Notes under the pieces: model-generated
What the model was told of the DNA's origin: nothing
The model's database searches: none
The model's input: the letters and a program-made list of their open reading frames with translations, nothing else
Translations under genes and position numbers: made by a program
Shown here: one piece after another, positions 1-60,276 of the stretch
How the letters are laid out: each line of letters begins with the position of its first letter
Numbering within the stretch: position 1 is the stretch's first letter
IMG/VR virus record: IMGVR_UViG_3300009709_000005
Span: 1-60,276 of that record
Reading direction: 5' to 3' (one strand)
Length of the DNA stretch: 60,276 nucleotides
Source of the DNA: a virus

Positions 1-123
1 AACCGATGGTTATGTTTCGTTTGCCCGGACTACGGTTTACAAGATCACGCAACCACCGATACCTCTCCGCATCCCGCTGATCCCCCGCCAAGGCTGACTC
101 GATGACTTTGGCGGCGGCGCGGG
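1..123. repeat. terminal redundancy / circular-closure overlap, copy 1 (identical to 60154..60276)
   Basis: Bases 1-123 match the last 123 bases of the window base-for-base; a minus-strand ORF continues in frame across the junction. Confidence 0.95.
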
Positions 124-331
124 TGTTCCATGCTGATATGACATGCACGCGCGCATCATCACCGCAGAAATAATGCTGGCGACTACCAGCGCCGCATTTC
201 AAGCAGCCTACGGCGGCAAATCTTCCATCTTCATCTTCTTGCTCAACGGCAACGGCTTCGCCATTGCAAAAAGGACAGGGCAACAGCTCAACAGCCTTGT
301 CGATCACCTCATCGGTCAGTGGGTTGGTCAT
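1..331 (-). CDS. Lar-family restriction-alleviation-like zinc-ribbon protein; 5' part of a 138-aa ORF that wraps through the junction (3' part 60068..60153)
   Basis: ATG at 331 overlaps the upstream stop (ATGA). Own translation MTNPLTDEVIDKAVELLPCPFCNGEA..GCLKCGAGS..VISAWNTRAA fits the CPFCG..CxxCG..AWNxR Lar pattern. The frame runs on into 60153..60068. Confidence 0.6.
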   Translation of the reverse strand, partial: MTNPLTDEVIDKAVELLPCPFCNGEAVAVEQEDEDGRFAAVGCLKCGAGSRQHYFCGDDARVHVISAWNTRAAAKVIESALAGDQRDAERYRWLRDLVNRSPGKRNITIG

Positions 332-639
332 GACACTAACTCCTCCCACTCGTTCATTTGAGCGATTTTTGTTTCGACGCGTGCCTGCGTTGCAGCGATA
401 CCGGCGTCGCTGTCCAGGCCCAAAAACGTAATCGTGCAGGCGATCTGAGCTAGTACGTCAGCCATCTCTTCCGTAAGCCGCTGCCGGTTGGTCTTGCCGC
501 TGCTGGGGTCGATCTCGTCGATGCCCTGTATGGTAATGCGCGAGCACACGCCCGCCAGCTCTGAAGCTTCCTCGCCGGTTTTACCAGCGCGGCGTATTAG
601 TCGTTTGTCATCGGGGGCGTTCCACGCGTTCATAGCCAT
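328..639 (-). CDS. MazG-like nucleotide pyrophosphohydrolase
   Basis: Paired EExxE/D-type motifs (AGKTGEEASELAGV and LTEEMADVLAQI) in a ~100-aa all-helical protein. ATG at 639 overlaps the upstream stop (ATGA). Confidence 0.6.
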   Translation of the reverse strand: MAMNAWNAPDDKRLIRRAGKTGEEASELAGVCSRITIQGIDEIDPSSGKTNRQRLTEEMADVLAQIACTITFLGLDSDAGIAATQARVETKIAQMNEWEELVS

Positions 640-734
640 CACCCGATATTGATCTTGCGAAGCAGCAGCGCGACGGCGCCCACGCCGCACACGAAGCCGA
701 TGCCGAACGCGGCAAATAAGTAATAATAGTTCAT
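639..734 (-). CDS. 31-aa hydrophobic membrane peptide
   Basis: MNYYYLFAAFGIGFVCGVGAVALLLRKINIG has one TM-like stretch. It is coupled by ATGA overlaps to both neighbours. Confidence 0.4.
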   Translation of the reverse strand: MNYYYLFAAFGIGFVCGVGAVALLLRKINIG

Positions 735-3658
735 GGTGTTTTGCTCTCCGGTGGATCCATCGCGAGCGACGGATGGTTCATGTCGATCTGCCATACACGG
801 GTCGGGGTGTTCGGCAAGTTGGTGCCCGCAGCCAACCGCTTCATGATGTTCGTGCCGGTGAGAATCCCGGCGTCCTCGAGCCCGCGCTTCAGCCACGCCA
901 TGTCGATGCGTTTGTGCTGGCAATACTCGCGCATCGCCGAGACCGACAGCCATGCTTCGTGCGCCCGCGCGCCTTTGAACTCAACGCGATTCTTGATCGT
1001 GCGGATCTGCATACTCGGGCCATCAAGGTTGATCGCGCCCTCGCGAAAGTACAGCGTACCGTCGATGGTGTTGTTGAAATAGTCACCGAGGATCTGCAAT
1101 GGTGATGCGTGACTCTGCTCGACCTCTTCGCGCACTTCGACCGTCTGGCCCGATGCCCACGCCACCAGCGCCTCAACGTCGTACTCGTGGAGCCCCAGCC
1201 GCTTGGCGATCGTGCCGCCGACCCGGATGGCCGCTAGGAAAGCCACCCAGAACCGCTCGTCGGTGCCACGCTGCTGTTCGGCGTCGATCTTCGCCATCGC
1301 CTTGACCATCAGCTCGCGGATTGTAGGCACATGCTTGACCACGTACTCCATGAACACCCGGCCGGCGACGCCGTAGTTTTTCCGCAGCTGCGCCATGGCT
1401 TCATCGAGCATCGGCTTGAACTGCGTCGCGCCTTCCAACTTATCAACAGTCACCTCGTACACGCGCATCGCTTCGGCGTTGTAGCCCAGCCGCGCCTCGG
1501 CCAGCTTGGTGTAGAGGCTGGTGTTGGACGACGCCGCCACGATCGTGTCCCATGTGGTCTCGTTGATCGCGTTGTGTCCGGTGCGCGTGGCGCGCATCTT
1601 GCCGCGGCCGCCGGTGAAGTTCAGCACGAAATTGCCCAGCCGGTCGGGCTCCATCTTTGTCATCTCGTCGAACGCCACCGGCACGCTGTTCAAGTACCCA
1701 AGCATGTTGTACATCGGGATCTCGTTGTCGGTGTGCTGCAGGTGCTTCTCGCTGGGCTGGCCCCAGACCGACGACATGATCTTCAGCGCGGTGGATTTGC
1801 CGATGCCCGATGGGCCGACCATGTTGTAGAGCACGCCGCTGTACTCGGTCAGCGCCAGCAGCGGCGCGGCAAAACCCAGCAGCGCAGCGATTTGATAGGC
1901 CTCGGTATCGGGCACCTTTGTGTAGACGTTGAACGCCTTTTTCCACGCGTCCAGTTCGCCAGCCGCGGCGACCGCCATCGATGGCGCCTTGAGGAAATGG
2001 GCGAAGCTGCCGGCCACCAGCGGATCGGCCGCCGAGATGTAGCCGTTACCCACGACGAACTTCGGATCCTTGGTGGTGACGTCTCGCCAGCCGAAGCGGG
2101 AGAACTCGGTTTCTGCGCTGTAGTCCACCTGCATGCTCCTCACGTAATCGACAAAATACTTCGCGATGAATTTGACTTGGCCATACTCCGGCAGCACGCC
2201 GCGGCCGACGAGGAACGAGGCCAGCTTTTTCTGGTCGGCCAGATTCTCCGTGGGCATCTTGAATGTGCGCATGCCGTCGCGCGGCAGGTGCAGCCGGACC
2301 TCCAGCACTTCGGTCTCGATGTTCTCGGTGCGAAAGCGCTTCGTCGGGTACAAGTCGTAGTCGTAGACCTTGGTGATGACTTCGGACCACTCACCCGTTT
2401 CGTCATCCTTGATCTTGAGTCGTGTAAACACTCCGCCATCTTCGCCGCGGAAGTACGGCGCCGGCGGCACCGGGATCATCACCGTTTCCTGCGTGATTGC
2501 TCCCTCCGCGCCGTGCACGGCCGTCTCCACCGCCAGCGGCTCCGTGATGGGGCGCGACAGGCGCGCGGCGCTCACCGGTGATTTGACAGCGCCCAGAAAC
2601 GGGCAGCCGACGCACCAGTCGCGGCGATCATCCTGCAGCCTCGCGCACGTCGTGGGGCCGGTCTGGCCACGCACGGCCTGCAGATATTTTTTCTCGGTCT
2701 CCGCCGGCTGATACTCGCTATGGCCCTTCGAGAAGGCGTGGGCGATCACCTCACCGGTCAGGGTCTGCCCCTGCTTGCCAACGGCTGTCACGTAGGGCGC
2801 CAAGCCCAGCACGGCGTACCATCCGGGCTCACCCACGCCCTCGGGGTCTTTCAGGTAGCTCGACACCCAGTTGCAGTTGCGCACCAGCTGCTTGAGTGCC
2901 ACCGGCTGCATCTCGTCGCGCTCGATGTCCAGCGACACGGACGGTACGGCCTTAGTTGGCTTGTTGCCCGATAGCCCCGCGCCGCCGTAGGTCTGCAGCA
3001 TCTTGGCAAACTCGCCGAAGTCGAGCTCATCGTCGTACCACTGCTCGATCTGGACCAGCACGCGGGTGCCGTTCTTCAGGTTGTACGTTTCCGGTACTCG
3101 CAGCACGCCGGCACTATCGGAGACGCGCGAACCATCGCCTACGATCTGTGGCTCCAACAGCGAGATCACGCGCTTGAACTTCTGCGCGACCACGGTCCAC
3201 TCGCTGGACTTCACGCCCTCCATCATCGGCCAATAGACGTGCAGCCCGTAGCCGGAGTTGACCACGATGGGCTGGGGCATCCCCAGCTTTTCAATCAGGC
3301 GCTGCAGCCCCTCGCGACCTTCTTCCTGTGACTCGTAAAACCGACCCGGCTCGTGCTTGGGATGGCCCGGTGGATGAATGTCGATGTCGAGTACGAAACA
3401 GCGGGTGTGCGAGGAGTTGGCCTGCGTGCGCACCCGCTTCGTGCCATTGTCGTCGACGCTCGCTTCGACCAGCGTGGAGATGCCGAAATAGTAGTCGTAA
3501 ACCTTGGGCTGGCCGTCCTGCAGGAACGCGTAGGCGTCCTCGATCGTGTCGCACACTTGATGACGCATACCGCCCGTCAGCGGGCGTTTGTAGGCAATAA
3601 CCGGTAGCCCGTTGTGCGGCAGCACAGCGTGCAGAAAATCGCGTTGAGTATGTGGCAC
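731..3658 (-). CDS. bifunctional AEP primase-polymerase / SF3 (D5-like) replicative helicase
   Basis: N-terminal FVLDIDIH and SGYGLHVYW prim-pol motifs, a Cys cluster (CARL..CVGCPF), and Walker A GPSGIGKST further on. GTG start with AGGGG RBS. Confidence 0.8.
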   Translation of the reverse strand: MPHTQRDFLHAVLPHNGLPVIAYKRPLTGGMRHQVCDTIEDAYAFLQDGQPKVYDYYFGISTLVEASVDDNGTKRVRTQANSSHTRCFVLDIDIHPPGHPKHEPGRFYESQEEGREGLQRLIEKLGMPQPIVVNSGYGLHVYWPMMEGVKSSEWTVVAQKFKRVISLLEPQIVGDGSRVSDSAGVLRVPETYNLKNGTRVLVQIEQWYDDELDFGEFAKMLQTYGGAGLSGNKPTKAVPSVSLDIERDEMQPVALKQLVRNCNWVSSYLKDPEGVGEPGWYAVLGLAPYVTAVGKQGQTLTGEVIAHAFSKGHSEYQPAETEKKYLQAVRGQTGPTTCARLQDDRRDWCVGCPFLGAVKSPVSAARLSRPITEPLAVETAVHGAEGAITQETVMIPVPPAPYFRGEDGGVFTRLKIKDDETGEWSEVITKVYDYDLYPTKRFRTENIETEVLEVRLHLPRDGMRTFKMPTENLADQKKLASFLVGRGVLPEYGQVKFIAKYFVDYVRSMQVDYSAETEFSRFGWRDVTTKDPKFVVGNGYISAADPLVAGSFAHFLKAPSMAVAAAGELDAWKKAFNVYTKVPDTEAYQIAALLGFAAPLLALTEYSGVLYNMVGPSGIGKSTALKIMSSVWGQPSEKHLQHTDNEIPMYNMLGYLNSVPVAFDEMTKMEPDRLGNFVLNFTGGRGKMRATRTGHNAINETTWDTIVAASSNTSLYTKLAEARLGYNAEAMRVYEVTVDKLEGATQFKPMLDEAMAQLRKNYGVAGRVFMEYVVKHVPTIRELMVKAMAKIDAEQQRGTDERFWVAFLAAIRVGGTIAKRLGLHEYDVEALVAWASGQTVEVREEVEQSHASPLQILGDYFNNTIDGTLYFREGAINLDGPSMQIRTIKNRVEFKGARAHEAWLSVSAMREYCQHKRIDMAWLKRGLEDAGILTGTNIMKRLAAGTNLPNTPTRVWQIDMNHPSLAMDPPESKTP

Positions 3659-3669
3659 GCCCCGCCCCT

Positions 3670-3948
3670 CTATTTAATTTCTTCGATCAGCGCACGTAGC
3701 GCTGCGGGCTCTTCTGGTTGCGTGAGGCCTTGATGTTTGCCGAAAGGGAGTTTGCCTGCCTCGACCAGCTCCTCCATCGCCTCGACTACGGTGGTGAGCC
3801 GCGCCTCGACGATGGGCAGGAGCTTGGGGTCTTCGGCTTTCTGGATCCGGTAGATGGTCGTGAAATGCACACCAACCACCTCCGCGATACTGCGGGGGGA
3901 TACCCCCGCAGTACGGATCACCCGAGACAGGCGATCGCTTAGGCTCAC
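3670..3948 (-). CDS. small helix-turn-helix DNA-binding protein
   Basis: SPRSIAEVVGVHFTTIYRIQKAE is HTH-like. GTG start overlaps the upstream stop (GTGA). Confidence 0.5.
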   Translation of the reverse strand: MSLSDRLSRVIRTAGVSPRSIAEVVGVHFTTIYRIQKAEDPKLLPIVEARLTTVVEAMEELVEAGKLPFGKHQGLTQPEEPAALRALIEEIK

Positions 3949-4997
3949 AGATCCAGACCTGCGAGGATGTCGTCGATCTCGTCGTCAGCGGACTCCTGCA
4001 CGGCGGGCGCCGGGGCTGCGGCCTTGGGCTTCGGTGCAGCCGGCTTGGGCGCCGTAGCGGCCGGTGCCGGAGCTTTGGCGGGTACGGGCTTGGGGGCAGC
4101 TGGCTTGGGCTTGGCAGCGGCCGGCGGAGCGACTTCTTCGACTTCCTCCTCTTCCTCGACCACCGGGGCGGCCTTCGGTGCGGGCTTGGGTTTCGGCTTG
4201 GCAGCCGCCGGTGCTGGTGCAGGTGGCGCATCGTCGGTCTCGGTGGCCGCGGTGTTGAACTTCACCTCGACGTACTGCTCGATCTCGGCCGGGGTCTCGT
4301 TGAGCTGTTCGATCATCTCCTGATCGAGCTCGCTGATGAAGCGCAGCGGCTGGAACAACAGCTTCGGCACCGACTGGTCGGTATCGAACGACAGGCGGGT
4401 CACGATCTGGCCCGGGTCGAGGCTGCGGTTCTTCAGCGCCTTGGCGTACTCGTTGAGCGAATACTTCTGCTCCTTGGGGTGCGAGTCGCCAAACAGGCCC
4501 ATGGCGGCCACGTCGAGGCGGTAAATCGTGTTGGTCTCGTCCTCGGCCAGACGCACGGCCAGCCGGCGAAAGAAGCCGCACGCGCGCCCCTTGTTGCCGT
4601 CGTCGCCCATCTTCGAGCCCTTGACGTTCTGAGGGCAGGTGTCGCACGCGGTGGACTGCTTGTTGTGGACGTCCTCGGCCGGCACCACGCCGTCGACGCT
4701 GTAGCAAGTGGGTGGTGCGTTGGTTTCCGCTTTCGCGTCGTACTTGCCCGCGTAGAACTTGCGCGACACTTTCGGCTGCACCTTGACGAAGATCACGTCG
4801 AGGTAGTTTTCATCCCACACGCCCACCTCTTCGCCGCGGATCTCCTGACGGAAGCGAGAGCCCTTGACGCCGATGCGGTTGACGGCGATGCCGCCGATGC
4901 CGGACATGAGGCCTTCGGAGAGGCCGGTCTCCTTGCCCTGCAAATGGGCCGGGAGTTGAAGGTTTGCATTATCGAGAAGCGACAGGCCTTTGGACAT
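3945..4997 (-). CDS. putative ssDNA-binding protein with Cys4 element, PAPK-rich linker and acidic C-terminal tail
   Basis: C..C..C..C cluster (CYSVDG..CDTCPQ..ACGFF), about 80 aa of A/P/K low complexity, and an ending of ESADDEIDDILAGLDL typical of SSB tails. AGGAA RBS. Confidence 0.4.
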   Translation of the reverse strand: MSKGLSLLDNANLQLPAHLQGKETGLSEGLMSGIGGIAVNRIGVKGSRFRQEIRGEEVGVWDENYLDVIFVKVQPKVSRKFYAGKYDAKAETNAPPTCYSVDGVVPAEDVHNKQSTACDTCPQNVKGSKMGDDGNKGRACGFFRRLAVRLAEDETNTIYRLDVAAMGLFGDSHPKEQKYSLNEYAKALKNRSLDPGQIVTRLSFDTDQSVPKLLFQPLRFISELDQEMIEQLNETPAEIEQYVEVKFNTAATETDDAPPAPAPAAAKPKPKPAPKAAPVVEEEEEVEEVAPPAAAKPKPAAPKPVPAKAPAPAATAPKPAAPKPKAAAPAPAVQESADDEIDDILAGLDL

Positions 4998-5012
4998 GGT
5001 TTGGGTTCCTGA

Positions 5013-5408
5013 TTAACCGCGACGCACGGTGACGGTGTATTCGTTGAAGGAAGTGATGCCCGGCAGCTCTTCAGCATCGGGCTCGGCGAGGTATTCGGCA
5101 ACAGCCTTGGCGGAGAGGCGTTTCTCCATAAAATCAAACCGCCCCAGCTCCGCCATCTTGGGCCAGAAGTTGGTCCAGTCGGTGCAGTTGTAACGCACCT
5201 TCAACTGGCGGAACGCGGTGCCGATGCCCTTGGTCTTGAGCGTGTCGGTCCCGACTTCCTCCATGTTCTTGAGCAGCCAGTTTTCCAGCTTGGTCTGCTT
5301 CTCTTTATCGACGTCATCCTCCGCCTTGAACGCTGCGGCACGCTCCGCACGCTTGTCGCGCAGCAGCAAGTAAGCTTCGATGACTTTCGCCGCCGGTGTA
5401 TCGGTCAT
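5013..5408 (-). CDS. hypothetical protein (replication module)
   Basis: ORF with GGGAG RBS before the ATG at 5408; no motif recognised. Confidence 0.5.
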   Translation of the reverse strand: MTDTPAAKVIEAYLLLRDKRAERAAAFKAEDDVDKEKQTKLENWLLKNMEEVGTDTLKTKGIGTAFRQLKVRYNCTDWTNFWPKMAELGRFDFMEKRLSAKAVAEYLAEPDAEELPGITSFNEYTVTVRRG

Positions 5409-5475
5409 GGTGATCTCCCGTTTGATCTCGCCCGTCCGCGAGTGTTGCACATGCTACACAGTGATTGGGGGTCCG

Positions 5476-7014
5476 TCAAGCGACGAACTGTCGGTACAGG
5501 TCCAGCAGCAGCGCTTGAAGCTGGGCCTTGTTTTGCAGCACCTTGAAGATCGCCCACTCGAACGGATGCGCGCCGATGTGGGTGATCGTGCATTCCTGTT
5601 TCTGGCCCTTGCGCAAGATGCGCGCGTTGGCCTGCTCGTAGTCCTCGATCGAGAAAATCGGGGCGTACCAGATGATGTTGCTGGCGGCCGTTAGCGTCAG
5701 GCCGTGGGCAGTTGTCTTCGGGTGCGCGATCAGCACCTTGGGACCGTTGGGGTCGTTCTGAAACTCGTGGAAGATCCGGCTGCGCTCAGTCTGGTTTACC
5801 GAACCGTTGACGATCACGCTGCTGTACTTGGTGTCGATCACCTGCTTGAGCCGCGCCATCACGAACAGGAACGGCACAAACACGATCACCTTGCCCGGGA
5901 TCTCCTCCAGCAATTCCATCAACACGTCGACGCGCGGCTTGTCGTTGAGGATCACCGGATCGCCCGAGTCGTCCTTGACGATGCCACAGCACACCTGCTG
6001 CAGCTTCACGACCTTGACCGCGGCGTTGGCGGCCGTGATGGTCACGGCGTCGTTCTCGTGCTTCATGGTCTTGCGCAGCTGCTCGAACGTGGCCAGCTGC
6101 TCTTTGGACAGCTCGCAGTACCGGTTGTTGTACGTCATCGGTGGCAGGTCCAGACAGTCGGCTTTCTTGAACCGCACCGCTGGCTGCATCGCCGCCCACA
6201 CCATATCCATCGCGCCCTCTTTGGCCACCCATTTGTAGGGGCCGGCCGGGCGCATCACGGTCTCCTGAAACAGCCGAAAGCTGCCCGGCACTGACGCAGG
6301 GTTGACCAGCCGGCACATGGCCCACGCATCGGTCGGCGCGTTCGGTACCGGCGTGCCCGTCATCATCCACAGCCGCGTCTCGGCTTTCAGCAGCGACTTC
6401 AGCGCCTTGTAGCGTTCGGTCGACGCGTTGCGGTACGTGGCTGCCTCATCGACGATGATCAGGTCGAACTTGTCTTTAAGCGCATCTTTCATGCCGGTGA
6501 GGCCGTCGAAATTGATCACGCAGATCGGATCATTCGCAGCCAGCACGTCGAGGCGCTTCGCACGCGTACCCATCATCATACCCACGGACAGGTGCGGCAC
6601 TGTGGTGAACCCTTCATCGACCCAGACCTTGGTCACGCTGACCGGGCAAATCACCAGCACGCGCCGAACGTAGCCGCGCTGCTTCAAATAATCGACAGCC
6701 CACAGCGCAGCAGAGGACTTTCCAGTTCCCATGTCCGACAGCACGAACGCGCGCTTGTTGAGCGTCAGAAACTCGGCCGTCTCGGTTTGATGGCTCATCG
6801 GCGTGTAGCGACCGGCGAACTTGAACCCGTCGTAGAGCATCGGGCTGGGCGCGTTGAGCCCAAGGTTGCGCAGCACGCACACTTCGTCCAGCAGGTGCTT
6901 CACCGCTGTGATGGTCTTGCCTTTGTACTGGAACGATTTGGAGCGCGGGATCACGTCCGTGATCAGCTCCGGTTTGTCGACCACCATCAGCAGATTGCCA
7001 TTACGAACTTGCAT
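5476..7014 (-). CDS. SNF2/Rad54-family helicase
   Basis: Motif I DMGTGKS, motif II IIVDEAA, C-terminal helicase block HGLTLTAAS. Start at 7014 (MQVRNG) is favoured over 7068. Confidence 0.85.
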   Translation of the reverse strand: MQVRNGNLLMVVDKPELITDVIPRSKSFQYKGKTITAVKHLLDEVCVLRNLGLNAPSPMLYDGFKFAGRYTPMSHQTETAEFLTLNKRAFVLSDMGTGKSSAALWAVDYLKQRGYVRRVLVICPVSVTKVWVDEGFTTVPHLSVGMMMGTRAKRLDVLAANDPICVINFDGLTGMKDALKDKFDLIIVDEAATYRNASTERYKALKSLLKAETRLWMMTGTPVPNAPTDAWAMCRLVNPASVPGSFRLFQETVMRPAGPYKWVAKEGAMDMVWAAMQPAVRFKKADCLDLPPMTYNNRYCELSKEQLATFEQLRKTMKHENDAVTITAANAAVKVVKLQQVCCGIVKDDSGDPVILNDKPRVDVLMELLEEIPGKVIVFVPFLFVMARLKQVIDTKYSSVIVNGSVNQTERSRIFHEFQNDPNGPKVLIAHPKTTAHGLTLTAASNIIWYAPIFSIEDYEQANARILRKGQKQECTITHIGAHPFEWAIFKVLQNKAQLQALLLDLYRQFVA

Positions 7015-7354
7015 TGAGGAGCGCCTTGATTCGGAGTGCCCGGGCTTCGAGCTTCTGGAAAAATGCATCGAGTCGATCGACGTTGGCCATGTTCACGACC
7101 ACAGCAAATCCACCCGCAGTGCGAATGTCTTTGATGCGCGCCGCCTGAAGATCCGACGGTTTTTTCTTTGTCCCGGCTTTCGCTTCGATGGCCCAAAACA
7201 AGCCATGGAGCGTGCCAATGTAGTCTGGCCAGCCGTTGGAGCCAAACATCGACCCCGCCGTTTTATTGTACGCCATCACACCGCGCTGGACGTAAGGCTT
7301 GAGGACTGCGTCGATCTTTTTCTTAACCTTGGCTTCGGGCGTTGTTGCGGCCAT
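7001..7354 (-). CDS. VRR-NUC domain nuclease
   Basis: PDYIG..FWAIEAKAGTKKKPSDLQ..GGFAVVV fits the D..ExK VRR-NUC core. GGAGA RBS before the ATG at 7354. Confidence 0.75.
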   Translation of the reverse strand: MAATTPEAKVKKKIDAVLKPYVQRGVMAYNKTAGSMFGSNGWPDYIGTLHGLFWAIEAKAGTKKKPSDLQAARIKDIRTAGGFAVVVNMANVDRLDAFFQKLEARALRIKALLNASS

Positions 7355-7538
7355 AGCCTTTCTCCGCGTAGGCCTTGTTCTTGCGCTCGCGTGGCTCGTG
7401 AACCTGTTCACGCATCAGACGTGCAAGCTGCTCTAGCGATACGCGGTATTCGTCTTGCCGGCACATCGGCGCCTTCATTACTTCGGCAACCCAATCGCGT
7501 AATTTATCGGCTAGCGAACCGGGGCGTGTCCTGCTCAT
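7323..7538 (-). CDS. hypothetical protein
   Basis: ATG at 7538 overlaps the upstream stop (ATGA). Confidence 0.4.
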   Translation of the reverse strand: MSRTRPGSLADKLRDWVAEVMKAPMCRQDEYRVSLEQLARLMREQVHEPRERKNKAYAEKGYGRNNARSQG

Positions 7539-7729
7539 GACTCCAGCTCCACCCACACCTGCTTGCCGTTGAACTCGCCCTTGTACTTGATGATGCCCTG
7601 CTCCACGAGCCGCGCCGCAGCCTGCCGTTTGGGCAGGCACAGCACGCAGCCTTTCTTGCCGATGTACTGGCCGTGAAGCGCGATCTCGCGCAGCACCGAC
7701 TCCTCAAAAAGATCCTTGACCAGCTGCAT
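7535..7729 (-). CDS. hypothetical protein
   Basis: ATG at 7729 overlaps the upstream stop (ATGA). Confidence 0.45.
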   Translation of the reverse strand: MQLVKDLFEESVLREIALHGQYIGKKGCVLCLPKRQAAARLVEQGIIKYKGEFNGKQVWVELES

Positions 7730-7992
7730 CACGCCACCTCTTTCACGTTGGCCAGCTCGGCCTTGAAAATGTTGGGGTAGACCGCGATGCTCTCCGGCGT
7801 CTCGTTGGTCAGCACCACGGTGGTCTGCAGTTGATACTTCTTGCCGGCCTTCGTCAACTGCCACAGCAGGCCGTACGAGCCGTCACCGTTTAGCCGTCTG
7901 GACGGCCCGGTCACGACGTAGCCTTGGGCCTCGGCCACCACGATCGCTTCGGTCACCAGCTGTTGAAATTTCGCGGAGTCGGCGGCGTTCAT
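7729..7992 (-). CDS. hypothetical protein
   Basis: 87-aa ORF; ATGA coupling at 7989-7992. Confidence 0.5.
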   Translation of the reverse strand: MNAADSAKFQQLVTEAIVVAEAQGYVVTGPSRRLNGDGSYGLLWQLTKAGKKYQLQTTVVLTNETPESIAVYPNIFKAELANVKEVA

Positions 7993-8336
7993 TTCTGCGA
8001 CTCCAATTTTAGGCCTAGCTTACGGGCTTGTGTTTTTAAGCGTTCAATTTGGTGTTTACGATCTCGCTCAGCTTGATCTTCGGCGCGTTTTCTACGTAAG
8101 CCAATGAGCGATTTTTGAGTGATGCCCAACAACTTGCATGCAGCTGCCCGCACTTCCTTGTTGGTGCCGTTGTATGGGCTCAGCAGGTCGAAATCGCGGT
8201 TGCCTACGTTGTACACCGCGCCGTCTTTGGTTTTGGCCAACGTGATTTGTCTGTTCACCCGAACAATTAAAGCGTCCGCATAATTGGTGTAAAGCGCCAA
8301 AGGCGGAAGGCGGTAGTTTTCGTTGTAGGCGTGCAT
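7989..8336 (-). CDS. hypothetical low-GC protein with C-terminal HTH-like / basic coiled segment
   Basis: 115-aa ORF directly downstream of the intein-bearing gene. Visibly AT-richer than its neighbours. KEVRAAACKLLGITQKSLIG resembles small HTH modules. Confidence 0.45.
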   Translation of the reverse strand: MHAYNENYRLPPLALYTNYADALIVRVNRQITLAKTKDGAVYNVGNRDFDLLSPYNGTNKEVRAAACKLLGITQKSLIGLRRKRAEDQAERDRKHQIERLKTQARKLGLKLESQK

Positions 8337-8338
8337 AA

Positions 8339-10036
8339 TTATTTCCGTTTTCCATTGTGAGGGCACGACAGGACAGGGCACCACGCTTTGCACAAGCCAG
8401 ACGGGTTGGCGGGCCACGTGTCGTGCTGCAGGCTCCATTCCATCTGGTCGACGATGTTGATGAAAGGCTCCCACATCTCCTCGAACGACGTGGTGATGTA
8501 CTTGCCGCGGTCGTCCTGCGTGTCGATGCGGTCGCCGTCGCGACGGATGTACAGCTTGCGCGTGAGGCGCTTGCGCGGGTCGGTCTCCGGCAGCCAGACG
8601 AACACCGTGCGCATTTTCTCCAGCTCGGCATAAGTGTGGAAGCACAGCAGCGTGGAGAGCGCCAGCTGGGCGGAGTTGGGTTTGGTCTTGCCGGTGTTGT
8701 GGGTCGGGATGAAATGCTCGGTGCACAGAAACGTCTCGTCGATTGAATCGACCTTGATGCACTGCGTCGGCACCGAATCGATCTTGGCCACCGACACCAC
8801 GCTGCGCCTCCACGAGCGATTCTTTTTTGGTGCGAACGATCTAAAGATGTCGCGCTTACGCCCAGCGAGAAACGGCTCGATGTCGATTGGGGTGAAACTG
8901 GTTCGGTATACCGTGGATGTCACACCATAACCAGTTTTACTAAACGACGCCCAGTTAGGGCGCTGCCCTAGCGAGTGCAGAAGCTCGTGCACACCACGCA
9001 CGACGATTTCACGCGTTGAATCGAGTACCACCGTACCTCGTGCGGTGTTAGCCGTGCCGTCACCGTCCATGATGCCCTGCAATAGCTCTAATCGCTGTTG
9101 ACGTGAAGCCCGAAGGTAGCGCATAGGAATATGCTTGTTACCCATCACGCCGAGGTTGGTGAGCGCGCTGCGTATGCCTAGCACACTATGTGTCCGACAG
9201 CTGCCGCGTGCCGAGGCGGAATCGTGCCCCAGCTCAAAACCACGCCGCTGAATTTCATCCCACACGCATTGATCTGGTTTGGTAATTTCCAAGCTAGTGT
9301 GCTTGCCATCGGCCAGCCAGATACCCAGCACGTATGGATCCAACGGAAGATCCTGTTTGGGTAAGCGTAGCGCTTTGGTCACCGGGATTAAATGGCGTGG
9401 GCGCAGCTCTGTCACAGGCAGCACAGATCCATCAGCCAGCGTCCACAAATGCTCAGCGTCGCAGCAAACTTTTGTTTTGTCGTCGAATGTGATCTCGTAG
9501 CAGTCAAGGTGTTTGACTTCGGATTTACCGACTACCCGGCATACGGCGCCGAGGCGAGTGAACAGCCGGTCGCCAACTCGTACCTCACCCATCGTGGTCC
9601 AGCCCTTTGGCGTCGGCAACGCGGTGTCGAGCGGCAAACCTTTCCAGTCGCCGTTGATCGCCTGCTTGTTGTCGCCGGACATGCACACCACGTCGATCTT
9701 GCCCCGCATGAAACCGTTGGCGTCCCAGAACCCCGCCGGCTCGAACGCTCTCGTCACAGCCACCGAAAGCTCCGCATGCAGCACCGTGTCCGGCTTGCGC
9801 TGCTCGAACAGATCCAGACCCCACTGGTAGATCGACATATTGCTCGGCAGCGGCCGACCATATTTCACTGCGTTTTCCAGCGCCTTGTGCACGGCGTTGC
9901 CCCACGCCATCTCCGGCGACTCGGCCTGCTGGACGTCCTTGGCCACGCGCAGGTGATAGAACTGCTTGGGGCACGTCTCGTAGGCCGACATGGAGCTGTG
10001 CGACGCAGGGGTCACGGAAAAAGGCTTGGCCATCAA
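8339..10036 (-). CDS. Cas4/RecB-like PD-(D/E)XK exonuclease interrupted by an intein
   Basis: The exteins carry YETCPKQFY, GKIDVV, DWK|TGK and the C-terminal cluster CKAWCPVLSC. Extein total is 250 aa. First ATG is at 10033 (TTG at 10036). Confidence 0.8.
   Translation of the reverse strand: MMAKPFSVTPASHSSMSAYETCPKQFYHLRVAKDVQQAESPEMAWGNAVHKALENAVKYGRPLPSNMSIYQWGLDLFEQRKPDTVLHAELSVAVTRAFEPAGFWDANGFMRGKIDVVCMSGDNKQAINGDWKGLPLDTALPTPKGWTTMGEVRVGDRLFTRLGAVCRVVGKSEVKHLDCYEITFDDKTKVCCDAEHLWTLADGSVLPVTELRPRHLIPVTKALRLPKQDLPLDPYVLGIWLADGKHTSLEITKPDQCVWDEIQRRGFELGHDSASARGSCRTHSVLGIRSALTNLGVMGNKHIPMRYLRASRQQRLELLQGIMDGDGTANTARGTVVLDSTREIVVRGVHELLHSLGQRPNWASFSKTGYGVTSTVYRTSFTPIDIEPFLAGRKRDIFRSFAPKKNRSWRRSVVSVAKIDSVPTQCIKVDSIDETFLCTEHFIPTHNTGKTKPNSAQLALSTLLCFHTYAELEKMRTVFVWLPETDPRKRLTRKLYIRRDGDRIDTQDDRGKYITTSFEEMWEPFINIVDQMEWSLQHDTWPANPSGLCKAWCPVLSCPHNGKRK
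8696..9640 (-). mobile_element. 315-aa intein with LAGLIDADG homing-endonuclease domain (class-3-like WCT signature)
   Basis: aa 133-447 of the ORF: GLPLDTALPTPKGWTTMGEV (block A), DAEHLW (block B), LGIWLADGK and LLQGIMDGDGT (LAGLIDADG x2), VPTQCIKVD..FIPTHN then Thr+1. Lower GC than the exteins. Confidence 0.85.
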
Positions 10037-10296
10037 TCAAGCCCTGTTTCCGGTAGAGCCGTGCGAAAAATGTTGGCCATGGCCTCAAAAGCTTTCGCCA
10101 TTTCCTCGCGGCGTTCAGGGGATTTAGGGATCCAAAAAGTAATGGCTGATCGGTCATCGTCAGCTGGTGGGTGGTGTAAGCGTTCGCTCGAGTGCAAAAT
10201 GATCTGCGCCGCTTGATAAACTATTCCGGTATTCGACTTTTTGCTTTCCATGCGGACTTCGCTGGTCAGCTCTTGGCTATAAACATTGATTCTCAT
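10033..10296 (-). CDS. hypothetical protein
   Basis: AAGGAA RBS before the ATG at 10296; lower-GC segment. Confidence 0.5.
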   Translation of the reverse strand: MRINVYSQELTSEVRMESKKSNTGIVYQAAQIILHSSERLHHPPADDDRSAITFWIPKSPERREEMAKAFEAMANIFRTALPETGLD

Positions 10297-10556
10297 CGTT
10301 TGTTCCTTGAGTCGTTGGTGCTGATCTGCTTGATGCTGGTGACTACTTCCTGCACGCCGGCCGCGGTGATGCCCTCGTAGAACGCCAGCGAGCGGATGTC
10401 GCTGCCGACGTAGAGCCGAGGCTCGTTGCGCCACACCTCCAAGTCCAGAAACGCGATCTTGCCGTACGTCAGCCCCGACTTGAAACTGTAGGCCGGTGCG
10501 AACTTGGCGCCCAATGCCGCGGCGATCTTTGCAGCTTTGTCACTTGCACTCGCCAT
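10293..10556 (-). CDS. hypothetical protein
   Basis: 87-aa ORF; ATGA coupling to the downstream gene. Confidence 0.5.
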   Translation of the reverse strand: MASASDKAAKIAAALGAKFAPAYSFKSGLTYGKIAFLDLEVWRNEPRLYVGSDIRSLAFYEGITAAGVQEVVTSIKQISTNDSRNKR

Positions 10557-12516
10557 AGGTGTATCCCTCTTTGGTCTCGCAGGCCACGGGCAGCTCCGGC
10601 ATCCACGTCGGCGCCTGCTGCATCACTCGATCGAACAACGCGCGCGCCCACGCCAGCCAGTCTGGTTCGTCGATGATAAGCGCCACCAGTTCATCGTGAA
10701 CCTGCAGCTCGACGCCCATCTCCGATCCTTCGTACGCGGTCGTCAACTCATGTTGAATCTCGACTAGCATACTCCGACAAACTATACCTGCAAGGTCTTG
10801 AACAAGATTCTCGAACGTCAACCCTCCATGCACGTACTTGGTCTTGCCGCGGTCATAATAGCTCCACTCTGTTTTCGTACCCTTCGTGACGCATTTCATC
10901 TGCGGGTATTTCAGCGACAAGCCGTTCGGCGTGCGGATCGACGGCTCACCGAAAATGCGGTCCAGCTCCGGCGTGGCGATGTTCTGCAGGTTGCTCTCGA
11001 CGCGCCCCTTGGCCGGGTCGATCATGCGGCGAAACTCCGGCACCACATGGCCGTCCATCAGGTTTCCGATCTGACGCAGCGACGCTTTCCAGCACTTGAC
11101 CACGTTGGGGAACGTCTTGCGGTACAGCTTCACGATGCGCTTGGCGAAGTCGAGGGTGATGATCAGCCCCTTCTCGCGGCACGTCTCGTAGAATCGTTTG
11201 GCGCCCATGCCGAAACACAGGCCCAGCACGGCGGTTTTGCTCAGCTGGCGTTCGTCCTTGTTGGCCTTGGTGATCTCGTGGCCGCAGATCATCGACCCAA
11301 ACCAGCAGTAAATGTCCTCGTTGTTGCGCAGCTTGTCGAGTGCGTCCATCTCGGGGCATCGTTCGGGGTCGCTCTCGAACCGGTTCAGCAGGTAGTAGTA
11401 CGCGCCCAGCTGCAGCGAGATCCGCGCCTCGATCTGGCTCAGGTCGGCTGCCATCATCTTGTAGCCCGGCGGCGCGCAGATCGCGCTGCGCACGGTAGAG
11501 CCCCGCCCGAGGTTCTGGGGGTTGCCGCCGCCGTGCTTGTCGCCACTCAGGCGCTGCGTGTGCGCGCCGGCGTACTTGATCGATACCGGCCATGCCCCGC
11601 CCAGCTCGGCGGACTCGTAGTAGGCCTGCGCCTTGATCTCCTCGTTGGTGGATTTGATTTCCAGCCGCGCGGCGACCAGTGCCTGCACGCGGATGTCTTC
11701 GTGGTCCAGCAGATCCTTCATCGCCTGATCGGTTTTGGCGAACGCGTAACCCTCTTTGGCGACGCCGGTTTTCTTTGACGGCTTGCCCATCTTGCGCGGC
11801 GGCTCGACACCCAGCTCCAGCAGCGCGGCGGCGAACTTGTCGGAGCTGTTGAGCACCGATCGATCCACCATGCCTACGCTCTCCAGCGCTGCGGCTTTCT
11901 TCTGCGCCAGCTCGTCGAGGTACGTGGCCAGCACCTCCTGATCGAGCATGAACTTTGGCTTCAGATAGACCCGCGTGCACCAGTCCAGCGCGTCAAGCTC
12001 CGTGCGCGACATGCCGGGCATCAGCAGCTTGAACAGGTTCCACGTCTTGTCGCAGTCATCTCGGCAATACTCGCCCAGCTGCTTCTCGATATGCGGTGGC
12101 AGATCGATCAGGCCATACGTCGCGCTCAGACCTTCGGGCTTGCCCGACCCCAGCAGCAGCTCGCCGAGCTCGTTCAGGCCGTGCCGCGCGCTGTTGGGGC
12201 CGATCTGCGCCCGCGCCAGCGCTAGCGTGTCGATGTAGCGCTTGGGGAAACAGCCGTAACGCCATGCAAGGATCGTCGCATCAAAGCCGAGGTTGTGGCC
12301 GATCATCGTGGTGTTGGACCAGTCGATGCGGCCGAACACCGTATCGAGATGCTTCCGCGGGATCCACTTTGTCGCGCCGCCGTTGATCTTGATGCCGCAG
12401 CCGTGCGCCTTGAAACGCTCGTCCATGATGTACTTCTGGTGGGTCATGCCCTTGTCGCGCAGGCTGTACCCCTTACCGAACCGCGTCTCGAAATCTAATA
12501 CCGCCAGATTGGTCAC
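10540..12516 (-). CDS. family A DNA polymerase with N-terminal 3'-5' exonuclease domain
   Basis: Exo I LAVLDFET, Exo II GHNLGFDA, pol motifs including QVHDELV. GTG start overlaps the upstream stop (GTGA). Confidence 0.85.
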   Translation of the reverse strand: MTNLAVLDFETRFGKGYSLRDKGMTHQKYIMDERFKAHGCGIKINGGATKWIPRKHLDTVFGRIDWSNTTMIGHNLGFDATILAWRYGCFPKRYIDTLALARAQIGPNSARHGLNELGELLLGSGKPEGLSATYGLIDLPPHIEKQLGEYCRDDCDKTWNLFKLLMPGMSRTELDALDWCTRVYLKPKFMLDQEVLATYLDELAQKKAAALESVGMVDRSVLNSSDKFAAALLELGVEPPRKMGKPSKKTGVAKEGYAFAKTDQAMKDLLDHEDIRVQALVAARLEIKSTNEEIKAQAYYESAELGGAWPVSIKYAGAHTQRLSGDKHGGGNPQNLGRGSTVRSAICAPPGYKMMAADLSQIEARISLQLGAYYYLLNRFESDPERCPEMDALDKLRNNEDIYCWFGSMICGHEITKANKDERQLSKTAVLGLCFGMGAKRFYETCREKGLIITLDFAKRIVKLYRKTFPNVVKCWKASLRQIGNLMDGHVVPEFRRMIDPAKGRVESNLQNIATPELDRIFGEPSIRTPNGLSLKYPQMKCVTKGTKTEWSYYDRGKTKYVHGGLTFENLVQDLAGIVCRSMLVEIQHELTTAYEGSEMGVELQVHDELVALIIDEPDWLAWARALFDRVMQQAPTWMPELPVACETKEGYTYGECK

Positions 12517-12758
12517 GCCTTGATGTCCTTCTGCTCGATGGCGAACTGCTGCTCGACGGCTGCGCGCGCATCTTTGGCTTCGCGGAACACGCCTAGATAT
12601 TTGCGATGCGTCGACCCACTGAACGATTGTTTGTCAGTGTTTCGGGTCACGGTCCCGCACGTGCCGCCATCGACGGCCACCAGCTGGATGACATTTTCAG
12701 CCGTCTGCACCCACTGCAGGCGATCGTCGTTGGCTAACCACGTGCGGGCCGTCATCAC
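12513..12758 (-). CDS. hypothetical protein
   Basis: 81-aa ORF coupled to the polymerase gene. Confidence 0.5.
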   Translation of the reverse strand: MMTARTWLANDDRLQWVQTAENVIQLVAVDGGTCGTVTRNTDKQSFSGSTHRKYLGVFREAKDARAAVEQQFAIEQKDIKA

Positions 12759-12874
12759 ATCATCCCTTTCTTCACTGGCATTTTCTTCGTGGCTTTCTTG
12801 AACGGCGCCGCCTTGGCACCTTTCACAAGCATGGCGTCCTTGGCCATGGTCTTTTTCGCGGCAGCTTTGGGCAT
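12755..12874 (-). CDS. possible 39-aa lysine/alanine-rich basic peptide
   Basis: MPKAAAKKTMAKDAMLVKGAKAAPFKKATKKMPVKKGMM. ATGA overlap with the downstream gene but no clear RBS. Confidence 0.25.
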   Translation of the reverse strand: MPKAAAKKTMAKDAMLVKGAKAAPFKKATKKMPVKKGMM

Positions 12875-12882
12875 CTTGGATT

Positions 12883-13455
12883 TCACGGTCGGTACTCCAT
12901 ATCGAGAATCTGCATGAGAGAGGCGTATTGAATTTGGTACTCCGCTTTCCACCCGTCGCCCCCGACCGGGTGATCGTCTTTGTGCGTGGCGGCCAGCATC
13001 GCCTGCTCGGCCACGATGCACGCCTTGTCGAAGAGCTGCGTGGTCTCGCTGCTGGCTCGATAGAACATGGCGCCCACCGCGCGGCTGTATGGCCCGGCGC
13101 TGCTGTCGGTGGCCTGCTCGCGCAGCTTGGCGCGCACTGCGGTGAGGTTCTGCTTGTGGCCCTTGGCCATGTCGCCGATCTTCATGAACGCGTCGGACAG
13201 ACCCTCACCCGAGTAGCGCTGCAGCGTAGCCACGATGAACATCCACAACTTGGCGTTCGCCTCGGCCTCGCAGTGCTGGAATACATGCCCCATCGCCCAC
13301 AGGGTGCCCGGCACCCCGCAGTGCTCCAGACACCACTGCGGCGTCATGTGGTCGGTGTCCTTGCGTCCGGTCTTCGCCAGCGCGGCGTAGCTGTCGATGC
13401 GGCCCTGCTCGCACACGCCGGCGTCGCATACGCGTTTGACGGTGGAGAGGATCAT
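12883..13455 (-). CDS. hypothetical protein
   Basis: ATG at 13455 overlaps the upstream stop (ATGA). Confidence 0.5.
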   Translation of the reverse strand: MILSTVKRVCDAGVCEQGRIDSYAALAKTGRKDTDHMTPQWCLEHCGVPGTLWAMGHVFQHCEAEANAKLWMFIVATLQRYSGEGLSDAFMKIGDMAKGHKQNLTAVRAKLREQATDSSAGPYSRAVGAMFYRASSETTQLFDKACIVAEQAMLAATHKDDHPVGGDGWKAEYQIQYASLMQILDMEYRP

Positions 13456-13961
13456 GACTGCAACATCACGATGGCGCATTTTGCTTGGTAGACAGCGTCA
13501 GCCTCGGCGTTGTGCTTGGTGCCATCAAACTCCGGTAGCGCGCAATCCGTGACAGCTTTCAACGTGCGGAAGTCGCGTTCCTGCCAAAACTTCCACGGCA
13601 CTTCGATCTGGGCATCCCTGCAAAGATCACGCATGATCGCGCAGTCAAACGTCGGGCTATTGGCCCACACTTCGCTGACGTCGTTGGCGTCGATTAGGCT
13701 GCGCAACAAGCAAATTGCCCTGACTGGATGCTCGCGCTTACCACCCAAAACACCCTTGGCCGCTTCGGGATTCTCCATGGCCTGCTTCAGCCACCACATC
13801 ACGGTATCGTAAGACCGCTCGCGCGACTCCTGCCCTTCAGGAGATACCAGCATGTGATGCGATGACTGCACGGCTTCATCGTCAAAGAAAGCCAGCCCAA
13901 TGCTCAGCACATGAGCCTTCGCGCTGGTGCCCAGTGTCTCCAGGTCAATCATCAGTTTCAT
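13452..13961 (-). CDS. DEDDh-type 3'-5' exonuclease
   Basis: MIDLETLG (D, E), NSPTFDCAIM (D) and HNAEADA (H, D) motifs. ATGA coupling at 13958-13961. Confidence 0.7.
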   Translation of the reverse strand: MKLMIDLETLGTSAKAHVLSIGLAFFDDEAVQSSHHMLVSPEGQESRERSYDTVMWWLKQAMENPEAAKGVLGGKREHPVRAICLLRSLIDANDVSEVWANSPTFDCAIMRDLCRDAQIEVPWKFWQERDFRTLKAVTDCALPEFDGTKHNAEADAVYQAKCAIVMLQS

Positions 13962-14584
13962 AGCAATGGCCTGTTGAGTACCCACTGAAACTCCGGCGGC
14001 TGCGCGCCGTGCTCAGTGAGCTGGTCGGGGTGGAGGCGATAGAACGACAGCACGCGGTCCACGTATGCCGGGTCGCCATAGCGATGTGTCAGCCGGCGCG
14101 CCAGATCGAACCACTCAAAGCGCTTAAGCGTGGTGTCGATGCCGCCGATGGATCGTACCTTCTCCCAGTCGAAACCGCGCAGGCCCCGCTGGTTGAAGCT
14201 GTGCTTGAAATACTCCGCGGTGGGAAACGGTTGGTGTGGGTACGGCTGGATGCCATGCTCGTTGAACGCCTGAAATCTCGCGAATATGCAGCACGCTTCC
14301 GTGTCGACCATGGCCTGACGCATCACCGCGATAGCATCGGGCTGCGAGATCTTGTCGTCGGCGTCGAGGTTGAACACGTAGCGGGGGAAGCCATCGCCCC
14401 ACATCGCTGCTCGGTCCAGTTCCAGCATTGCCACGCCGTGTGCCGGCCCCCACTGCACGTTGTCCGCAACCGCCCATGGCCAGTTGCCGATGGACTCGAT
14501 CGCTTCGCTCAACCACTTCTCGGCGTTGGGCCGCCGGTGATCGTAGGGAATGACCACCAGCGTATCGTTGTGCTCCTGTTTCAT
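13958..14584 (-). CDS. GT-A fold (family-2-like) glycosyltransferase
   Basis: LVVIPYDH N-terminal strand, DxD-type NLDADD, later FEWFDLARRL (ED..L..R-like). GAGGG RBS. Confidence 0.55.
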   Translation of the reverse strand: MKQEHNDTLVVIPYDHRRPNAEKWLSEAIESIGNWPWAVADNVQWGPAHGVAMLELDRAAMWGDGFPRYVFNLDADDKISQPDAIAVMRQAMVDTEACCIFARFQAFNEHGIQPYPHQPFPTAEYFKHSFNQRGLRGFDWEKVRSIGGIDTTLKRFEWFDLARRLTHRYGDPAYVDRVLSFYRLHPDQLTEHGAQPPEFQWVLNRPLL

Positions 14585-14602
14585 CGCCCGCCCTCACGGT
14601 GA

Positions 14603-14938
14603 TTACTGCTTTTTGCGGTTGGCCTTGGCGCTGATCACGCGAAGGTTCTTTTTGCTGTTGTTGTTCGGGTTCCCGTCGCGATGGTCGATATGCTTACCGT
14701 CGCCCTTTTTGACGCGCCCCGTTTTCATGGCCTCACGCCGGTTCTTGTTGCGCAGCGCCCGCTCCTTCTTCATGCGGGGGGACGAGTGGTATTTTGCATA
14801 GTCCTGATTCATGCGTGCACGCCTCGGTCGGTGTAGGTATGTAGCTTCGTCGACGGCAGCCCGGTAAAACTCGACGATTTGGATGTCATCGAGCTGCCTG
14901 ATGTTGAGCATAGCAAGCCCTTCGATTTCAGATGACAT
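14603..14938 (-). CDS. HNH endonuclease (start uncertain: 14938, 14911 or 14812)
   Basis: C-terminal GKHIDHRDGNPNNNSKKNLRVISAKANRKK is an HNH core. The ATG at 14812 would form an ATGA overlap with the stop of ORF 14809..15063. Confidence 0.6.
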   Translation of the reverse strand: MSSEIEGLAMLNIRQLDDIQIVEFYRAAVDEATYLHRPRRARMNQDYAKYHSSPRMKKERALRNKNRREAMKTGRVKKGDGKHIDHRDGNPNNNSKKNLRVISAKANRKKQ

Positions 14939-15063
14939 ACCAGCTCCTGTGCATAAATCTCGGCGCGCTCGGTGTTGCCCTGCTGCAGCGCGTTGCTGAT
15001 GTTGGTCAACGTCTCGCGCATGTCGCGAAGCGTGACGGTGGTTTTGGTTCGCGGTCGTCCCAC
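14809..15063 (-). CDS. hypothetical protein (3' third overlaps the long form of the HNH ORF)
   Basis: GTG start with AGGGG RBS. GC3 is about equal in both overlapping frames, so the true boundary is unresolved. Confidence 0.35.
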   Translation of the reverse strand: MGRPRTKTTVTLRDMRETLTNISNALQQGNTERAEIYAQELVCHLKSKGLLCSTSGSSMTSKSSSFTGLPSTKLHTYTDRGVHA

Positions 15064-15064
15064 G

Positions 15065-15391
15065 TCAGAACCCCTGCGGTGACTTGCGCGCCCCGAGCTT
15101 CAGCACGAGGTTGCCCACCCGCGGCCACCAGTGCTTGCCGTCGTAGTCCTCGACCACATAGCTTTCGTGCTCGCGGCAGTAATGTGCGCGGCACAGCTCC
15201 GGCCATGTAATGATCGTGTGATGCACACCCGGCGCTGTCACTTTCGGATACATGCCGAACGACACCACCTCGACTACTTCACCGGCGTGCACGATGCCGT
15301 TCTTGCTGGCGCGCCACTCGACCAGATCGCCTTTGGCAAACCGCCCCTTGCGGCGGTCGGGCTGTTTGCAGATCTTGGGGTGTCGAGGCAT
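15065..15391 (-). CDS. hypothetical protein
   Basis: 108-aa ORF; TAATG junction with the upstream gene. Confidence 0.5.
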   Translation of the reverse strand: MPRHPKICKQPDRRKGRFAKGDLVEWRASKNGIVHAGEVVEVVSFGMYPKVTAPGVHHTIITWPELCRAHYCREHESYVVEDYDGKHWWPRVGNLVLKLGARKSPQGF

Positions 15392-15627
15392 TAGCGTGTC
15401 TTGGCCGGTTGTTTTTCATGGGTGACTAGCAACACCATCAGGCCGCCGCGATGTGCGTCCATCTGAGATTTAATCTCCGGCTCCATCTCAGCGACGGCCT
15501 TGGCCACTGCGTCGTCAATCGCCGGCTCAATAGCTGCCAGCGCCAACGCTTTTAGGTTCTTCGTGATGTGGGCTTTGAATAGTTCAACAAGTAAACCGCC
15601 ACCCACTGAATCTTGTAGGTCTAACAT
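15391..15627 (-). CDS. hypothetical protein
   Basis: GGGAG RBS is spaced correctly for the ATG at 15627 (the ATG at 15633 is too close). Confidence 0.45.
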   Translation of the reverse strand: MLDLQDSVGGGLLVELFKAHITKNLKALALAAIEPAIDDAVAKAVAEMEPEIKSQMDAHRGGLMVLLVTHEKQPAKTR

Positions 15628-15661
15628 CGCCATCTCCCGTCCGAGTGGCTAGGTGAAAAGT

Positions 15662-15727
15662 GTGGGCTGCGGGACCGGGAGCCGACAACGTTGAGGGCGG
15701 GACGATGTAGGGAATCCCGCAGCCCAC
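15662..15727 (-). terminator. long hairpin (13-bp GC-rich stem, 40-nt loop) followed by ACTTTT on the minus strand
   Basis: gtgggctgcggga ... tcccgcagcccac is a perfect inverted repeat in a 140-nt gap. A CAACGTTG palindrome sits in the loop. Confidence 0.4.
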
Positions 15728-15773
15728 ATGCCCGACCGTACGTGCCTCTTTCCGGTACCGCAACCCCGTTTGT

Positions 15774-16109
15774 TCAGTCGTCCCGCTCGCCCTTGTTCCA
15801 GCACACCACGGTAGGCTGCGTCGCAAACGGCGTGTTCTCCGGCATGTCCTTGAAACCCTCCACACCCTTCAACCCCTCGGGAAAGAAACGCGTGATGGCC
15901 TTCAAGCCCCGGCTCTTGCCCAGCGCCGACAGGTAGCTGCGCAGCTGCCCGGCTTTGACCGCGTCCTTCACCACGACGGCAAAGAAACCGTCGACCGGCG
16001 TGGTTTCCAGCGGGTACTTTGAGCCGCGCGGCCCGGGCAGAAACGCCTTGCGCTCCGGCACCGGTACGCCTTTGCCTGTCAGAAACTGCGGCTTAGCCGG
16101 GGTCGCCAT
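15774..16109 (-). CDS. hypothetical protein
   Basis: AGGAG RBS before the ATG at 16109. Confidence 0.55.
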   Translation of the reverse strand: MATPAKPQFLTGKGVPVPERKAFLPGPRGSKYPLETTPVDGFFAVVVKDAVKAGQLRSYLSALGKSRGLKAITRFFPEGLKGVEGFKDMPENTPFATQPTVVCWNKGERDD

Positions 16110-16113
16110 GGTG

Positions 16114-16410
16114 TTACTCCTGTGCTGGTTGGTCAGTGTTGATCAATGATAAGTTCTTGGCCTTGAGGATGTCAAACTTACGTTCAACTTCCAGACGTGC
16201 AGCATCCATGCTGACGTTGTTGCGCTTGGCGTATTGGATCACCGCCTCCATGCGAAGCGGCGGGTTCAGGATCAGATCCTCCATGCGACAGTGATCCGCA
16301 CAGAAATCCATGGCCTCGCGCAGCTTCAACGCCTGCTGCTGAAGATCGCGCAGCTTGATCAGTGCCGCCACATAGGGCGGCTGCGGGGGTGGCATCTGGC
16401 TGGTGCTCAT
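16114..16410 (-). CDS. hypothetical protein
   Basis: 98-aa ORF; ATGA coupling at 16407-16410. Confidence 0.5.
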   Translation of the reverse strand: MSTSQMPPPQPPYVAALIKLRDLQQQALKLREAMDFCADHCRMEDLILNPPLRMEAVIQYAKRNNVSMDAARLEVERKFDILKAKNLSLINTDQPAQE

Positions 16411-17066
16411 GAGTGGTAATCCACCGTCACCACCAGCCAGTCGGGCTTGGGAGTGTTCGCTTCGCGATAATCTTCGCGCCAGTGCTTGGTGCGCTTTATG
16501 TGTTCATCGAGCGCGCTTTGCACGGTACCGTCCCACTTCGTGTCCTCGAAGTTCACCCCGTTCCAGATCATCTCGCTGGTCATGTATTTCGCATCGAGCT
16601 TTTCGCCCTTGTAATCTAGGCCGGCGACGATCACGCGCGCCGCCGTCAGGCCAGCCGGCAGCTTGCTCAACTCGCACACATCCATCGACAGTTGCTCGCC
16701 CGAGTGAGCAAATAGCGGACAGACCGACAGACCCGATTCAGGAAACCATTCGCGCCACAGCGCGTCGACCACCGGAATCTGTGACGCCGGAGCCAGCTCG
16801 GGCTTACCCATCTGAAGGCCCGACACCGTGATGTTCTTTTCCTGCAGCATAGCCGAAAAAGCCTTGCGGCGGTCGCGGTCGATCAGGGCTTCGGCCTTGC
16901 TGCCTGACCACCGACCACCAAGAACAAAGTAATCGTAAAACGTGTTATGGTTCGGGGTGCCGTCTTCATCCTGCCCCTGCTCGTCGAACGGCTTGAGGAT
17001 TTGTTCCAGCGCGGCCCCGACGTCGTCGGTGGGCGGCATGATGACTTCGAGATGGTAATGGGACAC
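16407..17066 (-). CDS. hypothetical protein
   Basis: 219-aa ORF; GTG start with GGAGA RBS. Confidence 0.55.
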   Translation of the reverse strand: MSHYHLEVIMPPTDDVGAALEQILKPFDEQGQDEDGTPNHNTFYDYFVLGGRWSGSKAEALIDRDRRKAFSAMLQEKNITVSGLQMGKPELAPASQIPVVDALWREWFPESGLSVCPLFAHSGEQLSMDVCELSKLPAGLTAARVIVAGLDYKGEKLDAKYMTSEMIWNGVNFEDTKWDGTVQSALDEHIKRTKHWREDYREANTPKPDWLVVTVDYHS

Positions 17067-17081
17067 GGTGTTCTCCGGTTG

Positions 17082-17106
17082 AATAAGAAAGCCGCTTACG
17101 CCGGCT
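17082..17106 (-). terminator. weak intrinsic-terminator-like hairpin
   Basis: Minus strand reads AGCCG-GCGTAAG-CGGCT followed by TTTCTTATT, immediately 5' of the next RBS. Confidence 0.3.
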
Positions 17107-17195
17107 AGTCGAGCTAATAAGGGTTAGCCACGCCATTCCGCCTCCTGCTTGTGCCTGCTGTACCGTCACCGGGCAGGCGCCGGGGGTCTGCCGCG

Positions 17196-18173
17196 TTAGG
17201 CGACGAGGGCCAGTGCCTTGGCCAGTGCCTTGTTCTTCAGCGCCTCACCGGCGCCCATCCACGCCGACGCAAGGCGGTTGTCGTTGCTGCGTGCGCGCTG
17301 GCTGTGGTCCACATCGTACGTAATCGCCTGCAGCAGGCCGTACGCGGTGCCCTTGGCCGTGCTCAGGTTGGCGCCCGGCGCGGCGTTGAGAATATACGCC
17401 AGCCGGTGCATCGTGGTCTCCACGTTCTTCTTGGCCGCGTCGGGGTGCTGCGCCGTCAGGCCGTGGTAGATGTCGAGCAGGAAATTGACCTGTTCTTCCG
17501 GGCTAACCTTGAACTCAGCCAGCGCTTCGAGCTGCCGGGTGTGCTCGACCCACACATCGCCGACCTGCAGATCCACCTTAACCCGGGACGCGTTAAAGTC
17601 GCTGTCGTGCCGGATCGACACCGCCGCCTTGCTGCCGTCCGCCTGCGCCACGGTCAGCGTGTTGTTGCACACGACCCGCACGCTGGTGAACTTGGCCACG
17701 GTAGCCGACGACTGGTCGAAGCTCGTGTACAGCAGCAGGTAAGCGTTGACCTCGTCGATGCCACGGAACTTCTCGCCCACGCCGGTCTTGGCCAGCGCCC
17801 AGATCACCTTGCCGTCCTTGAGCCCGCCCATGGTCTCCATGGCGTAGCCGTGGCGATCGCACAGGTCTTCGTAGAAATGCACCACCTGCGCCGGCTGGAC
17901 CGGCTTGTAGCCCGCCCCCACCACGCTCAGCGGCGCGCCGGTGTCGCTGCGGTAAAGCACTTTGCGCTCGGGGAACGCGTGGGCCTGCGTCGACTCGCTG
18001 TCGGTCTGGAAAAGCACCGGCGCTTCGTTGGCGTTCCAGTTCAGGCCAGCGGCTTCGCGCCACTGGTCGAGGGTGGCGCCGACGGCCGGCATCACGGTAC
18101 CGAGGCCATGCCACGGGGTTTCGCCGGTGTAGGCCATGGCGGGGCGGGACTTGCTCATGTCGAGAAGGTGCAT
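17196..18173 (-). CDS. DUF932-like phage/plasmid protein
   Basis: N-terminus AYTGETPWHGLG and overall size resemble the DUF932 family. First gene after palindrome copy 1. Confidence 0.45.
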   Translation of the reverse strand: MHLLDMSKSRPAMAYTGETPWHGLGTVMPAVGATLDQWREAAGLNWNANEAPVLFQTDSESTQAHAFPERKVLYRSDTGAPLSVVGAGYKPVQPAQVVHFYEDLCDRHGYAMETMGGLKDGKVIWALAKTGVGEKFRGIDEVNAYLLLYTSFDQSSATVAKFTSVRVVCNNTLTVAQADGSKAAVSIRHDSDFNASRVKVDLQVGDVWVEHTRQLEALAEFKVSPEEQVNFLLDIYHGLTAQHPDAAKKNVETTMHRLAYILNAAPGANLSTAKGTAYGLLQAITYDVDHSQRARSNDNRLASAWMGAGEALKNKALAKALALVA

Positions 18174-18204
18174 GGTGTGTATCCTTGGTTGAGGTAGTGT
18201 GGTT

Positions 18205-18220
18205 TATCTGGATTCAGATA
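18205..18220. promoter_or_regulatory. palindrome copy 1 (TATCTGGATTCAGATA, 1 mismatch)
   Basis: 31 nt 5' of the ATG at 18173. Confidence 0.7.
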
Positions 18221-18256
18221 AAGCGTTTGTTACTTGGTGCTGTTGGAACAGTTACT

Positions 18257-18285
18257 ATGATCCTCTTTTAGTCAGTCTTTGTCAA
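18257..18285 (-). promoter_or_regulatory. sigma70-like promoter TTGACA-17-GATCAT
   Basis: The -35 element overlaps the stop of gene 18282..18545 and shares TTGACAAAGAC with the 24.0-kb promoter. Confidence 0.4.
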
Positions 18286-18545
18286 GTCAATTTACCTAGC
18301 CCGTTGCACTGTGCACAGGTCTCGATGCGGTCGCCGTCATCGCTGGCATATTCACCTTGGCCGCCGCAGTCGGGGCATGCTTTGAACAGCTTTTTGGCTT
18401 TGGCCCGCCGCGCCTTGGCGCTGTTGGCTTTCACCAGCGCGTGGAGCTTGTCGAAGTCTCCATCAGCTATGATGTACATACCTTCGTGCAGCGGGAACCG
18501 TTTCATGTCCTTGATCAACGCATCAAGATCGGTTTTCAGGCTCAT
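18282..18545 (-). CDS. DnaJ-type zinc-finger (CxxCxGxG x2) protein
   Basis: CPDCGGQG..CAQCNGLG; ATGA coupling at 18542-18545. Confidence 0.5.
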   Translation of the reverse strand: MSLKTDLDALIKDMKRFPLHEGMYIIADGDFDKLHALVKANSAKARRAKAKKLFKACPDCGGQGEYASDDGDRIETCAQCNGLGKLT

Positions 18546-18733
18546 TCCTCTTCTCCGCCGTTGTCGCCGATCGATTCGATCCAATCTTGTAAGTATTCTT
18601 TCTCTGCGGTGTATCGGGCTACGATGTCTTTGCACTGCCGCTTGGTAAACTCTTCTGGGTTGGATTCCATCCGGGTTTGGGCACGCACGGCTGCCTCGAA
18701 TGACTCGATAGCCGGAAAATATTCACTCTTCAT
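18542..18733 (-). CDS. hypothetical acidic protein
   Basis: 63 aa; ATGA coupling. Confidence 0.4.
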   Translation of the reverse strand: MKSEYFPAIESFEAAVRAQTRMESNPEEFTKRQCKDIVARYTAEKEYLQDWIESIGDNGGEEE

Positions 18734-18948
18734 ACCGCCTCCAGTTGTTCGATGGTGCACCACCAGTGCCGACCCTTGGGGCCGTGACCTTGGCGGAACG
18801 TGGAGAACTGCACGTACGCCGCCCCGCTTTTCAGATCCACCAATCGCACCGTGCCCTCGCTCCCTTTGCTTGGACCGGTCTGCGTTTCCCACGGCGTTCG
18901 GACGGCCAAACGCACGCGCTGCCCTTCGGTGATCTCGGACTCTTTCAT
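18730..18948 (-). CDS. hypothetical protein
   Basis: 72 aa; ATGA coupling. Confidence 0.4.
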   Translation of the reverse strand: MKESEITEGQRVRLAVRTPWETQTGPSKGSEGTVRLVDLKSGAAYVQFSTFRQGHGPKGRHWWCTIEQLEAV

Positions 18949-19190
18949 TTGTCGACCCACCCGATCAGCACCAGCATGCCGATACGCTGCTTGAACACAT
19001 GCTCTGCTTTCAGCTCGCGAGCGATGAGCTGGTAGAGCTGCTGCCGCGTCAGCACCACGTCGTACGCCTGATCTATGGCGATCAGAATCTGATCGTAGCT
19101 CAGTGGTTTTTTAGACGCCTGCAGCACCGCGCGCAGCATGTTCGTCGGCGTGGGCTTCACGTGCCTGAGCTGGTCCTTGAGTCTGGTCAT
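18945..19190 (-). CDS. hypothetical protein
   Basis: 81 aa; ATGA coupling. Confidence 0.4.
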   Translation of the reverse strand: MTRLKDQLRHVKPTPTNMLRAVLQASKKPLSYDQILIAIDQAYDVVLTRQQLYQLIARELKAEHVFKQRIGMLVLIGWVDK

Positions 19191-19432
19191 CGCAACACGC
19201 TCCAACCAACGATACCGTTTGCGTCGACGTCGTTTTTATCCGTCGGCATAACGACGCGTACGCCCATCACCTCGACCCAGGTTGTCCACTCGCCGTAGCT
19301 TTCGTACGCGACAATCCTTGTGCTCGGCGCGGCCCCATCAATACGCATCGATTCAATCTCCCGCATGACCGCCACCGTTTCGTTGCGGTCGGCGAGCACC
19401 AGCAGCTTGAGTGCCTGTTCTGCTTTGTTCAT
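19187..19432 (-). CDS. hypothetical protein
   Basis: 81 aa; TGATG junction with the upstream gene. Confidence 0.4.
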   Translation of the reverse strand: MNKAEQALKLLVLADRNETVAVMREIESMRIDGAAPSTRIVAYESYGEWTTWVEVMGVRVVMPTDKNDVDANGIVGWSVLR

Positions 19433-20319
19433 CACTCGAATCCTTCTGCGGCTTTGCGTATGCGGGTTTGGATGTCGTCGATTTCATCGCGCTTGGTTGC
19501 CCACGCGTCGTCGTCGATTACACTATTGACTTCGTCCTCGACCAGCCGCTCCAAATACGATGGCGGCAAGGCGTCCAGCTCCCACGACGAGCTGCCGTAG
19601 ATGCGCTGGTAAGAATCGAACCGCGAGTCTGTCACCTTGGCTGGGTTCTCAGGCGGTCGCAGCTCGTCGATCTGCTCCATGTTCAACGCCATGCGCTTGA
19701 AGTCAAAGTTACCCATCTCGCCTTCGAGGAACAGGTTGAATCGATCTTTCAGATCGCGCGACATGTCGATACCGCTGGGGTCGTGATCGCCGAAGTGCAG
19801 CACCAAAATGTTCTGTCCTCGATAGAGCGTGTCGAGCATGTCGTTTACTACAAACTCGCGCACCACCGACACGGAAGGGTAGCCGCGCGCGGCCAGCACC
19901 GGCACATCGTAACGACGGCACACACGCTCGAACACCGACACCAGCGCTTCCTTTTCGACGATGACAAACGGCCTTGTGCTTTGGTTATCCCAAAGGTCCA
20001 TATGGAACTGCGAAGCGATGCTTTCCAACGCATGTGCACCGCCACGCCAGCGCGAACGGCGTAAAAACTCTCGCGTACGATCTTCGATCGCGTCCCAGTC
20101 CATCAGGCCGGCGAGCCGCGCATCGTTGAATACGCCAGCCACGCGCTTGTACTCCTGCAACGTGTTGGCGATGACGTCGCGCGCGACCAGCTGATAATAA
20201 AGCTGGCGAACAGTGAGCACATAGCCTTCGTTCTGATACTCCTCGATAATGTCGTTGGCTGTCTCGATCAGCGCCAGCGCCGCCGGTTTGAAATTACGAT
20301 CGACGTAGGTCTGTTTCAT
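19432..20319 (-). CDS. Topo VI subunit A / Spo11-like protein (5Y-CAP + Toprim)
   Basis: LTVRQLYYQL (Tyr motif), FVIVEKEAL (Toprim Glu), LAARGYPS, LHFGDHDPSGIDM (DxD). ATG at 20319 overlaps the upstream stop. Confidence 0.55.
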   Translation of the reverse strand: MKQTYVDRNFKPAALALIETANDIIEEYQNEGYVLTVRQLYYQLVARDVIANTLQEYKRVAGVFNDARLAGLMDWDAIEDRTREFLRRSRWRGGAHALESIASQFHMDLWDNQSTRPFVIVEKEALVSVFERVCRRYDVPVLAARGYPSVSVVREFVVNDMLDTLYRGQNILVLHFGDHDPSGIDMSRDLKDRFNLFLEGEMGNFDFKRMALNMEQIDELRPPENPAKVTDSRFDSYQRIYGSSSWELDALPPSYLERLVEDEVNSVIDDDAWATKRDEIDDIQTRIRKAAEGFE

Positions 20320-20627
20320 TCGCCCAGCTCCCCTTGCTCCCACGCATCGCGCAGCGCATCGACTCGCGTGGCAAAGGCTTTGCCGACGGCGTCCTTGTTG
20401 GCCCACATCCAGCCGCCGTTCGCGCGGCCGATGATAAGCGACCGCTCCTTGGCGCGGCGCTCCAGCTGATTGACCGACGGCCGGTCGTCCTGCCATGCCG
20501 CGGCGCCGATGCGCAGGTTCACGCCGTTGCGTTTGTTGTGTGCGTTGAAGGACTGCAGCGCGCCGGTGTTGGCGAACTGCTGAGTGGTGCGACGGCCGCG
20601 GCCGTCCAGTACGATGGCGTGGATCAT
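20316..20627 (-). CDS. hypothetical protein
   Basis: GGAGAG RBS; first gene after palindrome copy 2. Confidence 0.5.
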   Translation of the reverse strand: MIHAIVLDGRGRRTTQQFANTGALQSFNAHNKRNGVNLRIGAAAWQDDRPSVNQLERRAKERSLIIGRANGGWMWANKDAVGKAFATRVDALRDAWEQGELGE

Positions 20628-20640
20628 GATGCTCTCCGGT

Positions 20641-20656
20641 TATCTGAATTCAGATA
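20641..20656. promoter_or_regulatory. palindrome copy 2 (TATCTGAATTCAGATA)
   Basis: Perfect 16-mer, 13 nt 5' of the ATG at 20627. It contains the stop codon of gene 20650..20964. Confidence 0.75.
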
Positions 20657-20964
20657 TTGTTGGGTTCGATGAAAATGGCGCGTACCGTTGTCCAACCGTT
20701 GCGATGCACAGGCCCGCTGCACACAGACGCGGTAGTGACATCGCGCTGCTCGCCGTTGACTAATGCTTCCAGTACGTCGGGCGGAATGGCGATGAACAGC
20801 TCGACCTTGCGCGGCTCGATCTTGTAATCGAGATACTGAAAATCGAAGCGGTATTCCGTGTTGTGCACAAGTGGTGTCCAGTCCGTGTGGTTGGGGTGTC
20901 GCACCATGATCTGCTTTCCCGCCATGTGCGCGGTGATAATGTCGATCTGCTGCTGTCGGTTCAT
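20650..20964 (-). CDS. hypothetical protein
   Basis: 104-aa ORF; ATGA coupling at 20961-20964. Confidence 0.5.
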   Translation of the reverse strand: MNRQQQIDIITAHMAGKQIMVRHPNHTDWTPLVHNTEYRFDFQYLDYKIEPRKVELFIAIPPDVLEALVNGEQRDVTTASVCSGPVHRNGWTTVRAIFIEPNNI

Positions 20965-21143
20965 GGCGTCGTCCTTTCGATCAGCACGTAATCCGGGCCG
21001 CTGAACACGTCACGCTGCACACTGGCCCCGCACGCTTTGCCGATGCAATCGCACCCTTCAGCCTGCACGATCATGTGCTGCGGCAACTGGCGAAGCTGTT
21101 CGATCAGCTCAGCAACCGTGATGGTTTTCTTTGGGTCAATCAT
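20961..21143 (-). CDS. hypothetical protein
   Basis: 60 aa; ATGA coupling. Confidence 0.4.
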   Translation of the reverse strand: MIDPKKTITVAELIEQLRQLPQHMIVQAEGCDCIGKACGASVQRDVFSGPDYVLIERTTP

Positions 21144-21448
21144 GCGTCGTCCTCAAGGTCAGTGATGATGGTTTCGATGCGCTCGACCAGCGTCTTGAAC
21201 AGGTCGTCGCTCAGCTCCTCCTGCAGCTCGCGCAGTGCCGTGCACGCCTGCTCGATCTTTTGCTCCAACGGCGCGGCAATCTCTTCGATCTGCTCCTCGC
21301 ATTCCTCCTCGGTGTACATTTCACCGATCAGGCCGTCACGCTTGGCCAGCACAGCGGCGAGTGGGTGGTTGTGCAGGCCGTTGGTACCGAGTAGCAGCGC
21401 ACGCTCGGCTCGGGCGATCTCGAAATGGGTGGGGATGGGGCGGCTCAT
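21140..21448 (-). CDS. hypothetical strongly acidic protein
   Basis: The C-terminal 60 aa are about one third Asp/Glu (EEECEEQIEEI..EDDA). Confidence 0.45.
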   Translation of the reverse strand: MSRPIPTHFEIARAERALLLGTNGLHNHPLAAVLAKRDGLIGEMYTEEECEEQIEEIAAPLEQKIEQACTALRELQEELSDDLFKTLVERIETIITDLEDDA

Positions 21449-21699
21449 GGTTGCACCGCCACGTAGGTTTCGCCGCCCCAGCGCTGAAGCTTGGCCATCT
21501 CCACAGTCTCGGTCGCGCTGCTGTTCCTGTAGCGCGTCTGCACGCTGAGTGCGTTGGCGTTGGCCAGCAGCTCACCCATCGCTTGGGCCTCGAGCTGAAT
21601 CTGCTCGCCGCCTGCTTCCCACCAGCAGTGGAAATCGCGCTGCGTGGCTACGTTGACCAACACGTTGATGTGTTTGTTGCTGCACTGAAAGGCGCTCAT
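21445..21699 (-). CDS. hypothetical protein
   Basis: 84 aa; first gene after palindrome copy 3. Confidence 0.5.
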   Translation of the reverse strand: MSAFQCSNKHINVLVNVATQRDFHCWWEAGGEQIQLEAQAMGELLANANALSVQTRYRNSSATETVEMAKLQRWGGETYVAVQP

Positions 21700-21714
21700 G
21701 GTTCTTTCCGGTGT

Positions 21715-21730
21715 TATCTGAATTCAGATA
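21715..21730. promoter_or_regulatory. palindrome copy 3 (TATCTGAATTCAGATA)
   Basis: Perfect 16-mer, 15 nt 5' of the ATG at 21699 and about 45-55 nt downstream of the 21.8-kb promoter. Confidence 0.75.
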
Positions 21731-21781
21731 AAGTGTTTAGACGTCTGGATGGCTACGTGGTGATCCCCTCACCACGACACT

Positions 21782-21810
21782 ACTATACCAATGTTATACG
21801 TGTTCGTCAA
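21782..21810 (-). promoter_or_regulatory. sigma70-like early promoter TTGACG-17-TATAGT
   Basis: Minus strand reads TTGACGAACACGTATAACATTGGTATAGT, near-identical to the block at 24022..24050. Confidence 0.65.
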
Positions 21811-22114
21811 TGACTGTGCCCGGTTCGTAGGCGGCTGGTTCGGCGCTGCGGTTCGGCTCCGCGTCAGGGCGAATGTGGATGCCCTTGTTCTCCAGCAGCG
21901 TGACTACGCGAGTGCGCCGACGCTCCACCACACCTTTCACTTCAGCCCCATCAAGCTTTATGCCGCCGATGTCAGCTATGTATTTGTTATCAACGTTGAT
22001 GTGGCTCAGCGCTGCCAAGTCATCGTCATTTTTGCGCAGCTCCACCAGCAGCTCCGCTACCTCCTTCACTGCTGCCGATCCCCGCAGCGTAGCCCCACCG
22101 CCGACGGCGCTCAC
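21794..22114 (-). CDS. hypothetical protein
   Basis: GTG at 22114 overlaps the upstream stop (GTGA). The last codons are embedded in the promoter block. Confidence 0.4.
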   Translation of the reverse strand: MSAVGGGATLRGSAAVKEVAELLVELRKNDDDLAALSHINVDNKYIADIGGIKLDGAEVKGVVERRRTRVVTLLENKGIHIRPDAEPNRSAEPAAYEPGTVIDEHV

Positions 22115-22299
22115 TGGATCACCTCTTCGTTGAACGTGTGGCTTTCGTAGCCACATTCTTGGCACATTTTGTTGTCGAAGATGCCGTAGATTTGCCAGCT
22201 CTGCGTCTCCACATCCCAGCGCGCCGATGCGTCGGCGGCCACGTCATCGCTGCCACAGCTCGGGCAGACAACCCGCACCAGTTTTGTTTCGTTGCTCAT
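22111..22299 (-). CDS. small zinc-ribbon protein
   Basis: CPSCGS..CQECG; ATGA coupling. Confidence 0.45.
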   Translation of the reverse strand: MSNETKLVRVVCPSCGSDDVAADASARWDVETQSWQIYGIFDNKMCQECGYESHTFNEEVIQ

Positions 22300-22550
22300 G
22301 GCAAAGCCCTCAGCCAGTGAATGATGGTCGGCGCGACGTTCCACACCAACAGCGTAGCCGCCAGCGCCGCCGCGATTTTGATGATAAGCCAGCCTGCCCC
22401 TTCAAACGGCTCCGACGTTTCCTCCTCGCGGTCCTCGGCCGCGTAGTCCAGCTGAATCACCGGCACGCGCCGAAGCCGCTCTGCTTCCGCGGCAGCATGC
22501 TCCAGCTCGTAGGCCGGCGCCTCGGTGTCGCTTAGATAGATGTGCTGCAT
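22296..22550 (-). CDS. small protein with C-terminal transmembrane helix
   Basis: WLIIKIAAALAATLLVW; AGGAA RBS. Confidence 0.5.
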   Translation of the reverse strand: MQHIYLSDTEAPAYELEHAAAEAERLRRVPVIQLDYAAEDREEETSEPFEGAGWLIIKIAAALAATLLVWNVAPTIIHWLRALP

Positions 22551-22552
22551 GG

Positions 22553-22741
22553 TTAGTTCCTCAGTCGTTTGCGGGCGGCGCGGCGCGCCAGTTCTTTCTC
22601 GTGGTCAGCCTCGGCCACTTCCACACAGCACGGCAAGCCGGTCGTGCCGTCGCTTTCGTAGTCCCAGTGCGGACAGTTGTTCAGCGCCTGCCGGTACCGA
22701 CGTTGTGCATGCTCCAGCCGCAGCGGTGCCAGATGATCCAT
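22553..22741 (-). CDS. small arginine-rich protein
   Basis: LEHAQRRYRQALNN and ARRAARKRLRN segments; GGAGA RBS. Confidence 0.45.
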   Translation of the reverse strand: MDHLAPLRLEHAQRRYRQALNNCPHWDYESDGTTGLPCCVEVAEADHEKELARRAARKRLRN

Positions 22742-22742
22742 G

Positions 22743-23000
22743 TCACTCTCCGTTGCCGTTCAAGGCGTCCCAGTGGTGGTTGATGATGTCGATCACATTG
22801 CCGTCGTCGATCGGTTCGTCGCTGATCAAAACACCTGCGGCGCACATAGCGCCGTCGCGGCCTCGGTAAACGCAGGCTTTCGGATTGCCTTGGGCATCTT
22901 CACCCATCGACATGAAGCCCTGCGTCAGCAGATGCACGGCCACGGTATCGAACACGTCCTGCGCGGTGGCTTCGTGCAGGTTGTCAGTGGCCACTTTCAT
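22743..23000 (-). CDS. hypothetical protein
   Basis: 85 aa; ATGA coupling at 22997-23000. Confidence 0.45.
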   Translation of the reverse strand: MKVATDNLHEATAQDVFDTVAVHLLTQGFMSMGEDAQGNPKACVYRGRDGAMCAAGVLISDEPIDDGNVIDIINHHWDALNGNGE

Positions 23001-23422
23001 ACGCGCTCCAGATGCTGCTCGATCAGGTCCGCGATCTCAACGAAAGATTTCCTACTGTTGTCGTTGATGTAGGCCAAGCTGTGGTCGTCGCTGGGTATGT
23101 GTGGTATGTGGCAGTCGAGCGTGAGATTGCGGTCGCCGTTTTCGTCGTGGCGATAGCCAAGGAAACAAACGTTGTGCGCTCTGAGCCATTCTTTTGTAGG
23201 CACATACAGCGCCCTACTCGCATAAGTGAACTCCAGATCGAGCTCCACCGCGCCGTCAGCCACCATCTGCAGCACGCCTAGACAGCAGTAGCGTTTGTCG
23301 CCGTTGAGCTCCTCGGTCATGAGCCGGCATCGGCCCTGCTTGTATCCACCGCTGCGCAAGGCAGCGAGCCAGTTGTCGGCCAGATCGGCTGGCATGGTGA
23401 TGGTTTTGGTGTCGTTGGTCAT
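22997..23422 (-). CDS. hypothetical protein
   Basis: 141 aa; ATGA coupling. Confidence 0.5.
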   Translation of the reverse strand: MTNDTKTITMPADLADNWLAALRSGGYKQGRCRLMTEELNGDKRYCCLGVLQMVADGAVELDLEFTYASRALYVPTKEWLRAHNVCFLGYRHDENGDRNLTLDCHIPHIPSDDHSLAYINDNSRKSFVEIADLIEQHLERV

Positions 23423-23580
23423 GCGCCTTCTCCCGCCATGGCGGCGTTGTAGTACCCGATTTGGTAAGCGCGCTGCGCCCAGTATGGCCAGCGTCCGCCG
23501 TAGCGCGCTTGCCGATCATAAGGCCGGTAGTTGGCGCGGTCCGCATAGCCCCATGCCTCGAAGCGGATGCGTGCTTTCAT
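23419..23580 (-). CDS. hypothetical small protein
   Basis: 53 aa; ATGA coupling at both ends. Confidence 0.35.
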   Translation of the reverse strand: MKARIRFEAWGYADRANYRPYDRQARYGGRWPYWAQRAYQIGYYNAAMAGEGA

Positions 23581-23783
23581 GCTGCTACTCCCGTCAGGTC
23601 GTGCAGCGCCTCGGCGATCGCCTGCACTTCGCAGGTCCAGAACGCTGTGTCGATTTTCTGGATGCACACGAACGCGTTGGCCATCTCGATCGTGTCGTCG
23701 TACCCCTCGCGCTCCAGCCACGCCTCGTAGTCGTCGACCATGTCGGCGGCGATGCTGCGGTAGCTGCGCAGGTCGTGTTTCAT
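23577..23783 (-). CDS. hypothetical protein
   Basis: 68 aa; GGAGAG RBS; first gene after palindrome copy 4. Confidence 0.5.
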   Translation of the reverse strand: MKHDLRSYRSIAADMVDDYEAWLEREGYDDTIEMANAFVCIQKIDTAFWTCEVQAIAEALHDLTGVAA

Positions 23784-23802
23784 CTCGTTCTCTCCGGTGG
23801 TT

Positions 23803-23818
23803 TATCTGAATTCAGATA
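23803..23818. promoter_or_regulatory. palindrome copy 4 (TATCTGAATTCAGATA)
   Basis: Perfect 16-mer, 19 nt 5' of the ATG at 23783. Confidence 0.75.
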
Positions 23819-24021
23819 TTGGTTTGTTGGTCGCCCTGCCGTCCACAGGGTGCGTTGTGTGGCCGGGGCAATCTCGTCCGGCCTGCCGTCTGAATTGTCA
23901 TCTCATTCGGTGTTGCAGCGTCTATCTATATCCTCATGGTTGAAGCGGTTACGTTAGTTCATGGTGCGTCACCTCGCTGGTGTTGGTGGGTGGCGAAGTC
24001 AGTGCCTGCCCCACACTTCAT

Positions 24022-24050
24022 ACTATACGGATGTTATACGTCTTTGTCAA
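24022..24050 (-). promoter_or_regulatory. sigma70 consensus-like early promoter TTGACA-17-TATAGT
   Basis: Minus strand reads TTGACAAAGACGTATAACATCCGTATAGT. Confidence 0.7.
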
Positions 24051-24555
24051 GGACAGGCAGCATCGCTCTGGCGACACTGGGCGTCAGCACATACTTCGGC
24101 GCGCCGACAATGGCCGCGTTGTTTCGTATCTTCATCGCCCGTGCGATCAGGTCGGCGATGTTGGTCCAGTGCGCCCACGGTGTGCTGCGGCTGCTGTAGG
24201 TCATGGTGAGCTTCACGCCGTTGGCGATGTTGTCCACGTGCAGGCCATAGCGCGGGTTCTTCACGCTCTTGTGCGTCGGCGGTCGGTAGCTGGCCATGAT
24301 CAGCTCCTTGTTCCCCAGCGCCTCGCTCGCGGCCCAGCCCAGATGGCGTATCGCTTCCGTGCGCGCGGCGTAGGCGGGCATCCGAATACGGCCCGGCATC
24401 TCGTTGATACCCGGCAAGGTCTGACTGCAAAGGGATGCCAGCGCTTCGAGGGTGCGGCAGGGGGGATTGTTCTTGCCGCGCGTGATCCACTCGCGCTGCG
24501 CCGGCGTGAGATACACCGGGTTTTGAATGGTGTGGTAGACCGGCAGCGCCTTCAT
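24034..24555 (-). CDS. hypothetical protein, paralog of 24552..25022
   Basis: Shares YRPxTHKSxxxPRY..VDxI..GV..T..PW..L..RA.K with the upstream gene. ATGA coupling. Confidence 0.5.
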   Translation of the reverse strand: MKALPVYHTIQNPVYLTPAQREWITRGKNNPPCRTLEALASLCSQTLPGINEMPGRIRMPAYAARTEAIRHLGWAASEALGNKELIMASYRPPTHKSVKNPRYGLHVDNIANGVKLTMTYSSRSTPWAHWTNIADLIARAMKIRNNAAIVGAPKYVLTPSVARAMLPVLDKDV

Positions 24556-25022
24556 TCCACATGCGCCTTGATCGCGCGATCCATCAGCTGCTGCACGCTG
24601 GTGTATATCCACCACGGTTTGCACCGTCCGCCGCGCCTCGGCGTGATCCGCACGCCGCCAGGTATCTCGTCCACCCAAATGGCGTAGCGCGGGCTGCGCG
24701 CGCTCTTGTGTGTCGCTGGCCGGTACGTGGCGCGGATCACTTCCTCCGGCGTGAGGCGGAACTCGGCGCCTTTGGTGAGCGCCTTGATGGCGTCGCGTCT
24801 GGCTCGCTCGGCGTCCATCGCGTCCAGCACGTTGGTAAAGGCGTCGCGGCGGCTTTGCACGTCCACAAGGTGGGCCAGCGCTTCAATGGGGTGGCGGTCG
24901 AACGTCCACGGGTAATTCACCGGGTCGATCCAGTCCACGACGGTGTCGCTTATGGGCTGCGGCTCGAAGCGGGTATGGTTGAAGGCCAAGTAGTTCTTGG
25001 TGGGCTTGCGGGGCATCGGCAT
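24552..25022 (-). CDS. hypothetical protein, paralog of 24034..24555
   Basis: 156-aa ORF; first gene after palindrome copy 5. Confidence 0.5.
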   Translation of the reverse strand: MPMPRKPTKNYLAFNHTRFEPQPISDTVVDWIDPVNYPWTFDRHPIEALAHLVDVQSRRDAFTNVLDAMDAERARRDAIKALTKGAEFRLTPEEVIRATYRPATHKSARSPRYAIWVDEIPGGVRITPRRGGRCKPWWIYTSVQQLMDRAIKAHVE

Positions 25023-25040
25023 GCGGGTTTTCCGGTGGGT

Positions 25041-25056
25041 TATCTGAATTCAGATA
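25041..25056. promoter_or_regulatory. palindrome copy 5 (TATCTGAATTCAGATA)
   Basis: Perfect 16-mer, 18 nt 5' of the ATG at 25022. Confidence 0.75.
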
Positions 25057-25696
25057 ATGGGCTTGTTGCGTCGTGTAGCGTTGGCGGTTTGGAGTGTAGC
25101 GTTGTTAAATGTTGCTTAACGTATCGCGAGGTGTGGCGTATCGCGCACATGCTACACACGGGGTTTTTGGGGCTTTTTCGGGTCGGCGGCTGTTTTACGA
25201 AGGAAGTCGCGGCGGCTGAAACTGAACAAAGTGGTTAGACGTATCAGGCGTATCTTGTTTTACGAAGGTGTAGCGCGTTTTTGGGTTCTAAAACGGGGTC
25301 GATTTTGGGTGACTATAACAGACATGTATCAACGATACAACGTTGTGCGGCGCGGGCTGCGGGGCGGATTTTTGGAGGGGCGGCAGATGTTACATGGCTC
25401 TAGGCAGACAAGAAAGTTCGGGGCTTCGTAAAACACACAGACTTTCTAAAACGGCTGTTTTACGAAGGCCGCCTTCGGATGGTGTGATTTGGCGAGCGAT
25501 ACATCGAATACACCTAAATACAAATGTTTATAAGAATAAGCATATATATGGCATAAAACCACCTCGAACCGCTGTTTCACCCCGTTTTTGCAATCGTTTT
25601 GGTGACGCTACTAGACGCATCAGTTAAATTTGCGTTATGAAACTCGGTGCTTATAGTCCGCAAGTTTGATGATAAGTTTTTGATGATAAGCCGGAC
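25057..25696. repeat. repeat-dense, partly AT-rich non-coding region (iteron-like; candidate origin/regulatory hub)
   Basis: GTTTTACGAAGG x3 direct plus 1 inverted copy; GTGTAGCG(TTG) x3; CGTATCGCG x2; TCTAAAACGG x2; TTTGATGATAAG x2 at 14-nt period; AT-rich block at about 25505-25560; no credible ORF. Confidence 0.55.
25312..25340 (-). promoter_or_regulatory. sigma70-like promoter TTGTAT-17-TATAGT
   Basis: Minus strand reads TTGTATCGTTGATACATGTCTGTTATAGT. It would give a leader of about 250 nt to palindrome copy 5. Confidence 0.35.
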
Positions 25697-25721
25697 ACAA
25701 AAAACCCGCCTTTCGGCGGGC
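25697..25721 (-). terminator. rho-independent terminator
   Basis: Minus strand reads CCCGCC-GAAA-GGCGGG followed by TTTTTTGTGT, 30 nt after the stop at 25750. Confidence 0.75.
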
Positions 25722-25749
25722 CATTTCGATCGTTGTTAGGCCTAGCAGG

Positions 25750-26412
25750 TCATGCGGCCTTGGCCAATTCGGCCTGCACGGCGACCATCTCGCGCCATGT
25801 GGCGATCATTTCCAGCGCTTCGCGGGCCTGCGCCTTGTGCTTGGCCGCCCACTTGCTGAAAGCGTCCACCACGTCTTGCGCGGACGCGTTAGCGGCGATC
25901 TTCACCGGCGACTGAGCCGCGACTAGCGCGCCGTCGCCGCCGTCACTTTTATCTGAATCAGATAAATCCGCCTTGCCGCTGGTCACTTTGCCTGCCGGCC
26001 CTTTGCGCGTCGATTCAAGGCCCGCATTGCCTGCCGCGTATTGCCACGCGTTGGCAATGTCTTTGTTTTCCTGAAGGTTTTTGAAGCCCAACACCTGTGC
26101 GAGCATCTTGCCCGCGTCAATCCGGGCCACACCGTGCGATGCGGCATACTCGGCCAGCAGCTTGATGATGCTACGCAGCCCTTCGCGGGCCGTGCTGGTG
26201 CGGTCGGCGCAGCGCAGAATGTCTGCCTTATGCTCGGCGACCAGCGACGCGAAGCCCTGCGCGGCCTCACTGACCAGCGGCTCGGCGGCAATGTTAGCGG
26301 TCAGCTTGTCCATGATCGCCTGCGCGGCTTTCGTGGCGTCGCCCTTGGCGGGCTTGGCGCCGCGCGGCTTGCTGGCGGCGGGCACGATGGTGGTAATGGT
26401 CTTGGCATTCAT
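25750..26412 (-). CDS. hypothetical Ala-rich early protein (220 aa)
   Basis: GGAGAG RBS before the ATG at 26412 (the longer track ORF lacks an RBS). Monocistronic unit closed by a terminator. Confidence 0.55.
   Translation of the reverse strand: MNAKTITTIVPAASKPRGAKPAKGDATKAAQAIMDKLTANIAAEPLVSEAAQGFASLVAEHKADILRCADRTSTAREGLRSIIKLLAEYAASHGVARIDAGKMLAQVLGFKNLQENKDIANAWQYAAGNAGLESTRKGPAGKVTSGKADLSDSDKSDGGDGALVAAQSPVKIAANASAQDVVDAFSKWAAKHKAQAREALEMIATWREMVAVQAELAKAA
25950..25964. promoter_or_regulatory. degenerate palindrome copy (TATCTGAA-TCAGATA, central base missing) inside a CDS
   Basis: 15-mer within gene 25750..26412, encoding part of ..DLSDSDKS.. Confidence 0.5.
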
Positions 26413-26516
26413 CTCGATTCTCTCCGGTTCTAAGGTTCGCCGCGGCGGCATTGCCTCGACGTGGTGCAAGTATGTCAGTTTTCGGCTTGTCAGTCTACCC
26501 CTTGTCGGCACTTGTT

Positions 26517-26532
26517 TATCTGAATTCAGATA
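26517..26532. promoter_or_regulatory. palindrome copy 6 (TATCTGAATTCAGATA)
   Basis: Perfect 16-mer, 104 nt 5' of the ATG at 26412, in the divergent control region. Confidence 0.75.
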
Positions 26533-26860
26533 TTGCGCCAGCGTTGTTTGCGACGTTACGGGGCCAATTTAAGGGGGTGAGGGTGCAAAGTGCGATACGT
26601 GCATAGACGAACCGCGCAACCCGCACGCGGTGCTACCACACTTCGGTCTGTGTGTCAAGGTCGGGTCAGGGGGCATAGGGACCAAGGGACCAAGGGGTGC
26701 GGGGTGGCGGCGCGATCCTTCCCCCTAAACCCACGCATTGTGCAGCGCCCCAAAAATTTTTCGCCCCGCCGCACATTTCAAGACCCCTAGACAACGCTCA
26801 ATCAGTAGCACACACTACACACCCGCCGCATCCATGTAACATTCACACACGGAGAAACCC

Positions 26861-27184
26861 ATGCTCACGCTCATCCTGTCATTCCTCGCCGCGCACTTTG
26901 TGGCGATCGTGATCCTCGTGCTGTTGCTGGCGGCAGTCTGGTATTTCCACGGCTCGGCCAAAAACGTGTGGGCGAAAGAGAAAGCCCAGTTCCTCGCTGT
27001 CGAAGTGCGCATCCTGTCCGACCTCAACCGGGCCAAACAGCGGATCGAAAACCTCGAGCACGAACTGGCCGCTTACCGGTTTGGTGGCAGTACAAAAGCC
27101 GTTCCACGTGAAACCCCTGCGCCGGTACCTTTGGTCGGTGGAGTAAACACGCCGATCCCGCCCGACGCCAGCAAGATTTCCTGA
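26861..27184 (+). CDS. membrane-anchored coiled-coil protein
   Basis: N-terminal TM segment (LILSFLAAHFVAIVILVLLLAAVWYF); GGAGA RBS; first rightward gene. Confidence 0.55.
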   Translation: MLTLILSFLAAHFVAIVILVLLLAAVWYFHGSAKNVWAKEKAQFLAVEVRILSDLNRAKQRIENLEHELAAYRFGGSTKAVPRETPAPVPLVGGVNTPIPPDASKIS

Positions 27185-27459
27185 TGGGCAAGGTCGTCAA
27201 CTTTACCGGCGAGCGTGAGCTACCCAAACAGGACAACGCAGGGCTGGCGCAGTACCTACGGGAAATGGCCGACGCCATTGAGAAGGGCGAATACGGCGAT
27301 CTCTCACTGTCGACGCTCGTGTTGGTGGACAACAACGGGAAAGTGCGGCAGTACCACCAGATGACGCGGCACTACACCAACACTGAAGCCATCGGTGTCT
27401 ATGCCATATGCCAAAATCAAATCATCACCAACGAGTACGAGTTGGACGACGAGGCTTGA
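27184..27459 (+). CDS. hypothetical protein
   Basis: 91 aa; TGATG junction. Confidence 0.5.
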   Translation: MGKVVNFTGERELPKQDNAGLAQYLREMADAIEKGEYGDLSLSTLVLVDNNGKVRQYHQMTRHYTNTEAIGVYAICQNQIITNEYELDDEA

Positions 27460-27548
27460 CACACTGCACCGACCCGAGCCATCATTCACCCACTCGCCGT
27501 GATCCCCTCCTGCACGAGTAGCCGGTTTCCGTCCAGCGACTGGCCCTT

Positions 27549-27588
27549 AGCCCCCGTACTCCTCTCCGGTTGCGGGGGCTATTTTATT
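27549..27588 (+). terminator. intrinsic-terminator-like hairpin plus U-tract
   Basis: AGCCCCCG(ta)..12-16 nt loop..(tg)CGGGGGCT followed by ATTTTATT. It ends 16 nt before the terS ATG. Confidence 0.5.
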
Positions 27589-27604
27589 CCGGGATACTGC
27601 AGCC

Positions 27605-28270
27605 ATGAGCGCCCAACCCACACGGTTCAATGACAGTCTTGTCGTACGAGGCAAGCAGGCGGGACGTCACCGTATCGGGTCGCCGTACACACACCTCAAC
27701 AACGTAGGCATCGTGGCAGTGCTGGAACGGTTGTACCACGGCGCCAATCTGGTGGACGTGGCCAGCGAGCTCGATGTCAGCGTGACGGTACTGCGCCAGT
27801 GGCTCGATGCGGAGAAGCACTGGGACAAGGTCAACGACGCCACGACGCTCAGCGCCGAGGGCTACCTATCCAAAGGGCAGCAGCTGCTGGCCACCGCCAC
27901 CGACAAGTTCGAGCTGGACAAGGCCAAGGCGATGATCGAGCACGCGCGCTGGATGGCCGCGAAACTCGACAAAGCGATGTATGGCACGACCGAGAAGGCC
28001 GCCGCGGCAACCACCGTGAGCTACGTGTTCAACATGGGCGATGGCAGCGGCAGTGTGCAGGTACTCAGCCCAGCGCAGCCACGCGCCGCGGACGATGCGA
28101 AAGCCCCACCGATGGACATTCCCACGATCGACTTCGATCCGACGTTCGGCGGCGAGTTTGCCGCGCCGCAACTGGGTCGGTTCATCGAGCCACCGATCAA
28201 ACAGCCGTCTAAACGGCCAGATGAAAACGCGTTCGCACAGATGTGGTCGAGCACCGAGGACACCCTTTGA
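27605..28270 (+). CDS. terS: terminase small subunit (putative)
   Basis: 221-aa ORF immediately upstream of, and overlapping, the large terminase gene. Confidence 0.55.
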   Translation: MSAQPTRFNDSLVVRGKQAGRHRIGSPYTHLNNVGIVAVLERLYHGANLVDVASELDVSVTVLRQWLDAEKHWDKVNDATTLSAEGYLSKGQQLLATATDKFELDKAKAMIEHARWMAAKLDKAMYGTTEKAAAATTVSYVFNMGDGSGSVQVLSPAQPRAADDAKAPPMDIPTIDFDPTFGGEFAAPQLGRFIEPPIKQPSKRPDENAFAQMWSSTEDTL

Positions 28271-29760
28271 ACGCCCAGCCGACCGAGTCCAGCCACCCCA
28301 CATCGAAACTCAAAGACAAGGGCGGCGCGAGGATACTGCAGCGCAAATACAGCGCCAGCCCCACGCTGACCCGGCTGCACAAGAGTAGGAAATTCCTGAA
28401 GTACGTTGAGGGTCCGGTGGGCTCGGGCAAGTCGACCGGTTGCGTGCTCGAGATCCTGATGCGTGCGTTTCGGCAAGCGCCGGACGAGCATGGCGTGCGG
28501 AAATCGCGGTGGGCCATCATCCGTAACAGTTACCCCGAGCTGAAATCCACCACGATCAAGACGTGGGAAATGTGGGTGCCGACCGAGGTCGCGCCGGTGA
28601 TTTACGCCACGCCGATCCAGTGCAACTTCAAGCAGCAGCTGGGCGACGGCACGCGGATGGAGCTGGAGGTCATCTTCATCGCGCTGGATCGACCCGAGGA
28701 CGTGGCCAAGCTGCTGTCGCTGGAGCTCACCGGGGCGTACATCAACGAAGCGCGCGAGGCGGCGTGGGAGACGGTCGAGGCCTTGATGGGCCGCGTGAAC
28801 CGCTACCCGCAAATCCAAGAGGATGAGGAGGGCAACAAGGTGGGCGGCGCGACGGAGCCCGGCATCATCTGCGACTCCAACCCGCCCCACATCACGCACT
28901 GGCTGTGGACGAAATTCGAGACGGGCGACGTGCCCAACGGCTGGGAGAAATTCCAGCAGCCGGCCGCGGTCTACTGGTCCGAGCCCGATCATAAATGGAT
29001 GCTCAACCCCGATGCCGAGAATTTGCGCTTCCTGCCCGACGGCTATTATCAGGCGCAGCTCGATGCTGCCGAAGAGGTCTACATCCGGGTCATGCTCGCT
29101 GGCGAGCCGGGCGCGTCGAGGAAGGGGCGGCCGATCTTCACCGCCTTCAACATCGGCGTGCACGTGGCCAAGGAGCGCATCAACCCGGAGCGCCAGTTCC
29201 CGCTGATCATCGGGCTCGACTTCGGGCTCATGCCAGGCTGCGTGATTGGGCAGCTGACGCACCGCGGGATTCGGATCACCGATGAGGTGCCGGCGTCGGA
29301 TGAGTCGCTGGAAGAGTTCCTTGACGAGTACGCCATGCCGCTGCTGCGCGCGCGGTACCCCAACTACCCGATCATCGGTGTGGGCGATCCGGCGGGGCGC
29401 GGCCGGTCGGCGCTGGACAAGCGCACCAGCTTCGACGTGCTGGCCAGCCGCGGCATCAAGGCGTTCCCGGCCAGCACCAACAGCTTCCAGACGCGAAAGG
29501 AGACGGTCGATCATTACCTCAACCGAATTGGCGGCCTGACCATATCCCCACACTGCACCGTGTTGATCGAAGCGCTATCTACTGGCTACGTGTGGAAAGA
29601 GTCGCGAAACAACAAGGGTGGTTCGGTCGATATAGCCGACAAGAATGAGTTCTCCCATATCGCAGACGCGCTACAGTATATGTGCTTGTGGGCACGTTAC
29701 GGTTACCGCCCACAGCCAGTAAAGCACAACAAAGACATACCCAAGACCATGATGTGCTGA
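28243..29760 (+). CDS. terL: terminase large subunit
   Basis: Walker A GPVGSGKST, with ATPase then nuclease-sized halves. GTG at 28243 (alternative TTG at 28267 overlapping the terS stop). Confidence 0.8.
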   Translation: MVEHRGHPLNAQPTESSHPTSKLKDKGGARILQRKYSASPTLTRLHKSRKFLKYVEGPVGSGKSTGCVLEILMRAFRQAPDEHGVRKSRWAIIRNSYPELKSTTIKTWEMWVPTEVAPVIYATPIQCNFKQQLGDGTRMELEVIFIALDRPEDVAKLLSLELTGAYINEAREAAWETVEALMGRVNRYPQIQEDEEGNKVGGATEPGIICDSNPPHITHWLWTKFETGDVPNGWEKFQQPAAVYWSEPDHKWMLNPDAENLRFLPDGYYQAQLDAAEEVYIRVMLAGEPGASRKGRPIFTAFNIGVHVAKERINPERQFPLIIGLDFGLMPGCVIGQLTHRGIRITDEVPASDESLEEFLDEYAMPLLRARYPNYPIIGVGDPAGRGRSALDKRTSFDVLASRGIKAFPASTNSFQTRKETVDHYLNRIGGLTISPHCTVLIEALSTGYVWKESRNNKGGSVDIADKNEFSHIADALQYMCLWARYGYRPQPVKHNKDIPKTMMC

Positions 29761-29777
29761 CTTTGTCGGGTCAGTAT

Positions 29778-29806
29778 TTGACTTGAAGACGCTTACCGCG
29801 TAGGTT
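29778..29806 (+). promoter_or_regulatory. possible sigma70-like promoter TTGACT-17-TAGGTT
   Basis: Lies in the 73-nt gap after terL. Confidence 0.3.
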
Positions 29807-29833
29807 CCCGACGACACCACGGGGTACCGAGCC

Positions 29834-30034
29834 ATGAAACTACGCGGCATGCACGCCCAGCGCGTCGAAACGATGGATGATGCCCTCGCGAAGTTAGCGT
29901 CAGGGCATATGACCCATGACGATCTGATACGACTTCAGAGTCTTGTAAGTAAAGGTTCCACGACCGAACAGGCCATTACTGCAGCGCAGAAGTCCATGGC
30001 CGCATTGCCGACCGCGAGCACTCCCCAGTCATGA
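29834..30034 (+). CDS. hypothetical small protein
   Basis: 66 aa; ATGA coupling to the portal gene. Confidence 0.4.
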   Translation: MKLRGMHAQRVETMDDALAKLASGHMTHDDLIRLQSLVSKGSTTEQAITAAQKSMAALPTASTPQS

Positions 30035-32061
30035 TGACCCCGGACACTGCGCCGACGACCAACACGTTCGTCCAGACGCTGACCAACGACGACTTTCAGG
30101 ATGAGCTGGCGCAATACATCCGCCACCGCTACGACGACGCGTTCAATCACAAGGTGCAGAACGGTACCGAGGCGCGGCTGCTGCGGAACTTGCGGGTCAA
30201 GAAAGGCGTGTACCAGCCCGACGAGATAGCCATGCTGGGCGGCATCGACGTGTATATCGCGATCAGCGCGCTGAAGTCGCGCGCTGCCATGTCGTGGTTG
30301 CTGGACGTGGTGCTCAACTCGATCGAGAAACCATGGACGCTGGAGCCATCGCCGATCCCTGATCTGCCCGACGTGTTCAAGGAGCAGGCCATCACCATGC
30401 TGGCGAGCGAGGTCAATGACCCGGCGTCTGGGCTTGAGACGATGGATGACGTGCGCGAGCGCGCGACGGATCTGAAGAAGACCGTGATCCGCTACCTCGA
30501 GGAGCAGGCGAAGAAAAGCACAACGGCGATGGAGCAGGTGATCGAGGAACAGCTCGACGAAGGTAACTGGACCAAGGTGTTTGCCGAGTATATCGACGAC
30601 CTGTGCACCTACCCGGCAGCGATGATCCGCGGGCCGATCGTCGTGCAGAAAATGAAGGCGACCTACAAGGGCAATGCGATCACGGCCGAGAGCGTGGGCA
30701 TCCCGGTCGTGCGGTGCATCTCGCCGTTCGATGCGTTCCCTTCGCCGACGTCGACGACGTGTCAGGACGGTGACTACTTCATCGAGAAAGTGCGCTTCAG
30801 CCGCGCCAAGCTGCTGCCGTTGAAAGACGTCGAGTCGTTCGACGAAGTGAACATCCGGCGCGCGCTGCACGCGTACCCCGATGGCTTCCAGCTCATGCTC
30901 AATCATGACGCGGAGCGCGACCGGCTGGAGGGTACGGGGCCGGACATCAGCTACTCCACCAAGCTGCTGGACGTGCTGATTTTCAATGGCGTCATCCCGG
31001 GAAAGTTTCTCATCGACAAGGGCGTGCTGGTCGATGACCCGCAGGCGTACTACGAGGGCGAGGTGTGGGTGCTGGGCGCGTACGTGTTGCGCGCGGTGCT
31101 CAACCCGAACCCGGTGGCGAAACGGCCGATCCACGGCACGAGTTTCGCCAAGCGCAACGGCGCGTTCTGGGGCGACGACCCGATCAGCCTGACCTATGAT
31201 ATCCAGCGCACGGTGAACTCGGCCGTGCGTGCGCTGATTCGGAACATGGCGTACGCCAGTGGGCCGATCGCCGAGGTGGTGGCCGAACGGTTTTCCAGCG
31301 GTGAGGACATCAACCAGATCGATCCCTACCGGTTGTACTTCGTGACGCCGGATCTGTCCGGTACCGGGCAGAAGGCGATCAGCTTTAACAAAGTGCCCAG
31401 CGTCGCACAGGAACTGATGCCGATCATCGAGCGCTTCATGAAGATGGCCGACGACATCTCGGGCATCCCGGCCTATGTGATCGGTTCGCCGCAGGTCGCC
31501 GGCGCCGGGCGCACGATGGGCGGTCTGTCGATGCTCATGGGCAACGCGGCCAAAGGCATCAAGTCGGTGATGCTCAACATCGATAACGACACCATCAGTG
31601 AGTTGATCGAGTCGTTCTATTACTACAACCTCGTCACCTCGAGCGACCCGTCGATCAAATCGGACGCGAAGGTCATTGCGCGCGGCACCAGCGGCCTGCT
31701 CCAGCGCGAGCTCAACCAGAACAAGCTCAGCGAACTGCTGACGCTGCTGCAGCCTTACGTGCAAAGCCAAGCCGTCACGCCGGCAGCGATTCAGTACCTG
31801 CTGCGTCAGTACATCATCGACTTGGGTAATCCCGAGATCGACATCGACAAAATCATCCCCGATCCCGCGAAGGCGGCAGCGGCCGAAGCCGAGGCACGGC
31901 AGGCATCGCTGCAGCAAGCCGCGGGGATGGGTGGCCCGGGCGCACAGACAGCGATGCCTAGCGACACGGCGGCGCCCGGCGCGCAGGGTGCGATCAGCAG
32001 CTCCGCGCCGCCACCGCCTGCTCTACCTCCGGCGGGTGGACCGCCGCCACCGGGGGCTTGA
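30031..32061 (+). CDS. portal protein (putative)
   Basis: 676-aa ORF directly after the terminase genes; Pro-rich C-terminal tail. Confidence 0.6.
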   Translation: MMTPDTAPTTNTFVQTLTNDDFQDELAQYIRHRYDDAFNHKVQNGTEARLLRNLRVKKGVYQPDEIAMLGGIDVYIAISALKSRAAMSWLLDVVLNSIEKPWTLEPSPIPDLPDVFKEQAITMLASEVNDPASGLETMDDVRERATDLKKTVIRYLEEQAKKSTTAMEQVIEEQLDEGNWTKVFAEYIDDLCTYPAAMIRGPIVVQKMKATYKGNAITAESVGIPVVRCISPFDAFPSPTSTTCQDGDYFIEKVRFSRAKLLPLKDVESFDEVNIRRALHAYPDGFQLMLNHDAERDRLEGTGPDISYSTKLLDVLIFNGVIPGKFLIDKGVLVDDPQAYYEGEVWVLGAYVLRAVLNPNPVAKRPIHGTSFAKRNGAFWGDDPISLTYDIQRTVNSAVRALIRNMAYASGPIAEVVAERFSSGEDINQIDPYRLYFVTPDLSGTGQKAISFNKVPSVAQELMPIIERFMKMADDISGIPAYVIGSPQVAGAGRTMGGLSMLMGNAAKGIKSVMLNIDNDTISELIESFYYYNLVTSSDPSIKSDAKVIARGTSGLLQRELNQNKLSELLTLLQPYVQSQAVTPAAIQYLLRQYIIDLGNPEIDIDKIIPDPAKAAAAEAEARQASLQQAAGMGGPGAQTAMPSDTAAPGAQGAISSSAPPPPALPPAGGPPPPGA

Positions 32062-33197
32062 TGAGCGTCATGGCCAACGTCAATCTGCCGACCGGCCGCC
32101 GCATCGGCTTGCCGACGGTGGACAAGGGCGGTACCGATGAACTGGTGTTGTTCGGGCGGTATGCGACAAGCCCCGTGAGTCCGATGCTGCAGGTCGGCAG
32201 CGCCCCGATGGTGCTGAAGGCCTACGGGTTGGCAGACGGCGAGTCGGTGCAGGTGTTCAACGTCTATGCCCCAACGGGAGCGACGTCGGCGTACAGCTAC
32301 AAGGGTTATCCGATCATTCTCACCAACGAGGACTCGACGGCGCTGCTGCCGCTGACGGGCAATTACAACCTGCGGTTCACCGGCGCGCAGCTGGGCAACG
32401 CGCTGGTGACGGCGACCGCGCTACCGGGGAAAGTCGGCGAAGCGAACGAGTCGGCGTTGCGCTCGCAGCTGGCGAAGCCGAACGTGTTCTTCGGCCCCGG
32501 GGTGACGATACCAACAAGCCAGAAACTGCAGATTACCGACAAGCCGTGGGTGATGCGCGCGTACGGTCTCGATAGCAGCACGACGATTCAGATTTACAAC
32601 AGCACGACGACATCGACTGGCGAAATGCTTGAAGCGTATTCACGCGATGGCGTGGACACGACGTTGAGCGAGACCAACACATCGGTCGTGCTGGAGATAT
32701 CCGGTACCTATCGTTTTGTGCTGACGGGCACTCAAGCCGGTGTGCTGCTGATCGGCAACGAAAACCCAATCGTGTTTATCGACCCGTTTATTCCGCAGGG
32801 GCCGCAGGGAGATCAAGGACCACAAGGCCCTCAAGGGCTACCCGGGGGAAATAATTACTTTAATGCCGTAGCGCTAACCGACCTTAATTACCCAGCTGTC
32901 GTAGCAGTAGATAATGGGGTAGCTCATTATGCTGACCCAACAAATAACGCTGATATGGTGTCTTTGCTAGCTGTAACTACGCAGGCAGCAGCAGCGAGCG
33001 CACAAATTATTTTAGCTTCGGTTTGGGCGCATACTGAGCCCATGTGGAATTGGGTACCGGGCCGCATTTACTTAGCGCTTACTGGTGGTGGTCTGACGCA
33101 AAATCCGGGTGACGCGGGCGCGATTCTCGAAGTAGGCCGAGCCTTGTCACCTACAACTGTTGAATTTTCTATTCAACCCGCAATACTGCGAAACTAG
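32061..33197 (+). CDS. fibre-like protein with duplicated N-terminal domains, short collagen-like GXY run and low-GC C-terminal domain
   Basis: Internal duplication (PMVLKAYGL..NYNLRFTGAQ versus PWVMRAYGL..TYRFVLTGTQ). GPQGDQGPQGPQGLPGG at 32793-32848. Confidence 0.5.
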   Translation: MSVMANVNLPTGRRIGLPTVDKGGTDELVLFGRYATSPVSPMLQVGSAPMVLKAYGLADGESVQVFNVYAPTGATSAYSYKGYPIILTNEDSTALLPLTGNYNLRFTGAQLGNALVTATALPGKVGEANESALRSQLAKPNVFFGPGVTIPTSQKLQITDKPWVMRAYGLDSSTTIQIYNSTTTSTGEMLEAYSRDGVDTTLSETNTSVVLEISGTYRFVLTGTQAGVLLIGNENPIVFIDPFIPQGPQGDQGPQGPQGLPGGNNYFNAVALTDLNYPAVVAVDNGVAHYADPTNNADMVSLLAVTTQAAAASAQIILASVWAHTEPMWNWVPGRIYLALTGGGLTQNPGDAGAILEVGRALSPTTVEFSIQPAILRN

Positions 33198-33208
33198 AGG
33201 GCGACACC

Positions 33209-33733
33209 ATGGCGGGCAAAACTTTTCTCCGGCGCGATTCGATCACCAATTTACCTACCGAAATTCCCGGTACGCAGACCTCGGCAGGCTCAGCCAATGC
33301 GGGCGACATCCCTGCCCTTAACTCCGCCGGTGTGCTTGACCCCACACTCCTTCCTGCGGGCATCGGCGGCGCGTCCATCGTGCTGCCAGCAACCGAAGCG
33401 CTAGCTGCAGGCGCCATGGTCAACATCTGGTCGTCGGCCGGCGTGGCCAGCATACGGAACGCCAGCGCAGTCGATGCCACAAAACCGGTATCGGGTTTCG
33501 TGCTCGCAGCGACGTCGGCCGGCGCCAACGCGACGGTCAACTTCTTCGGACAGTTGGTGACAGGCGTCTCCGGCCTTACCATCGGCGCCCCGGTGTATCT
33601 ATCGACTACGGCCGGTGGCGTCACACCGACCGCACCTTCCGCCGCCGGCAACCTTGTCTGCGTCTTGAGCCAAACCGCCATTAGCCCGACCGAGTTCCTG
33701 CTGGAAAAGGTCAGCTCGATTATTCACGGCTGA
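33209..33733 (+). CDS. virion-associated/fibre-module protein (putative)
   Basis: 174 aa; AGGG RBS; Ala/Gly/Thr-rich. Confidence 0.4.
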   Translation: MAGKTFLRRDSITNLPTEIPGTQTSAGSANAGDIPALNSAGVLDPTLLPAGIGGASIVLPATEALAAGAMVNIWSSAGVASIRNASAVDATKPVSGFVLAATSAGANATVNFFGQLVTGVSGLTIGAPVYLSTTAGGVTPTAPSAAGNLVCVLSQTAISPTEFLLEKVSSIIHG

Positions 33734-33736
33734 TAG

Positions 33737-34201
33737 ATGAGTACATTTGCTCCTCTAGTACGCGACCCGACGACGCAGCTACCGGCGGATATGCCGGCCG
33801 GCTCCACCGTCGACCCATCGTATTTGCCCGCGGCAGGGGCCGTGTCGCGCGCTACGGCGACGATCAACAGCCCCACGGGTGCGGTTGTAACGGGCGCAGT
33901 AGCGATGGCACCGAAGTGCACTCTGCTGAACCTTTCCACCAACGCTCCGACGCGCCTTCGGCTTTACGCCACGGCAGCGGAGCGTGCGGCAGATCAGAGC
34001 AGGCCAGTTACGTCGAACCAAGCGATCGGTTCGGGCCTTTTGTTTGAAGCGCTTACAACAGCAGGATTGCTTTCGTTTGACTGTGGTCCGTTGGTTGGGT
34101 TGTTCAACAACGAAGCCACGATCACTAGCAACATCGCCTACACGATGGAGCCAACGACGTCAGTAAACACGACAGCCACACTCACCTACCTACCGGCCTG
34201 A
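33737..34201 (+). CDS. virion-associated/fibre-module protein (putative)
   Basis: 154-aa ORF in the same cassette. Confidence 0.4.
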   Translation: MSTFAPLVRDPTTQLPADMPAGSTVDPSYLPAAGAVSRATATINSPTGAVVTGAVAMAPKCTLLNLSTNAPTRLRLYATAAERAADQSRPVTSNQAIGSGLLFEALTTAGLLSFDCGPLVGLFNNEATITSNIAYTMEPTTSVNTTATLTYLPA

Positions 34202-34204
34202 CGC

Positions 34205-35206
34205 ATGAGCTTGCAAACCGTTTCCATCCCGCTAAGCGCGACGACGACCGCACTTTTTCGCAACTGGGCTGCCGCAATATCGGCGGCGCTGACGGCGCTG
34301 GGCTTGACCAAGACGGCCGACACCGGGCAAGTGGTTTTGACAGGTAGCACGCTGGCGTACCCCACCACCGCGCAAGGACTCTCACAGGGCTATGCGGCCT
34401 ATGCAGCGTATGAGATCCGGCAGATGGTGTCGAGCGGTAAGCCGACCATTTATCTGAAAGTTCGCTACGGCATCTACTATAATGCGACCGGGTCAGGAGC
34501 CAATTACTACTGGCCGGCCTTGTCGATCGAGTTCGGGCAATCCACCGATGGCGCGGGAAACATCACGCCGTTCGATGCAGGCGGTTCACGCCCTGGAATT
34601 AGCTCGACTGGATCTTGCACGGGAAGCGCAGCAGCAAGTAGCGGCCGTCCGTCGCCAACAGCGCAGAACTGTTATCTCGCCTCCGACGGGGCTAATTACT
34701 TGACCGTAATTATGGGGAATCAAGCGCCAAGCTATGAAAGTTATTGGCTGATGGCTGGGGTTATGGAACGGACCAACGTTCCCGGCGCATCCGCGTTTGC
34801 TTACGATGGAACAGGTTTTACTGCTGTCAATGCTTTAACCCCAGCAAGCGACAACACTCAAACAGTCGCCGGCGCAGTTCCAGCTACCGGATTGAATTTA
34901 TCGGTGAGTTCGCTCACAGATATTTCGAACTTAGCTTCGTATTACGGCAGCGTGATTGCAGGCCAAACGCCGGCCTACACTTACAAACCCAACGTTTCAA
35001 CTGACGCCACACTGTATCCCGTTACGGTGGGAGTCGGTCATGGGCCGATGGTCGGAATTTTTGCGGTAGACATAGGCCAGCTTATCGAAAACACTCAGGT
35101 TACATTTTCCCCTTACAACGTCTCGCACGTGTTTGTGGCCGCTTCTCGGGTGAATGTTTATGGCGACCCGAGAAACATTACATCGATGGTTATGCGGATC
35201 GACTGA
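34205..35206 (+). CDS. virion-associated/fibre-module protein (putative)
   Basis: 333-aa ORF; partly low GC. Confidence 0.4.
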   Translation: MSLQTVSIPLSATTTALFRNWAAAISAALTALGLTKTADTGQVVLTGSTLAYPTTAQGLSQGYAAYAAYEIRQMVSSGKPTIYLKVRYGIYYNATGSGANYYWPALSIEFGQSTDGAGNITPFDAGGSRPGISSTGSCTGSAAASSGRPSPTAQNCYLASDGANYLTVIMGNQAPSYESYWLMAGVMERTNVPGASAFAYDGTGFTAVNALTPASDNTQTVAGAVPATGLNLSVSSLTDISNLASYYGSVIAGQTPAYTYKPNVSTDATLYPVTVGVGHGPMVGIFAVDIGQLIENTQVTFSPYNVSHVFVAASRVNVYGDPRNITSMVMRID

Positions 35207-36000
35207 TGGCCATCACCAATTTTCCGATGTGCAACAAGCTCACCGGGCCGGGATTATCTGGGCTCAATATCGGAACGTATCCGTATCACAACGTTTTAAA
35301 AGCAGCAAAAAACGCCCAAATCTGCAACCAGTATGGCGTATGGCCATTAACACAAGCATCGAGCGGAAATAATCTTCGTCCGGCATACGGGCAAATATTT
35401 CCTTCTGGGCTTTTTTTCGGGAATCCCGGCGTGACTCAAGTATACGAACAGCCGTTTACCGCAGTGGGCACAAGCACGTTCACCGTTCCTGCTAACGTCA
35501 CACAATTGAAGCTTCGCGCGTGGGCTGGCGATGGTGGTGGTGGCGGCAGCACGGGCGGCAGCACGGCTGGCGGAAGTGGTGGTGGTGGTGGTGGTTATGC
35601 CGAAGGCGTCGTGGCCGTCACGCCCGGGCAGATTCTGACGATCAACATCGGTGCTGCGGGCACAGCGGGCGCTGCAGGCGCGAACAACGGCGCTAGCGGC
35701 GGCAATACCACCATTACAGGCACGGGCGTCTCGGTATCTTGTACTGGTGGCGGCGGAGGCATTTACGCGACATCTGGAACGCCTGTCGCTGGCGGACTTG
35801 GCGGAAACGCGTCCGGCCTGAGCTTTACTCAGACAGGCCAAAACGGCGGCGCGGGTTTCACCTACGGCGCGGGTTTGGCTGCCACTGGATTACCGGGTCC
35901 GGGATACGGTCGCATAGCGACCAACTACGGCGGAGCGAACGGTGTTGGCGGCGGTAACGGATTGGCTGGGCAAGTTTTCATTGAGTGGGTGGCGCCCTAG
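35206..36000 (+). CDS. glycine-rich-domain fibre/receptor-binding-like protein
   Basis: GDGGGGGSTGGSTAGGSGGGGGGYAEG.. and repeated G-rich beta-like segments ending in FIEW. Confidence 0.5.
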   Translation: MAITNFPMCNKLTGPGLSGLNIGTYPYHNVLKAAKNAQICNQYGVWPLTQASSGNNLRPAYGQIFPSGLFFGNPGVTQVYEQPFTAVGTSTFTVPANVTQLKLRAWAGDGGGGGSTGGSTAGGSGGGGGGYAEGVVAVTPGQILTINIGAAGTAGAAGANNGASGGNTTITGTGVSVSCTGGGGGIYATSGTPVAGGLGGNASGLSFTQTGQNGGAGFTYGAGLAATGLPGPGYGRIATNYGGANGVGGGNGLAGQVFIEWVAP

Positions 36001-36054
36001 ACCTGCACGCGATCTTCCCGTAAGTTCAGCAACAATCACGTGGGGCGCACAGGC

Positions 36055-36426
36055 ATGAGCACAGAATACGAGCGGTTTCGGAATCCGAAGTCAAACGCAG
36101 CAGGCCTCAACGTGGAACTCCCACACGTCGAAAACTCATGGACTATCGGTACAGTTCTCGCCTCGGTAGGATCGCTGTGCGCCGTCATTTCTGTGGTTGT
36201 GGGGCTGATATGGGGTTACGCCGGCGTGACTTACGCGACGGCGGCCATACCAGAGCTCAAAACCGCTACCGAGCTTGATGAGCGCAATATCGCTGTTTTG
36301 CAGTCGCAGAAAGCGGAAACCGATCGGCGGTTTGAAGAAATTATTCAGCGCCTTGGCGATATTCAACGCAGCCTGCCGCGGGACAACACTTCAGATCGAC
36401 GAGCCCTCAAGGACTACCAGCGATGA
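36055..36426 (+). CDS. single-TM coiled-coil protein (holin/lysis-regulator candidate)
   Basis: TM segment TIGTVLASVGSLCAVISVVVGLIWGYAGV; lies directly upstream of the holin-like gene and endolysin. Confidence 0.4.
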   Translation: MSTEYERFRNPKSNAAGLNVELPHVENSWTIGTVLASVGSLCAVISVVVGLIWGYAGVTYATAAIPELKTATELDERNIAVLQSQKAETDRRFEEIIQRLGDIQRSLPRDNTSDRRALKDYQR

Positions 36427-36677
36427 ACAATGAAAAAGTGCTAGCCCGGATCATCGCGATCCGGGCTTTATTCGTGGATGACGCCGCGAAGTTCTACCGC
36501 TGGGCGACGTTGTGGGTGTTGACGATCATCGGCTTTGCGCCCGAGCTGTACAACAACCTCGTCGCCAACAACTATCTGGATAAAGTGCCGCCGATGTTCA
36601 CGACAGTGCTTCACTACCTCGCCATTCTCGGTGTGATGGTGCGGTTTATCAAACAACGCAAGGTGACGAGCAAGTGA
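36423..36677 (+). CDS. holin candidate (two TM segments)
   Basis: 84 aa with hydrophobic stretches WATLWVLTIIGFA and TTVLHYLAILGVMV and a basic C-terminus. ATGA coupling to the endolysin. Confidence 0.5.
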   Translation: MNNEKVLARIIAIRALFVDDAAKFYRWATLWVLTIIGFAPELYNNLVANNYLDKVPPMFTTVLHYLAILGVMVRFIKQRKVTSK

Positions 36678-37213
36678 GTATTTTCGATGCCAACGCTTTG
36701 GCGCAAGCCACCGGGGCCACGTTGATCCGCGCGGTCATGTTCCTGCAGCCGATCACGGATTCGTTCGACGAGTTCAACCTCGACACGCTGAACCGGCAGG
36801 CGGCGTATCTCGCCCAGATCGGGTGGGAGTCGATGCATCTGGCATGCACTGTTGAGCAAGGCGCCAACGCTGGCGTGGCCTACGAAGGACGAGCAGACCT
36901 CGGTAACACGCAGCCCGGAGACGGCGTACGATTCAAGGGGCGTGGGCTGATACAAATCACGGGCCGATCCAACTACGCGGCCGCCGGGAAAGCGCTGGGG
37001 CTCGATCTCCTCAACCATCCCGAGCTGCTGGAAGAGACGAGCAACGCGGCGCGCAGCGCGGCATGGTGGTGGTCAGCGCACGGATGCAACGAGCTGGCGG
37101 ATAGTGGATTGTTTACAGCCATCACGCGCAAAATAAACGGGGGAACCAACGGACTATCCGGGCGGCTCGCGTTGTGGGCCAAGGCAAAAACGGCACTGGG
37201 GATAATCGAATGA
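36674..37213 (+). CDS. endolysin, glycoside hydrolase family 19 (chitinase-like)
   Basis: IGWES..E catalytic region, FKGRGLIQITGRSNY and AARSAAWWW signature-like motifs. Confidence 0.85.
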   Translation: MSIFDANALAQATGATLIRAVMFLQPITDSFDEFNLDTLNRQAAYLAQIGWESMHLACTVEQGANAGVAYEGRADLGNTQPGDGVRFKGRGLIQITGRSNYAAAGKALGLDLLNHPELLEETSNAARSAAWWWSAHGCNELADSGLFTAITRKINGGTNGLSGRLALWAKAKTALGIIE

Positions 37214-37503
37214 TCACGCTCACCAAACTGAAAGAAGCCGGCATCGCTGTCGGCGTGTTTCTCGCCGCGCTAGCGAGCGCCGTGCTGTATGGGCGCATGA
37301 AGGGTAAGCAGGCCGATCAACAAGAGGTCGAGAACGCGACGGTCAAGACCGGCGTGGCCGAGGCCAACCAGCAACAAACTGACGACAGGAGCAAGACTGA
37401 TGCTGATGTTCAAAAACTCCCGGATGCTCCGGCACAGACAGTGGGCAAAGCGGATCCATCTACTGCTGCTGGTCAGCTTGATTCTGAGTTTAGCCGCGAC
37501 TGA
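37210..37503 (+). CDS. i-spanin (Rz-like)
   Basis: N-terminal TM (AGIAVGVFLAALASAVLY) then a charged periplasmic region. ATGA overlap with the endolysin stop. Confidence 0.6.
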   Translation: MITLTKLKEAGIAVGVFLAALASAVLYGRMKGKQADQQEVENATVKTGVAEANQQQTDDRSKTDADVQKLPDAPAQTVGKADPSTAAGQLDSEFSRD

Positions 37504-37687
37504 GGGTTGCGCGCCGCGCTATGTCGCGGTGAAAACCGACCCTTGTGCCGGCTGGGCGTTGATCTGCGTCAGCAAGGCGGATGTGCTGACCGACGGCACG
37601 TCCAAGCAGATTCTGGCTCACGACAAACATTACGTGGCCACGTGCAAGCCGAAAGATGTATGCGGGAAGTCCACTAGCAAGCCCTGA
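37400..37687 (+). CDS. o-spanin (Rz1-like lipoprotein), overlapping the i-spanin in another frame
   Basis: AGGAG RBS 8 nt before the ATG. Signal-like HLLLLVSLILSLAATEGC with a Cys at the cleavage position. Starts inside the i-spanin gene and extends beyond it. Confidence 0.55.
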   Translation: MLMFKNSRMLRHRQWAKRIHLLLLVSLILSLAATEGCAPRYVAVKTDPCAGWALICVSKADVLTDGTSKQILAHDKHYVATCKPKDVCGKSTSKP

Positions 37688-37744
37688 CTTTTTAAGGTAC
37701 GGTACGGCAAAGTGCAGTACCGGCCACTTCAAGAGGAAACCGTC

Positions 37745-38023
37745 ATGCCCAGCTTCAATGAGAAAAAGAAGTCTTCCGTGCCGCAGCTGAGCATGGACAA
37801 CAACATGCCCCCGGCGAAGAACGCGTTCACCGGGCCGATGAAGTCCTATACGGGCAACGTCAAGTCGACCGGCGGGATGGCCAAGCTGCAGTCGATGACC
37901 AAGCCGACCATCACCGCTGCCAAGAAAACCGCCAAGGTGCAGGTGGGCAACACCAAGGGTGGCAAGAAGCTGACGCAGTCGACGACAGCGGCCACCATTA
38001 AGAAGCCCGGCAAAAAGAAGTGA
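37745..38023 (+). CDS. lysine-rich basic small protein
   Basis: 92 aa, about one fifth Lys (..KKTAKVQVGNTKGGKKLT..KKPGKKK); AGAGGAA RBS. Confidence 0.5.
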   Translation: MPSFNEKKKSSVPQLSMDNNMPPAKNAFTGPMKSYTGNVKSTGGMAKLQSMTKPTITAAKKTAKVQVGNTKGGKKLTQSTTAATIKKPGKKK

Positions 38024-38220
38024 GACCCGAGACAGAGCGCCGTTGTCAGTCACTGCGAGGTGGCGGCAGCGGCGCTGCGCTTCAGATGTATTTCGAGGAT
38101 CAGCTCGAGGCGGTAAAAACGGCGTTGACCACAGTGACGCCTGATCGCGTCTTGTTCTTGCAAGGCCAAGTGGCGGCTTGGCAGCAGGCACTTAAATACT
38201 TCACCACGAAAGGGAGCTGA
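38020..38220 (+). CDS. hypothetical small protein
   Basis: GTG overlapping the upstream stop (GTGA); alternative ATG at 38083. Confidence 0.3.
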   Translation: MRPETERRCQSLRGGGSGAALQMYFEDQLEAVKTALTTVTPDRVLFLQGQVAAWQQALKYFTTKGS

Positions 38221-38222
38221 CC

Positions 38223-39182
38223 ATGGCACTAGCGCAACCGAAATTACCCGCGGCGCAGCAGCGCAAGCGCGAGCAGATGCAGGCAAAAGCCGACGCAGCA
38301 AAGCCACCGGCGCCCGCAGCAGGCGATGCACCAGCGCCACCTTCGCCGCCTGCACCACCTGCCGCTGGTGATGCACCCGCGCCGCCGGCGCCCGAGACCG
38401 TGACCATTCCGGCCTCTGAGCTACAGGAGCTACGTACCAACGCTGAGCGCGCGACGGCTGAGTCGCTGCGCGCTGAAGCCGCACATCTTGATCTCGAAGA
38501 TGCACGCACCCGCTTGACAGAGCTGGAAACCACGCGTAAGCAAGAGCCTGCCGTACCGGTGGAGCTCGATCTGGGGTTCACCGATGCGGACGCGGCTTTA
38601 AGCGCGGAAGAGTTGGAAGAGTACGGCGCAGCGGAAGGTACGATCCGAAAGATCGTCAGGCAGGAAATCGCTGCCGCGATGCGCAAGTACGACACCCATC
38701 TCAGCCCGCGGCTGACCAAAGCCGAGCAGCGCGCCGAACAAGCGACAACGGTTGTGACCCAGTCGAACCAGAAACGGTTCATGGACGTGGTGAAAGAGAA
38801 GGCCCCAGACGTCAACACGCTGGTGGTGCATCCGGCCTTCAACACTTTTCTCCGTTCGTTCGTGCCCCGCACCCGGATGACGTACAACCAAGCATTGGAA
38901 GACGCACACAAGGTAGAAGATTTGCAGGGCGTGCTGGATATTTTCGACGATTTCCGCACCTCCGCCAAGATTACGAAACCGTCGACATCGGGGTACAACA
39001 GCGGCAACCCAACGGGCGCGACCGGCGAGCCAACGCCAGCACCAGCGGGTAAGCGGTTCTCGATCACCGAGCGGAAGAAGAAAAGCGAAGATTATCGAAA
39101 AGGCCGTATCTCCCGCGAAGACCTCGACGCTTTCATGGTCGAGTTCAACAAGGCCCTCGCGGAAGACCGGATCGATCCATAA
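38223..39182 (+). CDS. scaffolding protein (putative)
   Basis: 319 aa, Ala/Glu/Pro-rich and helical, immediately upstream of the capsid gene; GGGAG RBS. Confidence 0.5.
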   Translation: MALAQPKLPAAQQRKREQMQAKADAAKPPAPAAGDAPAPPSPPAPPAAGDAPAPPAPETVTIPASELQELRTNAERATAESLRAEAAHLDLEDARTRLTELETTRKQEPAVPVELDLGFTDADAALSAEELEEYGAAEGTIRKIVRQEIAAAMRKYDTHLSPRLTKAEQRAEQATTVVTQSNQKRFMDVVKEKAPDVNTLVVHPAFNTFLRSFVPRTRMTYNQALEDAHKVEDLQGVLDIFDDFRTSAKITKPSTSGYNSGNPTGATGEPTPAPAGKRFSITERKKKSEDYRKGRISREDLDAFMVEFNKALAEDRIDP

Positions 39183-39230
39183 CCCCATGCATCCGATTGG
39201 CGGGCATGGGTAGCACAGAGGAAGCCATCC

Positions 39231-40166
39231 ATGTCCGTCAATGCCGCAAGTGGTTACCCGCAGTACAGCGGTAATCTGATTAACCCGCTGTTCTCGATGG
39301 ATCTGTTGGAGCGTTTCTACGCCACCACCATCTACAGCGACATTTCCACCACCGAATACAGCGGTGAGCTGGAGAAAGGTGGCGATCAGATCACCTTCTG
39401 GCGTGAGCCGCGCGTTCGCGTTCGGGACGCCTCAAAAGGCGAGCCCATCAAGCACGACACGATCAGCTCCGAGCCGATCACCATGACGATCGATCAGGCG
39501 AAGGAATTCTCCATCGTCATGTCGCAGATCGACGAAGTGCAGATCCAGAACTTTCCGGCGTGGAAGGAAAAGTTCCTTGAGTCCGCCGGCCGCGAACTGG
39601 CCATCGCGATCGACGGCCCGATCATGACGAAAATGTTCATGTCGGTCGATGCGGCCAACCAAGGTCCGAACGCAGGCCTGAAATCGCAGAACATCAACCT
39701 CGGCACCGTGGGCGCCCCGCTTGCGATCAACTCGGGCAACATCACGCAGGCGCTGGCCACCTTCCATCAGGTGCTGGACGAACAGAACGCCCCGACGGCC
39801 GAACGCTTTGTCACCATGCCCCCGGCCGGCATCACTGCGCTGCGCAACTCTGACCTGCGCGCCGCCTACCTGACCGGTCTGAGCTGGTCGCCGTTGACCA
39901 ACGGCAAGATCCCGGATGAAGTCATGGGCTGGACCATCATGCGGTCCAACTTGATCCCACAGGGTATCGACCCGGGTACCGACCTGCTGGCCTACCACCT
40001 CGTTGCCGGCGTCAAAATGGCAACGGCCTTCGCCGCGCAGATCGAGAAGACCCGCGTGATTGAGGACAAGGACAGCTGGGACAGCTACTATCAGGGTCTC
40101 ACGGTGTATGGTTTCCAAGTTCTGTACCCGGATGCCCTGCTCCACGCCTACGTCTCCTTCAGCTAA
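39231..40166 (+). CDS. major capsid protein (putative)
   Basis: 311-aa ORF with a strong GAGGAA RBS after the scaffold gene. The capsid gene pair is followed by a terminator hairpin. Confidence 0.55.
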   Translation: MSVNAASGYPQYSGNLINPLFSMDLLERFYATTIYSDISTTEYSGELEKGGDQITFWREPRVRVRDASKGEPIKHDTISSEPITMTIDQAKEFSIVMSQIDEVQIQNFPAWKEKFLESAGRELAIAIDGPIMTKMFMSVDAANQGPNAGLKSQNINLGTVGAPLAINSGNITQALATFHQVLDEQNAPTAERFVTMPPAGITALRNSDLRAAYLTGLSWSPLTNGKIPDEVMGWTIMRSNLIPQGIDPGTDLLAYHLVAGVKMATAFAAQIEKTRVIEDKDSWDSYYQGLTVYGFQVLYPDALLHAYVSFS

Positions 40167-40181
40167 TAGGACGCTGCCAAC

Positions 40182-41237
40182 ATGAGCACTCGCGAAATCT
40201 ATATCGGCGGCCCTGCTTCCGCGAACGTCGGTCGGGACATTTTTCCGGCTATCCCGTTCGCGCCGAGCGCGCTCGCCTTCCAGAAGCTGACCCCAGCTTC
40301 GCAAAAAGCCCCGATCGCTTACCAGCTGGGGCGCGTGCTGGATCTTCAGTACGACACTCCGCTGCAGCAGTACCTCACGGAGCAGGCTGCGGCCGGCACC
40401 CCGTTGGCGCAGGGTGATGTGCTCGGCGCCATTCTGGTACCGGCGAAGACCTTGCTGTTTGGCCTGCAGGCTGAAGTGAAGACCCCGGTCGAAGGCTTGG
40501 TGCTGACGCCTCGCCTGCGCACCAGCGGCATCACTTTCCCGGCGATCAACTGCGCTGACGCCAATACGGGTCTATATGCCGCGCCGGGCGCGACCTCGTG
40601 GGCCGGTGGTTCGGCTTCGGGCCTGTCGGGTATCAACGTTACCGCCGCAGGCAGCGGTTACAGCTCTGCCCCACAGGTGGTGTTGGCGGGTGGCGGCGGT
40701 AGCGGCGCAACGGCTCAGGCTTTCGTTTCGCAGGGTGTGACCGGCGTGTCCGGCCTCGCCGGCGGTACGGGTTACACCACGGCCCCCACGGTCACCATCA
40801 GCGGTGGAGGCGGCTCGGGCGCAACGGCAACGGCTACCGTATCCGGCGGCGCTGTCACTGGCGTGACCATCACGGCGCCCGGCTCGGGCTATACGTCGGC
40901 CCCGTCGATCGCGTTCAGCGGCCCCGGTACGGGCGCTGCAGCAACAGCAGTGGTTACCGGCGGTGTCTCGGGTATCGAGATCACCAACGAAGGCGATGGC
41001 TACACTTCGGCGCCTACGGTGACGTTTACCGGAGGTGGTGGCAGCGGTGCAGCGGCCACAGCGGTGGTACAGGCGGCCGCGGCCGCAGTGGCCAACCCGG
41101 TGGTTTACAACAACGAGCCGGACATCATCGATCTGGTGGTGACCACGCTTCCGACCTCCGGCGTCAACAACGGTCTGGGCCAGCTGAATCTGGAAGTGAT
41201 CCCCGCCGTGTTCTGGTTCGCCACGGGCCAGCGCTGA
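40182..41237 (+). CDS. head-associated protein with four ~30-aa tandem repeats (decoration/fibre candidate)
   Basis: Repeats G(S/T/D)GY(S/T)(S/T)AP.V....GGGGSGA.A.A at nt ~40630-41075. Confidence 0.45.
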
Positions 41238-41267
41238 GGCTATCTCAACGTGAAGCAGCAGTGATAC

Positions 41268-41293
41268 ATTGAGGGGCGTTCGCGCCCCTCAAT
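41268..41293 (+). terminator. terminator-like hairpin after the capsid gene pair
   Basis: attGAGGGGCG-ttcg-CGCCCCTCaat followed by catttgg (weak U-tract). Confidence 0.5.
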
Positions 41294-41308
41294 CATTTGG
41301 AGATCAAC

Positions 41309-41794
41309 ATGGCCATTGTCAAAAACGGCTACCGGTATTTGTACAACCCGACAAATGGGTCGGTATACCCCTATTCGTCAGATTTTGCCAAGAATAACTC
41401 GCTGATCGCTTTCACGGCGAAAAGCGACGGTCCGTTTGAAGTCAGCATGACACTGGCCGGTTCGAGCGATAAACCGAAGAAGGCGGCTGCGGTCAAGGCG
41501 AAAACCAAAGTGGTCGCGCCTGCGCCTGAATCGGTCGGCGAGGAAGAAACTTCGCTCACCCCCGAGCAGAAGCTGCAGCAAGCGCTGCGCGAGGAGCAGC
41601 GCCAAGAGCGCGGCAATGAAGACGGCAGCCGCGAGGAAGCCCACGAGATTTGGCTCAAGGCACAGGCCGAAGCCGCGAAGCAGGGCGACAAGTCCGAAGC
41701 GCTCAACAAACAGGCCGAAGCGGCATCTAACGCGGAAGTCAACAAGAACGTGTCACCCGTCGTCACCTTCGACCCACTCAACGAGCCCGAGTAA
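41309..41794 (+). CDS. hypothetical virion-module protein
   Basis: GGAG RBS before the ATG at 41309; charged Lys/Glu-rich C-terminal half. Confidence 0.45.
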   Translation: MAIVKNGYRYLYNPTNGSVYPYSSDFAKNNSLIAFTAKSDGPFEVSMTLAGSSDKPKKAAAVKAKTKVVAPAPESVGEEETSLTPEQKLQQALREEQRQERGNEDGSREEAHEIWLKAQAEAAKQGDKSEALNKQAEAASNAEVNKNVSPVVTFDPLNEPE

Positions 41795-42510
41795 TGCAGA
41801 CCGTCTTGCAGCTCATCACAGCCGTATCGTCGGCGCTGCAGGATCAGCGCCATCGCGCGCAGTTCACTCGATGGACGCAAGTCATGTTGGTGGACTACCT
41901 CAACGCGGCCATGAACGAGATCGCGGCGATCCGGCCCGAGGCGTTCGCATTACGGCAGAAATTCACGCTGGACCCCGGTATGGTGCAGGCCGTGCCCGAC
42001 GAAGCGTCGGCTTTCGTGCGCATCGAGAACAACGCAGATGGATCGACCTGCTACGAGGCGGATGTGGAGATCTTGAAAGCCTACGGCCAACGGCCGGCGG
42101 CTAATCGCCGTGTGCATTATGACGAAGCGGGCAACGTGGTGTTCGCTGTCAAGTCGTTCTCGATCGATCCGCTGGACCCCAAGACGTTCTACGTGGATCC
42201 ACCGGTGCCGGCGGGCGTGACTGCTGAGGTCACAGCGACGTTCGTGATGAACCCAGTCCAGTACAGCGTCAACGATATTGAAGCGCCAATCGATGTCGTG
42301 CCGACGGTCTACAATCTAGCCTACGATTTCATGCTCGGCCGCGCGTGGGAGATCGACACCGAGTCGCAGCAGGCGATGGCCAACAGCGTCAAGCACTACA
42401 AGCAGTTCTACCAGTTCTTCGGCATGGAGTATAAACAGGCCAGCGCGTTTCGCTCCAGCACCTACATGGGCTCGACGCAGGCCGGTAACGCAGCAGGGGT
42501 ATCGACGTGA
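41794..42510 (+). CDS. virion structural protein (putative head-completion/adaptor region)
   Basis: 238 aa; TAATG junction; call based on position only. Confidence 0.35.
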   Translation: MQTVLQLITAVSSALQDQRHRAQFTRWTQVMLVDYLNAAMNEIAAIRPEAFALRQKFTLDPGMVQAVPDEASAFVRIENNADGSTCYEADVEILKAYGQRPAANRRVHYDEAGNVVFAVKSFSIDPLDPKTFYVDPPVPAGVTAEVTATFVMNPVQYSVNDIEAPIDVVPTVYNLAYDFMLGRAWEIDTESQQAMANSVKHYKQFYQFFGMEYKQASAFRSSTYMGSTQAGNAAGVST

Positions 42511-43148
42511 TCGAATTCGACGACATGGGCAACGAGATCATCGAGATCGATTCGCTGCTCCCGAAATTGCTGCTGTACGGCCCGGCCATCCCGTACACGG
42601 CTGCTGTCGACATGCTGCGCACCAAGTATCAGGAATTCGCAATGCGCACGGGCTCCGTGCGCATGACGCTTGAAATAGCCATGCAGGCCGACGTGCCGGA
42701 TTACCCGATCCCGATACCTGCAGGACACGTGCTGCAGTCGGTGCGCGAGATTCGGTTTGGGCATCTGGGCGGATATTTGCGGGTAGCGGATCACTGGCGT
42801 GGGTTCCACAACTATTTTGGCCATCGGTACTCGATCGACGATCGCGACTATCTGGTCTTCCATCCGGCACCCAAGCGCGACACGTGGCACAAGGTGCACG
42901 TCCGGGTGCTGCTGGTACCGCGCGACGACTGCGACATGATGCCCGTCAAGATCCAGACGATGTATGGGCAGGCGATCGCCGCTGGCGCCGCCGGCGAAGC
43001 GATGAACGCGCGCGGCAAGCCGTGGTATGACCCGGGCAATAGCGTGCGGCTGATGCGGCTGTTCTATCAGGGTATCAACGACGCGCGCGCCAATGCAGAG
43101 CGCGACAAGATGGGGACGACGTACATGAAGACCCGGCGGTTCATATGA
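42507..43148 (+). CDS. virion structural protein (putative)
   Basis: 213 aa; GTGA junction. Confidence 0.35.
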   Translation: MIEFDDMGNEIIEIDSLLPKLLLYGPAIPYTAAVDMLRTKYQEFAMRTGSVRMTLEIAMQADVPDYPIPIPAGHVLQSVREIRFGHLGGYLRVADHWRGFHNYFGHRYSIDDRDYLVFHPAPKRDTWHKVHVRVLLVPRDDCDMMPVKIQTMYGQAIAAGAAGEAMNARGKPWYDPGNSVRLMRLFYQGINDARANAERDKMGTTYMKTRRFI

Positions 43149-44410
43149 GCAACCTGCGCATCGGTTCGGTATCCACCACCAGCCCGCGGCTGCAGGTGCA
43201 GGTCACGCCACGCTCGGACATCGTGCTGGCCGACGTCACGCTCAACATCCGCCGTTTGGGCGACCCGTCGGACTATGCAACGTATGACGTGCTGCAGGCG
43301 ATCAACAACGTTCTGATTTTCCAGTTCGACGCGCTGCTGTTCGACATGCCGTATGGGCGCTACGCCGGCACGCTGGTGTTCAACGGCACGCCCTACGCGT
43401 CATTCGAGTTCAACTTCACCGCGGACGTGTCGATTAGCCCGGCGTTGCAGGTGTCGACAACTGGGCCGTACAAGCGTCCAGACGAGTACGCAACGCCGAA
43501 CTGGAGTGGCACTGGTGTGTCAGGGCCGGGCACGTTCATCGGGCTCAAAGACGTCTCGCACAGTTACGCCGGGTGCGCTGGGTTTGTGCCTACCATCAAC
43601 GGCACGGAAACAGGCATTGAGTTTTTGCCCCCGCCAAGCTCGAGCGGCGGATCGGGGGGCGTGGTCGAAATCGTAGCAGGCACCAACGTCACCGTGGACA
43701 ACACAGATCCCACTCATCCGATTGTCAGCGCTGCGGGTGGTGGCGGTAGTTCTGGTGTTCAAAGCATTGTGGCCGGTGCCAATGTGACGGTGAATAACAC
43801 CGACCCGCACAACCCGATCATCAGCGCTTCCGGCGGTGGCGGGTCAGGTGGCGTAGTATCGGTTACAGCGGGTTCTGATATATCGGTAAACAACGCTGAT
43901 CCCACGCACCCAATCGTTTCTGTAGGCTCTACTTTTGTGCGCGGTGTAGTCGCGGGCACAAATTGCACTGTAAACAGCGCTGACCCAGCACACCCGATCA
44001 TCAACGTCACCGGCGGCGGTGGCACGTTGACCTCAGTGCAAGCGGGTGCGGGCATAACGGTCGACAACACAACGCCGACGGCGCCGAAAGTAGCCCGCGT
44101 TGGCGGGTACATAGGTACGACTTCCACGACCGCTCCGGCCTACACTATTACACGCGCAGATCTCGGTTGCCTCGTGCTTCATTCTGGCGCGAACGAATCA
44201 GGTAACGCGGCTCTAATACTACCCACGGGTGAAATCGGATTTAACAACGGCGAATGGGTCGATGTAATGCAGCTCAACGGCGCAGTTCAAATTTCATCGG
44301 ATCGAGCAGGTGGCCCCGCGGTGCAGGGATTAAACGGCACTACGACACGCGGGGTTTATGACGTGCGTCGGGCTGTCTATATTGGCAACTACAACTGGGT
44401 GGTCATCTAA
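43145..44410 (+). CDS. fibre/spike-like protein with five ~30-aa repeats
   Basis: Repeats (V/I)xAGxN(V/I/C)(T/S)V(D/N)N(T/A)DPxxPI(V/I)Sxx GGGGS at nt ~43660-44090. Confidence 0.45.
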   Translation: MSNLRIGSVSTTSPRLQVQVTPRSDIVLADVTLNIRRLGDPSDYATYDVLQAINNVLIFQFDALLFDMPYGRYAGTLVFNGTPYASFEFNFTADVSISPALQVSTTGPYKRPDEYATPNWSGTGVSGPGTFIGLKDVSHSYAGCAGFVPTINGTETGIEFLPPPSSSGGSGGVVEIVAGTNVTVDNTDPTHPIVSAAGGGGSSGVQSIVAGANVTVNNTDPHNPIISASGGGGSGGVVSVTAGSDISVNNADPTHPIVSVGSTFVRGVVAGTNCTVNSADPAHPIINVTGGGGTLTSVQAGAGITVDNTTPTAPKVARVGGYIGTTSTTAPAYTITRADLGCLVLHSGANESGNAALILPTGEIGFNNGEWVDVMQLNGAVQISSDRAGGPAVQGLNGTTTRGVYDVRRAVYIGNYNWVVI

Positions 44411-44943
44411 TGTTCAAGCAAGCCATATCGGTTGTAGGAGTGCTGCAGTCGCCGGCACCAACGTCTGCTCTGACCATGCAGGTGGACAACGCGTTCGCGT
44501 CTTATTTGCGCGCGCTGTTGGGCTCGAGCGATTGGACTTATATCAACGCGCGCGTGGGCAACGCTATTGAGACGATCAAGATTACGGCAATCGATCCTAT
44601 CTTGCCGGTCATTACGGTTGTTCGTGGTTTGGACGGCCAAACGCTTACACTAGCGCCGGGTCAGGAACTGAAGTTCGCGTTGATCGCACAAGCGGTGCAG
44701 GATATGTTGACGGCCGCGGCTTTGGCTCCCGCCATTACGATTACTGGCGCAGGCAACGTCACAGTCACTCAACCAACAGCAAATCATTTTGTTGTTTCTG
44801 CCCCACAGTACAACATCCAGTCGACAGACGGATCTCTCAACGTAGCCACGTCTAACGACGGCAACACACCACCACAGCAGATCACCAACAACATAACAGC
44901 TAATACCAGCGCCATCGGCTGCTGCGTCACTTCAAGTTACTAA
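44410..44943 (+). CDS. virion structural protein (putative)
   Basis: 177 aa; shares an N-terminal motif (LTMQVDNAFASYLRALLGSSDWTYI) with the next gene (NMQVDTTLAAILRSFLGTGDWTYL). Confidence 0.4.
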   Translation: MFKQAISVVGVLQSPAPTSALTMQVDNAFASYLRALLGSSDWTYINARVGNAIETIKITAIDPILPVITVVRGLDGQTLTLAPGQELKFALIAQAVQDMLTAAALAPAITITGAGNVTVTQPTANHFVVSAPQYNIQSTDGSLNVATSNDGNTPPQQITNNITANTSAIGCCVTSSY

Positions 44944-44958
44944 CCGGGAGCACTCCAC

Positions 44959-46347
44959 GTGGCGTACAAAAATGCTTACGGCGCCGCTGGCACGCTCACC
45001 GCGTCTTTGCCAGCTTCGGGCACGGCCCAGAACATGCAGGTGGACACCACGCTAGCTGCGATCTTGCGGTCGTTTCTTGGCACAGGTGATTGGACGTACC
45101 TGCTCATCGGAGCGGGTACCACGGCCGAAGTGGTGCAAGTCCAGTACAGCGCAACGACTAGTTTCCCCGTCCTGCGTGCGCAGGACGGTACGACCCCGCG
45201 CCTGCACGCGCCCGGTGACCCTGCGGTGTTCCAAATCACAGCGGTAGCCATCGCTGCCGCAGTGCCGCCGCAGACGCTGACCGTCAACACATCAGGGGCT
45301 ATTACAGCCACGCAGCCAACCGCGACCGAGTTAGACCTTAGCGTGCCGCCACCGAACTTTACGGGCAACGGTATCGCGGTTTCGGGTGCCTACCCCAACT
45401 ACGAATTCACGTTGACGGAAGACGACACCGGGTGCTGTGGGTCGGGTACCAGCAGCGGTGGATCGACGTTGTCGCTGTACGGCAACGGTTTGGTGGAAAT
45501 CAGCCAGTCGGGATCGACAGCGACGATCACGGTGGAAGAGCCCGCGTTCACTGGCTCCGGTTTGTCGATCACAGGCACATGGCCTAACCTCAATTTCGCG
45601 GTCAATACCAGCGGCGCAGGCACAGTTACTTCGGTGACTGGTGGATCAGGCATCACGGTTACCGGGTCACCTTCGGTCAATCCTACGGTGTCGCTTTCGG
45701 CGTCAGGCGTTACTGCGGGTACGTATGGCGGTTTGCAGGTCGACGCATTTGGCCGTCTGATTGCCATCGATCCTACGTTCAACCCGCCGGACACGATTTC
45801 TGCTGTGAATTCATGGGTGCTTGTGGCGCGCACCGGCAACGACATGACCATCGACGTGGTCGAAGCCGCGGAAGGTACGATCGGTGTGGTGGCGCTGGCC
45901 AATGCCAGTGCGCCGCTCGACAGCACAGACCACAGCACGGCAGTCAATCCGGCGTTGCTGGCCAGCGTCATTTCAGCGCTGGCTGGTACGAGTGTCGCAG
46001 GTTTTACCACCAACGCAGGCGAAGCGACCAACCTCTATACCAACATCGTTTCCGCGTCGCCGACTTCTGTTGTGCTGGCCGCCGGCGAGCAGGCGCTCGT
46101 GCGCGCGACACTGACAATGCTCAATACGGCGACGCCAGCGACGCCGGTGCAGTTTGGTATGGCCATCTTCAACACGACCGGGCCGACGATCATTCAAGGC
46201 AACCGCAGTATCACGCAGTCGCAGCAAACGATCGATGTTTTGTTGACCGGACCATTGAATATTCAAATCGCATTGGCATCGACAGCTGTGCCTTCTGGCG
46301 CTACGGTTAACAGCTCGTCGCTCACTGTCACGACGTTCCCCGGCTGA
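44959..46347 (+). CDS. fibre-like protein with TG(N/S)G(I/L)x(V/I)(S/T)G repeats
   Basis: GGGAG RBS and GTG start; N-terminus paralogous to 44410..44943. Confidence 0.45.
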   Translation: MAYKNAYGAAGTLTASLPASGTAQNMQVDTTLAAILRSFLGTGDWTYLLIGAGTTAEVVQVQYSATTSFPVLRAQDGTTPRLHAPGDPAVFQITAVAIAAAVPPQTLTVNTSGAITATQPTATELDLSVPPPNFTGNGIAVSGAYPNYEFTLTEDDTGCCGSGTSSGGSTLSLYGNGLVEISQSGSTATITVEEPAFTGSGLSITGTWPNLNFAVNTSGAGTVTSVTGGSGITVTGSPSVNPTVSLSASGVTAGTYGGLQVDAFGRLIAIDPTFNPPDTISAVNSWVLVARTGNDMTIDVVEAAEGTIGVVALANASAPLDSTDHSTAVNPALLASVISALAGTSVAGFTTNAGEATNLYTNIVSASPTSVVLAAGEQALVRATLTMLNTATPATPVQFGMAIFNTTGPTIIQGNRSITQSQQTIDVLLTGPLNIQIALASTAVPSGATVNSSSLTVTTFPG

Positions 46348-48068
46348 TGGCTGGCATCCACATCACGCGGTTTGGTGGTATGCGCCCGATAGAAGACGCG
46401 CGACAGCTGCGCGCGAGCGAAGCGCAGGTTGCCCATAACTGCCTGCTTTCCGATGGGTCGTTGCGCTCCATACCGGCGTGGGTCACGCTGGCCACGGGAG
46501 TCAACAGTGTCATGCCCGGTCATGGGAACACGTTGTACACCCCGTGCCCGGGTTTCAGCGGGCTAGATTTTCTTGGGCCGCCGTTCGGGAAGCAGCAAGT
46601 TTTTGTTGATGGTGGCGGTAATCTCAACCCGAACCTCAGCGGGGTATCGGCCAGCGGAACGCTGACAGTTACGGCCAGTGGTCTATCCAAGAAAGCGGTC
46701 AACCGGGTGTATGGCGTGACCACCGTCTACAACTATGGCGGTGTCGAGCTTGAGTCAGCGATGTTCGTTTGCGCTGGATCCAACGCGATGGGTCTGATGT
46801 ACGAAGGTGATGCTGCTCGGGTCGTTATGTCGGGCACAGGCTCCAAGGTGCGGCTGTACCGGTCTACTTCGGATGTCACCTCGGGTGCGGGCGCCAACGG
46901 GGCTGTCACGGCGAACTGGCAGCTCGTAGCCGAAATCGAAGGGTCATCGGGAACGTACGTCGACGCCGGCGCGGCTGTAGCCAATCCATTCGATGCGTAT
47001 GTATACCGCGGCAGCCTCAAGCAACCTTTCACTGCGCACCGCATGGGGTTGCTGGAATCAGGCTGGGTATGGATGGTTAGTGATGCCGGCCAAGTGGCTC
47101 TGTCCGATCGGTTTTCGTGGGTATTCTGGCCGGTAGAAAACGTCTACAGTCTCGGGGACGACGGCGCCGGGGCGATCCTCGTCACGGGAGCGTGCAGCGT
47201 AGGCGATGTTCTGTACATCGGCACGACAGAACAAATTTTTGTGGGTACGGCGCGCGCGACGGACACCGGTGGCGTGGTCATGCAGCTGCTGCCGATACCC
47301 AGCGCCGAAGGATGTCTGCCAAACACCATGGTCGCTACGCCGACTGGAGCTGTGTATACCTCGATCAGTGGTGTGGTAGCGGTCAATGGGAACGAAGCTC
47401 GGCTCCTGACTAGGGACATCGCGCGCGGTTTGATCGACGTGCTGCCCGATGGCACTGAACTGACATTCTCGATGATGCGGACGGCGTTTTACCATCACGG
47501 TGCGTATTACGCGTTTGCCGAAGCGCAGCAGCTTATCGGCGGCACGCACCCCACGTACGGTTTTCGCTTCGTCGCTGCAGATGCGCTCAGCCCAGCCAAC
47601 GATGCGGGCACGCTGGTTTCCATGGAAGCTCCGGCTAATCAGTCTAACGCCGGTTACGGAACTAGCTACGTCAACAGCATCCGCGGGGCATGCGTCGTGT
47701 TTGGCGCCAGCAGCGGTGGCGGTGAGGCCAATGTCTATACCTTGCCGTTGCCGGAAGACGCGGGCCTTGCGACTTACGTGGCCGAGGCCAAGCAACGCTA
47801 CGTCTGGCGGTCCAAGAAGTTCGTGTTCACCGGCAACGTCGAGATGGGCGCAGCCAAGGTGGTGCATGACTGTGCGGGCAATGGCGTACGGTTGCGGCTC
47901 TATGTAGACTGCTGCTGTGTCTACGAGACCGTGGTGCGCGGGTGCGTGCCGTTTACTTTGCCAGACCAGCTGCGGGGCATCACATGGGAGATCGAGCTTC
48001 AAGGCTGCTCCCGCGTGACCGAGGTGCATCTGGCGCCAACCATCAGGGAGCTTACCGATCGTGAATAG
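46347..48068 (+). CDS. large virion structural protein (putative tail/nozzle component)
   Basis: 573 aa; TGATG junction; call based on position only. Confidence 0.35.
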   Translation: MAGIHITRFGGMRPIEDARQLRASEAQVAHNCLLSDGSLRSIPAWVTLATGVNSVMPGHGNTLYTPCPGFSGLDFLGPPFGKQQVFVDGGGNLNPNLSGVSASGTLTVTASGLSKKAVNRVYGVTTVYNYGGVELESAMFVCAGSNAMGLMYEGDAARVVMSGTGSKVRLYRSTSDVTSGAGANGAVTANWQLVAEIEGSSGTYVDAGAAVANPFDAYVYRGSLKQPFTAHRMGLLESGWVWMVSDAGQVALSDRFSWVFWPVENVYSLGDDGAGAILVTGACSVGDVLYIGTTEQIFVGTARATDTGGVVMQLLPIPSAEGCLPNTMVATPTGAVYTSISGVVAVNGNEARLLTRDIARGLIDVLPDGTELTFSMMRTAFYHHGAYYAFAEAQQLIGGTHPTYGFRFVAADALSPANDAGTLVSMEAPANQSNAGYGTSYVNSIRGACVVFGASSGGGEANVYTLPLPEDAGLATYVAEAKQRYVWRSKKFVFTGNVEMGAAKVVHDCAGNGVRLRLYVDCCCVYETVVRGCVPFTLPDQLRGITWEIELQGCSRVTEVHLAPTIRELTDRE

Positions 48069-48582
48069 CATTGAAGAGCGGATCGCTGCGGCGTTCAACA
48101 CTACACAGGGTTTCGACTTGAACGTGCGCAACGCCATGGCGCGCGGACTGCAGCTGGATCAGTACAGCGATGACACGAATCCCGAGCACACGGGCTACAA
48201 AGCCGCTGCGCTGCTGGCGATCGAAGTCGCAGTATCGTTGGCCAACCTCGTCATGCAGGTGCGCCGCCCTGACAGCGGACGCAGCTTTCGCGTGTTGTTC
48301 GATCTCACCGTCGGGCTGCAGTCGAACTTGTTCTGGGCGCGCAATGCGCCGGTGATCATGCCGCTGCTGCACGCGTACATGATGGACCATCTCGACTCGG
48401 TGGATCTGCAGACCGAGCGCGGCGACGTCAAAATAAGCCCGTACGACAAACTTATCATGGGCGCCGAAGCCAGCTCGCTCGTGCTGTTTACCCAGCTGCT
48501 GTACCTCGTCGGCGGGTTCAAGACACAAGCCGAGGGATCGGTCACGTTGAAGAAAGAACTCATGCCCCTGTTGATGAGCTGA
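48061..48582 (+). CDS. virion structural protein (putative)
   Basis: 173 aa; GTG start overlapping the upstream gene's end. Confidence 0.35.
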   Translation: MNSIEERIAAAFNTTQGFDLNVRNAMARGLQLDQYSDDTNPEHTGYKAAALLAIEVAVSLANLVMQVRRPDSGRSFRVLFDLTVGLQSNLFWARNAPVIMPLLHAYMMDHLDSVDLQTERGDVKISPYDKLIMGAEASSLVLFTQLLYLVGGFKTQAEGSVTLKKELMPLLMS

Positions 48583-48586
48583 TGCC

Positions 48587-49381
48587 ATGGCCACCGCGAG
48601 CTTTGTCACTGATCTGACTGAAATCGTCACTCAAGCCGTAGAAGCGGCGGCGATGGTCGGGTCGTTGTGGTCGAGCTTTGAGGTGGTCGAGCAGGCGCGC
48701 GCGTATTACAACCTCTACAACAGCCAGCGGCAGTTTTACTTTTCCGTGTTTCAGACGGGCGCCGAGGCGCCGTTGGCCACATCGGTTTACAACACCCCGA
48801 TCCCAGTGCTGAATTACGCCGCGCAGCGTAACGAGCTGTACTTACCCACCGGCGTGTTCGGCGGCGCCATGGGCGATACGCTCGGATGGTGGACGCGCCG
48901 CGGGGCCATGTTCGGCGAAGCCCAAGGCAACCCGACGATCTATGCGGAAGAATATGCGCCAGACCGCATCCTGACGCTTGGCCACTGGACCAACATCATG
49001 TACCGGTACGAGGAGTCGCTGTTCGATACGCTCAGTGATCAGCGGTGGGATCATCGGATGAAGCTGCACAACGTCGCGCTGAAAGAACAGAGCAAAGTCA
49101 TTTCCGGTTTGGCCAGCGCTGAAAATCAACGCGAAGACACGATCACTCAGACCGGATCCTATCTGGCCGAAATGTCGAACTCGCTGGCCCAGCGCCGCGG
49201 CAATATTCAGGGCCACAAGGATGTCCAGCAGCGCTATGCTGAGCTCGGCAATTCAGCCGGTGGTACGTACGCGGGTATGTCCCGCTCCGCCCCCGCACCG
49301 CGCGCGCCAGCGCAGACTTACGGGCTCGGCAGTCAAGGGGCGTCGCAGGCGTTGCCCGGCCATTTTGAGACGGTGAATTAA
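48587..49381 (+). CDS. virion/internal protein (putative)
   Basis: 264-aa ORF in a tightly packed late operon. Confidence 0.35.
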   Translation: MATASFVTDLTEIVTQAVEAAAMVGSLWSSFEVVEQARAYYNLYNSQRQFYFSVFQTGAEAPLATSVYNTPIPVLNYAAQRNELYLPTGVFGGAMGDTLGWWTRRGAMFGEAQGNPTIYAEEYAPDRILTLGHWTNIMYRYEESLFDTLSDQRWDHRMKLHNVALKEQSKVISGLASAENQREDTITQTGSYLAEMSNSLAQRRGNIQGHKDVQQRYAELGNSAGGTYAGMSRSAPAPRAPAQTYGLGSQGASQALPGHFETVN

Positions 49382-50110
49382 ATGGGCGACACAGCAGCCA
49401 GCAGTTACTCCGGCAAAGGCCAAACCCAATGGGGGGTGTCTTCGAACGACGTCGCCCAGATGTCGGGCGGCAAATCTGCGGGCGGCATGCGTGGTATCGG
49501 CCTCGTCGCGTTCGTGCTGGGTCAGGTGCTGCTGAATAACAAGGCGTTGTCACTGGCCAAGGATTATTACAATGTCAACAAGCAGGACTTCAATTTTTTC
49601 ACGTCGGTGCATCAGGCACCGATGGCTGCTAGCGCTGCTGAAGCGTTCAACCCCACGCTCAACCCGGCTTACGTGCAGGACAAATACACGGCCATACCGG
49701 CCGCTGCGGCGCGCGTGGCCGACATGGATCGCCAGTGGTTTGCCGCGCGTCGCAGTATCAGCCGCTATGCCACGGGCGCCGGCGCCCGGCTAGACTATGA
49801 GTACGCCAAGAACCGGTCGCAGCAGATGGCGGCGAACTGGTGGCTCGGCTGGAAAAGCGAATTCGCTTACGCGCTGGAGCACAACGAACGCCAGTTCAAC
49901 CGCAAGGTCATGGTGGTTAACATCGGCATTGGCGCAGGCAACGAAGTCGCGCGCGGCCTCGCCGGCGCGGCGGGGAATCTGGAAAGCGCGCTGGGTAATC
50001 TGGGCAACCAGTTTGGCTCGCTAGCCGGTGGTCTGGGCCGGCAGATTGGCCAGAACGATGCGATGCAGCAAACGCGCAACACGTACAATCAAATCACCTC
50101 GGGGAACTGA
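49382..50110 (+). CDS. virion/internal protein (putative)
   Basis: 242 aa; hydrophobic segment GIGLVAFVLGQVLL. Confidence 0.35.
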   Translation: MGDTAASSYSGKGQTQWGVSSNDVAQMSGGKSAGGMRGIGLVAFVLGQVLLNNKALSLAKDYYNVNKQDFNFFTSVHQAPMAASAAEAFNPTLNPAYVQDKYTAIPAAAARVADMDRQWFAARRSISRYATGAGARLDYEYAKNRSQQMAANWWLGWKSEFAYALEHNERQFNRKVMVVNIGIGAGNEVARGLAGAAGNLESALGNLGNQFGSLAGGLGRQIGQNDAMQQTRNTYNQITSGN

Positions 50111-50112
50111 TC

Positions 50113-50976
50113 ATGCCAGCCTACGTCAATCCATTCGGTGCCTATGCGGAAGGGCAGGTGCAGGGCGGCGAGCAGGAGCGCGCCACGCAGGAAGGCGCGC
50201 GCCGCGCGCGCGCCGAAGATTGGCAGCACCGGTATCTGGACCCCATTACGCTCGAGACCGATCAACGCGCGAACGAGCTTGGCCGCTTTCGTGTTCCCTA
50301 CGAGCGCGAGGCCGTTAATGACGCTTCGCAGCAGCTGCGCGCTCAGACGATTGACGCGCGTCTTCGCACGGCTGGCGGCTTATTGACGGCCACGGGGGAT
50401 CCAAATCTTGTGCAGGACGTGGCCCACTACGCCGATAGCAATTACGTCAACCAGCCCAATGCTGACGTGATAAACCGCAACGACTTCACGCGCAATATCG
50501 AGATGGGCAATCAGGACATCAACCGCATGTATCGCACGGATCTCGGCGCCGCCCGAATGACGTCCGCCGACGCCGCGGTGCAGAACGCCCAGACACGTGC
50601 ACAGGTCGCAGGACGTACTGCCGCAGGTGGAAGCTACGTACCGCCCAGCGCGCGGGCTTTTGGGGCGCCAACGACCCCGATGCCCGATTTACCGACGTCT
50701 GCGCCCACTGCCGCGCCGGCTCCGGCGGCCACCCCGGGAATGGCACCAGCAGCTGCACCCGCTGCACCTGCCGCGGCATCCTATGACGGCAACGATCAAG
50801 CTGAGGTATCGCCGCACGCGGCCTATCTGCAGGACGCGTACCAAAACGTACCCGGCTTCGCGTCGCTGCATCCGATGCAGCAGGCTGCCATCGCGCACCA
50901 CGCGGTGAACTACAACAACCAAGCCGCGGCCAAGTCGACTCAGCCCAGTGTCGTTGATCAGTACGCCACGGCATGA
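50113..50976 (+). CDS. virion/internal protein (putative)
   Basis: 287 aa; Ala/Pro-rich linker. Confidence 0.35.
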   Translation: MPAYVNPFGAYAEGQVQGGEQERATQEGARRARAEDWQHRYLDPITLETDQRANELGRFRVPYEREAVNDASQQLRAQTIDARLRTAGGLLTATGDPNLVQDVAHYADSNYVNQPNADVINRNDFTRNIEMGNQDINRMYRTDLGAARMTSADAAVQNAQTRAQVAGRTAAGGSYVPPSARAFGAPTTPMPDLPTSAPTAAPAPAATPGMAPAAAPAAPAAASYDGNDQAEVSPHAAYLQDAYQNVPGFASLHPMQQAAIAHHAVNYNNQAAAKSTQPSVVDQYATA

Positions 50977-51692
50977 CCTCACGCCTCGACAGCATCTTGC
51001 AGCAGTACGGTTTCGGCGGTGGCGCCACGCCGGATAGTGCGGTGGCTGCGTCACAGTTGGATCCGTTGGCCGCGCCGGCGCCCGGCAGCAACACGGCACC
51101 CGACCCGTCGGCTGATCCTTCGCCCAACCAGAATCTGCAGCAGGCGATCGATTACGCCCACCAGATGGCCGCCAGCGCAGCGAAATACGCCAAGCCGATC
51201 GCGCAGGCAGCGTCCAACGTCCCGGGTGTGGTCGGCGCGGCCGGTGACGCCGCGCAGATGTACATGGACCCCAAGGCGCCGGTTACGGCCGATGTGATCA
51301 CTCCACTCATTCGCCGACATGAAAGCAGCAATGACTATTCCGCAGTTAACCGCGAAGGCAGCACGGCATCGGGTGCTTACCAGTATACGGACCCGACTTG
51401 GGCGGGTTATGGCGGTTATGCTCGCGCGGCGCTCGCTCCCCGCGCCGTACAGGATGCCCGCGCCGCGCAGGACGTCGCTGCAAACCTTGCACGCTACGGT
51501 GGTGATCCCTTCAAGGCTATTGCAGCCCACTACCTGCCAGCGGCTGCAGCAGACCCCAAAACATGGACGCACCCGTATACACTTCGCTCAGGCAAGACGG
51601 TCAGTCCTGTAGCCGACTACGTCAGGGCCACGGTAGCCAACACACCATTGCAGGGGCAGTTCGATGCGTACCTTAAGCACTACTCAAGTTGA
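50973..51692 (+). CDS. virion-associated lytic transglycosylase (SLT-like)
   Basis: RRHESSNDYSAVNREGSTASGAYQYT fits the E-S..S..GA.G..Q family-1 transglycosylase core. Confidence 0.6.
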   Translation: MTSRLDSILQQYGFGGGATPDSAVAASQLDPLAAPAPGSNTAPDPSADPSPNQNLQQAIDYAHQMAASAAKYAKPIAQAASNVPGVVGAAGDAAQMYMDPKAPVTADVITPLIRRHESSNDYSAVNREGSTASGAYQYTDPTWAGYGGYARAALAPRAVQDARAAQDVAANLARYGGDPFKAIAAHYLPAAAADPKTWTHPYTLRSGKTVSPVADYVRATVANTPLQGQFDAYLKHYSS

Positions 51693-51993
51693 TTCTGACC
51701 ACGGCAATTCACTGGTCGCCGAACTGCTGGGCTACGAGCAGGCCTACGAAGAGGCCAAGGACAAGGTCACCGCGGCTGACCCATTCATCAAATACTTCGA
51801 CGACAACAAGGAAATCACGCTGTCCGATGACGACGCGCATGACGCGCACTCGCTCTACATCGTGGCGCCGAACGACCCCATGGAGAGTTTCAGCTTGATC
51901 CCGCGCGTCGCGAAAAAGAACAAGCTCGGCAAGCTGTCGAAAGACGCGCTGCGCCGGATTCTGGGCAACCTCCTTGACTCGGTGAAAGTATGA
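51664..51993 (+). CDS. hypothetical acidic protein
   Basis: 109 aa; ATGA coupling to the giant gene. Confidence 0.35.
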   Translation: MRTLSTTQVDSDHGNSLVAELLGYEQAYEEAKDKVTAADPFIKYFDDNKEITLSDDDAHDAHSLYIVAPNDPMESFSLIPRVAKKNKLGKLSKDALRRILGNLLDSVKV

Positions 51994-54900
51994 GTGTCGT
52001 CGACCCCACCGCGATTCCGCCGCCCGTTCGCTACGCTGATCAGGGCAACGACGCGTACAGCCAGTACGTCAAGACAGGCCAGCTCCCCGCTGCTAATGCA
52101 GGTGGATCCATGGGTGTGCCGCCTGTCGTGGCTCCCGTGCAAGCGCCCGCTCCCGCGCCAGCACCGTCCGGCGGCGAGTTCGACGCGCTGGTCAAAGCCC
52201 ACGAAGCCACCAACGGTGGCAAGCCGCTCAGCGAGCAGCAGCTCGACAGCCTACGCGATTCGTACTGGGCGACGCAGGAGCCGGGCGTGTGGGCGAGCCA
52301 TAAGGGCATCACCAAAGGCGCTGTGCTGGCCGAGAAAGGTGCGTTCAACGCCGGGTACAACGACTACAAGGCCAAGTACCTCAAGACGCACGCGGACCCA
52401 GCGACGGTGGCCAAGGGCGGCGCGGGTGAAGCGCTGACCGATTTCGGTAAGGCGGCCGGCGGCACGTTGGCCAAAAGCGGTATCGAGCTGGGCCGTGACG
52501 TGGCTGGTGGTGTCGTTGGTCTCGGTGAGGGTATTGGCAATGCGTTCCAGCATTACGTGCTGGGCAACAAGGACTACGACGCGGCTACCGATCCGTCAAA
52601 CAGCGGCCTCAATACCGACCGTTTATTCAGTGGTATTGACAACGGTCTGGGTGCGCGCGCCGGTGAAGACGCGGTCGGCAAAATGGTGGCAGATGCCACA
52701 CAGCGCAGCCCCATCGCGGGTACGGCCGGCCAGATTGCGGGTGTAGTCGCTCCTGCGTTTATCCCCGGTGGTCAGGAAGTAGCCGGCGACGAGGCGGCTG
52801 GGTTTATCGCGTCGCACCTGCCCGGTGCCGTCAAGGCCGCTATTGGCCCAACGCTCAGCCAACAAGGCGACGCGCGCGACAAGGGCGCCAGTGTGGCCCA
52901 GCAGTATGGCGTAGCTGGTGTTGGTGCGCTGACTAACACGGCGATGGGTCTGGTACCGGGCGCGAAATCCGTGCTGGGCCGCGCCGCGGTCAACGCTCTC
53001 GTGGGCGGCGGTGTTGGGGCTGCGGGGCAGGAAGCGCAGCATCTCATCGCCCCCAATCAGGTCGACGCCCCGACGCTTCCCGATACGGGCAAGCAGGCGG
53101 GTGTGGCTGCTGTGCTCGGTGAGCTGGCCCACCGCGGTGGGAATATCCTCGCGCGAAAGAAACCGGCAGAAACCGTGGCACCCGCGGCAAACCCCGTCGA
53201 TGCAGCAGGCAACCCGGTCACGAACGCCGATGGCTCCCCGGTGCAAATCGCACCGGGCGTGGAGCTACCAGTCAACCCCAATGCCGCGCCCGTACCCCCC
53301 GACGCTATTCCGCCCGGCCCCGGCGTGCCGGACGATGTGCATGCTGTCGTGGTTAAGCGTGCCGAGAGCGAAGGCAATCTGGCCAAGCCCAAGAAGGGTG
53401 AGGTGCTGACGGCGCCGGAAGTAGTGGCGCGCGCCAAGATCCTCGCCAGCGAAGACGACACCGGCACCGTGCAGCCCCAATGGGTGCAGATGACTGCCGA
53501 GCAGCGCCAGACCGCGATTGAAGCGGCGGCGTCAGCCCTGAACAAGCACGCTAAGGTAGACGGCCTGCCTGAAGCACTGGCGGCTGATCGTGCCACAGCC
53601 CTTGCGCCTGCCCCGGCAGTGGCCGCGGAAGCTGACGCCGTGCCCGAGGGTGCCACCGTACCGACAGAGACCGGAGAAGTGCCGCAGGCGAATTCAGCCG
53701 CCGATCTGGCCAACTTCGGCAAGATGGGTAAAGGCATCGCCGACAGTTTCTACGACGGATTTTTCAACCGCTTGCAGGGCAAGGCCGGATCCACGTCGAC
53801 GTTTGATTCCGAGCCCCAGTTCGCCGCGGCTAAGGCGGCGATGGCGCGCGGTGAGATTTCCACACCTGAAGATCTAAAAGCGTTTCTCAACAAACCGGCG
53901 GCGCAAATCCCCGGCATGGAGGATGGCTCCGAAACCCCGCCTGCCGCGCAGGTAGGCAATGACGTGGCCGCGGCTGCACTGGCCGGTGAAGGTGCCAACG
54001 CCAGCCCGATTGACAACACCCCCAAGACGTCGGACGCGCGCACCGCGGCGCAGGCCCAGCAGAGTGGCACGATCGACGAAGTGCAGCAGCACGCCGACCT
54101 CGACGCCCAGCTCAAGGCGATGAAGAAAGGCCTGAAGCCGAAATTCACCAAGGCCACCATCGACAAGATGACGTTGGCCGACAAGCAGAAAGTGATTGCC
54201 GACGCACAGCCGAAACCCAAAGCCAATCCGCTGGCCAAGAAAGGCGCGCCCAGCGATGACGTGTTGGCGGCAACGCAGAAGGCCGATGCTCCGGGCATCA
54301 ACAAGATCAATGACAACGGGCAGCCGCGCCAGCCGGGCGAGCCGTTGTCCAGCAAGACGCCGATCGTGTCGACGAAAGATGTGCACCTCGCCGGTGGCGT
54401 GAGTCAGGACGGCAATACGATCTACATCGATCAGCGCATGCCGAAGTTCGTCGTGGTCGGCGGCAAGCGGATCAACGTGCACGAAGCCGTAGCGCTGCAC
54501 GAGCGCGTCGAATGGCCGCTGATGAAAGAGATGGGCGCAAAGTACCACGATGCACACGACGCCGCGACGGCCGCGGAGAACCATTTCATCCGTCAAAAGT
54601 ATGGCGTGGACCCCGAGCTCTACCAGAAGAAGCTGCAGGCAGCGATCAAGAAAGCCGGCATCGAGAACCGCCACCCCAGCGCCGACATCCCCGCCGATCT
54701 GGACACTCAGCCGAACGTTGACTTGGGCGATACCAAGCCGCTGGAGGGCAAGGTCAATCCGATTAGCAAACGGGGCTCCCCACCAAAAAAAGCGGAGGCT
54801 CCGGCGGACGCGCAACCGGCGGAGCCAGTAGCCTCAAGCGAAAGCCAGCCAAGCCTAAGTGACGCGGAAAAGCTGCTCGCCCAGCATCTGACGCCCAGCG

Positions 54901-57900
54901 AGCTAGGGCTGGCTCGCATCGAGCTCGAGAACGCACGCAGCGGCTTGTCGTCCGATGAATGGAACGCACGAGTGCGGGAGCTGCGCACCGACGAGAGCAT
55001 TACGGCCGAAGAAGCCAAGATGCTCCGTCAGGCCGGCCGCAAGGAAGCGCCGGACCCCACGCTGCGCGACCGCGGCAACAAGGCTGAACCCGACGTGGCG
55101 CCGAGCATGGATGCCGCCTACAGCATGGATGAACAGATCGCCGAGCGCCGCACCCCGGGCAATTCCGACGAAGCCAAAGCCGCAGCCGCCGTGGCGCGCG
55201 AAGCCGAGTCGTTCAAAGCCGATCGCCTGAAGAGCAGCCGAGCCGTGGCCAAAGACATCATCGCCAAGATGCGCAGCGCGTTTGCCGACAGCCCGAACCA
55301 CATGAAAGCGATCGACCTGCTGGACTGGGCGCTCGACAAGAACCCGGCGCTAGTGGACCGCATACGCGTGCAGGCCAAGAACCTCGGGCGCTACACCGGC
55401 GGCACGTTTGATTTTCTCGACCGCATCCTGACCGTGACCACGGACAGGAACATTCCGACCGACGCGGCGGTGCACGAGCTGCTGCATGCCAGCGAAGAGC
55501 TGTTGCCCCCCTCCATCGGCGACAAGATCCTCGCCGCGCGCCGCGCAGAGGTGCTGGCTGAGTCTGCCAAAGCGGCGCCGCGCGAACGGGCTTTCTTCAG
55601 TGCCGTGCAGCGCGCCATCAACGCCCCGCCGGCCGAACGCCAGTTCCGCACGCAGGAAGCGCAGGGCCAGCTCAAACTGCTGTCGGAAAGCGCCAAGGCC
55701 GCTGGCGATCCGCTGCCGCGCGATCGGTTCGACCATCTCTACTCGCTCACCGATGCCAGCGAATATTGGGCGGTCAACGCGACGCAGATGCTGCAGGGCC
55801 GCGCCGAGGCATCCGGCGTGATGGGTAAAGCGGCGCAGTGGCTGCGCGAGTTCATCAGCAAGATGAAAAACGTGCTGGCCGGCAACGCCAACAAGAACGC
55901 GATCCTCGATGGCCTGAACCACGTGCTGGAGCCCGGCCAGAGCGAGCCGGTAGCCAAGGCCTACCTGCGCCGCTACGACGACCTGCGCGAGCAGTACAAG
56001 GGCCAGCCCGCCGCGTTCAGCTCGGTGGGCGACGCCGAGCCCGTGGCGCGCATGATCACGCAGTCACCGGCCAAGACGATCACCGACGCGCACCCTACGA
56101 CCCAGATGGACAACCTCGTGGAGTCGTTTGCCAACAACGCGAAAATGTTCTTGAAGATCGACGCTGGCTTGCGCAAAGCGCTGGGCGCGGATTACGACGA
56201 AACCACCAGCCCGTATAACGCGTCGGTTCGCCTGCCCAGCGATCGGGAGCGGATGCGCGGCATCGACCGCGACGAAGTGATCGCGCCACTCGACAATTAC
56301 TTCAAGACCGACGGCCAGTGGCAGAAGTTCGGCAAGACGCCCGAAGAGGCGATCGATCGGGTCGGCGTCTATCTGCAAACCAAGCACGCGCTTGACGAAC
56401 GGATCCCGCAGCAGTTCGCGGAGAACGTGCCGCTCAACAACGGCCGCGAAGTGACGCGCCAGAAAATCATGGCTGAAGCGGCTGCCGCGCGCGCGCCGGC
56501 GCAGGCAAAAGCCGCGAAAGCGAAACTCGACGCGCTGGTCAAAGCCAACGCCTCCATGCCGGTCGACGCATGGGCCGACAGTAATTTCGGCAAGGACTTC
56601 ATGGACGGCCTGCGCCGGCAGCGGCAGGAGCTGCAAGGTCGCGGCATCAACGACACCACGACCGCGCCGATCAACGACATGGTCCAGAAGATCAACGAGC
56701 GCGCGCGGCAGCGCCTGATCGAGTCGGGCAAGGTGGCCAGCGATGACATGTGGACGCAGTTCAACGGGTACAAGCACTACGTGCCACTGAAAGGTTCCGC
56801 GCTCGATGGCGTGGCCGATGCGCAGACCGAGCCGATGCTGCAGGCCGACGATCTGTCGGGCATCACACGACAAAAGAACGGGTACGTGACCAACCTCGCT
56901 CAGCTGCGCACCGCTGAAGGTCGCGCGACATGGGCATCCAATCCTTTGCTGCGCACACTGATCGATGCCGGCAACGCCGCGGGCAACGCCGCGGACCATG
57001 GGTTTACTGGCAATACGCTGGACCTGATACGCGCGGCCAAACGCGACCCGCGCCTTGCAGATAGCGAACTGTCCAAGGTGGTCATCCACCGGTACGAAGG
57101 CACGCCACGCGGCGGCTACGACAACCTTACCACCGGCGCGCACATCGACAACCTCAACGGCCACAAGAACGCGTTGGTGCACAACGACGGGCGCTTCCAC
57201 TACGTGATGGAGTTCCCCGAAGGCAGCCAGTATTACCGCGGCCTGCAGGCGATCAACACCAACTTCGACCCGCGCGAGTTCCCGATGCTCAAGCCGGTGA
57301 TCGATGCATCGGAGCACCTGATCAACAAGGGCGTGCAGGCGGTATCGAAACTGACCGGCAAGCCAATCGCGCGGCAGGAGAAACTGATCACCCGAGCCAA
57401 CCAGTTTGTGGGCAAGGCGTACACCATCGCCAACCCGATTTGGCAGATCACCACGCTGCTGCCGCGCTCCATGATGGAGAAGCCGCTGATGATGGCGGTG
57501 CGCAACGGCGGCGTCATCGACGGCGCTCAACTGCTGGCCAAGACCTACGCGAACATTTTGTCCGGCGCGCTGAAGGGCGGCAAGGCATGGGGCTTGCTGC
57601 TGCGCCACGACGCAGCCGGCCTGCGCGCCGAAGCCAAAGCTAACCCCGGCTCCATGGCCGACTGGTGGAATAGGTATCAGGAGGGCGGTGGCGGCAATAC
57701 GTTCTCGCAAGGCTTCACCATGGACGAGTCGAAGAACCTGTTCGTGCAGGGCATCAAGCAGGCCGAGGCGAACCCGCTATCGAAGGGCGTGCATGCATAC
57801 GTAAAGTACATGGGCGGGCTGTCCGACGCGATCGAGAATATGTCGTCGCTGGGCATCTTCAAAACGTTCGTCGAGGAGCACGGGCTGGATGATCGCACCG

Positions 57901-59171
57901 CGGCGGCGCGCACCAAGGACCTGCTGAACTACCAGCAGACCGGCACGGCTGGCAAAGCGCTCAACGGATATCACAACTATTTCCGCGTGATCATGACGCA
58001 GAACGAAAGCACGCTACGCGCGTTCCAACACACCGACGGCCCACACACCTACAGTTTCGGCGGCAAGAGTTTTCAGTCCAGCTTTGACTGGGGAAAGATT
58101 GGCCAGTGGGGTCTGGTGATGGGCGGCTACTCGATGGCCAAGTATTTTTTCGACAGGCAGATGATGGGCGAGGACGAAAACGGGAAATCGGTGCTGGCCA
58201 AGATCGCCAAGGTGAACGCGTTTGACCTCGTGCAGAAGAGCTTTATCCCCGGTACTGGCAGCGACGGCCACCCGGTCGCCGTGCCGATGGGTCTGGGGCT
58301 CGCTCAGATCCTCACGGCGGGCGGCACCCTTGCCGCGGCTGTCACGGCCGGCGACATCGCGCCTGACGAAGCGGCGAAGGCCTACGGCGAGATGCTGCAG
58401 CGGAACGTGAGCTTCATCGAGCCGACGGCGACACCCGAAGGGTCGAGCATCCCGCAGAAAGCGTTCGCCTACGCCAACGGCATGATCCTACCCAGCATCG
58501 CGCAGCCCGGCGCCGCGCTCAGCGCCAACGCGAACGTATTCGGCCAGCCCATCCATACGGCCTACCCCGACGACAAGAAGTTCGTTTCGGATCAGGGCAA
58601 GCGCACCACGCCCAAGATGTGGAAAGATCTCGCCGGCGATCTGCGCGAACACACCGGTATCGACTTTTACCCTGAAACCCTGCCTTTCGTGGTGACCAAC
58701 TACGGCGGATCGACCGTGACCGATCTGCTGCGCCTCACGCTGGCTTCGCAGCCGCGCACCGACCAAGGCCTGCCCGACAACGCCCTGACGGCCACCACGC
58801 GCCTCACCAACAGCGACGCAGACTATTACGACAGCGCCCGGATGTACAAGACGCTTGACAGCCTGCTGGACACCAAGAAACAGCTCAGCTCGATCCAGCA
58901 GCACGCCGGTGAGCAGGCGGGCGCCGTAGGCTCTGACGCGTACAAGGCGGCGGCGCAGCAAGCCGGCAACGAATGGATCTCCAGCAACCCGCAGGCGGCC
59001 AAGGAGCTGACGGCGTACAACCAGCTCGACGCAGCGCGCAAGACGTTCCAATCGGGGGTCAAGGCGTTGGCTACGTCGAACTACACGCCCGAGGGCAAAC
59101 GGAACGCGAGAAAGCTGTTGGACAGCCAGCTGCGTCAGGCGACCGACGCAGCTGAGAAAGCGCTGGAGTGA
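51990..59171 (+). CDS. giant (2393-aa) virion/ejection protein with zincin-like HExxH motif (polyvalent-protein-like)
   Basis: Single uninterrupted ORF at the end of the late arm next to the transglycosylase. Gly-rich hydrophobic N-terminal region. AAVHELLHASEE (HELLH at nt 55473-55487). Confidence 0.6.
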   Translation: MSVVDPTAIPPPVRYADQGNDAYSQYVKTGQLPAANAGGSMGVPPVVAPVQAPAPAPAPSGGEFDALVKAHEATNGGKPLSEQQLDSLRDSYWATQEPGVWASHKGITKGAVLAEKGAFNAGYNDYKAKYLKTHADPATVAKGGAGEALTDFGKAAGGTLAKSGIELGRDVAGGVVGLGEGIGNAFQHYVLGNKDYDAATDPSNSGLNTDRLFSGIDNGLGARAGEDAVGKMVADATQRSPIAGTAGQIAGVVAPAFIPGGQEVAGDEAAGFIASHLPGAVKAAIGPTLSQQGDARDKGASVAQQYGVAGVGALTNTAMGLVPGAKSVLGRAAVNALVGGGVGAAGQEAQHLIAPNQVDAPTLPDTGKQAGVAAVLGELAHRGGNILARKKPAETVAPAANPVDAAGNPVTNADGSPVQIAPGVELPVNPNAAPVPPDAIPPGPGVPDDVHAVVVKRAESEGNLAKPKKGEVLTAPEVVARAKILASEDDTGTVQPQWVQMTAEQRQTAIEAAASALNKHAKVDGLPEALAADRATALAPAPAVAAEADAVPEGATVPTETGEVPQANSAADLANFGKMGKGIADSFYDGFFNRLQGKAGSTSTFDSEPQFAAAKAAMARGEISTPEDLKAFLNKPAAQIPGMEDGSETPPAAQVGNDVAAAALAGEGANASPIDNTPKTSDARTAAQAQQSGTIDEVQQHADLDAQLKAMKKGLKPKFTKATIDKMTLADKQKVIADAQPKPKANPLAKKGAPSDDVLAATQKADAPGINKINDNGQPRQPGEPLSSKTPIVSTKDVHLAGGVSQDGNTIYIDQRMPKFVVVGGKRINVHEAVALHERVEWPLMKEMGAKYHDAHDAATAAENHFIRQKYGVDPELYQKKLQAAIKKAGIENRHPSADIPADLDTQPNVDLGDTKPLEGKVNPISKRGSPPKKAEAPADAQPAEPVASSESQPSLSDAEKLLAQHLTPSELGLARIELENARSGLSSDEWNARVRELRTDESITAEEAKMLRQAGRKEAPDPTLRDRGNKAEPDVAPSMDAAYSMDEQIAERRTPGNSDEAKAAAAVAREAESFKADRLKSSRAVAKDIIAKMRSAFADSPNHMKAIDLLDWALDKNPALVDRIRVQAKNLGRYTGGTFDFLDRILTVTTDRNIPTDAAVHELLHASEELLPPSIGDKILAARRAEVLAESAKAAPRERAFFSAVQRAINAPPAERQFRTQEAQGQLKLLSESAKAAGDPLPRDRFDHLYSLTDASEYWAVNATQMLQGRAEASGVMGKAAQWLREFISKMKNVLAGNANKNAILDGLNHVLEPGQSEPVAKAYLRRYDDLREQYKGQPAAFSSVGDAEPVARMITQSPAKTITDAHPTTQMDNLVESFANNAKMFLKIDAGLRKALGADYDETTSPYNASVRLPSDRERMRGIDRDEVIAPLDNYFKTDGQWQKFGKTPEEAIDRVGVYLQTKHALDERIPQQFAENVPLNNGREVTRQKIMAEAAAARAPAQAKAAKAKLDALVKANASMPVDAWADSNFGKDFMDGLRRQRQELQGRGINDTTTAPINDMVQKINERARQRLIESGKVASDDMWTQFNGYKHYVPLKGSALDGVADAQTEPMLQADDLSGITRQKNGYVTNLAQLRTAEGRATWASNPLLRTLIDAGNAAGNAADHGFTGNTLDLIRAAKRDPRLADSELSKVVIHRYEGTPRGGYDNLTTGAHIDNLNGHKNALVHNDGRFHYVMEFPEGSQYYRGLQAINTNFDPREFPMLKPVIDASEHLINKGVQAVSKLTGKPIARQEKLITRANQFVGKAYTIANPIWQITTLLPRSMMEKPLMMAVRNGGVIDGAQLLAKTYANILSGALKGGKAWGLLLRHDAAGLRAEAKANPGSMADWWNRYQEGGGGNTFSQGFTMDESKNLFVQGIKQAEANPLSKGVHAYVKYMGGLSDAIENMSSLGIFKTFVEEHGLDDRTAAARTKDLLNYQQTGTAGKALNGYHNYFRVIMTQNESTLRAFQHTDGPHTYSFGGKSFQSSFDWGKIGQWGLVMGGYSMAKYFFDRQMMGEDENGKSVLAKIAKVNAFDLVQKSFIPGTGSDGHPVAVPMGLGLAQILTAGGTLAAAVTAGDIAPDEAAKAYGEMLQRNVSFIEPTATPEGSSIPQKAFAYANGMILPSIAQPGAALSANANVFGQPIHTAYPDDKKFVSDQGKRTTPKMWKDLAGDLREHTGIDFYPETLPFVVTNYGGSTVTDLLRLTLASQPRTDQGLPDNALTATTRLTNSDADYYDSARMYKTLDSLLDTKKQLSSIQQHAGEQAGAVGSDAYKAAAQQAGNEWISSNPQAAKELTAYNQLDAARKTFQSGVKALATSNYTPEGKRNARKLLDSQLRQATDAAEKALE

Positions 59172-59864
59172 TTACCCGTCGGCTGGCGTGGCGCGAAGGG
59201 CTAATACGGCTTCTGCGGCAAGTCGGTATTCGTCTTGATGCACTTCGTCTTCCCATTCTTCGACGTTTGTTTCGCCGAACCGATGCCACAAAGCGATTGC
59301 ACCTTGCTCGACCAACTCATCCCCACCCTGCGCAGCTACCCGGTCGGCGGATGGGGCGGGAGGCGTGTACTCATAAACGGTCGTCGTGTCGTAAGCGCTT
59401 TCATGCTCACGCGTTGTTACAGGTGCGTTGCATGTTGGGCACGTCGGGTTAGTCCAGCTTGCGCACGGCCCTGTGTGACCTTCGCCACGAGTGCAGAACC
59501 AGCCCTGTTCTGGCATATCGCAAACTGCTTTGATGGTCAGCGTTGACCCAACTCGTTCAGCAGTTTCCTTGATGGCCTTCGCCAGTTCGGGATTCCAGAT
59601 CGTGAATTTCTTCCCCTTCGCATCCACGATATGCCACGCGCAGGGAACAGCCTCCGCTTTCTCCTGCTCGGCGATGAGATGGGCGCATGATTCTTTCCAC
59701 GCCGCAAGGTAGGCGAACCATCGGTCGTTAACGCGAAAATCGTTATAACTACCGTCCATATTCTGGCGCAAGCTCATTGGCTTACCGCGCTGCTTGCAAG
59801 CTTTCCAACCAGCGGTCGTCTGAATCCACTTCTCAAACGCCGCACGCTCACTTTCGTTAGTCAT
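59172..59864 (-). CDS. hypothetical Cys-containing protein (last gene of the leftward arm)
   Basis: ATG at 59864 (MTNESERAAFEKW). Its stop directly abuts the stop of the giant plus-strand gene. Confidence 0.45.
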   Translation of the reverse strand: MTNESERAAFEKWIQTTAGWKACKQRGKPMSLRQNMDGSYNDFRVNDRWFAYLAAWKESCAHLIAEQEKAEAVPCAWHIVDAKGKKFTIWNPELAKAIKETAERVGSTLTIKAVCDMPEQGWFCTRGEGHTGPCASWTNPTCPTCNAPVTTREHESAYDTTTVYEYTPPAPSADRVAAQGGDELVEQGAIALWHRFGETNVEEWEDEVHQDEYRLAAEAVLALRATPADG

Positions 59865-60075
59865 GGGATTTGGCCTGTTGTGGTAAATGGATTCGGCAAA
59901 GCATGAATTTATCTCCGCATCTCGGACATTGCGAAAAAATAGTGGCGTGTATACGGCCAATGCCATCTTTCGGACCAACCCAAACATCAGCGTATTGCTC
60001 TCCTGGCGAATACCATCCCTTCTTTGCGTAAACTGGTGGCTTATGTCCAACAACAGAGCAAAGAAAATTACTCAT
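59857..60075 (-). CDS. DUF1660-like small zinc-ribbon protein
   Basis: N-terminal FLCSVVGHK and CPRCG resemble the prophage DUF1660 pattern. ATG overlaps the end of the Lar-like ORF. Confidence 0.45.
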   Translation of the reverse strand: MSNFLCSVVGHKPPVYAKKGWYSPGEQYADVWVGPKDGIGRIHATIFSQCPRCGDKFMLCRIHLPQQAKSHD

Positions 60076-60276
60076 GGGATTTTCCTTTAATGGAGGCGTC
60101 GATGGCAGTGTCTAGCTCTTCATTCCAAAGGCAGTAACTGTCGCTGTCGTTGAAACCGATGGTTATGTTTCGTTTGCCCGGACTACGGTTTACAAGATCA
60201 CGCAACCACCGATACCTCTCCGCATCCCGCTGATCCCCCGCCAAGGCTGACTCGATGACTTTGGCGGCGGCGCGGG
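60068..60276 (-). CDS. 3' part of the wrap-around Lar-like ORF (60154..60276 duplicates 1..123)
   Basis: The same reading frame as 1..331 continues ..ITIGFNDSDSYCLWNEELDTAIDASIKGKSHE then TAA at 60068-60070. Confidence 0.6.
   Translation of the reverse strand, partial: RAAAKVIESALAGDQRDAERYRWLRDLVNRSPGKRNITIGFNDSDSYCLWNEELDTAIDASIKGKSHE
60154..60276. repeat. terminal redundancy / circular-closure overlap, copy 2 (identical to 1..123)
   Basis: Exact 123-bp duplicate of the window start. Confidence 0.95.

Follow-up and report, generated by a model that had tools for sequence, protein, structure and literature searches.

The window analysed here, the whole of a 60,276-nucleotide stretch of the viral record IMGVR_UViG_3300009709_000005 in IMG/VR, contains a gene that raises a question: What is the segment of 315 residues lying directly after the lysine of the D-x-K catalytic motif of a phage nuclease of DNA-repair type, and how could a working enzyme be made from such a gene? 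A first-pass annotation of the same DNA had answered that the segment is a class 3 intein, the type marked by a Trp-Cys-Thr (WCT) triplet, with a LAGLIDADG endonuclease. We find the insert where it had been placed (8696..9640, residues 133-447), with all the quoted motifs confirmed in the DNA, and the proposal agrees with all the sequence criteria open to testing. The full reading, namely that 8696-9640 (minus strand) encodes a class 3 intein that houses a double-motif LAGLIDADG endonuclease, inserted after the motif III Lys and capable of splicing and homing, is in our judgement very probable.

The Interrupted Gene and Its Products

The gene corresponds to an ORF at 8339..10036 (minus strand) which, in the ORF list, starts with TTG 10036 and has 565 aa. 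This ORF, described already in the first-pass annotation, does exist, while its start is more likely to be ATG 10033, giving 564 aa: this ATG overlaps the stop of the upstream gene as TGATG, the 564-aa form is the deposited version (P0241), and the homologue P0004 has the N-terminus MAKPP. Residue numbers given below retain the count of 565 aa, the start at ATG 10033 shifting each of them by -1. The features of the locus are the following, a slash marking an intein-extein junction; their motifs were re-read from the DNA.

8339..10033, minus strand: precursor gene of a PD-(D/E)XK / four-Cys phage exonuclease containing the putative intein, 564 aa; stop codon 8339-8341
9641..10033, minus strand: N-extein, 131 aa counted from the ATG; its Lys is residue -1
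9971-9973, minus strand: Cys22, in YETCPKQFY of the N-extein
9692-9694, minus strand: motif II Asp D115, in GKIDVV of the N-extein
9641-9649, minus strand: motif III D-W-K, at the end of the N-extein
8696..9640, minus strand: putative intein, in which a double-motif LAGLIDADG endonuclease interrupts a HINT splicing domain, 315 aa, residues 133-447
9581..9640, minus strand: block A GLPLDTALPTPKGWTTMGEV, with Gly (G133) as intein residue 1
9500..9502, minus strand: intein Cys47, equivalent to Cys48 of Msm DnaBi1 by alignment and kept in 111 of 121 sequences
9443..9460, minus strand: block B DAEHLW, with His B:10 (H196) and Trp B:12 (W198)
9302..9328, minus strand: LAGLIDADG motif 1, LGIWLADGK, with acidic D243
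9053..9085, minus strand: LAGLIDADG motif 2, LLQGIMDGDGT, with acidic D326
8747..8773, minus strand: block F VPTQCIKVD, with Cys F:4 (C426, codon 8759-8761), the predicted initiating nucleophile
8693..8713, minus strand: block G and Thr+1, FIPTHN/T, with T445 (G:5), H446 (G:6), N447 (G:7) and T448
8342..8695, minus strand: C-extein, 118 aa, N-terminal TGKTKPNSAQL
8363-8392, minus strand: three-Cys cluster CKAWCPVLSC, at the end of the C-extein

The anatomy of the insert is thereby established, with a reading frame that is unbroken through the whole 945 nt and with blocks A, B, F and G present in that order, ending with His-Asn and then Thr+1. At the insertion junction the DNA reads GACTGGAAA/ACCGGCAAG, not GATTGGAAG/ACCGGCAAG as had been reported. 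The masses of ~28 and ~35 kDa previously estimated for the two products are refined by calculation to 28.5 kDa for the spliced nuclease and 35.2 kDa for the intein, the precursor having 63.7 kDa.

Why the Insert Is Read as an Intein

In the unspliced protein, the Pfam match to PDDEXK_1 is limited to aa 11-73. Excision of the insert in silico produces an end-to-end match to the same family (positions 2-244 of 247, E=1e-12); the first-pass annotation had noted that excision restores a nuclease with an intact D-W-K-T-G-K motif. The first-pass annotation had also made its proposal depend on the collinearity of intein-less homologues across WK/TGK, and this collinearity is established: 16 intein-free homologues (218-271 aa, 37-70% identity) show no gap across the DxK/TGK junction, and D130, K132 and the following T, G and K are invariant in the alignment of the spliced sequence with these 16 proteins. 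In the model of the spliced nuclease (pLDDT 86.9), K132 is the end of a strand.

The AF2 model of the insert itself (pLDDT 96.1, pTM 0.93) matches in Foldseek PI-SceI (E about 1e-17, TMq 0.75-0.78), besides PI-PfuI and the TliVMA intein, with additional matches to Hedgehog and BIL domains; for its HINT part, the matches are two DnaB inteins of class 3, 6BS8 (TMt 0.88-0.91) and 6RIX. By tblastn, the insert retrieves its counterpart in the corresponding gene of Pseudomonas phage Rollin (E=5e-99) and has matches in 837 phage records, results that exclude a chance resemblance. Curated intein HMMs gave no match in Pfam (Intein_splicing and Hint, E<=1) or NCBIfam (N- and C-terminal intein models, E<=0.01); in the insert region of the ORF, Pfam at E<=1 finds just LAGLIDADG_3, barely over threshold, and a sub-threshold Hom_end. 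Since these intein HMMs are silent, the identification as an intein rests on the homology with class 3 inteins, which is established, and on the fold. The missing HMM match reflects a limit in the sensitivity of the models rather than a defining biochemical feature.

Could the insert instead act at the level of nucleic acid, as a group I intron that carries an ORF for a homing endonuclease, or be a domain inserted permanently? The GenBank note on the homologous gene of phage Frankenweenie does read 'Cas4 exonuclease and intron', but the ORF in the window runs continuously and in frame through the insert, no Rfam family reaches the gathering threshold anywhere in the window, group I and group II introns included, and the insert combines a HINT fold with a His-Asn/Thr end. 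On the basis of the continuous ORF and the empty Rfam result we reject a group I or II intron, and we regard the whole set of non-intein readings as scarcely credible.

Assignment to Class 3

Class 3 inteins are defined by Trp at B:12, Cys at F:4 and Thr at G:5, the WCT triplet (Tori et al. 2010; PMC2807308, PMC5222942); they lack Cys, Ser or Thr at intein position 1, and Ser or Thr at +1 is typical, even if not absolute (PMC2807308, PMC5222942). All these sequence features are present in the window intein as the first-pass annotation had claimed, with G133 in first position followed by W198, C426, T445, the terminal H446-N447 and T448; the Gly in first position leaves it without an N-terminal nucleophile. 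The best phmmer matches in the PDB are class 3 inteins, 6BS8 (2e-18) and 6RIX/6RIY, and the alignment with 6BS8 and 6RIX spans both the N- and the C-terminal half of the splicing domain. In this alignment, intein C294 (C426) corresponds to Cys118 of Msm DnaBi1 and Cys124 of MchDnaB1, intein H64 and W66 to His65 and Trp67 of MchDnaB1, T313 to Thr143 and N315 to Asn145. The residues aligned to the Cys, His, Trp, Thr and Asn of the window intein are experimentally required in class 3 inteins (PMC6195587, PMC2807308, PMC5222942). A point against the assignment is the Asp at position 7 of block B, where Thr or Ser is usual; Msm DnaBi1, whose class 3 status is proven, likewise has Asp there.

Conservation of the catalytic residues is equally established in an alignment of 121 sequences, formed by the window intein and its 120 closest homologues (the window is included in all counts). 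Lys-1 and Gly1 are both present in 119/119; the block B His and Trp, the Cys of F:4, and the Thr and Asn of block G in 121/121; and the block G His in 120/121. Residue +1 is Thr in 114 sequences and Ser in the remaining seven.

This conservation bears on the possibility that the intein is decaying or already dead for splicing, in the manner of the pseudogene Arth_1007 of Arthrobacter FB24, leaving the nuclease permanently inactivated. Class 3-like intein pseudogenes are known (PMC3196547), and the window intein, whose splicing is predicted from sequence, is a singleton, no intein of the searched databases being more than 58% identical to it. On the other hand, its 945-nt frame is intact, all its catalytic residues are present and near-invariant in the 120 homologues, both endonuclease Asp included, and its exteins are full length with the nuclease motifs and four Cys preserved; in Arth_1007, by contrast, the triplet is WDT and the extein is reduced to 66 aa, neither of which applies to the window. 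We deem a dead intein quite improbable.

Even less probable appears a different splicing mechanism in a functional intein, with Thr+1 attacking the N-terminal junction directly as in class 2, or with some other initiator, and with Cys F:4 being structural. As in class 2 inteins, an N-terminal nucleophile is absent, and in the accounts cited here the mechanism of Cas4-site inteins is a predicted one (PMC5050341; bioRxiv 10.1101/2025.01.02.630785). However, class 2 (KlbA) inteins are without the WCT triplet that is complete here, and in their mechanism it is the +1 residue itself that attacks; this residue is Cys in the KlbA examples and Thr in the window. Moreover, Cys F:4 is obligatory in all class 3 inteins tested, where Ser or Thr at +1 cannot initiate (PMC2807308, PMC5222942), and the Cys of the window intein aligns with the proven class 3 nucleophiles.

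Predicted Splicing and the Question of Redox Control

For the class 3 intein that we favour, we infer the following chemistry. The precursor of 63.7 kDa would be inactive as a nuclease, because the strand carrying the active site is split from the helix that follows it. The thiol of C426, aided by His196 and Trp198, would attack the K132-G133 peptide bond to form a branched intermediate with a block F thioester; cyclisation of Asn447 would then free the intein, and an O-to-N acyl shift would create the K-T peptide bond of the nuclease with its D-W-K-T-G-K motif restored. In annotation, the gene is best described as a PD-(D/E)XK exonuclease that contains an intein, its predicted mature product having 249 aa.

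In Msm DnaBi1, splicing requires the non-block residue Cys48, which oxidative stress links to the catalytic Cys of block F through a reversible disulfide (PMC6195587). Its equivalent in the window is intein Cys47, and further conserved Cys of the intein are C34, C60, C148 and C306. By analogy, the intein might do more than persist as a selfish passenger and switch the nuclease according to redox state; we consider this unlikely. If it were true, the nuclease would mature under reducing conditions only, and conditional protein splicing would operate in a replication/recombination enzyme across phages of several bacterial phyla.

The Host Nuclease

The comparisons confirm, from its sequence motifs, that the host protein belongs to the phage PD-(D/E)XK, four-cysteine exonucleases of the RecB/AddB/Cas4 superfamily. 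C22, D115, D130-x-K132, Q142 and C234/C238/C243 are invariant in an alignment of 17 sequences, and the arrangement of one N-terminal and three C-terminal Cys corresponds to the Cas4-type pattern of putative Fe-S ligands. The label 'Cas4-like' of the first-pass annotation holds for the PD-(D/E)XK motifs, the four Cys and the superfamily, and it is valid at this level only: the NCBIfam cas4 model TIGR00372 scores 16 bits, below its cut-off of 65, and Pfam assigns to the spliced protein PDDEXK_1 (PF12705) and a borderline Exo5, not PF01930. Foldseek finds for the spliced model weak matches to MGME1, AddB and lambda exonuclease (E about 3e-3), with no Cas4 chain among the matches listed, and a profile of the extein family gave nothing significant against PDB sequences. 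Among tandem repeats in the window, Tandem Repeats Finder shows none beyond about 2 copies that could suggest a CRISPR-like array. Membership in CRISPR-associated Cas4 is thus unsupported, given the missed cas4 cut-off, the weak Foldseek matches and the absence of signs of a CRISPR-cas locus in these searches. The neighbouring genes encode PolA, a SNF2 helicase and a DUF927 primase-helicase.

Homing Endonuclease and Mobility

The endonuclease domain is modelled with high confidence in a PI-SceI-like fold, as reflected by the Foldseek matches given above. The acidic residue of motif 1 is Asp in 120/121 sequences and Glu in 1/121, and that of motif 2 is Asp in 121/121. From these features we infer an endonuclease that, freed with the intein, would cut intein-less alleles near the junction sequence in co-infection, after which recombinational repair would copy the intein into the cut allele (homing). 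The intein-less relative L010 retains a nearly identical site, AACGGCGACTGGAAA/ACAGGCAAGACCAAGCC, and its allele and that of L004, likewise intein-less, are candidate targets for cleavage. No second copy of the intein was found in the window by tblastn.

Might splicing be active while the endonuclease is dead, the intein being a fixed and immobile passenger of its lineage? Endonuclease decay is frequent among inteins, and the Pfam score for LAGLIDADG_3 is marginal (23.4-23.6 bits vs a cut-off of 22.5). Degraded endonuclease domains occur in some related terminase inteins (bioRxiv 10.1101/2025.01.02.630785). Nevertheless, the acidic residues are retained in both LAGLIDADG motifs, the confident model suggests a PI-SceI-like fold, and the patchy presence among close relatives together with the foreign GC3 suggests recent mobility. 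A dead endonuclease is the most serious of the rival readings, possible though clearly the lesser prospect compared with an active one.

The signs of lateral acquisition are established. Every one of the closest exteins (57-70% identity) is intein-free, and the closest inteins (45-58% identity) sit in exteins that are only about 30% identical; intein identity is thus higher than extein identity (52% vs 30%). GC3 is 0.64 in the intein vs 0.86 in both exteins. It is because of these three observations combined that lateral acquisition of the intein, proposed earlier as horizontal invasion, is supported. The compositional argument originally offered had the right direction, although the insert does not have about 47% GC; the actual value is 56.3% (60-nt windows range from 40 to 68%, mean 56%) and that of the exteins 61-62%, the contrast being clear at GC3. 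Composition alone is weak evidence of foreign origin, because comparably low GC3 values (0.57-0.70) are found in several ORFs of the window's structural module, and we have downgraded it as proof. The phage has no close sequenced relative, since megablast of window positions 7000-13000 against 50,697 phage records gave no match.

Relation to Known Inteins and Distribution

The window intein belongs to a kind already known. From actinobacteriophages, inteins of class 3 at the motif III site of Cas4/RecB proteins have already been published (Kelley et al. 2016, PMC5050341; bioRxiv 10.1101/2025.01.02.630785), and the C1-cluster mycobacteriophage 'RecB' inteins, for example ScoobyDoobyDoo gp195, and those of the Traft412/Frankenweenie type lie in the same host superfamily at the same insertion point. 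They have in common with the window intein the WCT triplet, the His-Asn end, Thr+1 and the LAGLIDADG architecture; the junction [DE]-x-K/[GA]L..THN/T is shared by Rollin, Traft412 (annotated 'Cas4 family exonuclease'), Frankenweenie and ScoobyDoobyDoo. Over the full length, the window intein is 44% identical to those of Traft412 and Frankenweenie, which also begin with Gly, and 35% to that of ScoobyDoobyDoo, which begins with Ala. It is a divergent member of the group (<=58% identity) in an uncultivated phage outside the actinobacteriophages, of ~60 kb and 60% GC, whose replication module resembles that of Rhizobium/Pseudomonas phages (about 30% PolA identity), unlike that of actinophages.

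The closest deposited phage match is WNV50632.1 of Pseudomonas phage Rollin (OR577172), with 50.5% identity over all 315 aa, the same D-x-K/G...THN/TGK junction and the same PolA-nuclease neighbourhood. The Rollin insert has 325 aa. Its exteins are only distantly related to those of the window, with 29.5% identity in the N-extein and no tblastn match for the C-extein. The Rollin record says 'hypothetical protein' and has no intein annotation, and the annotation proposed here for the window gene applies to the identical site in this phage as well.

Two inteins with experimentally proven class 3 status, Msm DnaBi1 (6BS8) and M. chimaera DnaB1 (6RIX/6RIY), are the best PDB matches in both sequence and HINT fold. 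Besides the one-to-one correspondence of catalytic Cys, His, Trp, Thr and Asn and the Asp at B:7, they share the context of -1 Lys and +1 Ser/Thr, whereas they are mini-inteins without endonuclease, begin with Ala and reside in the DnaB P-loop (GK/ST) of a cellular helicase. The class 3 inteins of TerL are 33-38% identical to the window intein over the full length, LAGLIDADG domain included, and the PHROG matches of the insert are exclusively intein-bearing terminase families, even if TerL is another host protein with another site (ATPase P-loop). The window's own TerL (28243-29760) shows no similarity to the window intein by tblastn. Cas4-site inteins have been proposed to derive from TerL inteins by extein switching (bioRxiv 10.1101/2025.01.02.630785).

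The [D]-x-K/G...THN/T allele, with S as the alternative last residue, is present in >100 metagenomic proteins, several of which are on phage-sized contigs (~58-64 kb). The genome bins that contain it bear the names Methylotenera, Xanthomonas, Alphaproteobacteria, Clostridiaceae and several Actinomycetota. The window intein adds a data point beyond actinobacteriophages, the only group covered by the surveys that have been published on class 3 inteins of the Cas4 site. It fits published ideas on the phage origin of class 3 inteins and on their spread via conserved K/T(S) nucleotide-binding or active-site motifs, contradicts nothing known and raises no new question. As a separate observation, the PolA of the relative L004 contains an insert of ~310 aa that is without Pfam or PDB sequence match and is possibly an intein.

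The Interrupted Nuclease Gene

Translation of the window reproduces the gene organization described in the first-pass annotation: a reading frame of 565 residues at 8339-10036 on the minus strand, an insert comprising residues 133-447 that corresponds exactly to nt 8696-9640, the residues G133, W198, C426, T445, H446, N447 and T448, and every quoted motif of intein and exteins. The features are listed below, with slashes here and in the text marking splice junctions.

8339-10036, minus strand, nuclease ORF with insert, 565 aa from TTG (ORF listing and translation)
9581-9640, minus strand, block A (re-read from DNA, as are all following)
9443-9460, minus strand, block B, DAEHLW
9302-9328, minus strand, LAGLIDADG motif LGIWLADGK
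9053-9085, minus strand, LAGLIDADG motif LLQGIMDGDGT
8747-8773, minus strand, block F, VPTQCIKVD
8693-8713, minus strand, block G plus the +1 residue, FIPTHN/T
Within the nuclease ORF, minus strand, extein motifs YETC, GKIDVV, DWK and CKAWCPVLSC

Translation likely starts at the ATG at 10033 rather than at the TTG; this ATG overlaps the stop of the upstream ORF as TGATG, and the 564-aa form is the recorded version of the protein, a singleton cluster from the 60,276-bp JGI/IMG and Logan contig. Two further details required correction: the junction DNA reads GACTGGAAA followed directly by ACCGGCAAG, and the GC content of the insert, previously put at about 47%, is 56.3% versus 61-62% in the exteins, a contrast that is stronger in GC3 (0.64 vs. 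0.86). Calculated masses are 63.7 kDa for the precursor, 35.2 kDa for the intein and 28.5 kDa for the spliced protein.

The Pfam profile PDDEXK_1 matches only residues 11-73 of the unspliced protein, whereas after removal of the 315 residues it matches from end to end (positions 2-244 of the 247 in the profile, E=1e-12). The spliced sequence retrieved 380 relatives from 5.8 billion proteins, the 15 closest of which (57-70% identity, 234-300 aa) all lack the insert, and intein-less homologues proved collinear across WK/TGK, a junction that is gap-free in a 17-sequence alignment. Invariant in this extein alignment are C22, D115, D130, K132, the T, G and K, Q142 and three C-terminal Cys. When the spliced protein is modeled with AF2 (pLDDT 86.9), D130-x-K132 ends a beta-strand that is followed by a helix; the model's best PDB fold matches, which are weak, are the PD-(D/E)XK nucleases MGME1, AddB and lambda exonuclease.

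The earlier label of Cas4-like nuclease holds at the level of the RecB/AddB/Cas4 superfamily, in line with assignment to PHROG 69 "exonuclease," and does not extend to Cas4 proper. Against the NCBIfam cas4 model the protein reaches 16 bits, below the cut-off of 65; the window has no tandem array of more than about two copies, in a screen aimed at tandem rather than spacer-interspersed CRISPR arrays, and no Rfam family was found in it. We therefore consider the protein a phage exonuclease of this superfamily.

Class 3 Assignment of the Insert

A tblastn search with the insert matched 837 records among 50,697 phage genomes. The best match is an insert that Pseudomonas phage Rollin carries in its equivalent gene (50.5% identity, E=5e-99), and among the best is Streptomyces phage Frankenweenie, annotated "Cas4 exonuclease and intron"; Mycobacterium phages Traft412, Zeeculate, Dexes and DiMaria ("Cas4 family/RecB-like exonuclease") match at 44% and many inteins of terminase large subunits at 33-38%. 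All these aligned matches share the junction [DE]-x-K/[GA]-L-x-[LV]-x-T ... T-H-N/T, a pattern found also in ScoobyDoobyDoo gp195 (EFK/A...THN/T).

The best PDB sequence matches are class 3 DnaB inteins, 6BS8 (M. smegmatis DnaBi1, 2e-18) and 6RIX/6RIY (M. chimaera DnaB1), to which both splicing halves align. The catalytic residues fall on those known to be experimentally essential: in intein numbering, H64 and W66 align to His65 and Trp67, C294 to Cys118 (M. smegmatis) or Cys124 (M. chimaera), T313 to Thr143 and N315 to Asn145. AF2 models the insert with very high confidence (pLDDT 96.1, pTM 0.93), and the model matches PI-SceI, PI-PfuI and TliVMA/PhoVMA inteins across its full length, its HINT part matching 6BS8 and 6RIX with TMt of 0.84-0.91. 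The original reading as a class 3 (WCT) LAGLIDADG intein is thus supported, and since the element has every sequence-level hallmark of the family, it represents a new, divergent member of the Cas4-site class 3 inteins. That the insert is instead an intron or a permanent domain insertion is barely conceivable, given the continuous ORF, the lack of any Rfam match in the window and the HINT fold. Class 2-like or other splicing chemistry is highly improbable too, for the WCT triplet is complete, with Thr+1, and the insert is homologous to proven class 3 inteins.

Key columns were scored in 121 aligned sequences, the window plus the 120 closest proteins, which show 45-58% identity across the intein and mostly carry a precomputed PF12705 match. 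His B:10, Trp B:12, Cys F:4, Thr G:5 and Asn G:7 are present in 121/121, His G:6 in 120/121, the Asp of both LAGLIDADG motifs in 120-121/121, and Lys-1 and Gly1 each in 119/119; the +1 residue is Thr in 114 sequences and Ser in 7. Such conservation argues that splicing and endonuclease functions alike are under selection and that the element is not a relic in decay. A splicing-dead relic is very unlikely also because the frame is intact and the catalytic set complete. A dead endonuclease beside a live splicing domain is less probable than a fully active element, yet a real possibility; it would leave the identity of the element unchanged.

On the model of the established class 3 pathway (PMC2807308, PMC5222942), Cys F:4 (C426) would attack the K132-G133 bond, the N-extein would then be handed to Thr+1, and cyclization of Asn447 followed by an O-to-N shift would restore D-W-K-T-G-K. 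Before splicing no nuclease activity is expected, since the insert parts the strand of the catalytic Lys from the next helix. Intein Cys47, the equivalent of DnaBi1 Cys48, is conserved in 111/121 sequences; a redox trap like that of DnaBi1 is rather improbable here, but would render nuclease maturation conditional. Five intein Cys beyond Cys F:4 (C34, C47, C60, C148 and C306) are conserved in 111-120/121, and C60, at block B position 6, adjoins the catalytic His and Trp; these five may serve in structure, metal binding or redox chemistry.

Distribution and Mobility

A 2025 survey of actinobacteriophages counted 138 Cas4-exonuclease inteins among 287 of class 3, located at motif III (EFK/T) and proposed to descend from terminase inteins; of the two such lineages that it mentions, Frankenweenie is one (bioRxiv 10.1101/2025.01.02.630785). 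The modest novelty lies in the setting, an uncultivated phage of ~60.15 kb and 60% GC, with a PolA that shares only ~30% identity with its counterparts in Rhizobium and Pseudomonas phages. The D-x-K/G...THN/(T or S) allele is widespread outside actinophages: among genomes scanned at one per prokaryotic species, it occurs in bins or genomes named Methylotenera, Xanthomonas, Alphaproteobacteria, Nocardioidaceae, Nonomuraea, Spirillospora and Clostridiaceae, relatives at a greater distance lying at P-loop sites. Rollin WNV50632.1 (L001, OR577172: 2563-4290; 575 aa), deposited as "hypothetical protein," is like the window protein an intein-containing PD-(D/E)XK nuclease, with the junction DLK/G...THN/TGK. 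The note of Frankenweenie gp79 reads "intron," and ScoobyDoobyDoo gp195 is labeled "HNH endonuclease."

The nearest extein relatives of the window are intein-free, while the nearest inteins (mean identity 52%) sit in exteins only ~30% identical to its own, in hosts of the same broad group of ~60-kb phages (e.g., L008), which has the replication module PolA - nuclease - SNF2 helicase - DUF927 primase. Intein-less relatives keep near-identical target DNA, that of L010 agreeing at 20/24 nt on one side of the junction and 19/24 on the other. The LAGLIDADG domain of the free intein would cut such alleles, with homing through recombination in co-infection. Horizontal invasion had been proposed from base composition, and a GC3 fall of 0.23 within the nuclease ORF, inside the intein, points in that direction; it is supporting evidence only, because several structural ORFs are as low in GC3 as the intein, against 0.83-0.85 in replication genes.

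Two small ORFs flank the nuclease gene, 10033-10434 (-) and 7989-8338 (-); their GC is 49-54% and their GC3, 0.49-0.54, markedly below the 0.83-0.86 of replication genes. Neither has a Pfam match, and both may be small accessory genes that were gained separately.

Genome and Sister Phage

Positions 60154-60276 of the window are identical to positions 1-123, a 123-nt repeat which indicates that the assembly is circular or terminally redundant and that the phage genome, of ~60.15 kb, is therefore complete. No tRNA genes were found in the window. A giant ORF of 2393 aa, 51990-59171 (+), adjoins an internal-virion-protein-like gene (46347-48068); it has no PHROG match and a single Pfam match, close to the C-terminus, to LPD38 (large polyvalent protein associated domain 38, E=7e-14).

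The sister phage contig L004 (ENA ERZ27248651 k141_1009490) has an intein-free nuclease, P0006, and a PolA of 967 aa versus 658 aa in the window (10540-12516, minus strand). The insert (L004:7503-8435) lies at about aa 332 of the window PolA, where BLASTP breaks at GGGN/PQNLGRG; the extra ~311 aa start with CLLPSCEVLTPTGW and end with ...VAVTFN, followed by CQNMGRG. These residues (Cys1, Asn, Cys+1) suggest another kind of intein, of class 1 type and without a recognizable endonuclease. The two relatives hence have inserts in different replication genes.

Follow-up and report, generated by a model that had tools for sequence, protein, structure and literature searches.

Why should a phage place the same short palindrome in front of one early gene module after another? 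The window (i.e., the whole stretch of 60,276 nucleotides analysed here, from virus record IMGVR_UViG_3300009709_000005, an uncultured phage) carries seven copies of TATCTGAATTCAGATA: five perfect, one with a single mismatch and one with a single deletion. Are they operators, read as double-stranded DNA by a dimeric protein? Are they hairpins acting in the mRNA? Or are they points at which early genes are exchanged? Judging from sequence comparison, the palindrome is most likely the binding site of a phage regulator, and the reading favoured here (with a probability of about 0.5) is that the copies are operators in double-stranded DNA to which a dimer encoded by the phage, probably the protein of its first early gene (g1), would bind, combining a stoperator-like silencing with autoregulation. 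The interest of the element is that it is kept across lineages while the early genes get swapped.

Palindrome copies and their surroundings

Searching the window for the 16-mer with up to two mismatches returned exactly six sites (18205, with one mismatch, 20641, 21715, 23803, 25041 and 26517), and 100 dinucleotide-preserving shuffles of the window, used as control, returned none, the chance expectation being none. The remaining, one-deletion copy is TATCTGATTCAGATA (25950-25964), which extends to TTATCTGATTCAGATAA (25949-25965). A scan of the 60 kb with up to four mismatches and spacer variants found no further copies, degenerate ones included; the family is sharply bounded. The original prediction had listed the same seven copies and none elsewhere, with start-codon distances of 13, 15, 19, 18, 31 and 104 nt and an upstream stop codon inside the copy at 20641, all of which were reproduced (Table 1). 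From 26.5 to 17.2 kb, every intergenic gap of at least 22 nt holds one copy, and further downstream, beyond 17.2 kb, the palindrome occurs in 0 of six gaps. A non-coding gap of 727 nt has its copy (25041..25056) at the far downstream end, and a gap of 250 nt likewise has its copy (23803..23818) at the downstream end.

A common leader cassette of ~40 nt recurs in the window. The gene-side flank AAC(C)ACCGGAGA, formerly described as conserved, does accompany four of the copies, but ACCGGAG is a common SD context of this phage without the palindrome too (e.g., at 26428, 17079 and 752), and the upstream CAACAA, to which the same conservation had been ascribed, is not kept in related phages. Three of the four sigma70-like promoters proposed earlier were recovered by the promoter scan (24050-24022, 21810-21782 and 18285-18257), the second being near-identical to the first, spacer included, and the fourth (25340-25312) fell below the threshold. 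Several copies lie at +10 to +55 of the promoters detected by the scan and, in agreement with the original prediction, none sits at a -10 or -35 position or overlaps a core promoter. The weak proximal element ahead of g1 aligns with a scan-detected promoter of a relative (TTGACG-17-CATACT, L151 6827-6855) and is presumably the g1 promoter.

Table 1. Features of the early region of the window, in descending order of position
Feature	Position	Strand	Context or basis
Perfect 16-bp palindrome	26517..26532	.	104 nt before g1 start codon; 19 nt before the -35 box of the proximal g1 promoter
Proximal g1 promoter (putative), TAGACT-17-CATACT	26469..26497	-	Read from sequence; weak vs consensus
g1, first early gene, 220 aa	25750..26412	-	Orphan all-helical family; candidate cognate binding protein
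15-bp copy, centre one base shorter	25950..25964	.	Within g1 coding sequence, linker-coding part
Strong intrinsic terminator	25703..25722	-	Directly after g1, conserved there in lineages A-F
Weaker promoter, TTGTAT-17-TATAGT	25312..25340	-	Below scan threshold
Perfect copy, 18-bp palindrome counting flanks	25041..25056	.	18 nt before ATG 25022
Sigma70-like early promoter, TTGACA-17-TATAGT	24022..24050	-	Promoter scan
Perfect copy	23803..23818	.	19 nt before ATG 23783; ~+205 from promoter 24050-24022
Sigma70-like early promoter, TTGACG-17-TATAGT	21782..21810	-	Promoter scan
Perfect copy, 18-bp palindrome counting flanks	21715..21730	.	15 nt before ATG 21699; ~+53 from promoter 21810-21782
Perfect copy, intercistronic, promoter-less	20641..20656	.	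13 nt before ATG 20627; includes TGA of gene 20650..20964
Sigma70-like early promoter, TTGACA-17-GATCAT	18257..18285	-	Promoter scan
One-mismatch copy (central base)	18205..18220	.	31 nt before ATG 18173, DUF932 gene; ~+38 from promoter 18285-18257

The element in related phage lineages

A search in relatives, already suggested with the original prediction, showed that five related lineages of metagenomic phages also carry the element, W-ATCT-K-(3-5 nt)-M-AGAT-W, and that their early modules are headed likewise. There are 32 copies overall (per genome or contig: window 7, L151 10, L156 8, L150 and L154 3 each, L155 and L279 1 each), and three placements are conserved. At the start of early modules, the copies lie 0-36 nt before the start codon of the module; upstream of the g1 promoter, one lies 12-25 nt before the -35 in six lineages (the window, i.e., lineage A, and its equivalents in B-F: L151, L150, L154, L155 and L279); and in the interior of the g1 coding sequence, one is found in lineages A-D, with frame and position unchanged. 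The replication genes of lineages A, B and C are 45-80% identical, and almost no early ORF is common to the three; the palindrome heads their early modules despite this near-total turnover. In lineage B (L151 13756-13770) it lies at the same gene junction as the window copy at 20641, even though identity between the flanking proteins is no more than 36-40%; in lineage C one copy (L156 9962-9976) precedes a DUF932 gene, as at 18205, and four lie within the upstream gene, at its 3' end. The motif has been seen only in lineages with the orphan g1 family, being absent from the fetched parts of L022, L023, L144-146, L158, L280 and Sano, where there is no g1 homolog.

The first early gene and its product

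Which protein could recognise such a site? g1 is the sole immediate-early gene common to all six motif-bearing lineages, it has a copy ahead of its promoter and another within it (the latter in lineages A-D), and its product is on these grounds most likely the best candidate binder, in a co-occurrence that is confounded by relatedness and rests on partial contigs. The family is very small (8 homologs among 1.84 billion representatives) and only 30-47% identical across lineages. Its conserved core, R..AG..LA..LG...K.IANAWQYAA, is helical, with N121, W123 and Q124 invariant, and is followed by a long, disordered acidic/Ser linker and by C-terminal helices. This architecture, for which the structure model is of modest quality (mean pLDDT 63.5), would fit a tolerance of changes of 1-2 bp in half-site spacing. 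Pfam, PDB and fold searches gave no match and no recognisable DNA-binding fold or family for g1, which counts against it as the binder. The other, less likely candidate, protein 3670..3948, has only a sub-threshold HTH_23 match and is conserved in lineage B.

Of the two copies linked to g1, the interior one falls in the linker, where the surrounding amino acids are not conserved, and uses the rarest Ser codons (TCT, 3.6%, and TCA, 4.8%); since the frame is kept in a non-conserved linker at the cost of rare codons, this copy is under selection at the nucleotide level. The upstream one is tied to the promoter and not to the SD; in L279, tandem repeats stand before it, and no promoter is evident further upstream in the 86 nt available. 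Such an upstream-plus-internal pair of operators resembles the gal OE/OI arrangement.

Operator, hairpin or exchange point

The four core pairs (ATCT/AGAT) are invariant and the remaining positions nearly so. A DNA operator is favoured because the variation that does occur follows the dyad symmetry of the site and not pairing. One-sided (wobble) changes amount to 0 of 217 cells; at position 6, seven unpaired cells and two U-A cells all come from a single half-site variant, AATCTT, with G>T in the left arm or C>A in the right arm and never C>U. The flanks are constrained by base class without being paired: lineages B and C have G/C as the first flanking base (40/40) and the window has A/T (14/14), but this base is complementary across sides in only 9/20 and 4/7 cases, respectively, and the second flanking base is Y in left flanks and R in right flanks (19/20 on each side). 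Furthermore, two adjacent half-site positions have changed between lineages on both sides jointly (S-A to W-T). The operator for a dimeric protein, one of the two readings originally put forward, thus comes out as the better supported one, with g1 as the best candidate, although that candidate has no match in the searches mentioned above.

A serious rival, to which a clearly smaller probability is given, is an mRNA hairpin (stem of 5-6 bp, loop of 3-7 nt) directly 5' of the first SD of the module, through which a phage protein (g1 or another) would inhibit or enhance translation, or would cut or stabilise the message; the early genes would then be controlled as a class, with T4 RegA/RegB or the MS2 coat-replicase operator as functional parallels. 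It is kept alive by the tight adjacency to start codons and the variable arm spacing: leaving aside those linked to g1, ~20 copies in three genomes stop 0-24 nt short of a GGAG-type SD and 1-36 nt short of the start codon, the copy is always at the downstream end of gaps of 90-727 nt (Fisher p = 1.8e-4; p = 7e-5 for gaps of at least 150 nt), and lineage C squeezes its four copies into upstream coding sequence. The stem is kept while the loop varies in length and sequence, with a centre of 3, 4 or 5 nt even inside one genome, both the outer pair (U-A vs A-U) and the position-6 pair (G-C vs U-A) show changes on both sides, and each copy is predicted to fold into an isolated hairpin that leaves the flanks and the SD free (canonical forms, -4.6 to -6.8 kcal/mol). 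Nonetheless, the variant forms are weak (-2.3 to -2.6 kcal/mol), G-U variants are missing, the position-6 pair is broken in seven copies, always by a dyad-symmetric substitution, and the flanks have a base class in common on both sides without pairing. The g1-upstream copy lies away from the g1 SD and precedes the proximal promoter, whose transcript would lack it; no larger conserved structure was seen around the copies, whose fold z-scores are unremarkable, and no Rfam family matches the element.

The remaining explanations are much less probable. The repeats might be mainly cassette-boundary sequences, i.e., short homologies that shuffle early genes with no dedicated binding protein, a kind of shuffling for which the PeSLs of T4-type phages set a precedent in the literature (PMC2839356, PMC4122927). 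Lineages A, B and C show almost no homology in their early regions, yet their modules start with motif and SD, the positions of the motif relative to shared genes move between lineages, and the window has its common leader cassette; but homologous exchange has very little sequence to work with in 15-16 bp, and neither the two conserved copies linked to g1 (before its promoter and within the gene), nor a near-invariant core next to so divergent a g1, nor the dyad-symmetric flanks are explained, which makes this account improbable. Even less credit is given to the operator of a host transcription factor, borrowed to tie early expression to host physiology: a conserved host binder would be a natural reason for a core that outlasts the divergence of the early genes, g1 among them, but the window lineage has changed two half-site positions symmetrically, and the exact 16-mer in bacteria gives scattered single matches in unrelated, mostly low-GC taxa, with no enriched genus and no multi-copy genome among the matches listed (at least 120). 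To our knowledge, no host operator consensus matches the palindrome. The least probable account is the other original reading, nut-type sites (a boxB-like hairpin with an upstream boxA) that load an N-like arginine-rich antiterminator onto RNA polymerase. The hairpin is indeed small and boxB-like, sigma70-like promoters precede five window copies, and a strong terminator after g1 is followed by weaker terminator-like hairpins downstream. What counts against this reading, which is not supported, is the absence from relatives of the CAACAA taken as boxA, the lack of a homolog of the ARM protein 22553..22741 in lineages B and C, where the motif is kept, the number of sites (7-11 per genome instead of one per operon, some intercistronic without promoter and one intragenic), loops without a constant length or a conserved GNRA-like sequence, the pre-promoter copy of g1 and the empty Rfam search.

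How, then, would DNA operators work? Host RNA polymerase would initiate at the strong sigma70-type early promoters, and the g1 product, the first to be made, from a short transcription unit that has its own terminator, would bind the sites upstream of its promoter and inside its gene, leading to autoregulation, possibly with looping between the two (~500-590 bp). It would likewise occupy the one site that stands at the 5' border of every early module, where it may block or insulate transcription entering the module, in a stoperator-like shut-off of the hypervariable early (host-takeover) genes. As the identical 15-16 bp sequence stands at every module boundary, the palindrome is probably a recombination point for module exchange as well, which would account for its placement directly beside the SD. 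Of all this, the family of sites with its conserved sequence, placements and symmetry is shown, whereas action at the DNA level, the role of g1, the roadblock and the looping are inferred. Some observations count against DNA operators: rigid dimeric operators do not usually have a variable centre, neither start-codon anchoring nor the lineage C copies inside the upstream gene are needed for a simple roadblock, and no operator overlaps a core promoter.

Comparison with known systems

The lambda nutL/nutR sites and N share with the present case a small hairpin-forming sequence in the leader downstream of early promoters; unlike them, there is here no conserved boxA, loop or ARM protein, and the sites are many, including intragenic and pre-promoter ones. 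In the PeSL cassettes of T4-type phages, short regulatory repeats flank hypervariable early ORFs, and modular shuffling has been proposed (PMC2839356, PMC4122927). A PeSL is a composite of early promoter and terminator stem-loop, whereas in the present case the promoters stand apart from the repeat, a bare palindrome beside the SD. The KorA and KorB operators of RK2/IncP are identical short palindromes at many operons of one replicon, some of them outside core promoters, and gal OE/OI looping involves an upstream and an intragenic operator around a regulator-linked promoter. Repeated palindromes and an upstream-plus-intragenic pair are likewise found here, but RK2 and gal are plasmid and host systems with HTH or ParB-type proteins and fixed half-site spacing, and no such domain is detectable in the present candidates.

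The stoperators of Cluster A mycobacteriophages are asymmetric, orientation-dependent sites of 13-14 bp for a monomeric immunity repressor, and occur in both arms of temperate phages. As in L5 and Bxb1 (repressor gp71-type), many copies of a short site are dispersed here through a phage genome, mostly in short intergenic spaces and not in core promoters; unlike stoperators, the palindrome is dyad-symmetric with a variable centre and is limited to the early region of an apparently lytic podophage. Elongating RNA polymerase is halted at stoperators by the phage protein bound there (PMC9283540). Lysogeny genes did not turn up among the scanned proteins, so an immunity role of that type is not directly applicable.

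In Cluster K mycobacteriophages, the SAS/ESAS are conserved repeats at the translation starts of non-structural genes, the ESAS being inverted repeats with a variable spacer and a subcluster-specific consensus just upstream of the SD-containing SAS (PMC3203893). Their authors preferred DNA-binding sites to RNA hairpins, since the departures do not support pairing (PMC3203893), and their function was still unverified in 2025 (PMC12699233). ESAS arms are imperfect, of 17 bp, with spacers of 4-13 bp, whereas those of the palindrome are near-invariant, of 6 bp, around a centre of 3-5 nt; the ESAS accompanies a separate, asymmetric SAS of 13 bp, for which there is no counterpart here beyond the common ACCGGAG context; and the SAS/ESAS belong to temperate siphoviruses of actinobacterial hosts, unlike the phage described here. 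The likeness lies in an inverted repeat with a variable spacer near the SD, whose consensus differs between groups, and to this the present lineages add extra conserved copies at and inside one gene, g1.

Genome setting and copies of the element

The window is a complete, circularly closed phage genome assembly, since its first and last 123 nt are identical. It has 60% G+C, and megablast of the window returned no close GenBank phage relative. The rightward genes, from 26861 on, include those for both terminase subunits (small and large) and for an SU10-type portal. The leftward genes run from 26412 to near the window start, with small unknown ORFs first and the replication module next (PolA, SNF2 helicase, PD-(D/E)XK nuclease and DUF927 primase-helicase); this module is just 50-57% related to that of Chi-, Sano- and NP1-like phages. 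The proteins scanned included no detectable RNA polymerase, integrase or repressor.

All the copies of the palindrome originally described, namely five perfect copies of TATCTGAATTCAGATA, one with a mismatch and one with a one-base deletion, were recovered (Table), 0 copies being expected in shuffled sequence. Scanning the window with up to 4 mismatches or with other spacers yielded 0 further copies, so that the motif family is sharply bounded. The distances to the start codons given in the original prediction check out, and the copy at 20641 holds the stop codon of the upstream gene; as to the four sigma70-like promoters named there, three were recovered by the scan, but the fourth is weaker. 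The early promoters are separate from the palindromes and lie 36-260 nt upstream of them. Two of these promoters are near-identical, including their spacer (TTGACrAaCACGTATAACAT..TATAGT), and represent either a duplicated promoter cassette or a second regulatory site in the spacer. Over the first 9 kb of the leftward arm, genes inside modules overlap by 4 nt and every inter-module gap of at least 22 nt contains exactly one palindrome; the six gaps farther down the arm contain none.

Table. Positions of the features considered in the window and in related contigs
Feature	Contig	Position	Size or form
Terminal identical stretches	window	1-123; 60154-60276
Protein with sub-threshold HTH match	window	3670..3948
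Nuclease gene with LAGLIDADG domain	window	8339-10036
Palindrome copy	window	18205	one central mismatch
PHROG 6247 protein	window	19432-20319	295 aa
Palindrome copies	window	20641; 21715; 23803; 25041; 26517	perfect
Near-identical promoters	window	21782-21810; 24022-24050
Arginine-rich protein	window	22553..22741
Gene after g2	window	24034-24555	173 aa
g2	window	24552..25022
Post-g1 non-coding stretch	window	25023-25749
Post-g1 non-coding stretch	L150	~970-1600
Post-g1 non-coding stretch	L154	~1080-2280
Post-g1 non-coding stretch	L151	~7640-8280
g1, first early gene	window	25750..26412 (-)	220 aa
Palindrome copy	window	25950-25964	centre one base shorter
GC-rich stem-loop	window	26420-26460	GTCGAGGCAATGCCGCCGCGGCG
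Protein ending the virion module	window	51990-59171	2393 aa
AAAATATAAT-like repeats	L280	945; 1732; 3884; 6991; 10756

Conservation in related lineages

An exhaustive search found only eight homologs of g1, and the contigs carrying them, together with those reached through the DUF932 protein, define five lineages besides that of the window (A). The palindrome, first noticed in the window by itself, is kept in every one of them: B (L151-153; 10 copies in L151), C (L148-150 and L156-157; 8 in L156 and 3 in L150), D (L154; 3 copies), E (L155; 1) and F (L279; 1). With 7-11 copies per genome, the element sits at module junctions, scattered in short intergenic regions outside the core promoters, and its occurrence is limited to the early region. 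The consensus is W-ATCT-K-(3-5 nt)-M-AGAT-W, with AATCT..AGATT in lineages B-F versus TATCT..AGATA in the window. Lineages B and C are genome-wide relatives of the window (TerL 70-74% identical, DUF932 74-76%, replication proteins 45-80%), and almost none of the small early ORFs are common to them and the window.

The motif is absent from the parts covered of the relatives reached via the DUF932 or 'topoisomerase' protein (L022, L023, L144-146, L158 and L280), and phage Sano has no repeated palindrome. Exact-motif scans gave single chance matches only, both in IMG/VR and, among the matches listed, in metagenome contigs and bacterial genomes. The more distant L280, whose DUF932 is 66% identical and which lacks the palindrome, carries AAAATATAAT-like repeats in short intergenic gaps at module boundaries, which perhaps solve the same architectural problem in another way. 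The 'topoisomerase' protein of the window belongs to PHROG 6247, labelled 'DNA topoisomerase', and has homologs of 50-72% identity in Chi-, Sano- and NP1/PaMx25-like siphophages and in Burkholderia genomes; since it has no Pfam domain, the label is putative.

Placement of the copies

Conserved positions are of three kinds: before start codons, upstream of the g1 promoter and within g1. Some 20 copies precede a GGAG-type SD by 0-24 nt and a start codon by 1-36 nt, counted from the end of the copy, and in gaps of 90-727 nt the copies always lie at the downstream end (Fisher p = 1.8e-4). Four copies of lineage C are embedded in the 3' end of the upstream gene, and at the junction between a 104-aa and a 103-aa gene the motif is present in both the window and L151, the proteins there being only 36-40% identical.

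The gene g1 has two conserved copies. In 6/6 lineages, one of them lies upstream of the proximal g1 promoter, 12-25 nt from its -35; the L279 copy has tandem repeats before it, and the 86 nt available upstream of it show no evident promoter. The other, internal to g1 in lineages A-D, shows selection at the nucleotide level, because it is kept in the same frame while the amino acids of that stretch are not conserved, and it is built with the two rarest Ser codons of this phage.

Candidate binding proteins

Among the immediate-early genes, g1 alone is shared by every lineage with the motif; it is a separate transcription unit with a strong terminator at its end. Its product combines a conserved core of helices, in which N121, W123 and Q124 are invariant, with an acidic disordered linker and helices at the C-terminus, and is predicted to be all-helical (mean pLDDT 63.5). 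An architecture of this kind could accommodate variable half-site spacing. No match was found in Pfam, PHROG, PDB sequences, PDB folds or BFVD, and no feature marks the protein as binding DNA or RNA. IMG/VR and bacterial genomes contain no homologs, so there is no prophage or host link. The product of g1, named in the original proposal as a candidate operator protein, co-occurs with the motif, its gene has two of the sites, and no DNA-binding domain or fold match is detectable in it. The other protein then proposed, at 3670..3948, is still a possible binder on account of a sub-threshold HTH match and its conservation in lineage B. The next gene, g2, has no homolog except itself. The gene after it is read in the frame from ATG 24555, as called on an identical Logan contig; a 171-aa ORF (24047..24562) was discarded, its translation appearing out of frame.

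Duplex DNA or RNA hairpin

Variation was counted on an alignment of 31 copies. Four arm pairs are invariant, the outer pair reads A-U 24 times and U-A 7 times, and the pair at position 6 (the innermost arm base) is G-C in 22, U-A in 2 and unpaired in 7, with no one-sided wobble changes in the alignment. Covariation had been expected to tell an RNA from a DNA element; changes on both sides of a pair are indeed present, but covariation alone is undecisive, since a palindromic DNA operator yields the same 'covariation', and the pattern leans towards duplex DNA. All variant position-6 half-sites (11/11) read AATCTT, through G>T on the left or C>A on the right and never through the wobble-preserving C>U. 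The first flanking base is G/C in lineages B and C (40/40 cases) and A/T in the window (14/14), these bases being complementary across both sides only about half the time, and the second is Y on the left and R on the right (19/20 on each side). Half-site variants and flank preferences are mirrored on both sides, as in a classical dyad operator.

On these grounds, the palindromes are proposed to be dispersed, dyad-symmetric DNA operators for a phage dimer, probably g1, with g1 autoregulation and silencing or insulation of the early modules as the outcome, a reading to which we assign a probability of about 0.5. The dimer would bind the sites as duplex DNA; g1 would be autoregulated via its upstream and internal sites, and transcription would be blocked at the 5' edge of each early module. 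The repeat would moreover be the junction where cassettes made of an SD and its genes are swapped, as proposed for PeSLs (PMC2839356, PMC4122927), in which case the adjacency to the SD would be best explained historically.

The main rival is an RNA hairpin operator adjacent to the SD, which is possible though doubtful. It is favoured by the anchoring to the start codon and by the variable centre, of 3, 4 or 5 nt even inside one genome, so that 15-, 16- and 17-bp forms coexist. The loops (AAUU, AAUC, AUU, AAU, AGU, ACU, GAUU, AGAU, GUUU, AGGCU) are conserved neither in length nor in sequence. The predicted hairpins fold in isolation and leave the SD free, with moderate energies (-4.6 to -6.8 kcal/mol) that become weak in the variant copies (-2.3 to -2.6 kcal/mol); Rfam has no matching family, no larger conserved RNA structure was seen and fold z-scores are unremarkable. 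The position-6 variants, the constrained flank classes and the g1-upstream copy, positioned by the promoter and not by the SD, favour instead a duplex read by a symmetric dimer. A rather unlikely extension of the RNA reading makes the transcribed palindrome a hairpin 'address label' right before the RBS of each early module, read by g1 to switch off or cut a temporal mRNA class including its own, and doubling as an exchange junction for early genes between phages; if true, the system would be functionally analogous to T4 RegA/RegB, with hairpin guidance and a new protein fold.

The nut-type reading of the original prediction, with N-like antitermination, has become very improbable. Its boxA-like CAACAA-type flank occurs in the window only, the flanks of the relatives being unrelated and G/C-ending; boxB calls for a conserved purine-rich loop, at odds with the loops found; the arginine-rich protein at 22553..22741 lacks conservation in lineages B and C, with no tblastn match in L151 or L156; and the sites fit neither in number nor in placement. 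That the palindrome is a site for a host factor is likewise unlikely. A phage-specific promoter (N4-type hairpin or T7-type) was rejected, as no RNA polymerase was found among the scanned proteins, a start ~11 nt from the hairpin centre would land inside the SD and a palindrome would fire both ways; the 2393-aa virion protein was discarded as a polymerase candidate, having an LPD38 domain only and no PDB match. A sigma70 promoter within the palindrome lacks a suitably spaced -35 or -10, an intrinsic terminator would need a U-tract after the stem, which is missing here, and the stem is too short for an RNase III site. GAATTC avoidance or a restriction link was dropped as uninformative (12 sites observed vs 8.4 expected).

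Neighbouring features

After the g1 terminator there is a long non-coding stretch, which opens with CTTATCATCAA twice over; this sequence is conserved in lineages A-D and looks like a DnaA box. Lineage-specific repeats come next (CTTCGTAAAACA four times in the window, TGTAGCATTACA in L150); in L279, tandem repeats flank g1 on both sides. The stretch looks like a replication origin adjoining g1. Lineages A, B and D share a conserved GC-rich stem-loop in the leader of g1, downstream of the proximal promoter and ahead of the SD.

In the window, GANTC is under-represented (119 observed vs ~215 expected) and GATC over-represented (438 vs ~215), and in lineages B and C (L151, L156, L150) the motif centre, and often both ends, form GANTC (GAATC, GAGTC, GACTC, GATTC), which might point to CcrM-type methylation or to a host of the alphaproteobacterial type. 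The LPD38 domain of the protein ending the virion module is of the 'polyvalent protein' type, and its versions in relatives (2312-2896 aa) have InPase and LPD23 domains; this is probably a protein of several domains that is injected. The PD-(D/E)XK/Exo5-like nuclease gene has a central LAGLIDADG domain, and the homologs of relatives have only 235-250 aa, which suggests an intein or an inserted homing endonuclease.

Significance and comparison with known systems

One site of 15-16 bp, together with a single orphan protein family, in a clade that only metagenomes have revealed, would make up a compact and testable regulatory code for early host-takeover genes, the most variable and least understood part of phage genomes. 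If the element is a roadblock operator, stoperator-like silencing would reach, via a symmetric site, from temperate actinophages to apparently lytic, proteobacterial-type podophages; if it acts as RNA, early genes as a class would be under a new translational or processing signal. In both cases the motif marks the boundaries of early modules and is usable for early-gene annotation, prediction of exchange points and portable control.

The closest described systems are the Cluster A stoperators and the Cluster K SAS/ESAS repeats of mycobacteriophages. Stoperators are asymmetric, have one orientation with respect to transcription and are bound by a monomeric immunity repressor, whereas the element here is dyad-symmetric. 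Like the element, they are present in many dispersed copies in short intergenic regions, off the core promoters, and in their case the bound protein halts elongating RNA polymerase (PMC9283540). ESAS are also variable-spacer inverted repeats just upstream of the translation initiation region of non-structural genes (PMC3203893); however, SAS is a 13-bp asymmetric sequence (GGGATAGGAGCCC) and the ESAS arms are 17-bp and imperfect (PMC3203893), in contrast to the 6-bp arms found here, of unrelated sequence and with no SAS consensus. Their authors faced the same DNA/RNA dilemma and leaned towards DNA-binding sites, with the function still untested (PMC3203893, PMC12699233), and that question is sharpened by the same tension here between a DNA-type symmetry and the anchoring to start codons. 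A classical dimeric-repressor operator shares the dyad symmetry and the mirrored variants and flanks, but has a fixed half-site spacing, which varies here. The PeSL cassettes of T4-type phages resemble the element in that ORFs specific to a lineage are flanked by a conserved repeat within a hyperplastic early region, yet they are composites of an early promoter and a terminator stem-loop, while the palindrome here lacks a U-tract and stands apart from the promoters. Unlike both stoperators and SAS/ESAS, to which it is unrelated in sequence, the element has arms that are symmetric, short and nearly invariant, occurs only in the early region of a podophage clade that looks lytic, and keeps conserved copies at and inside one orphan gene.
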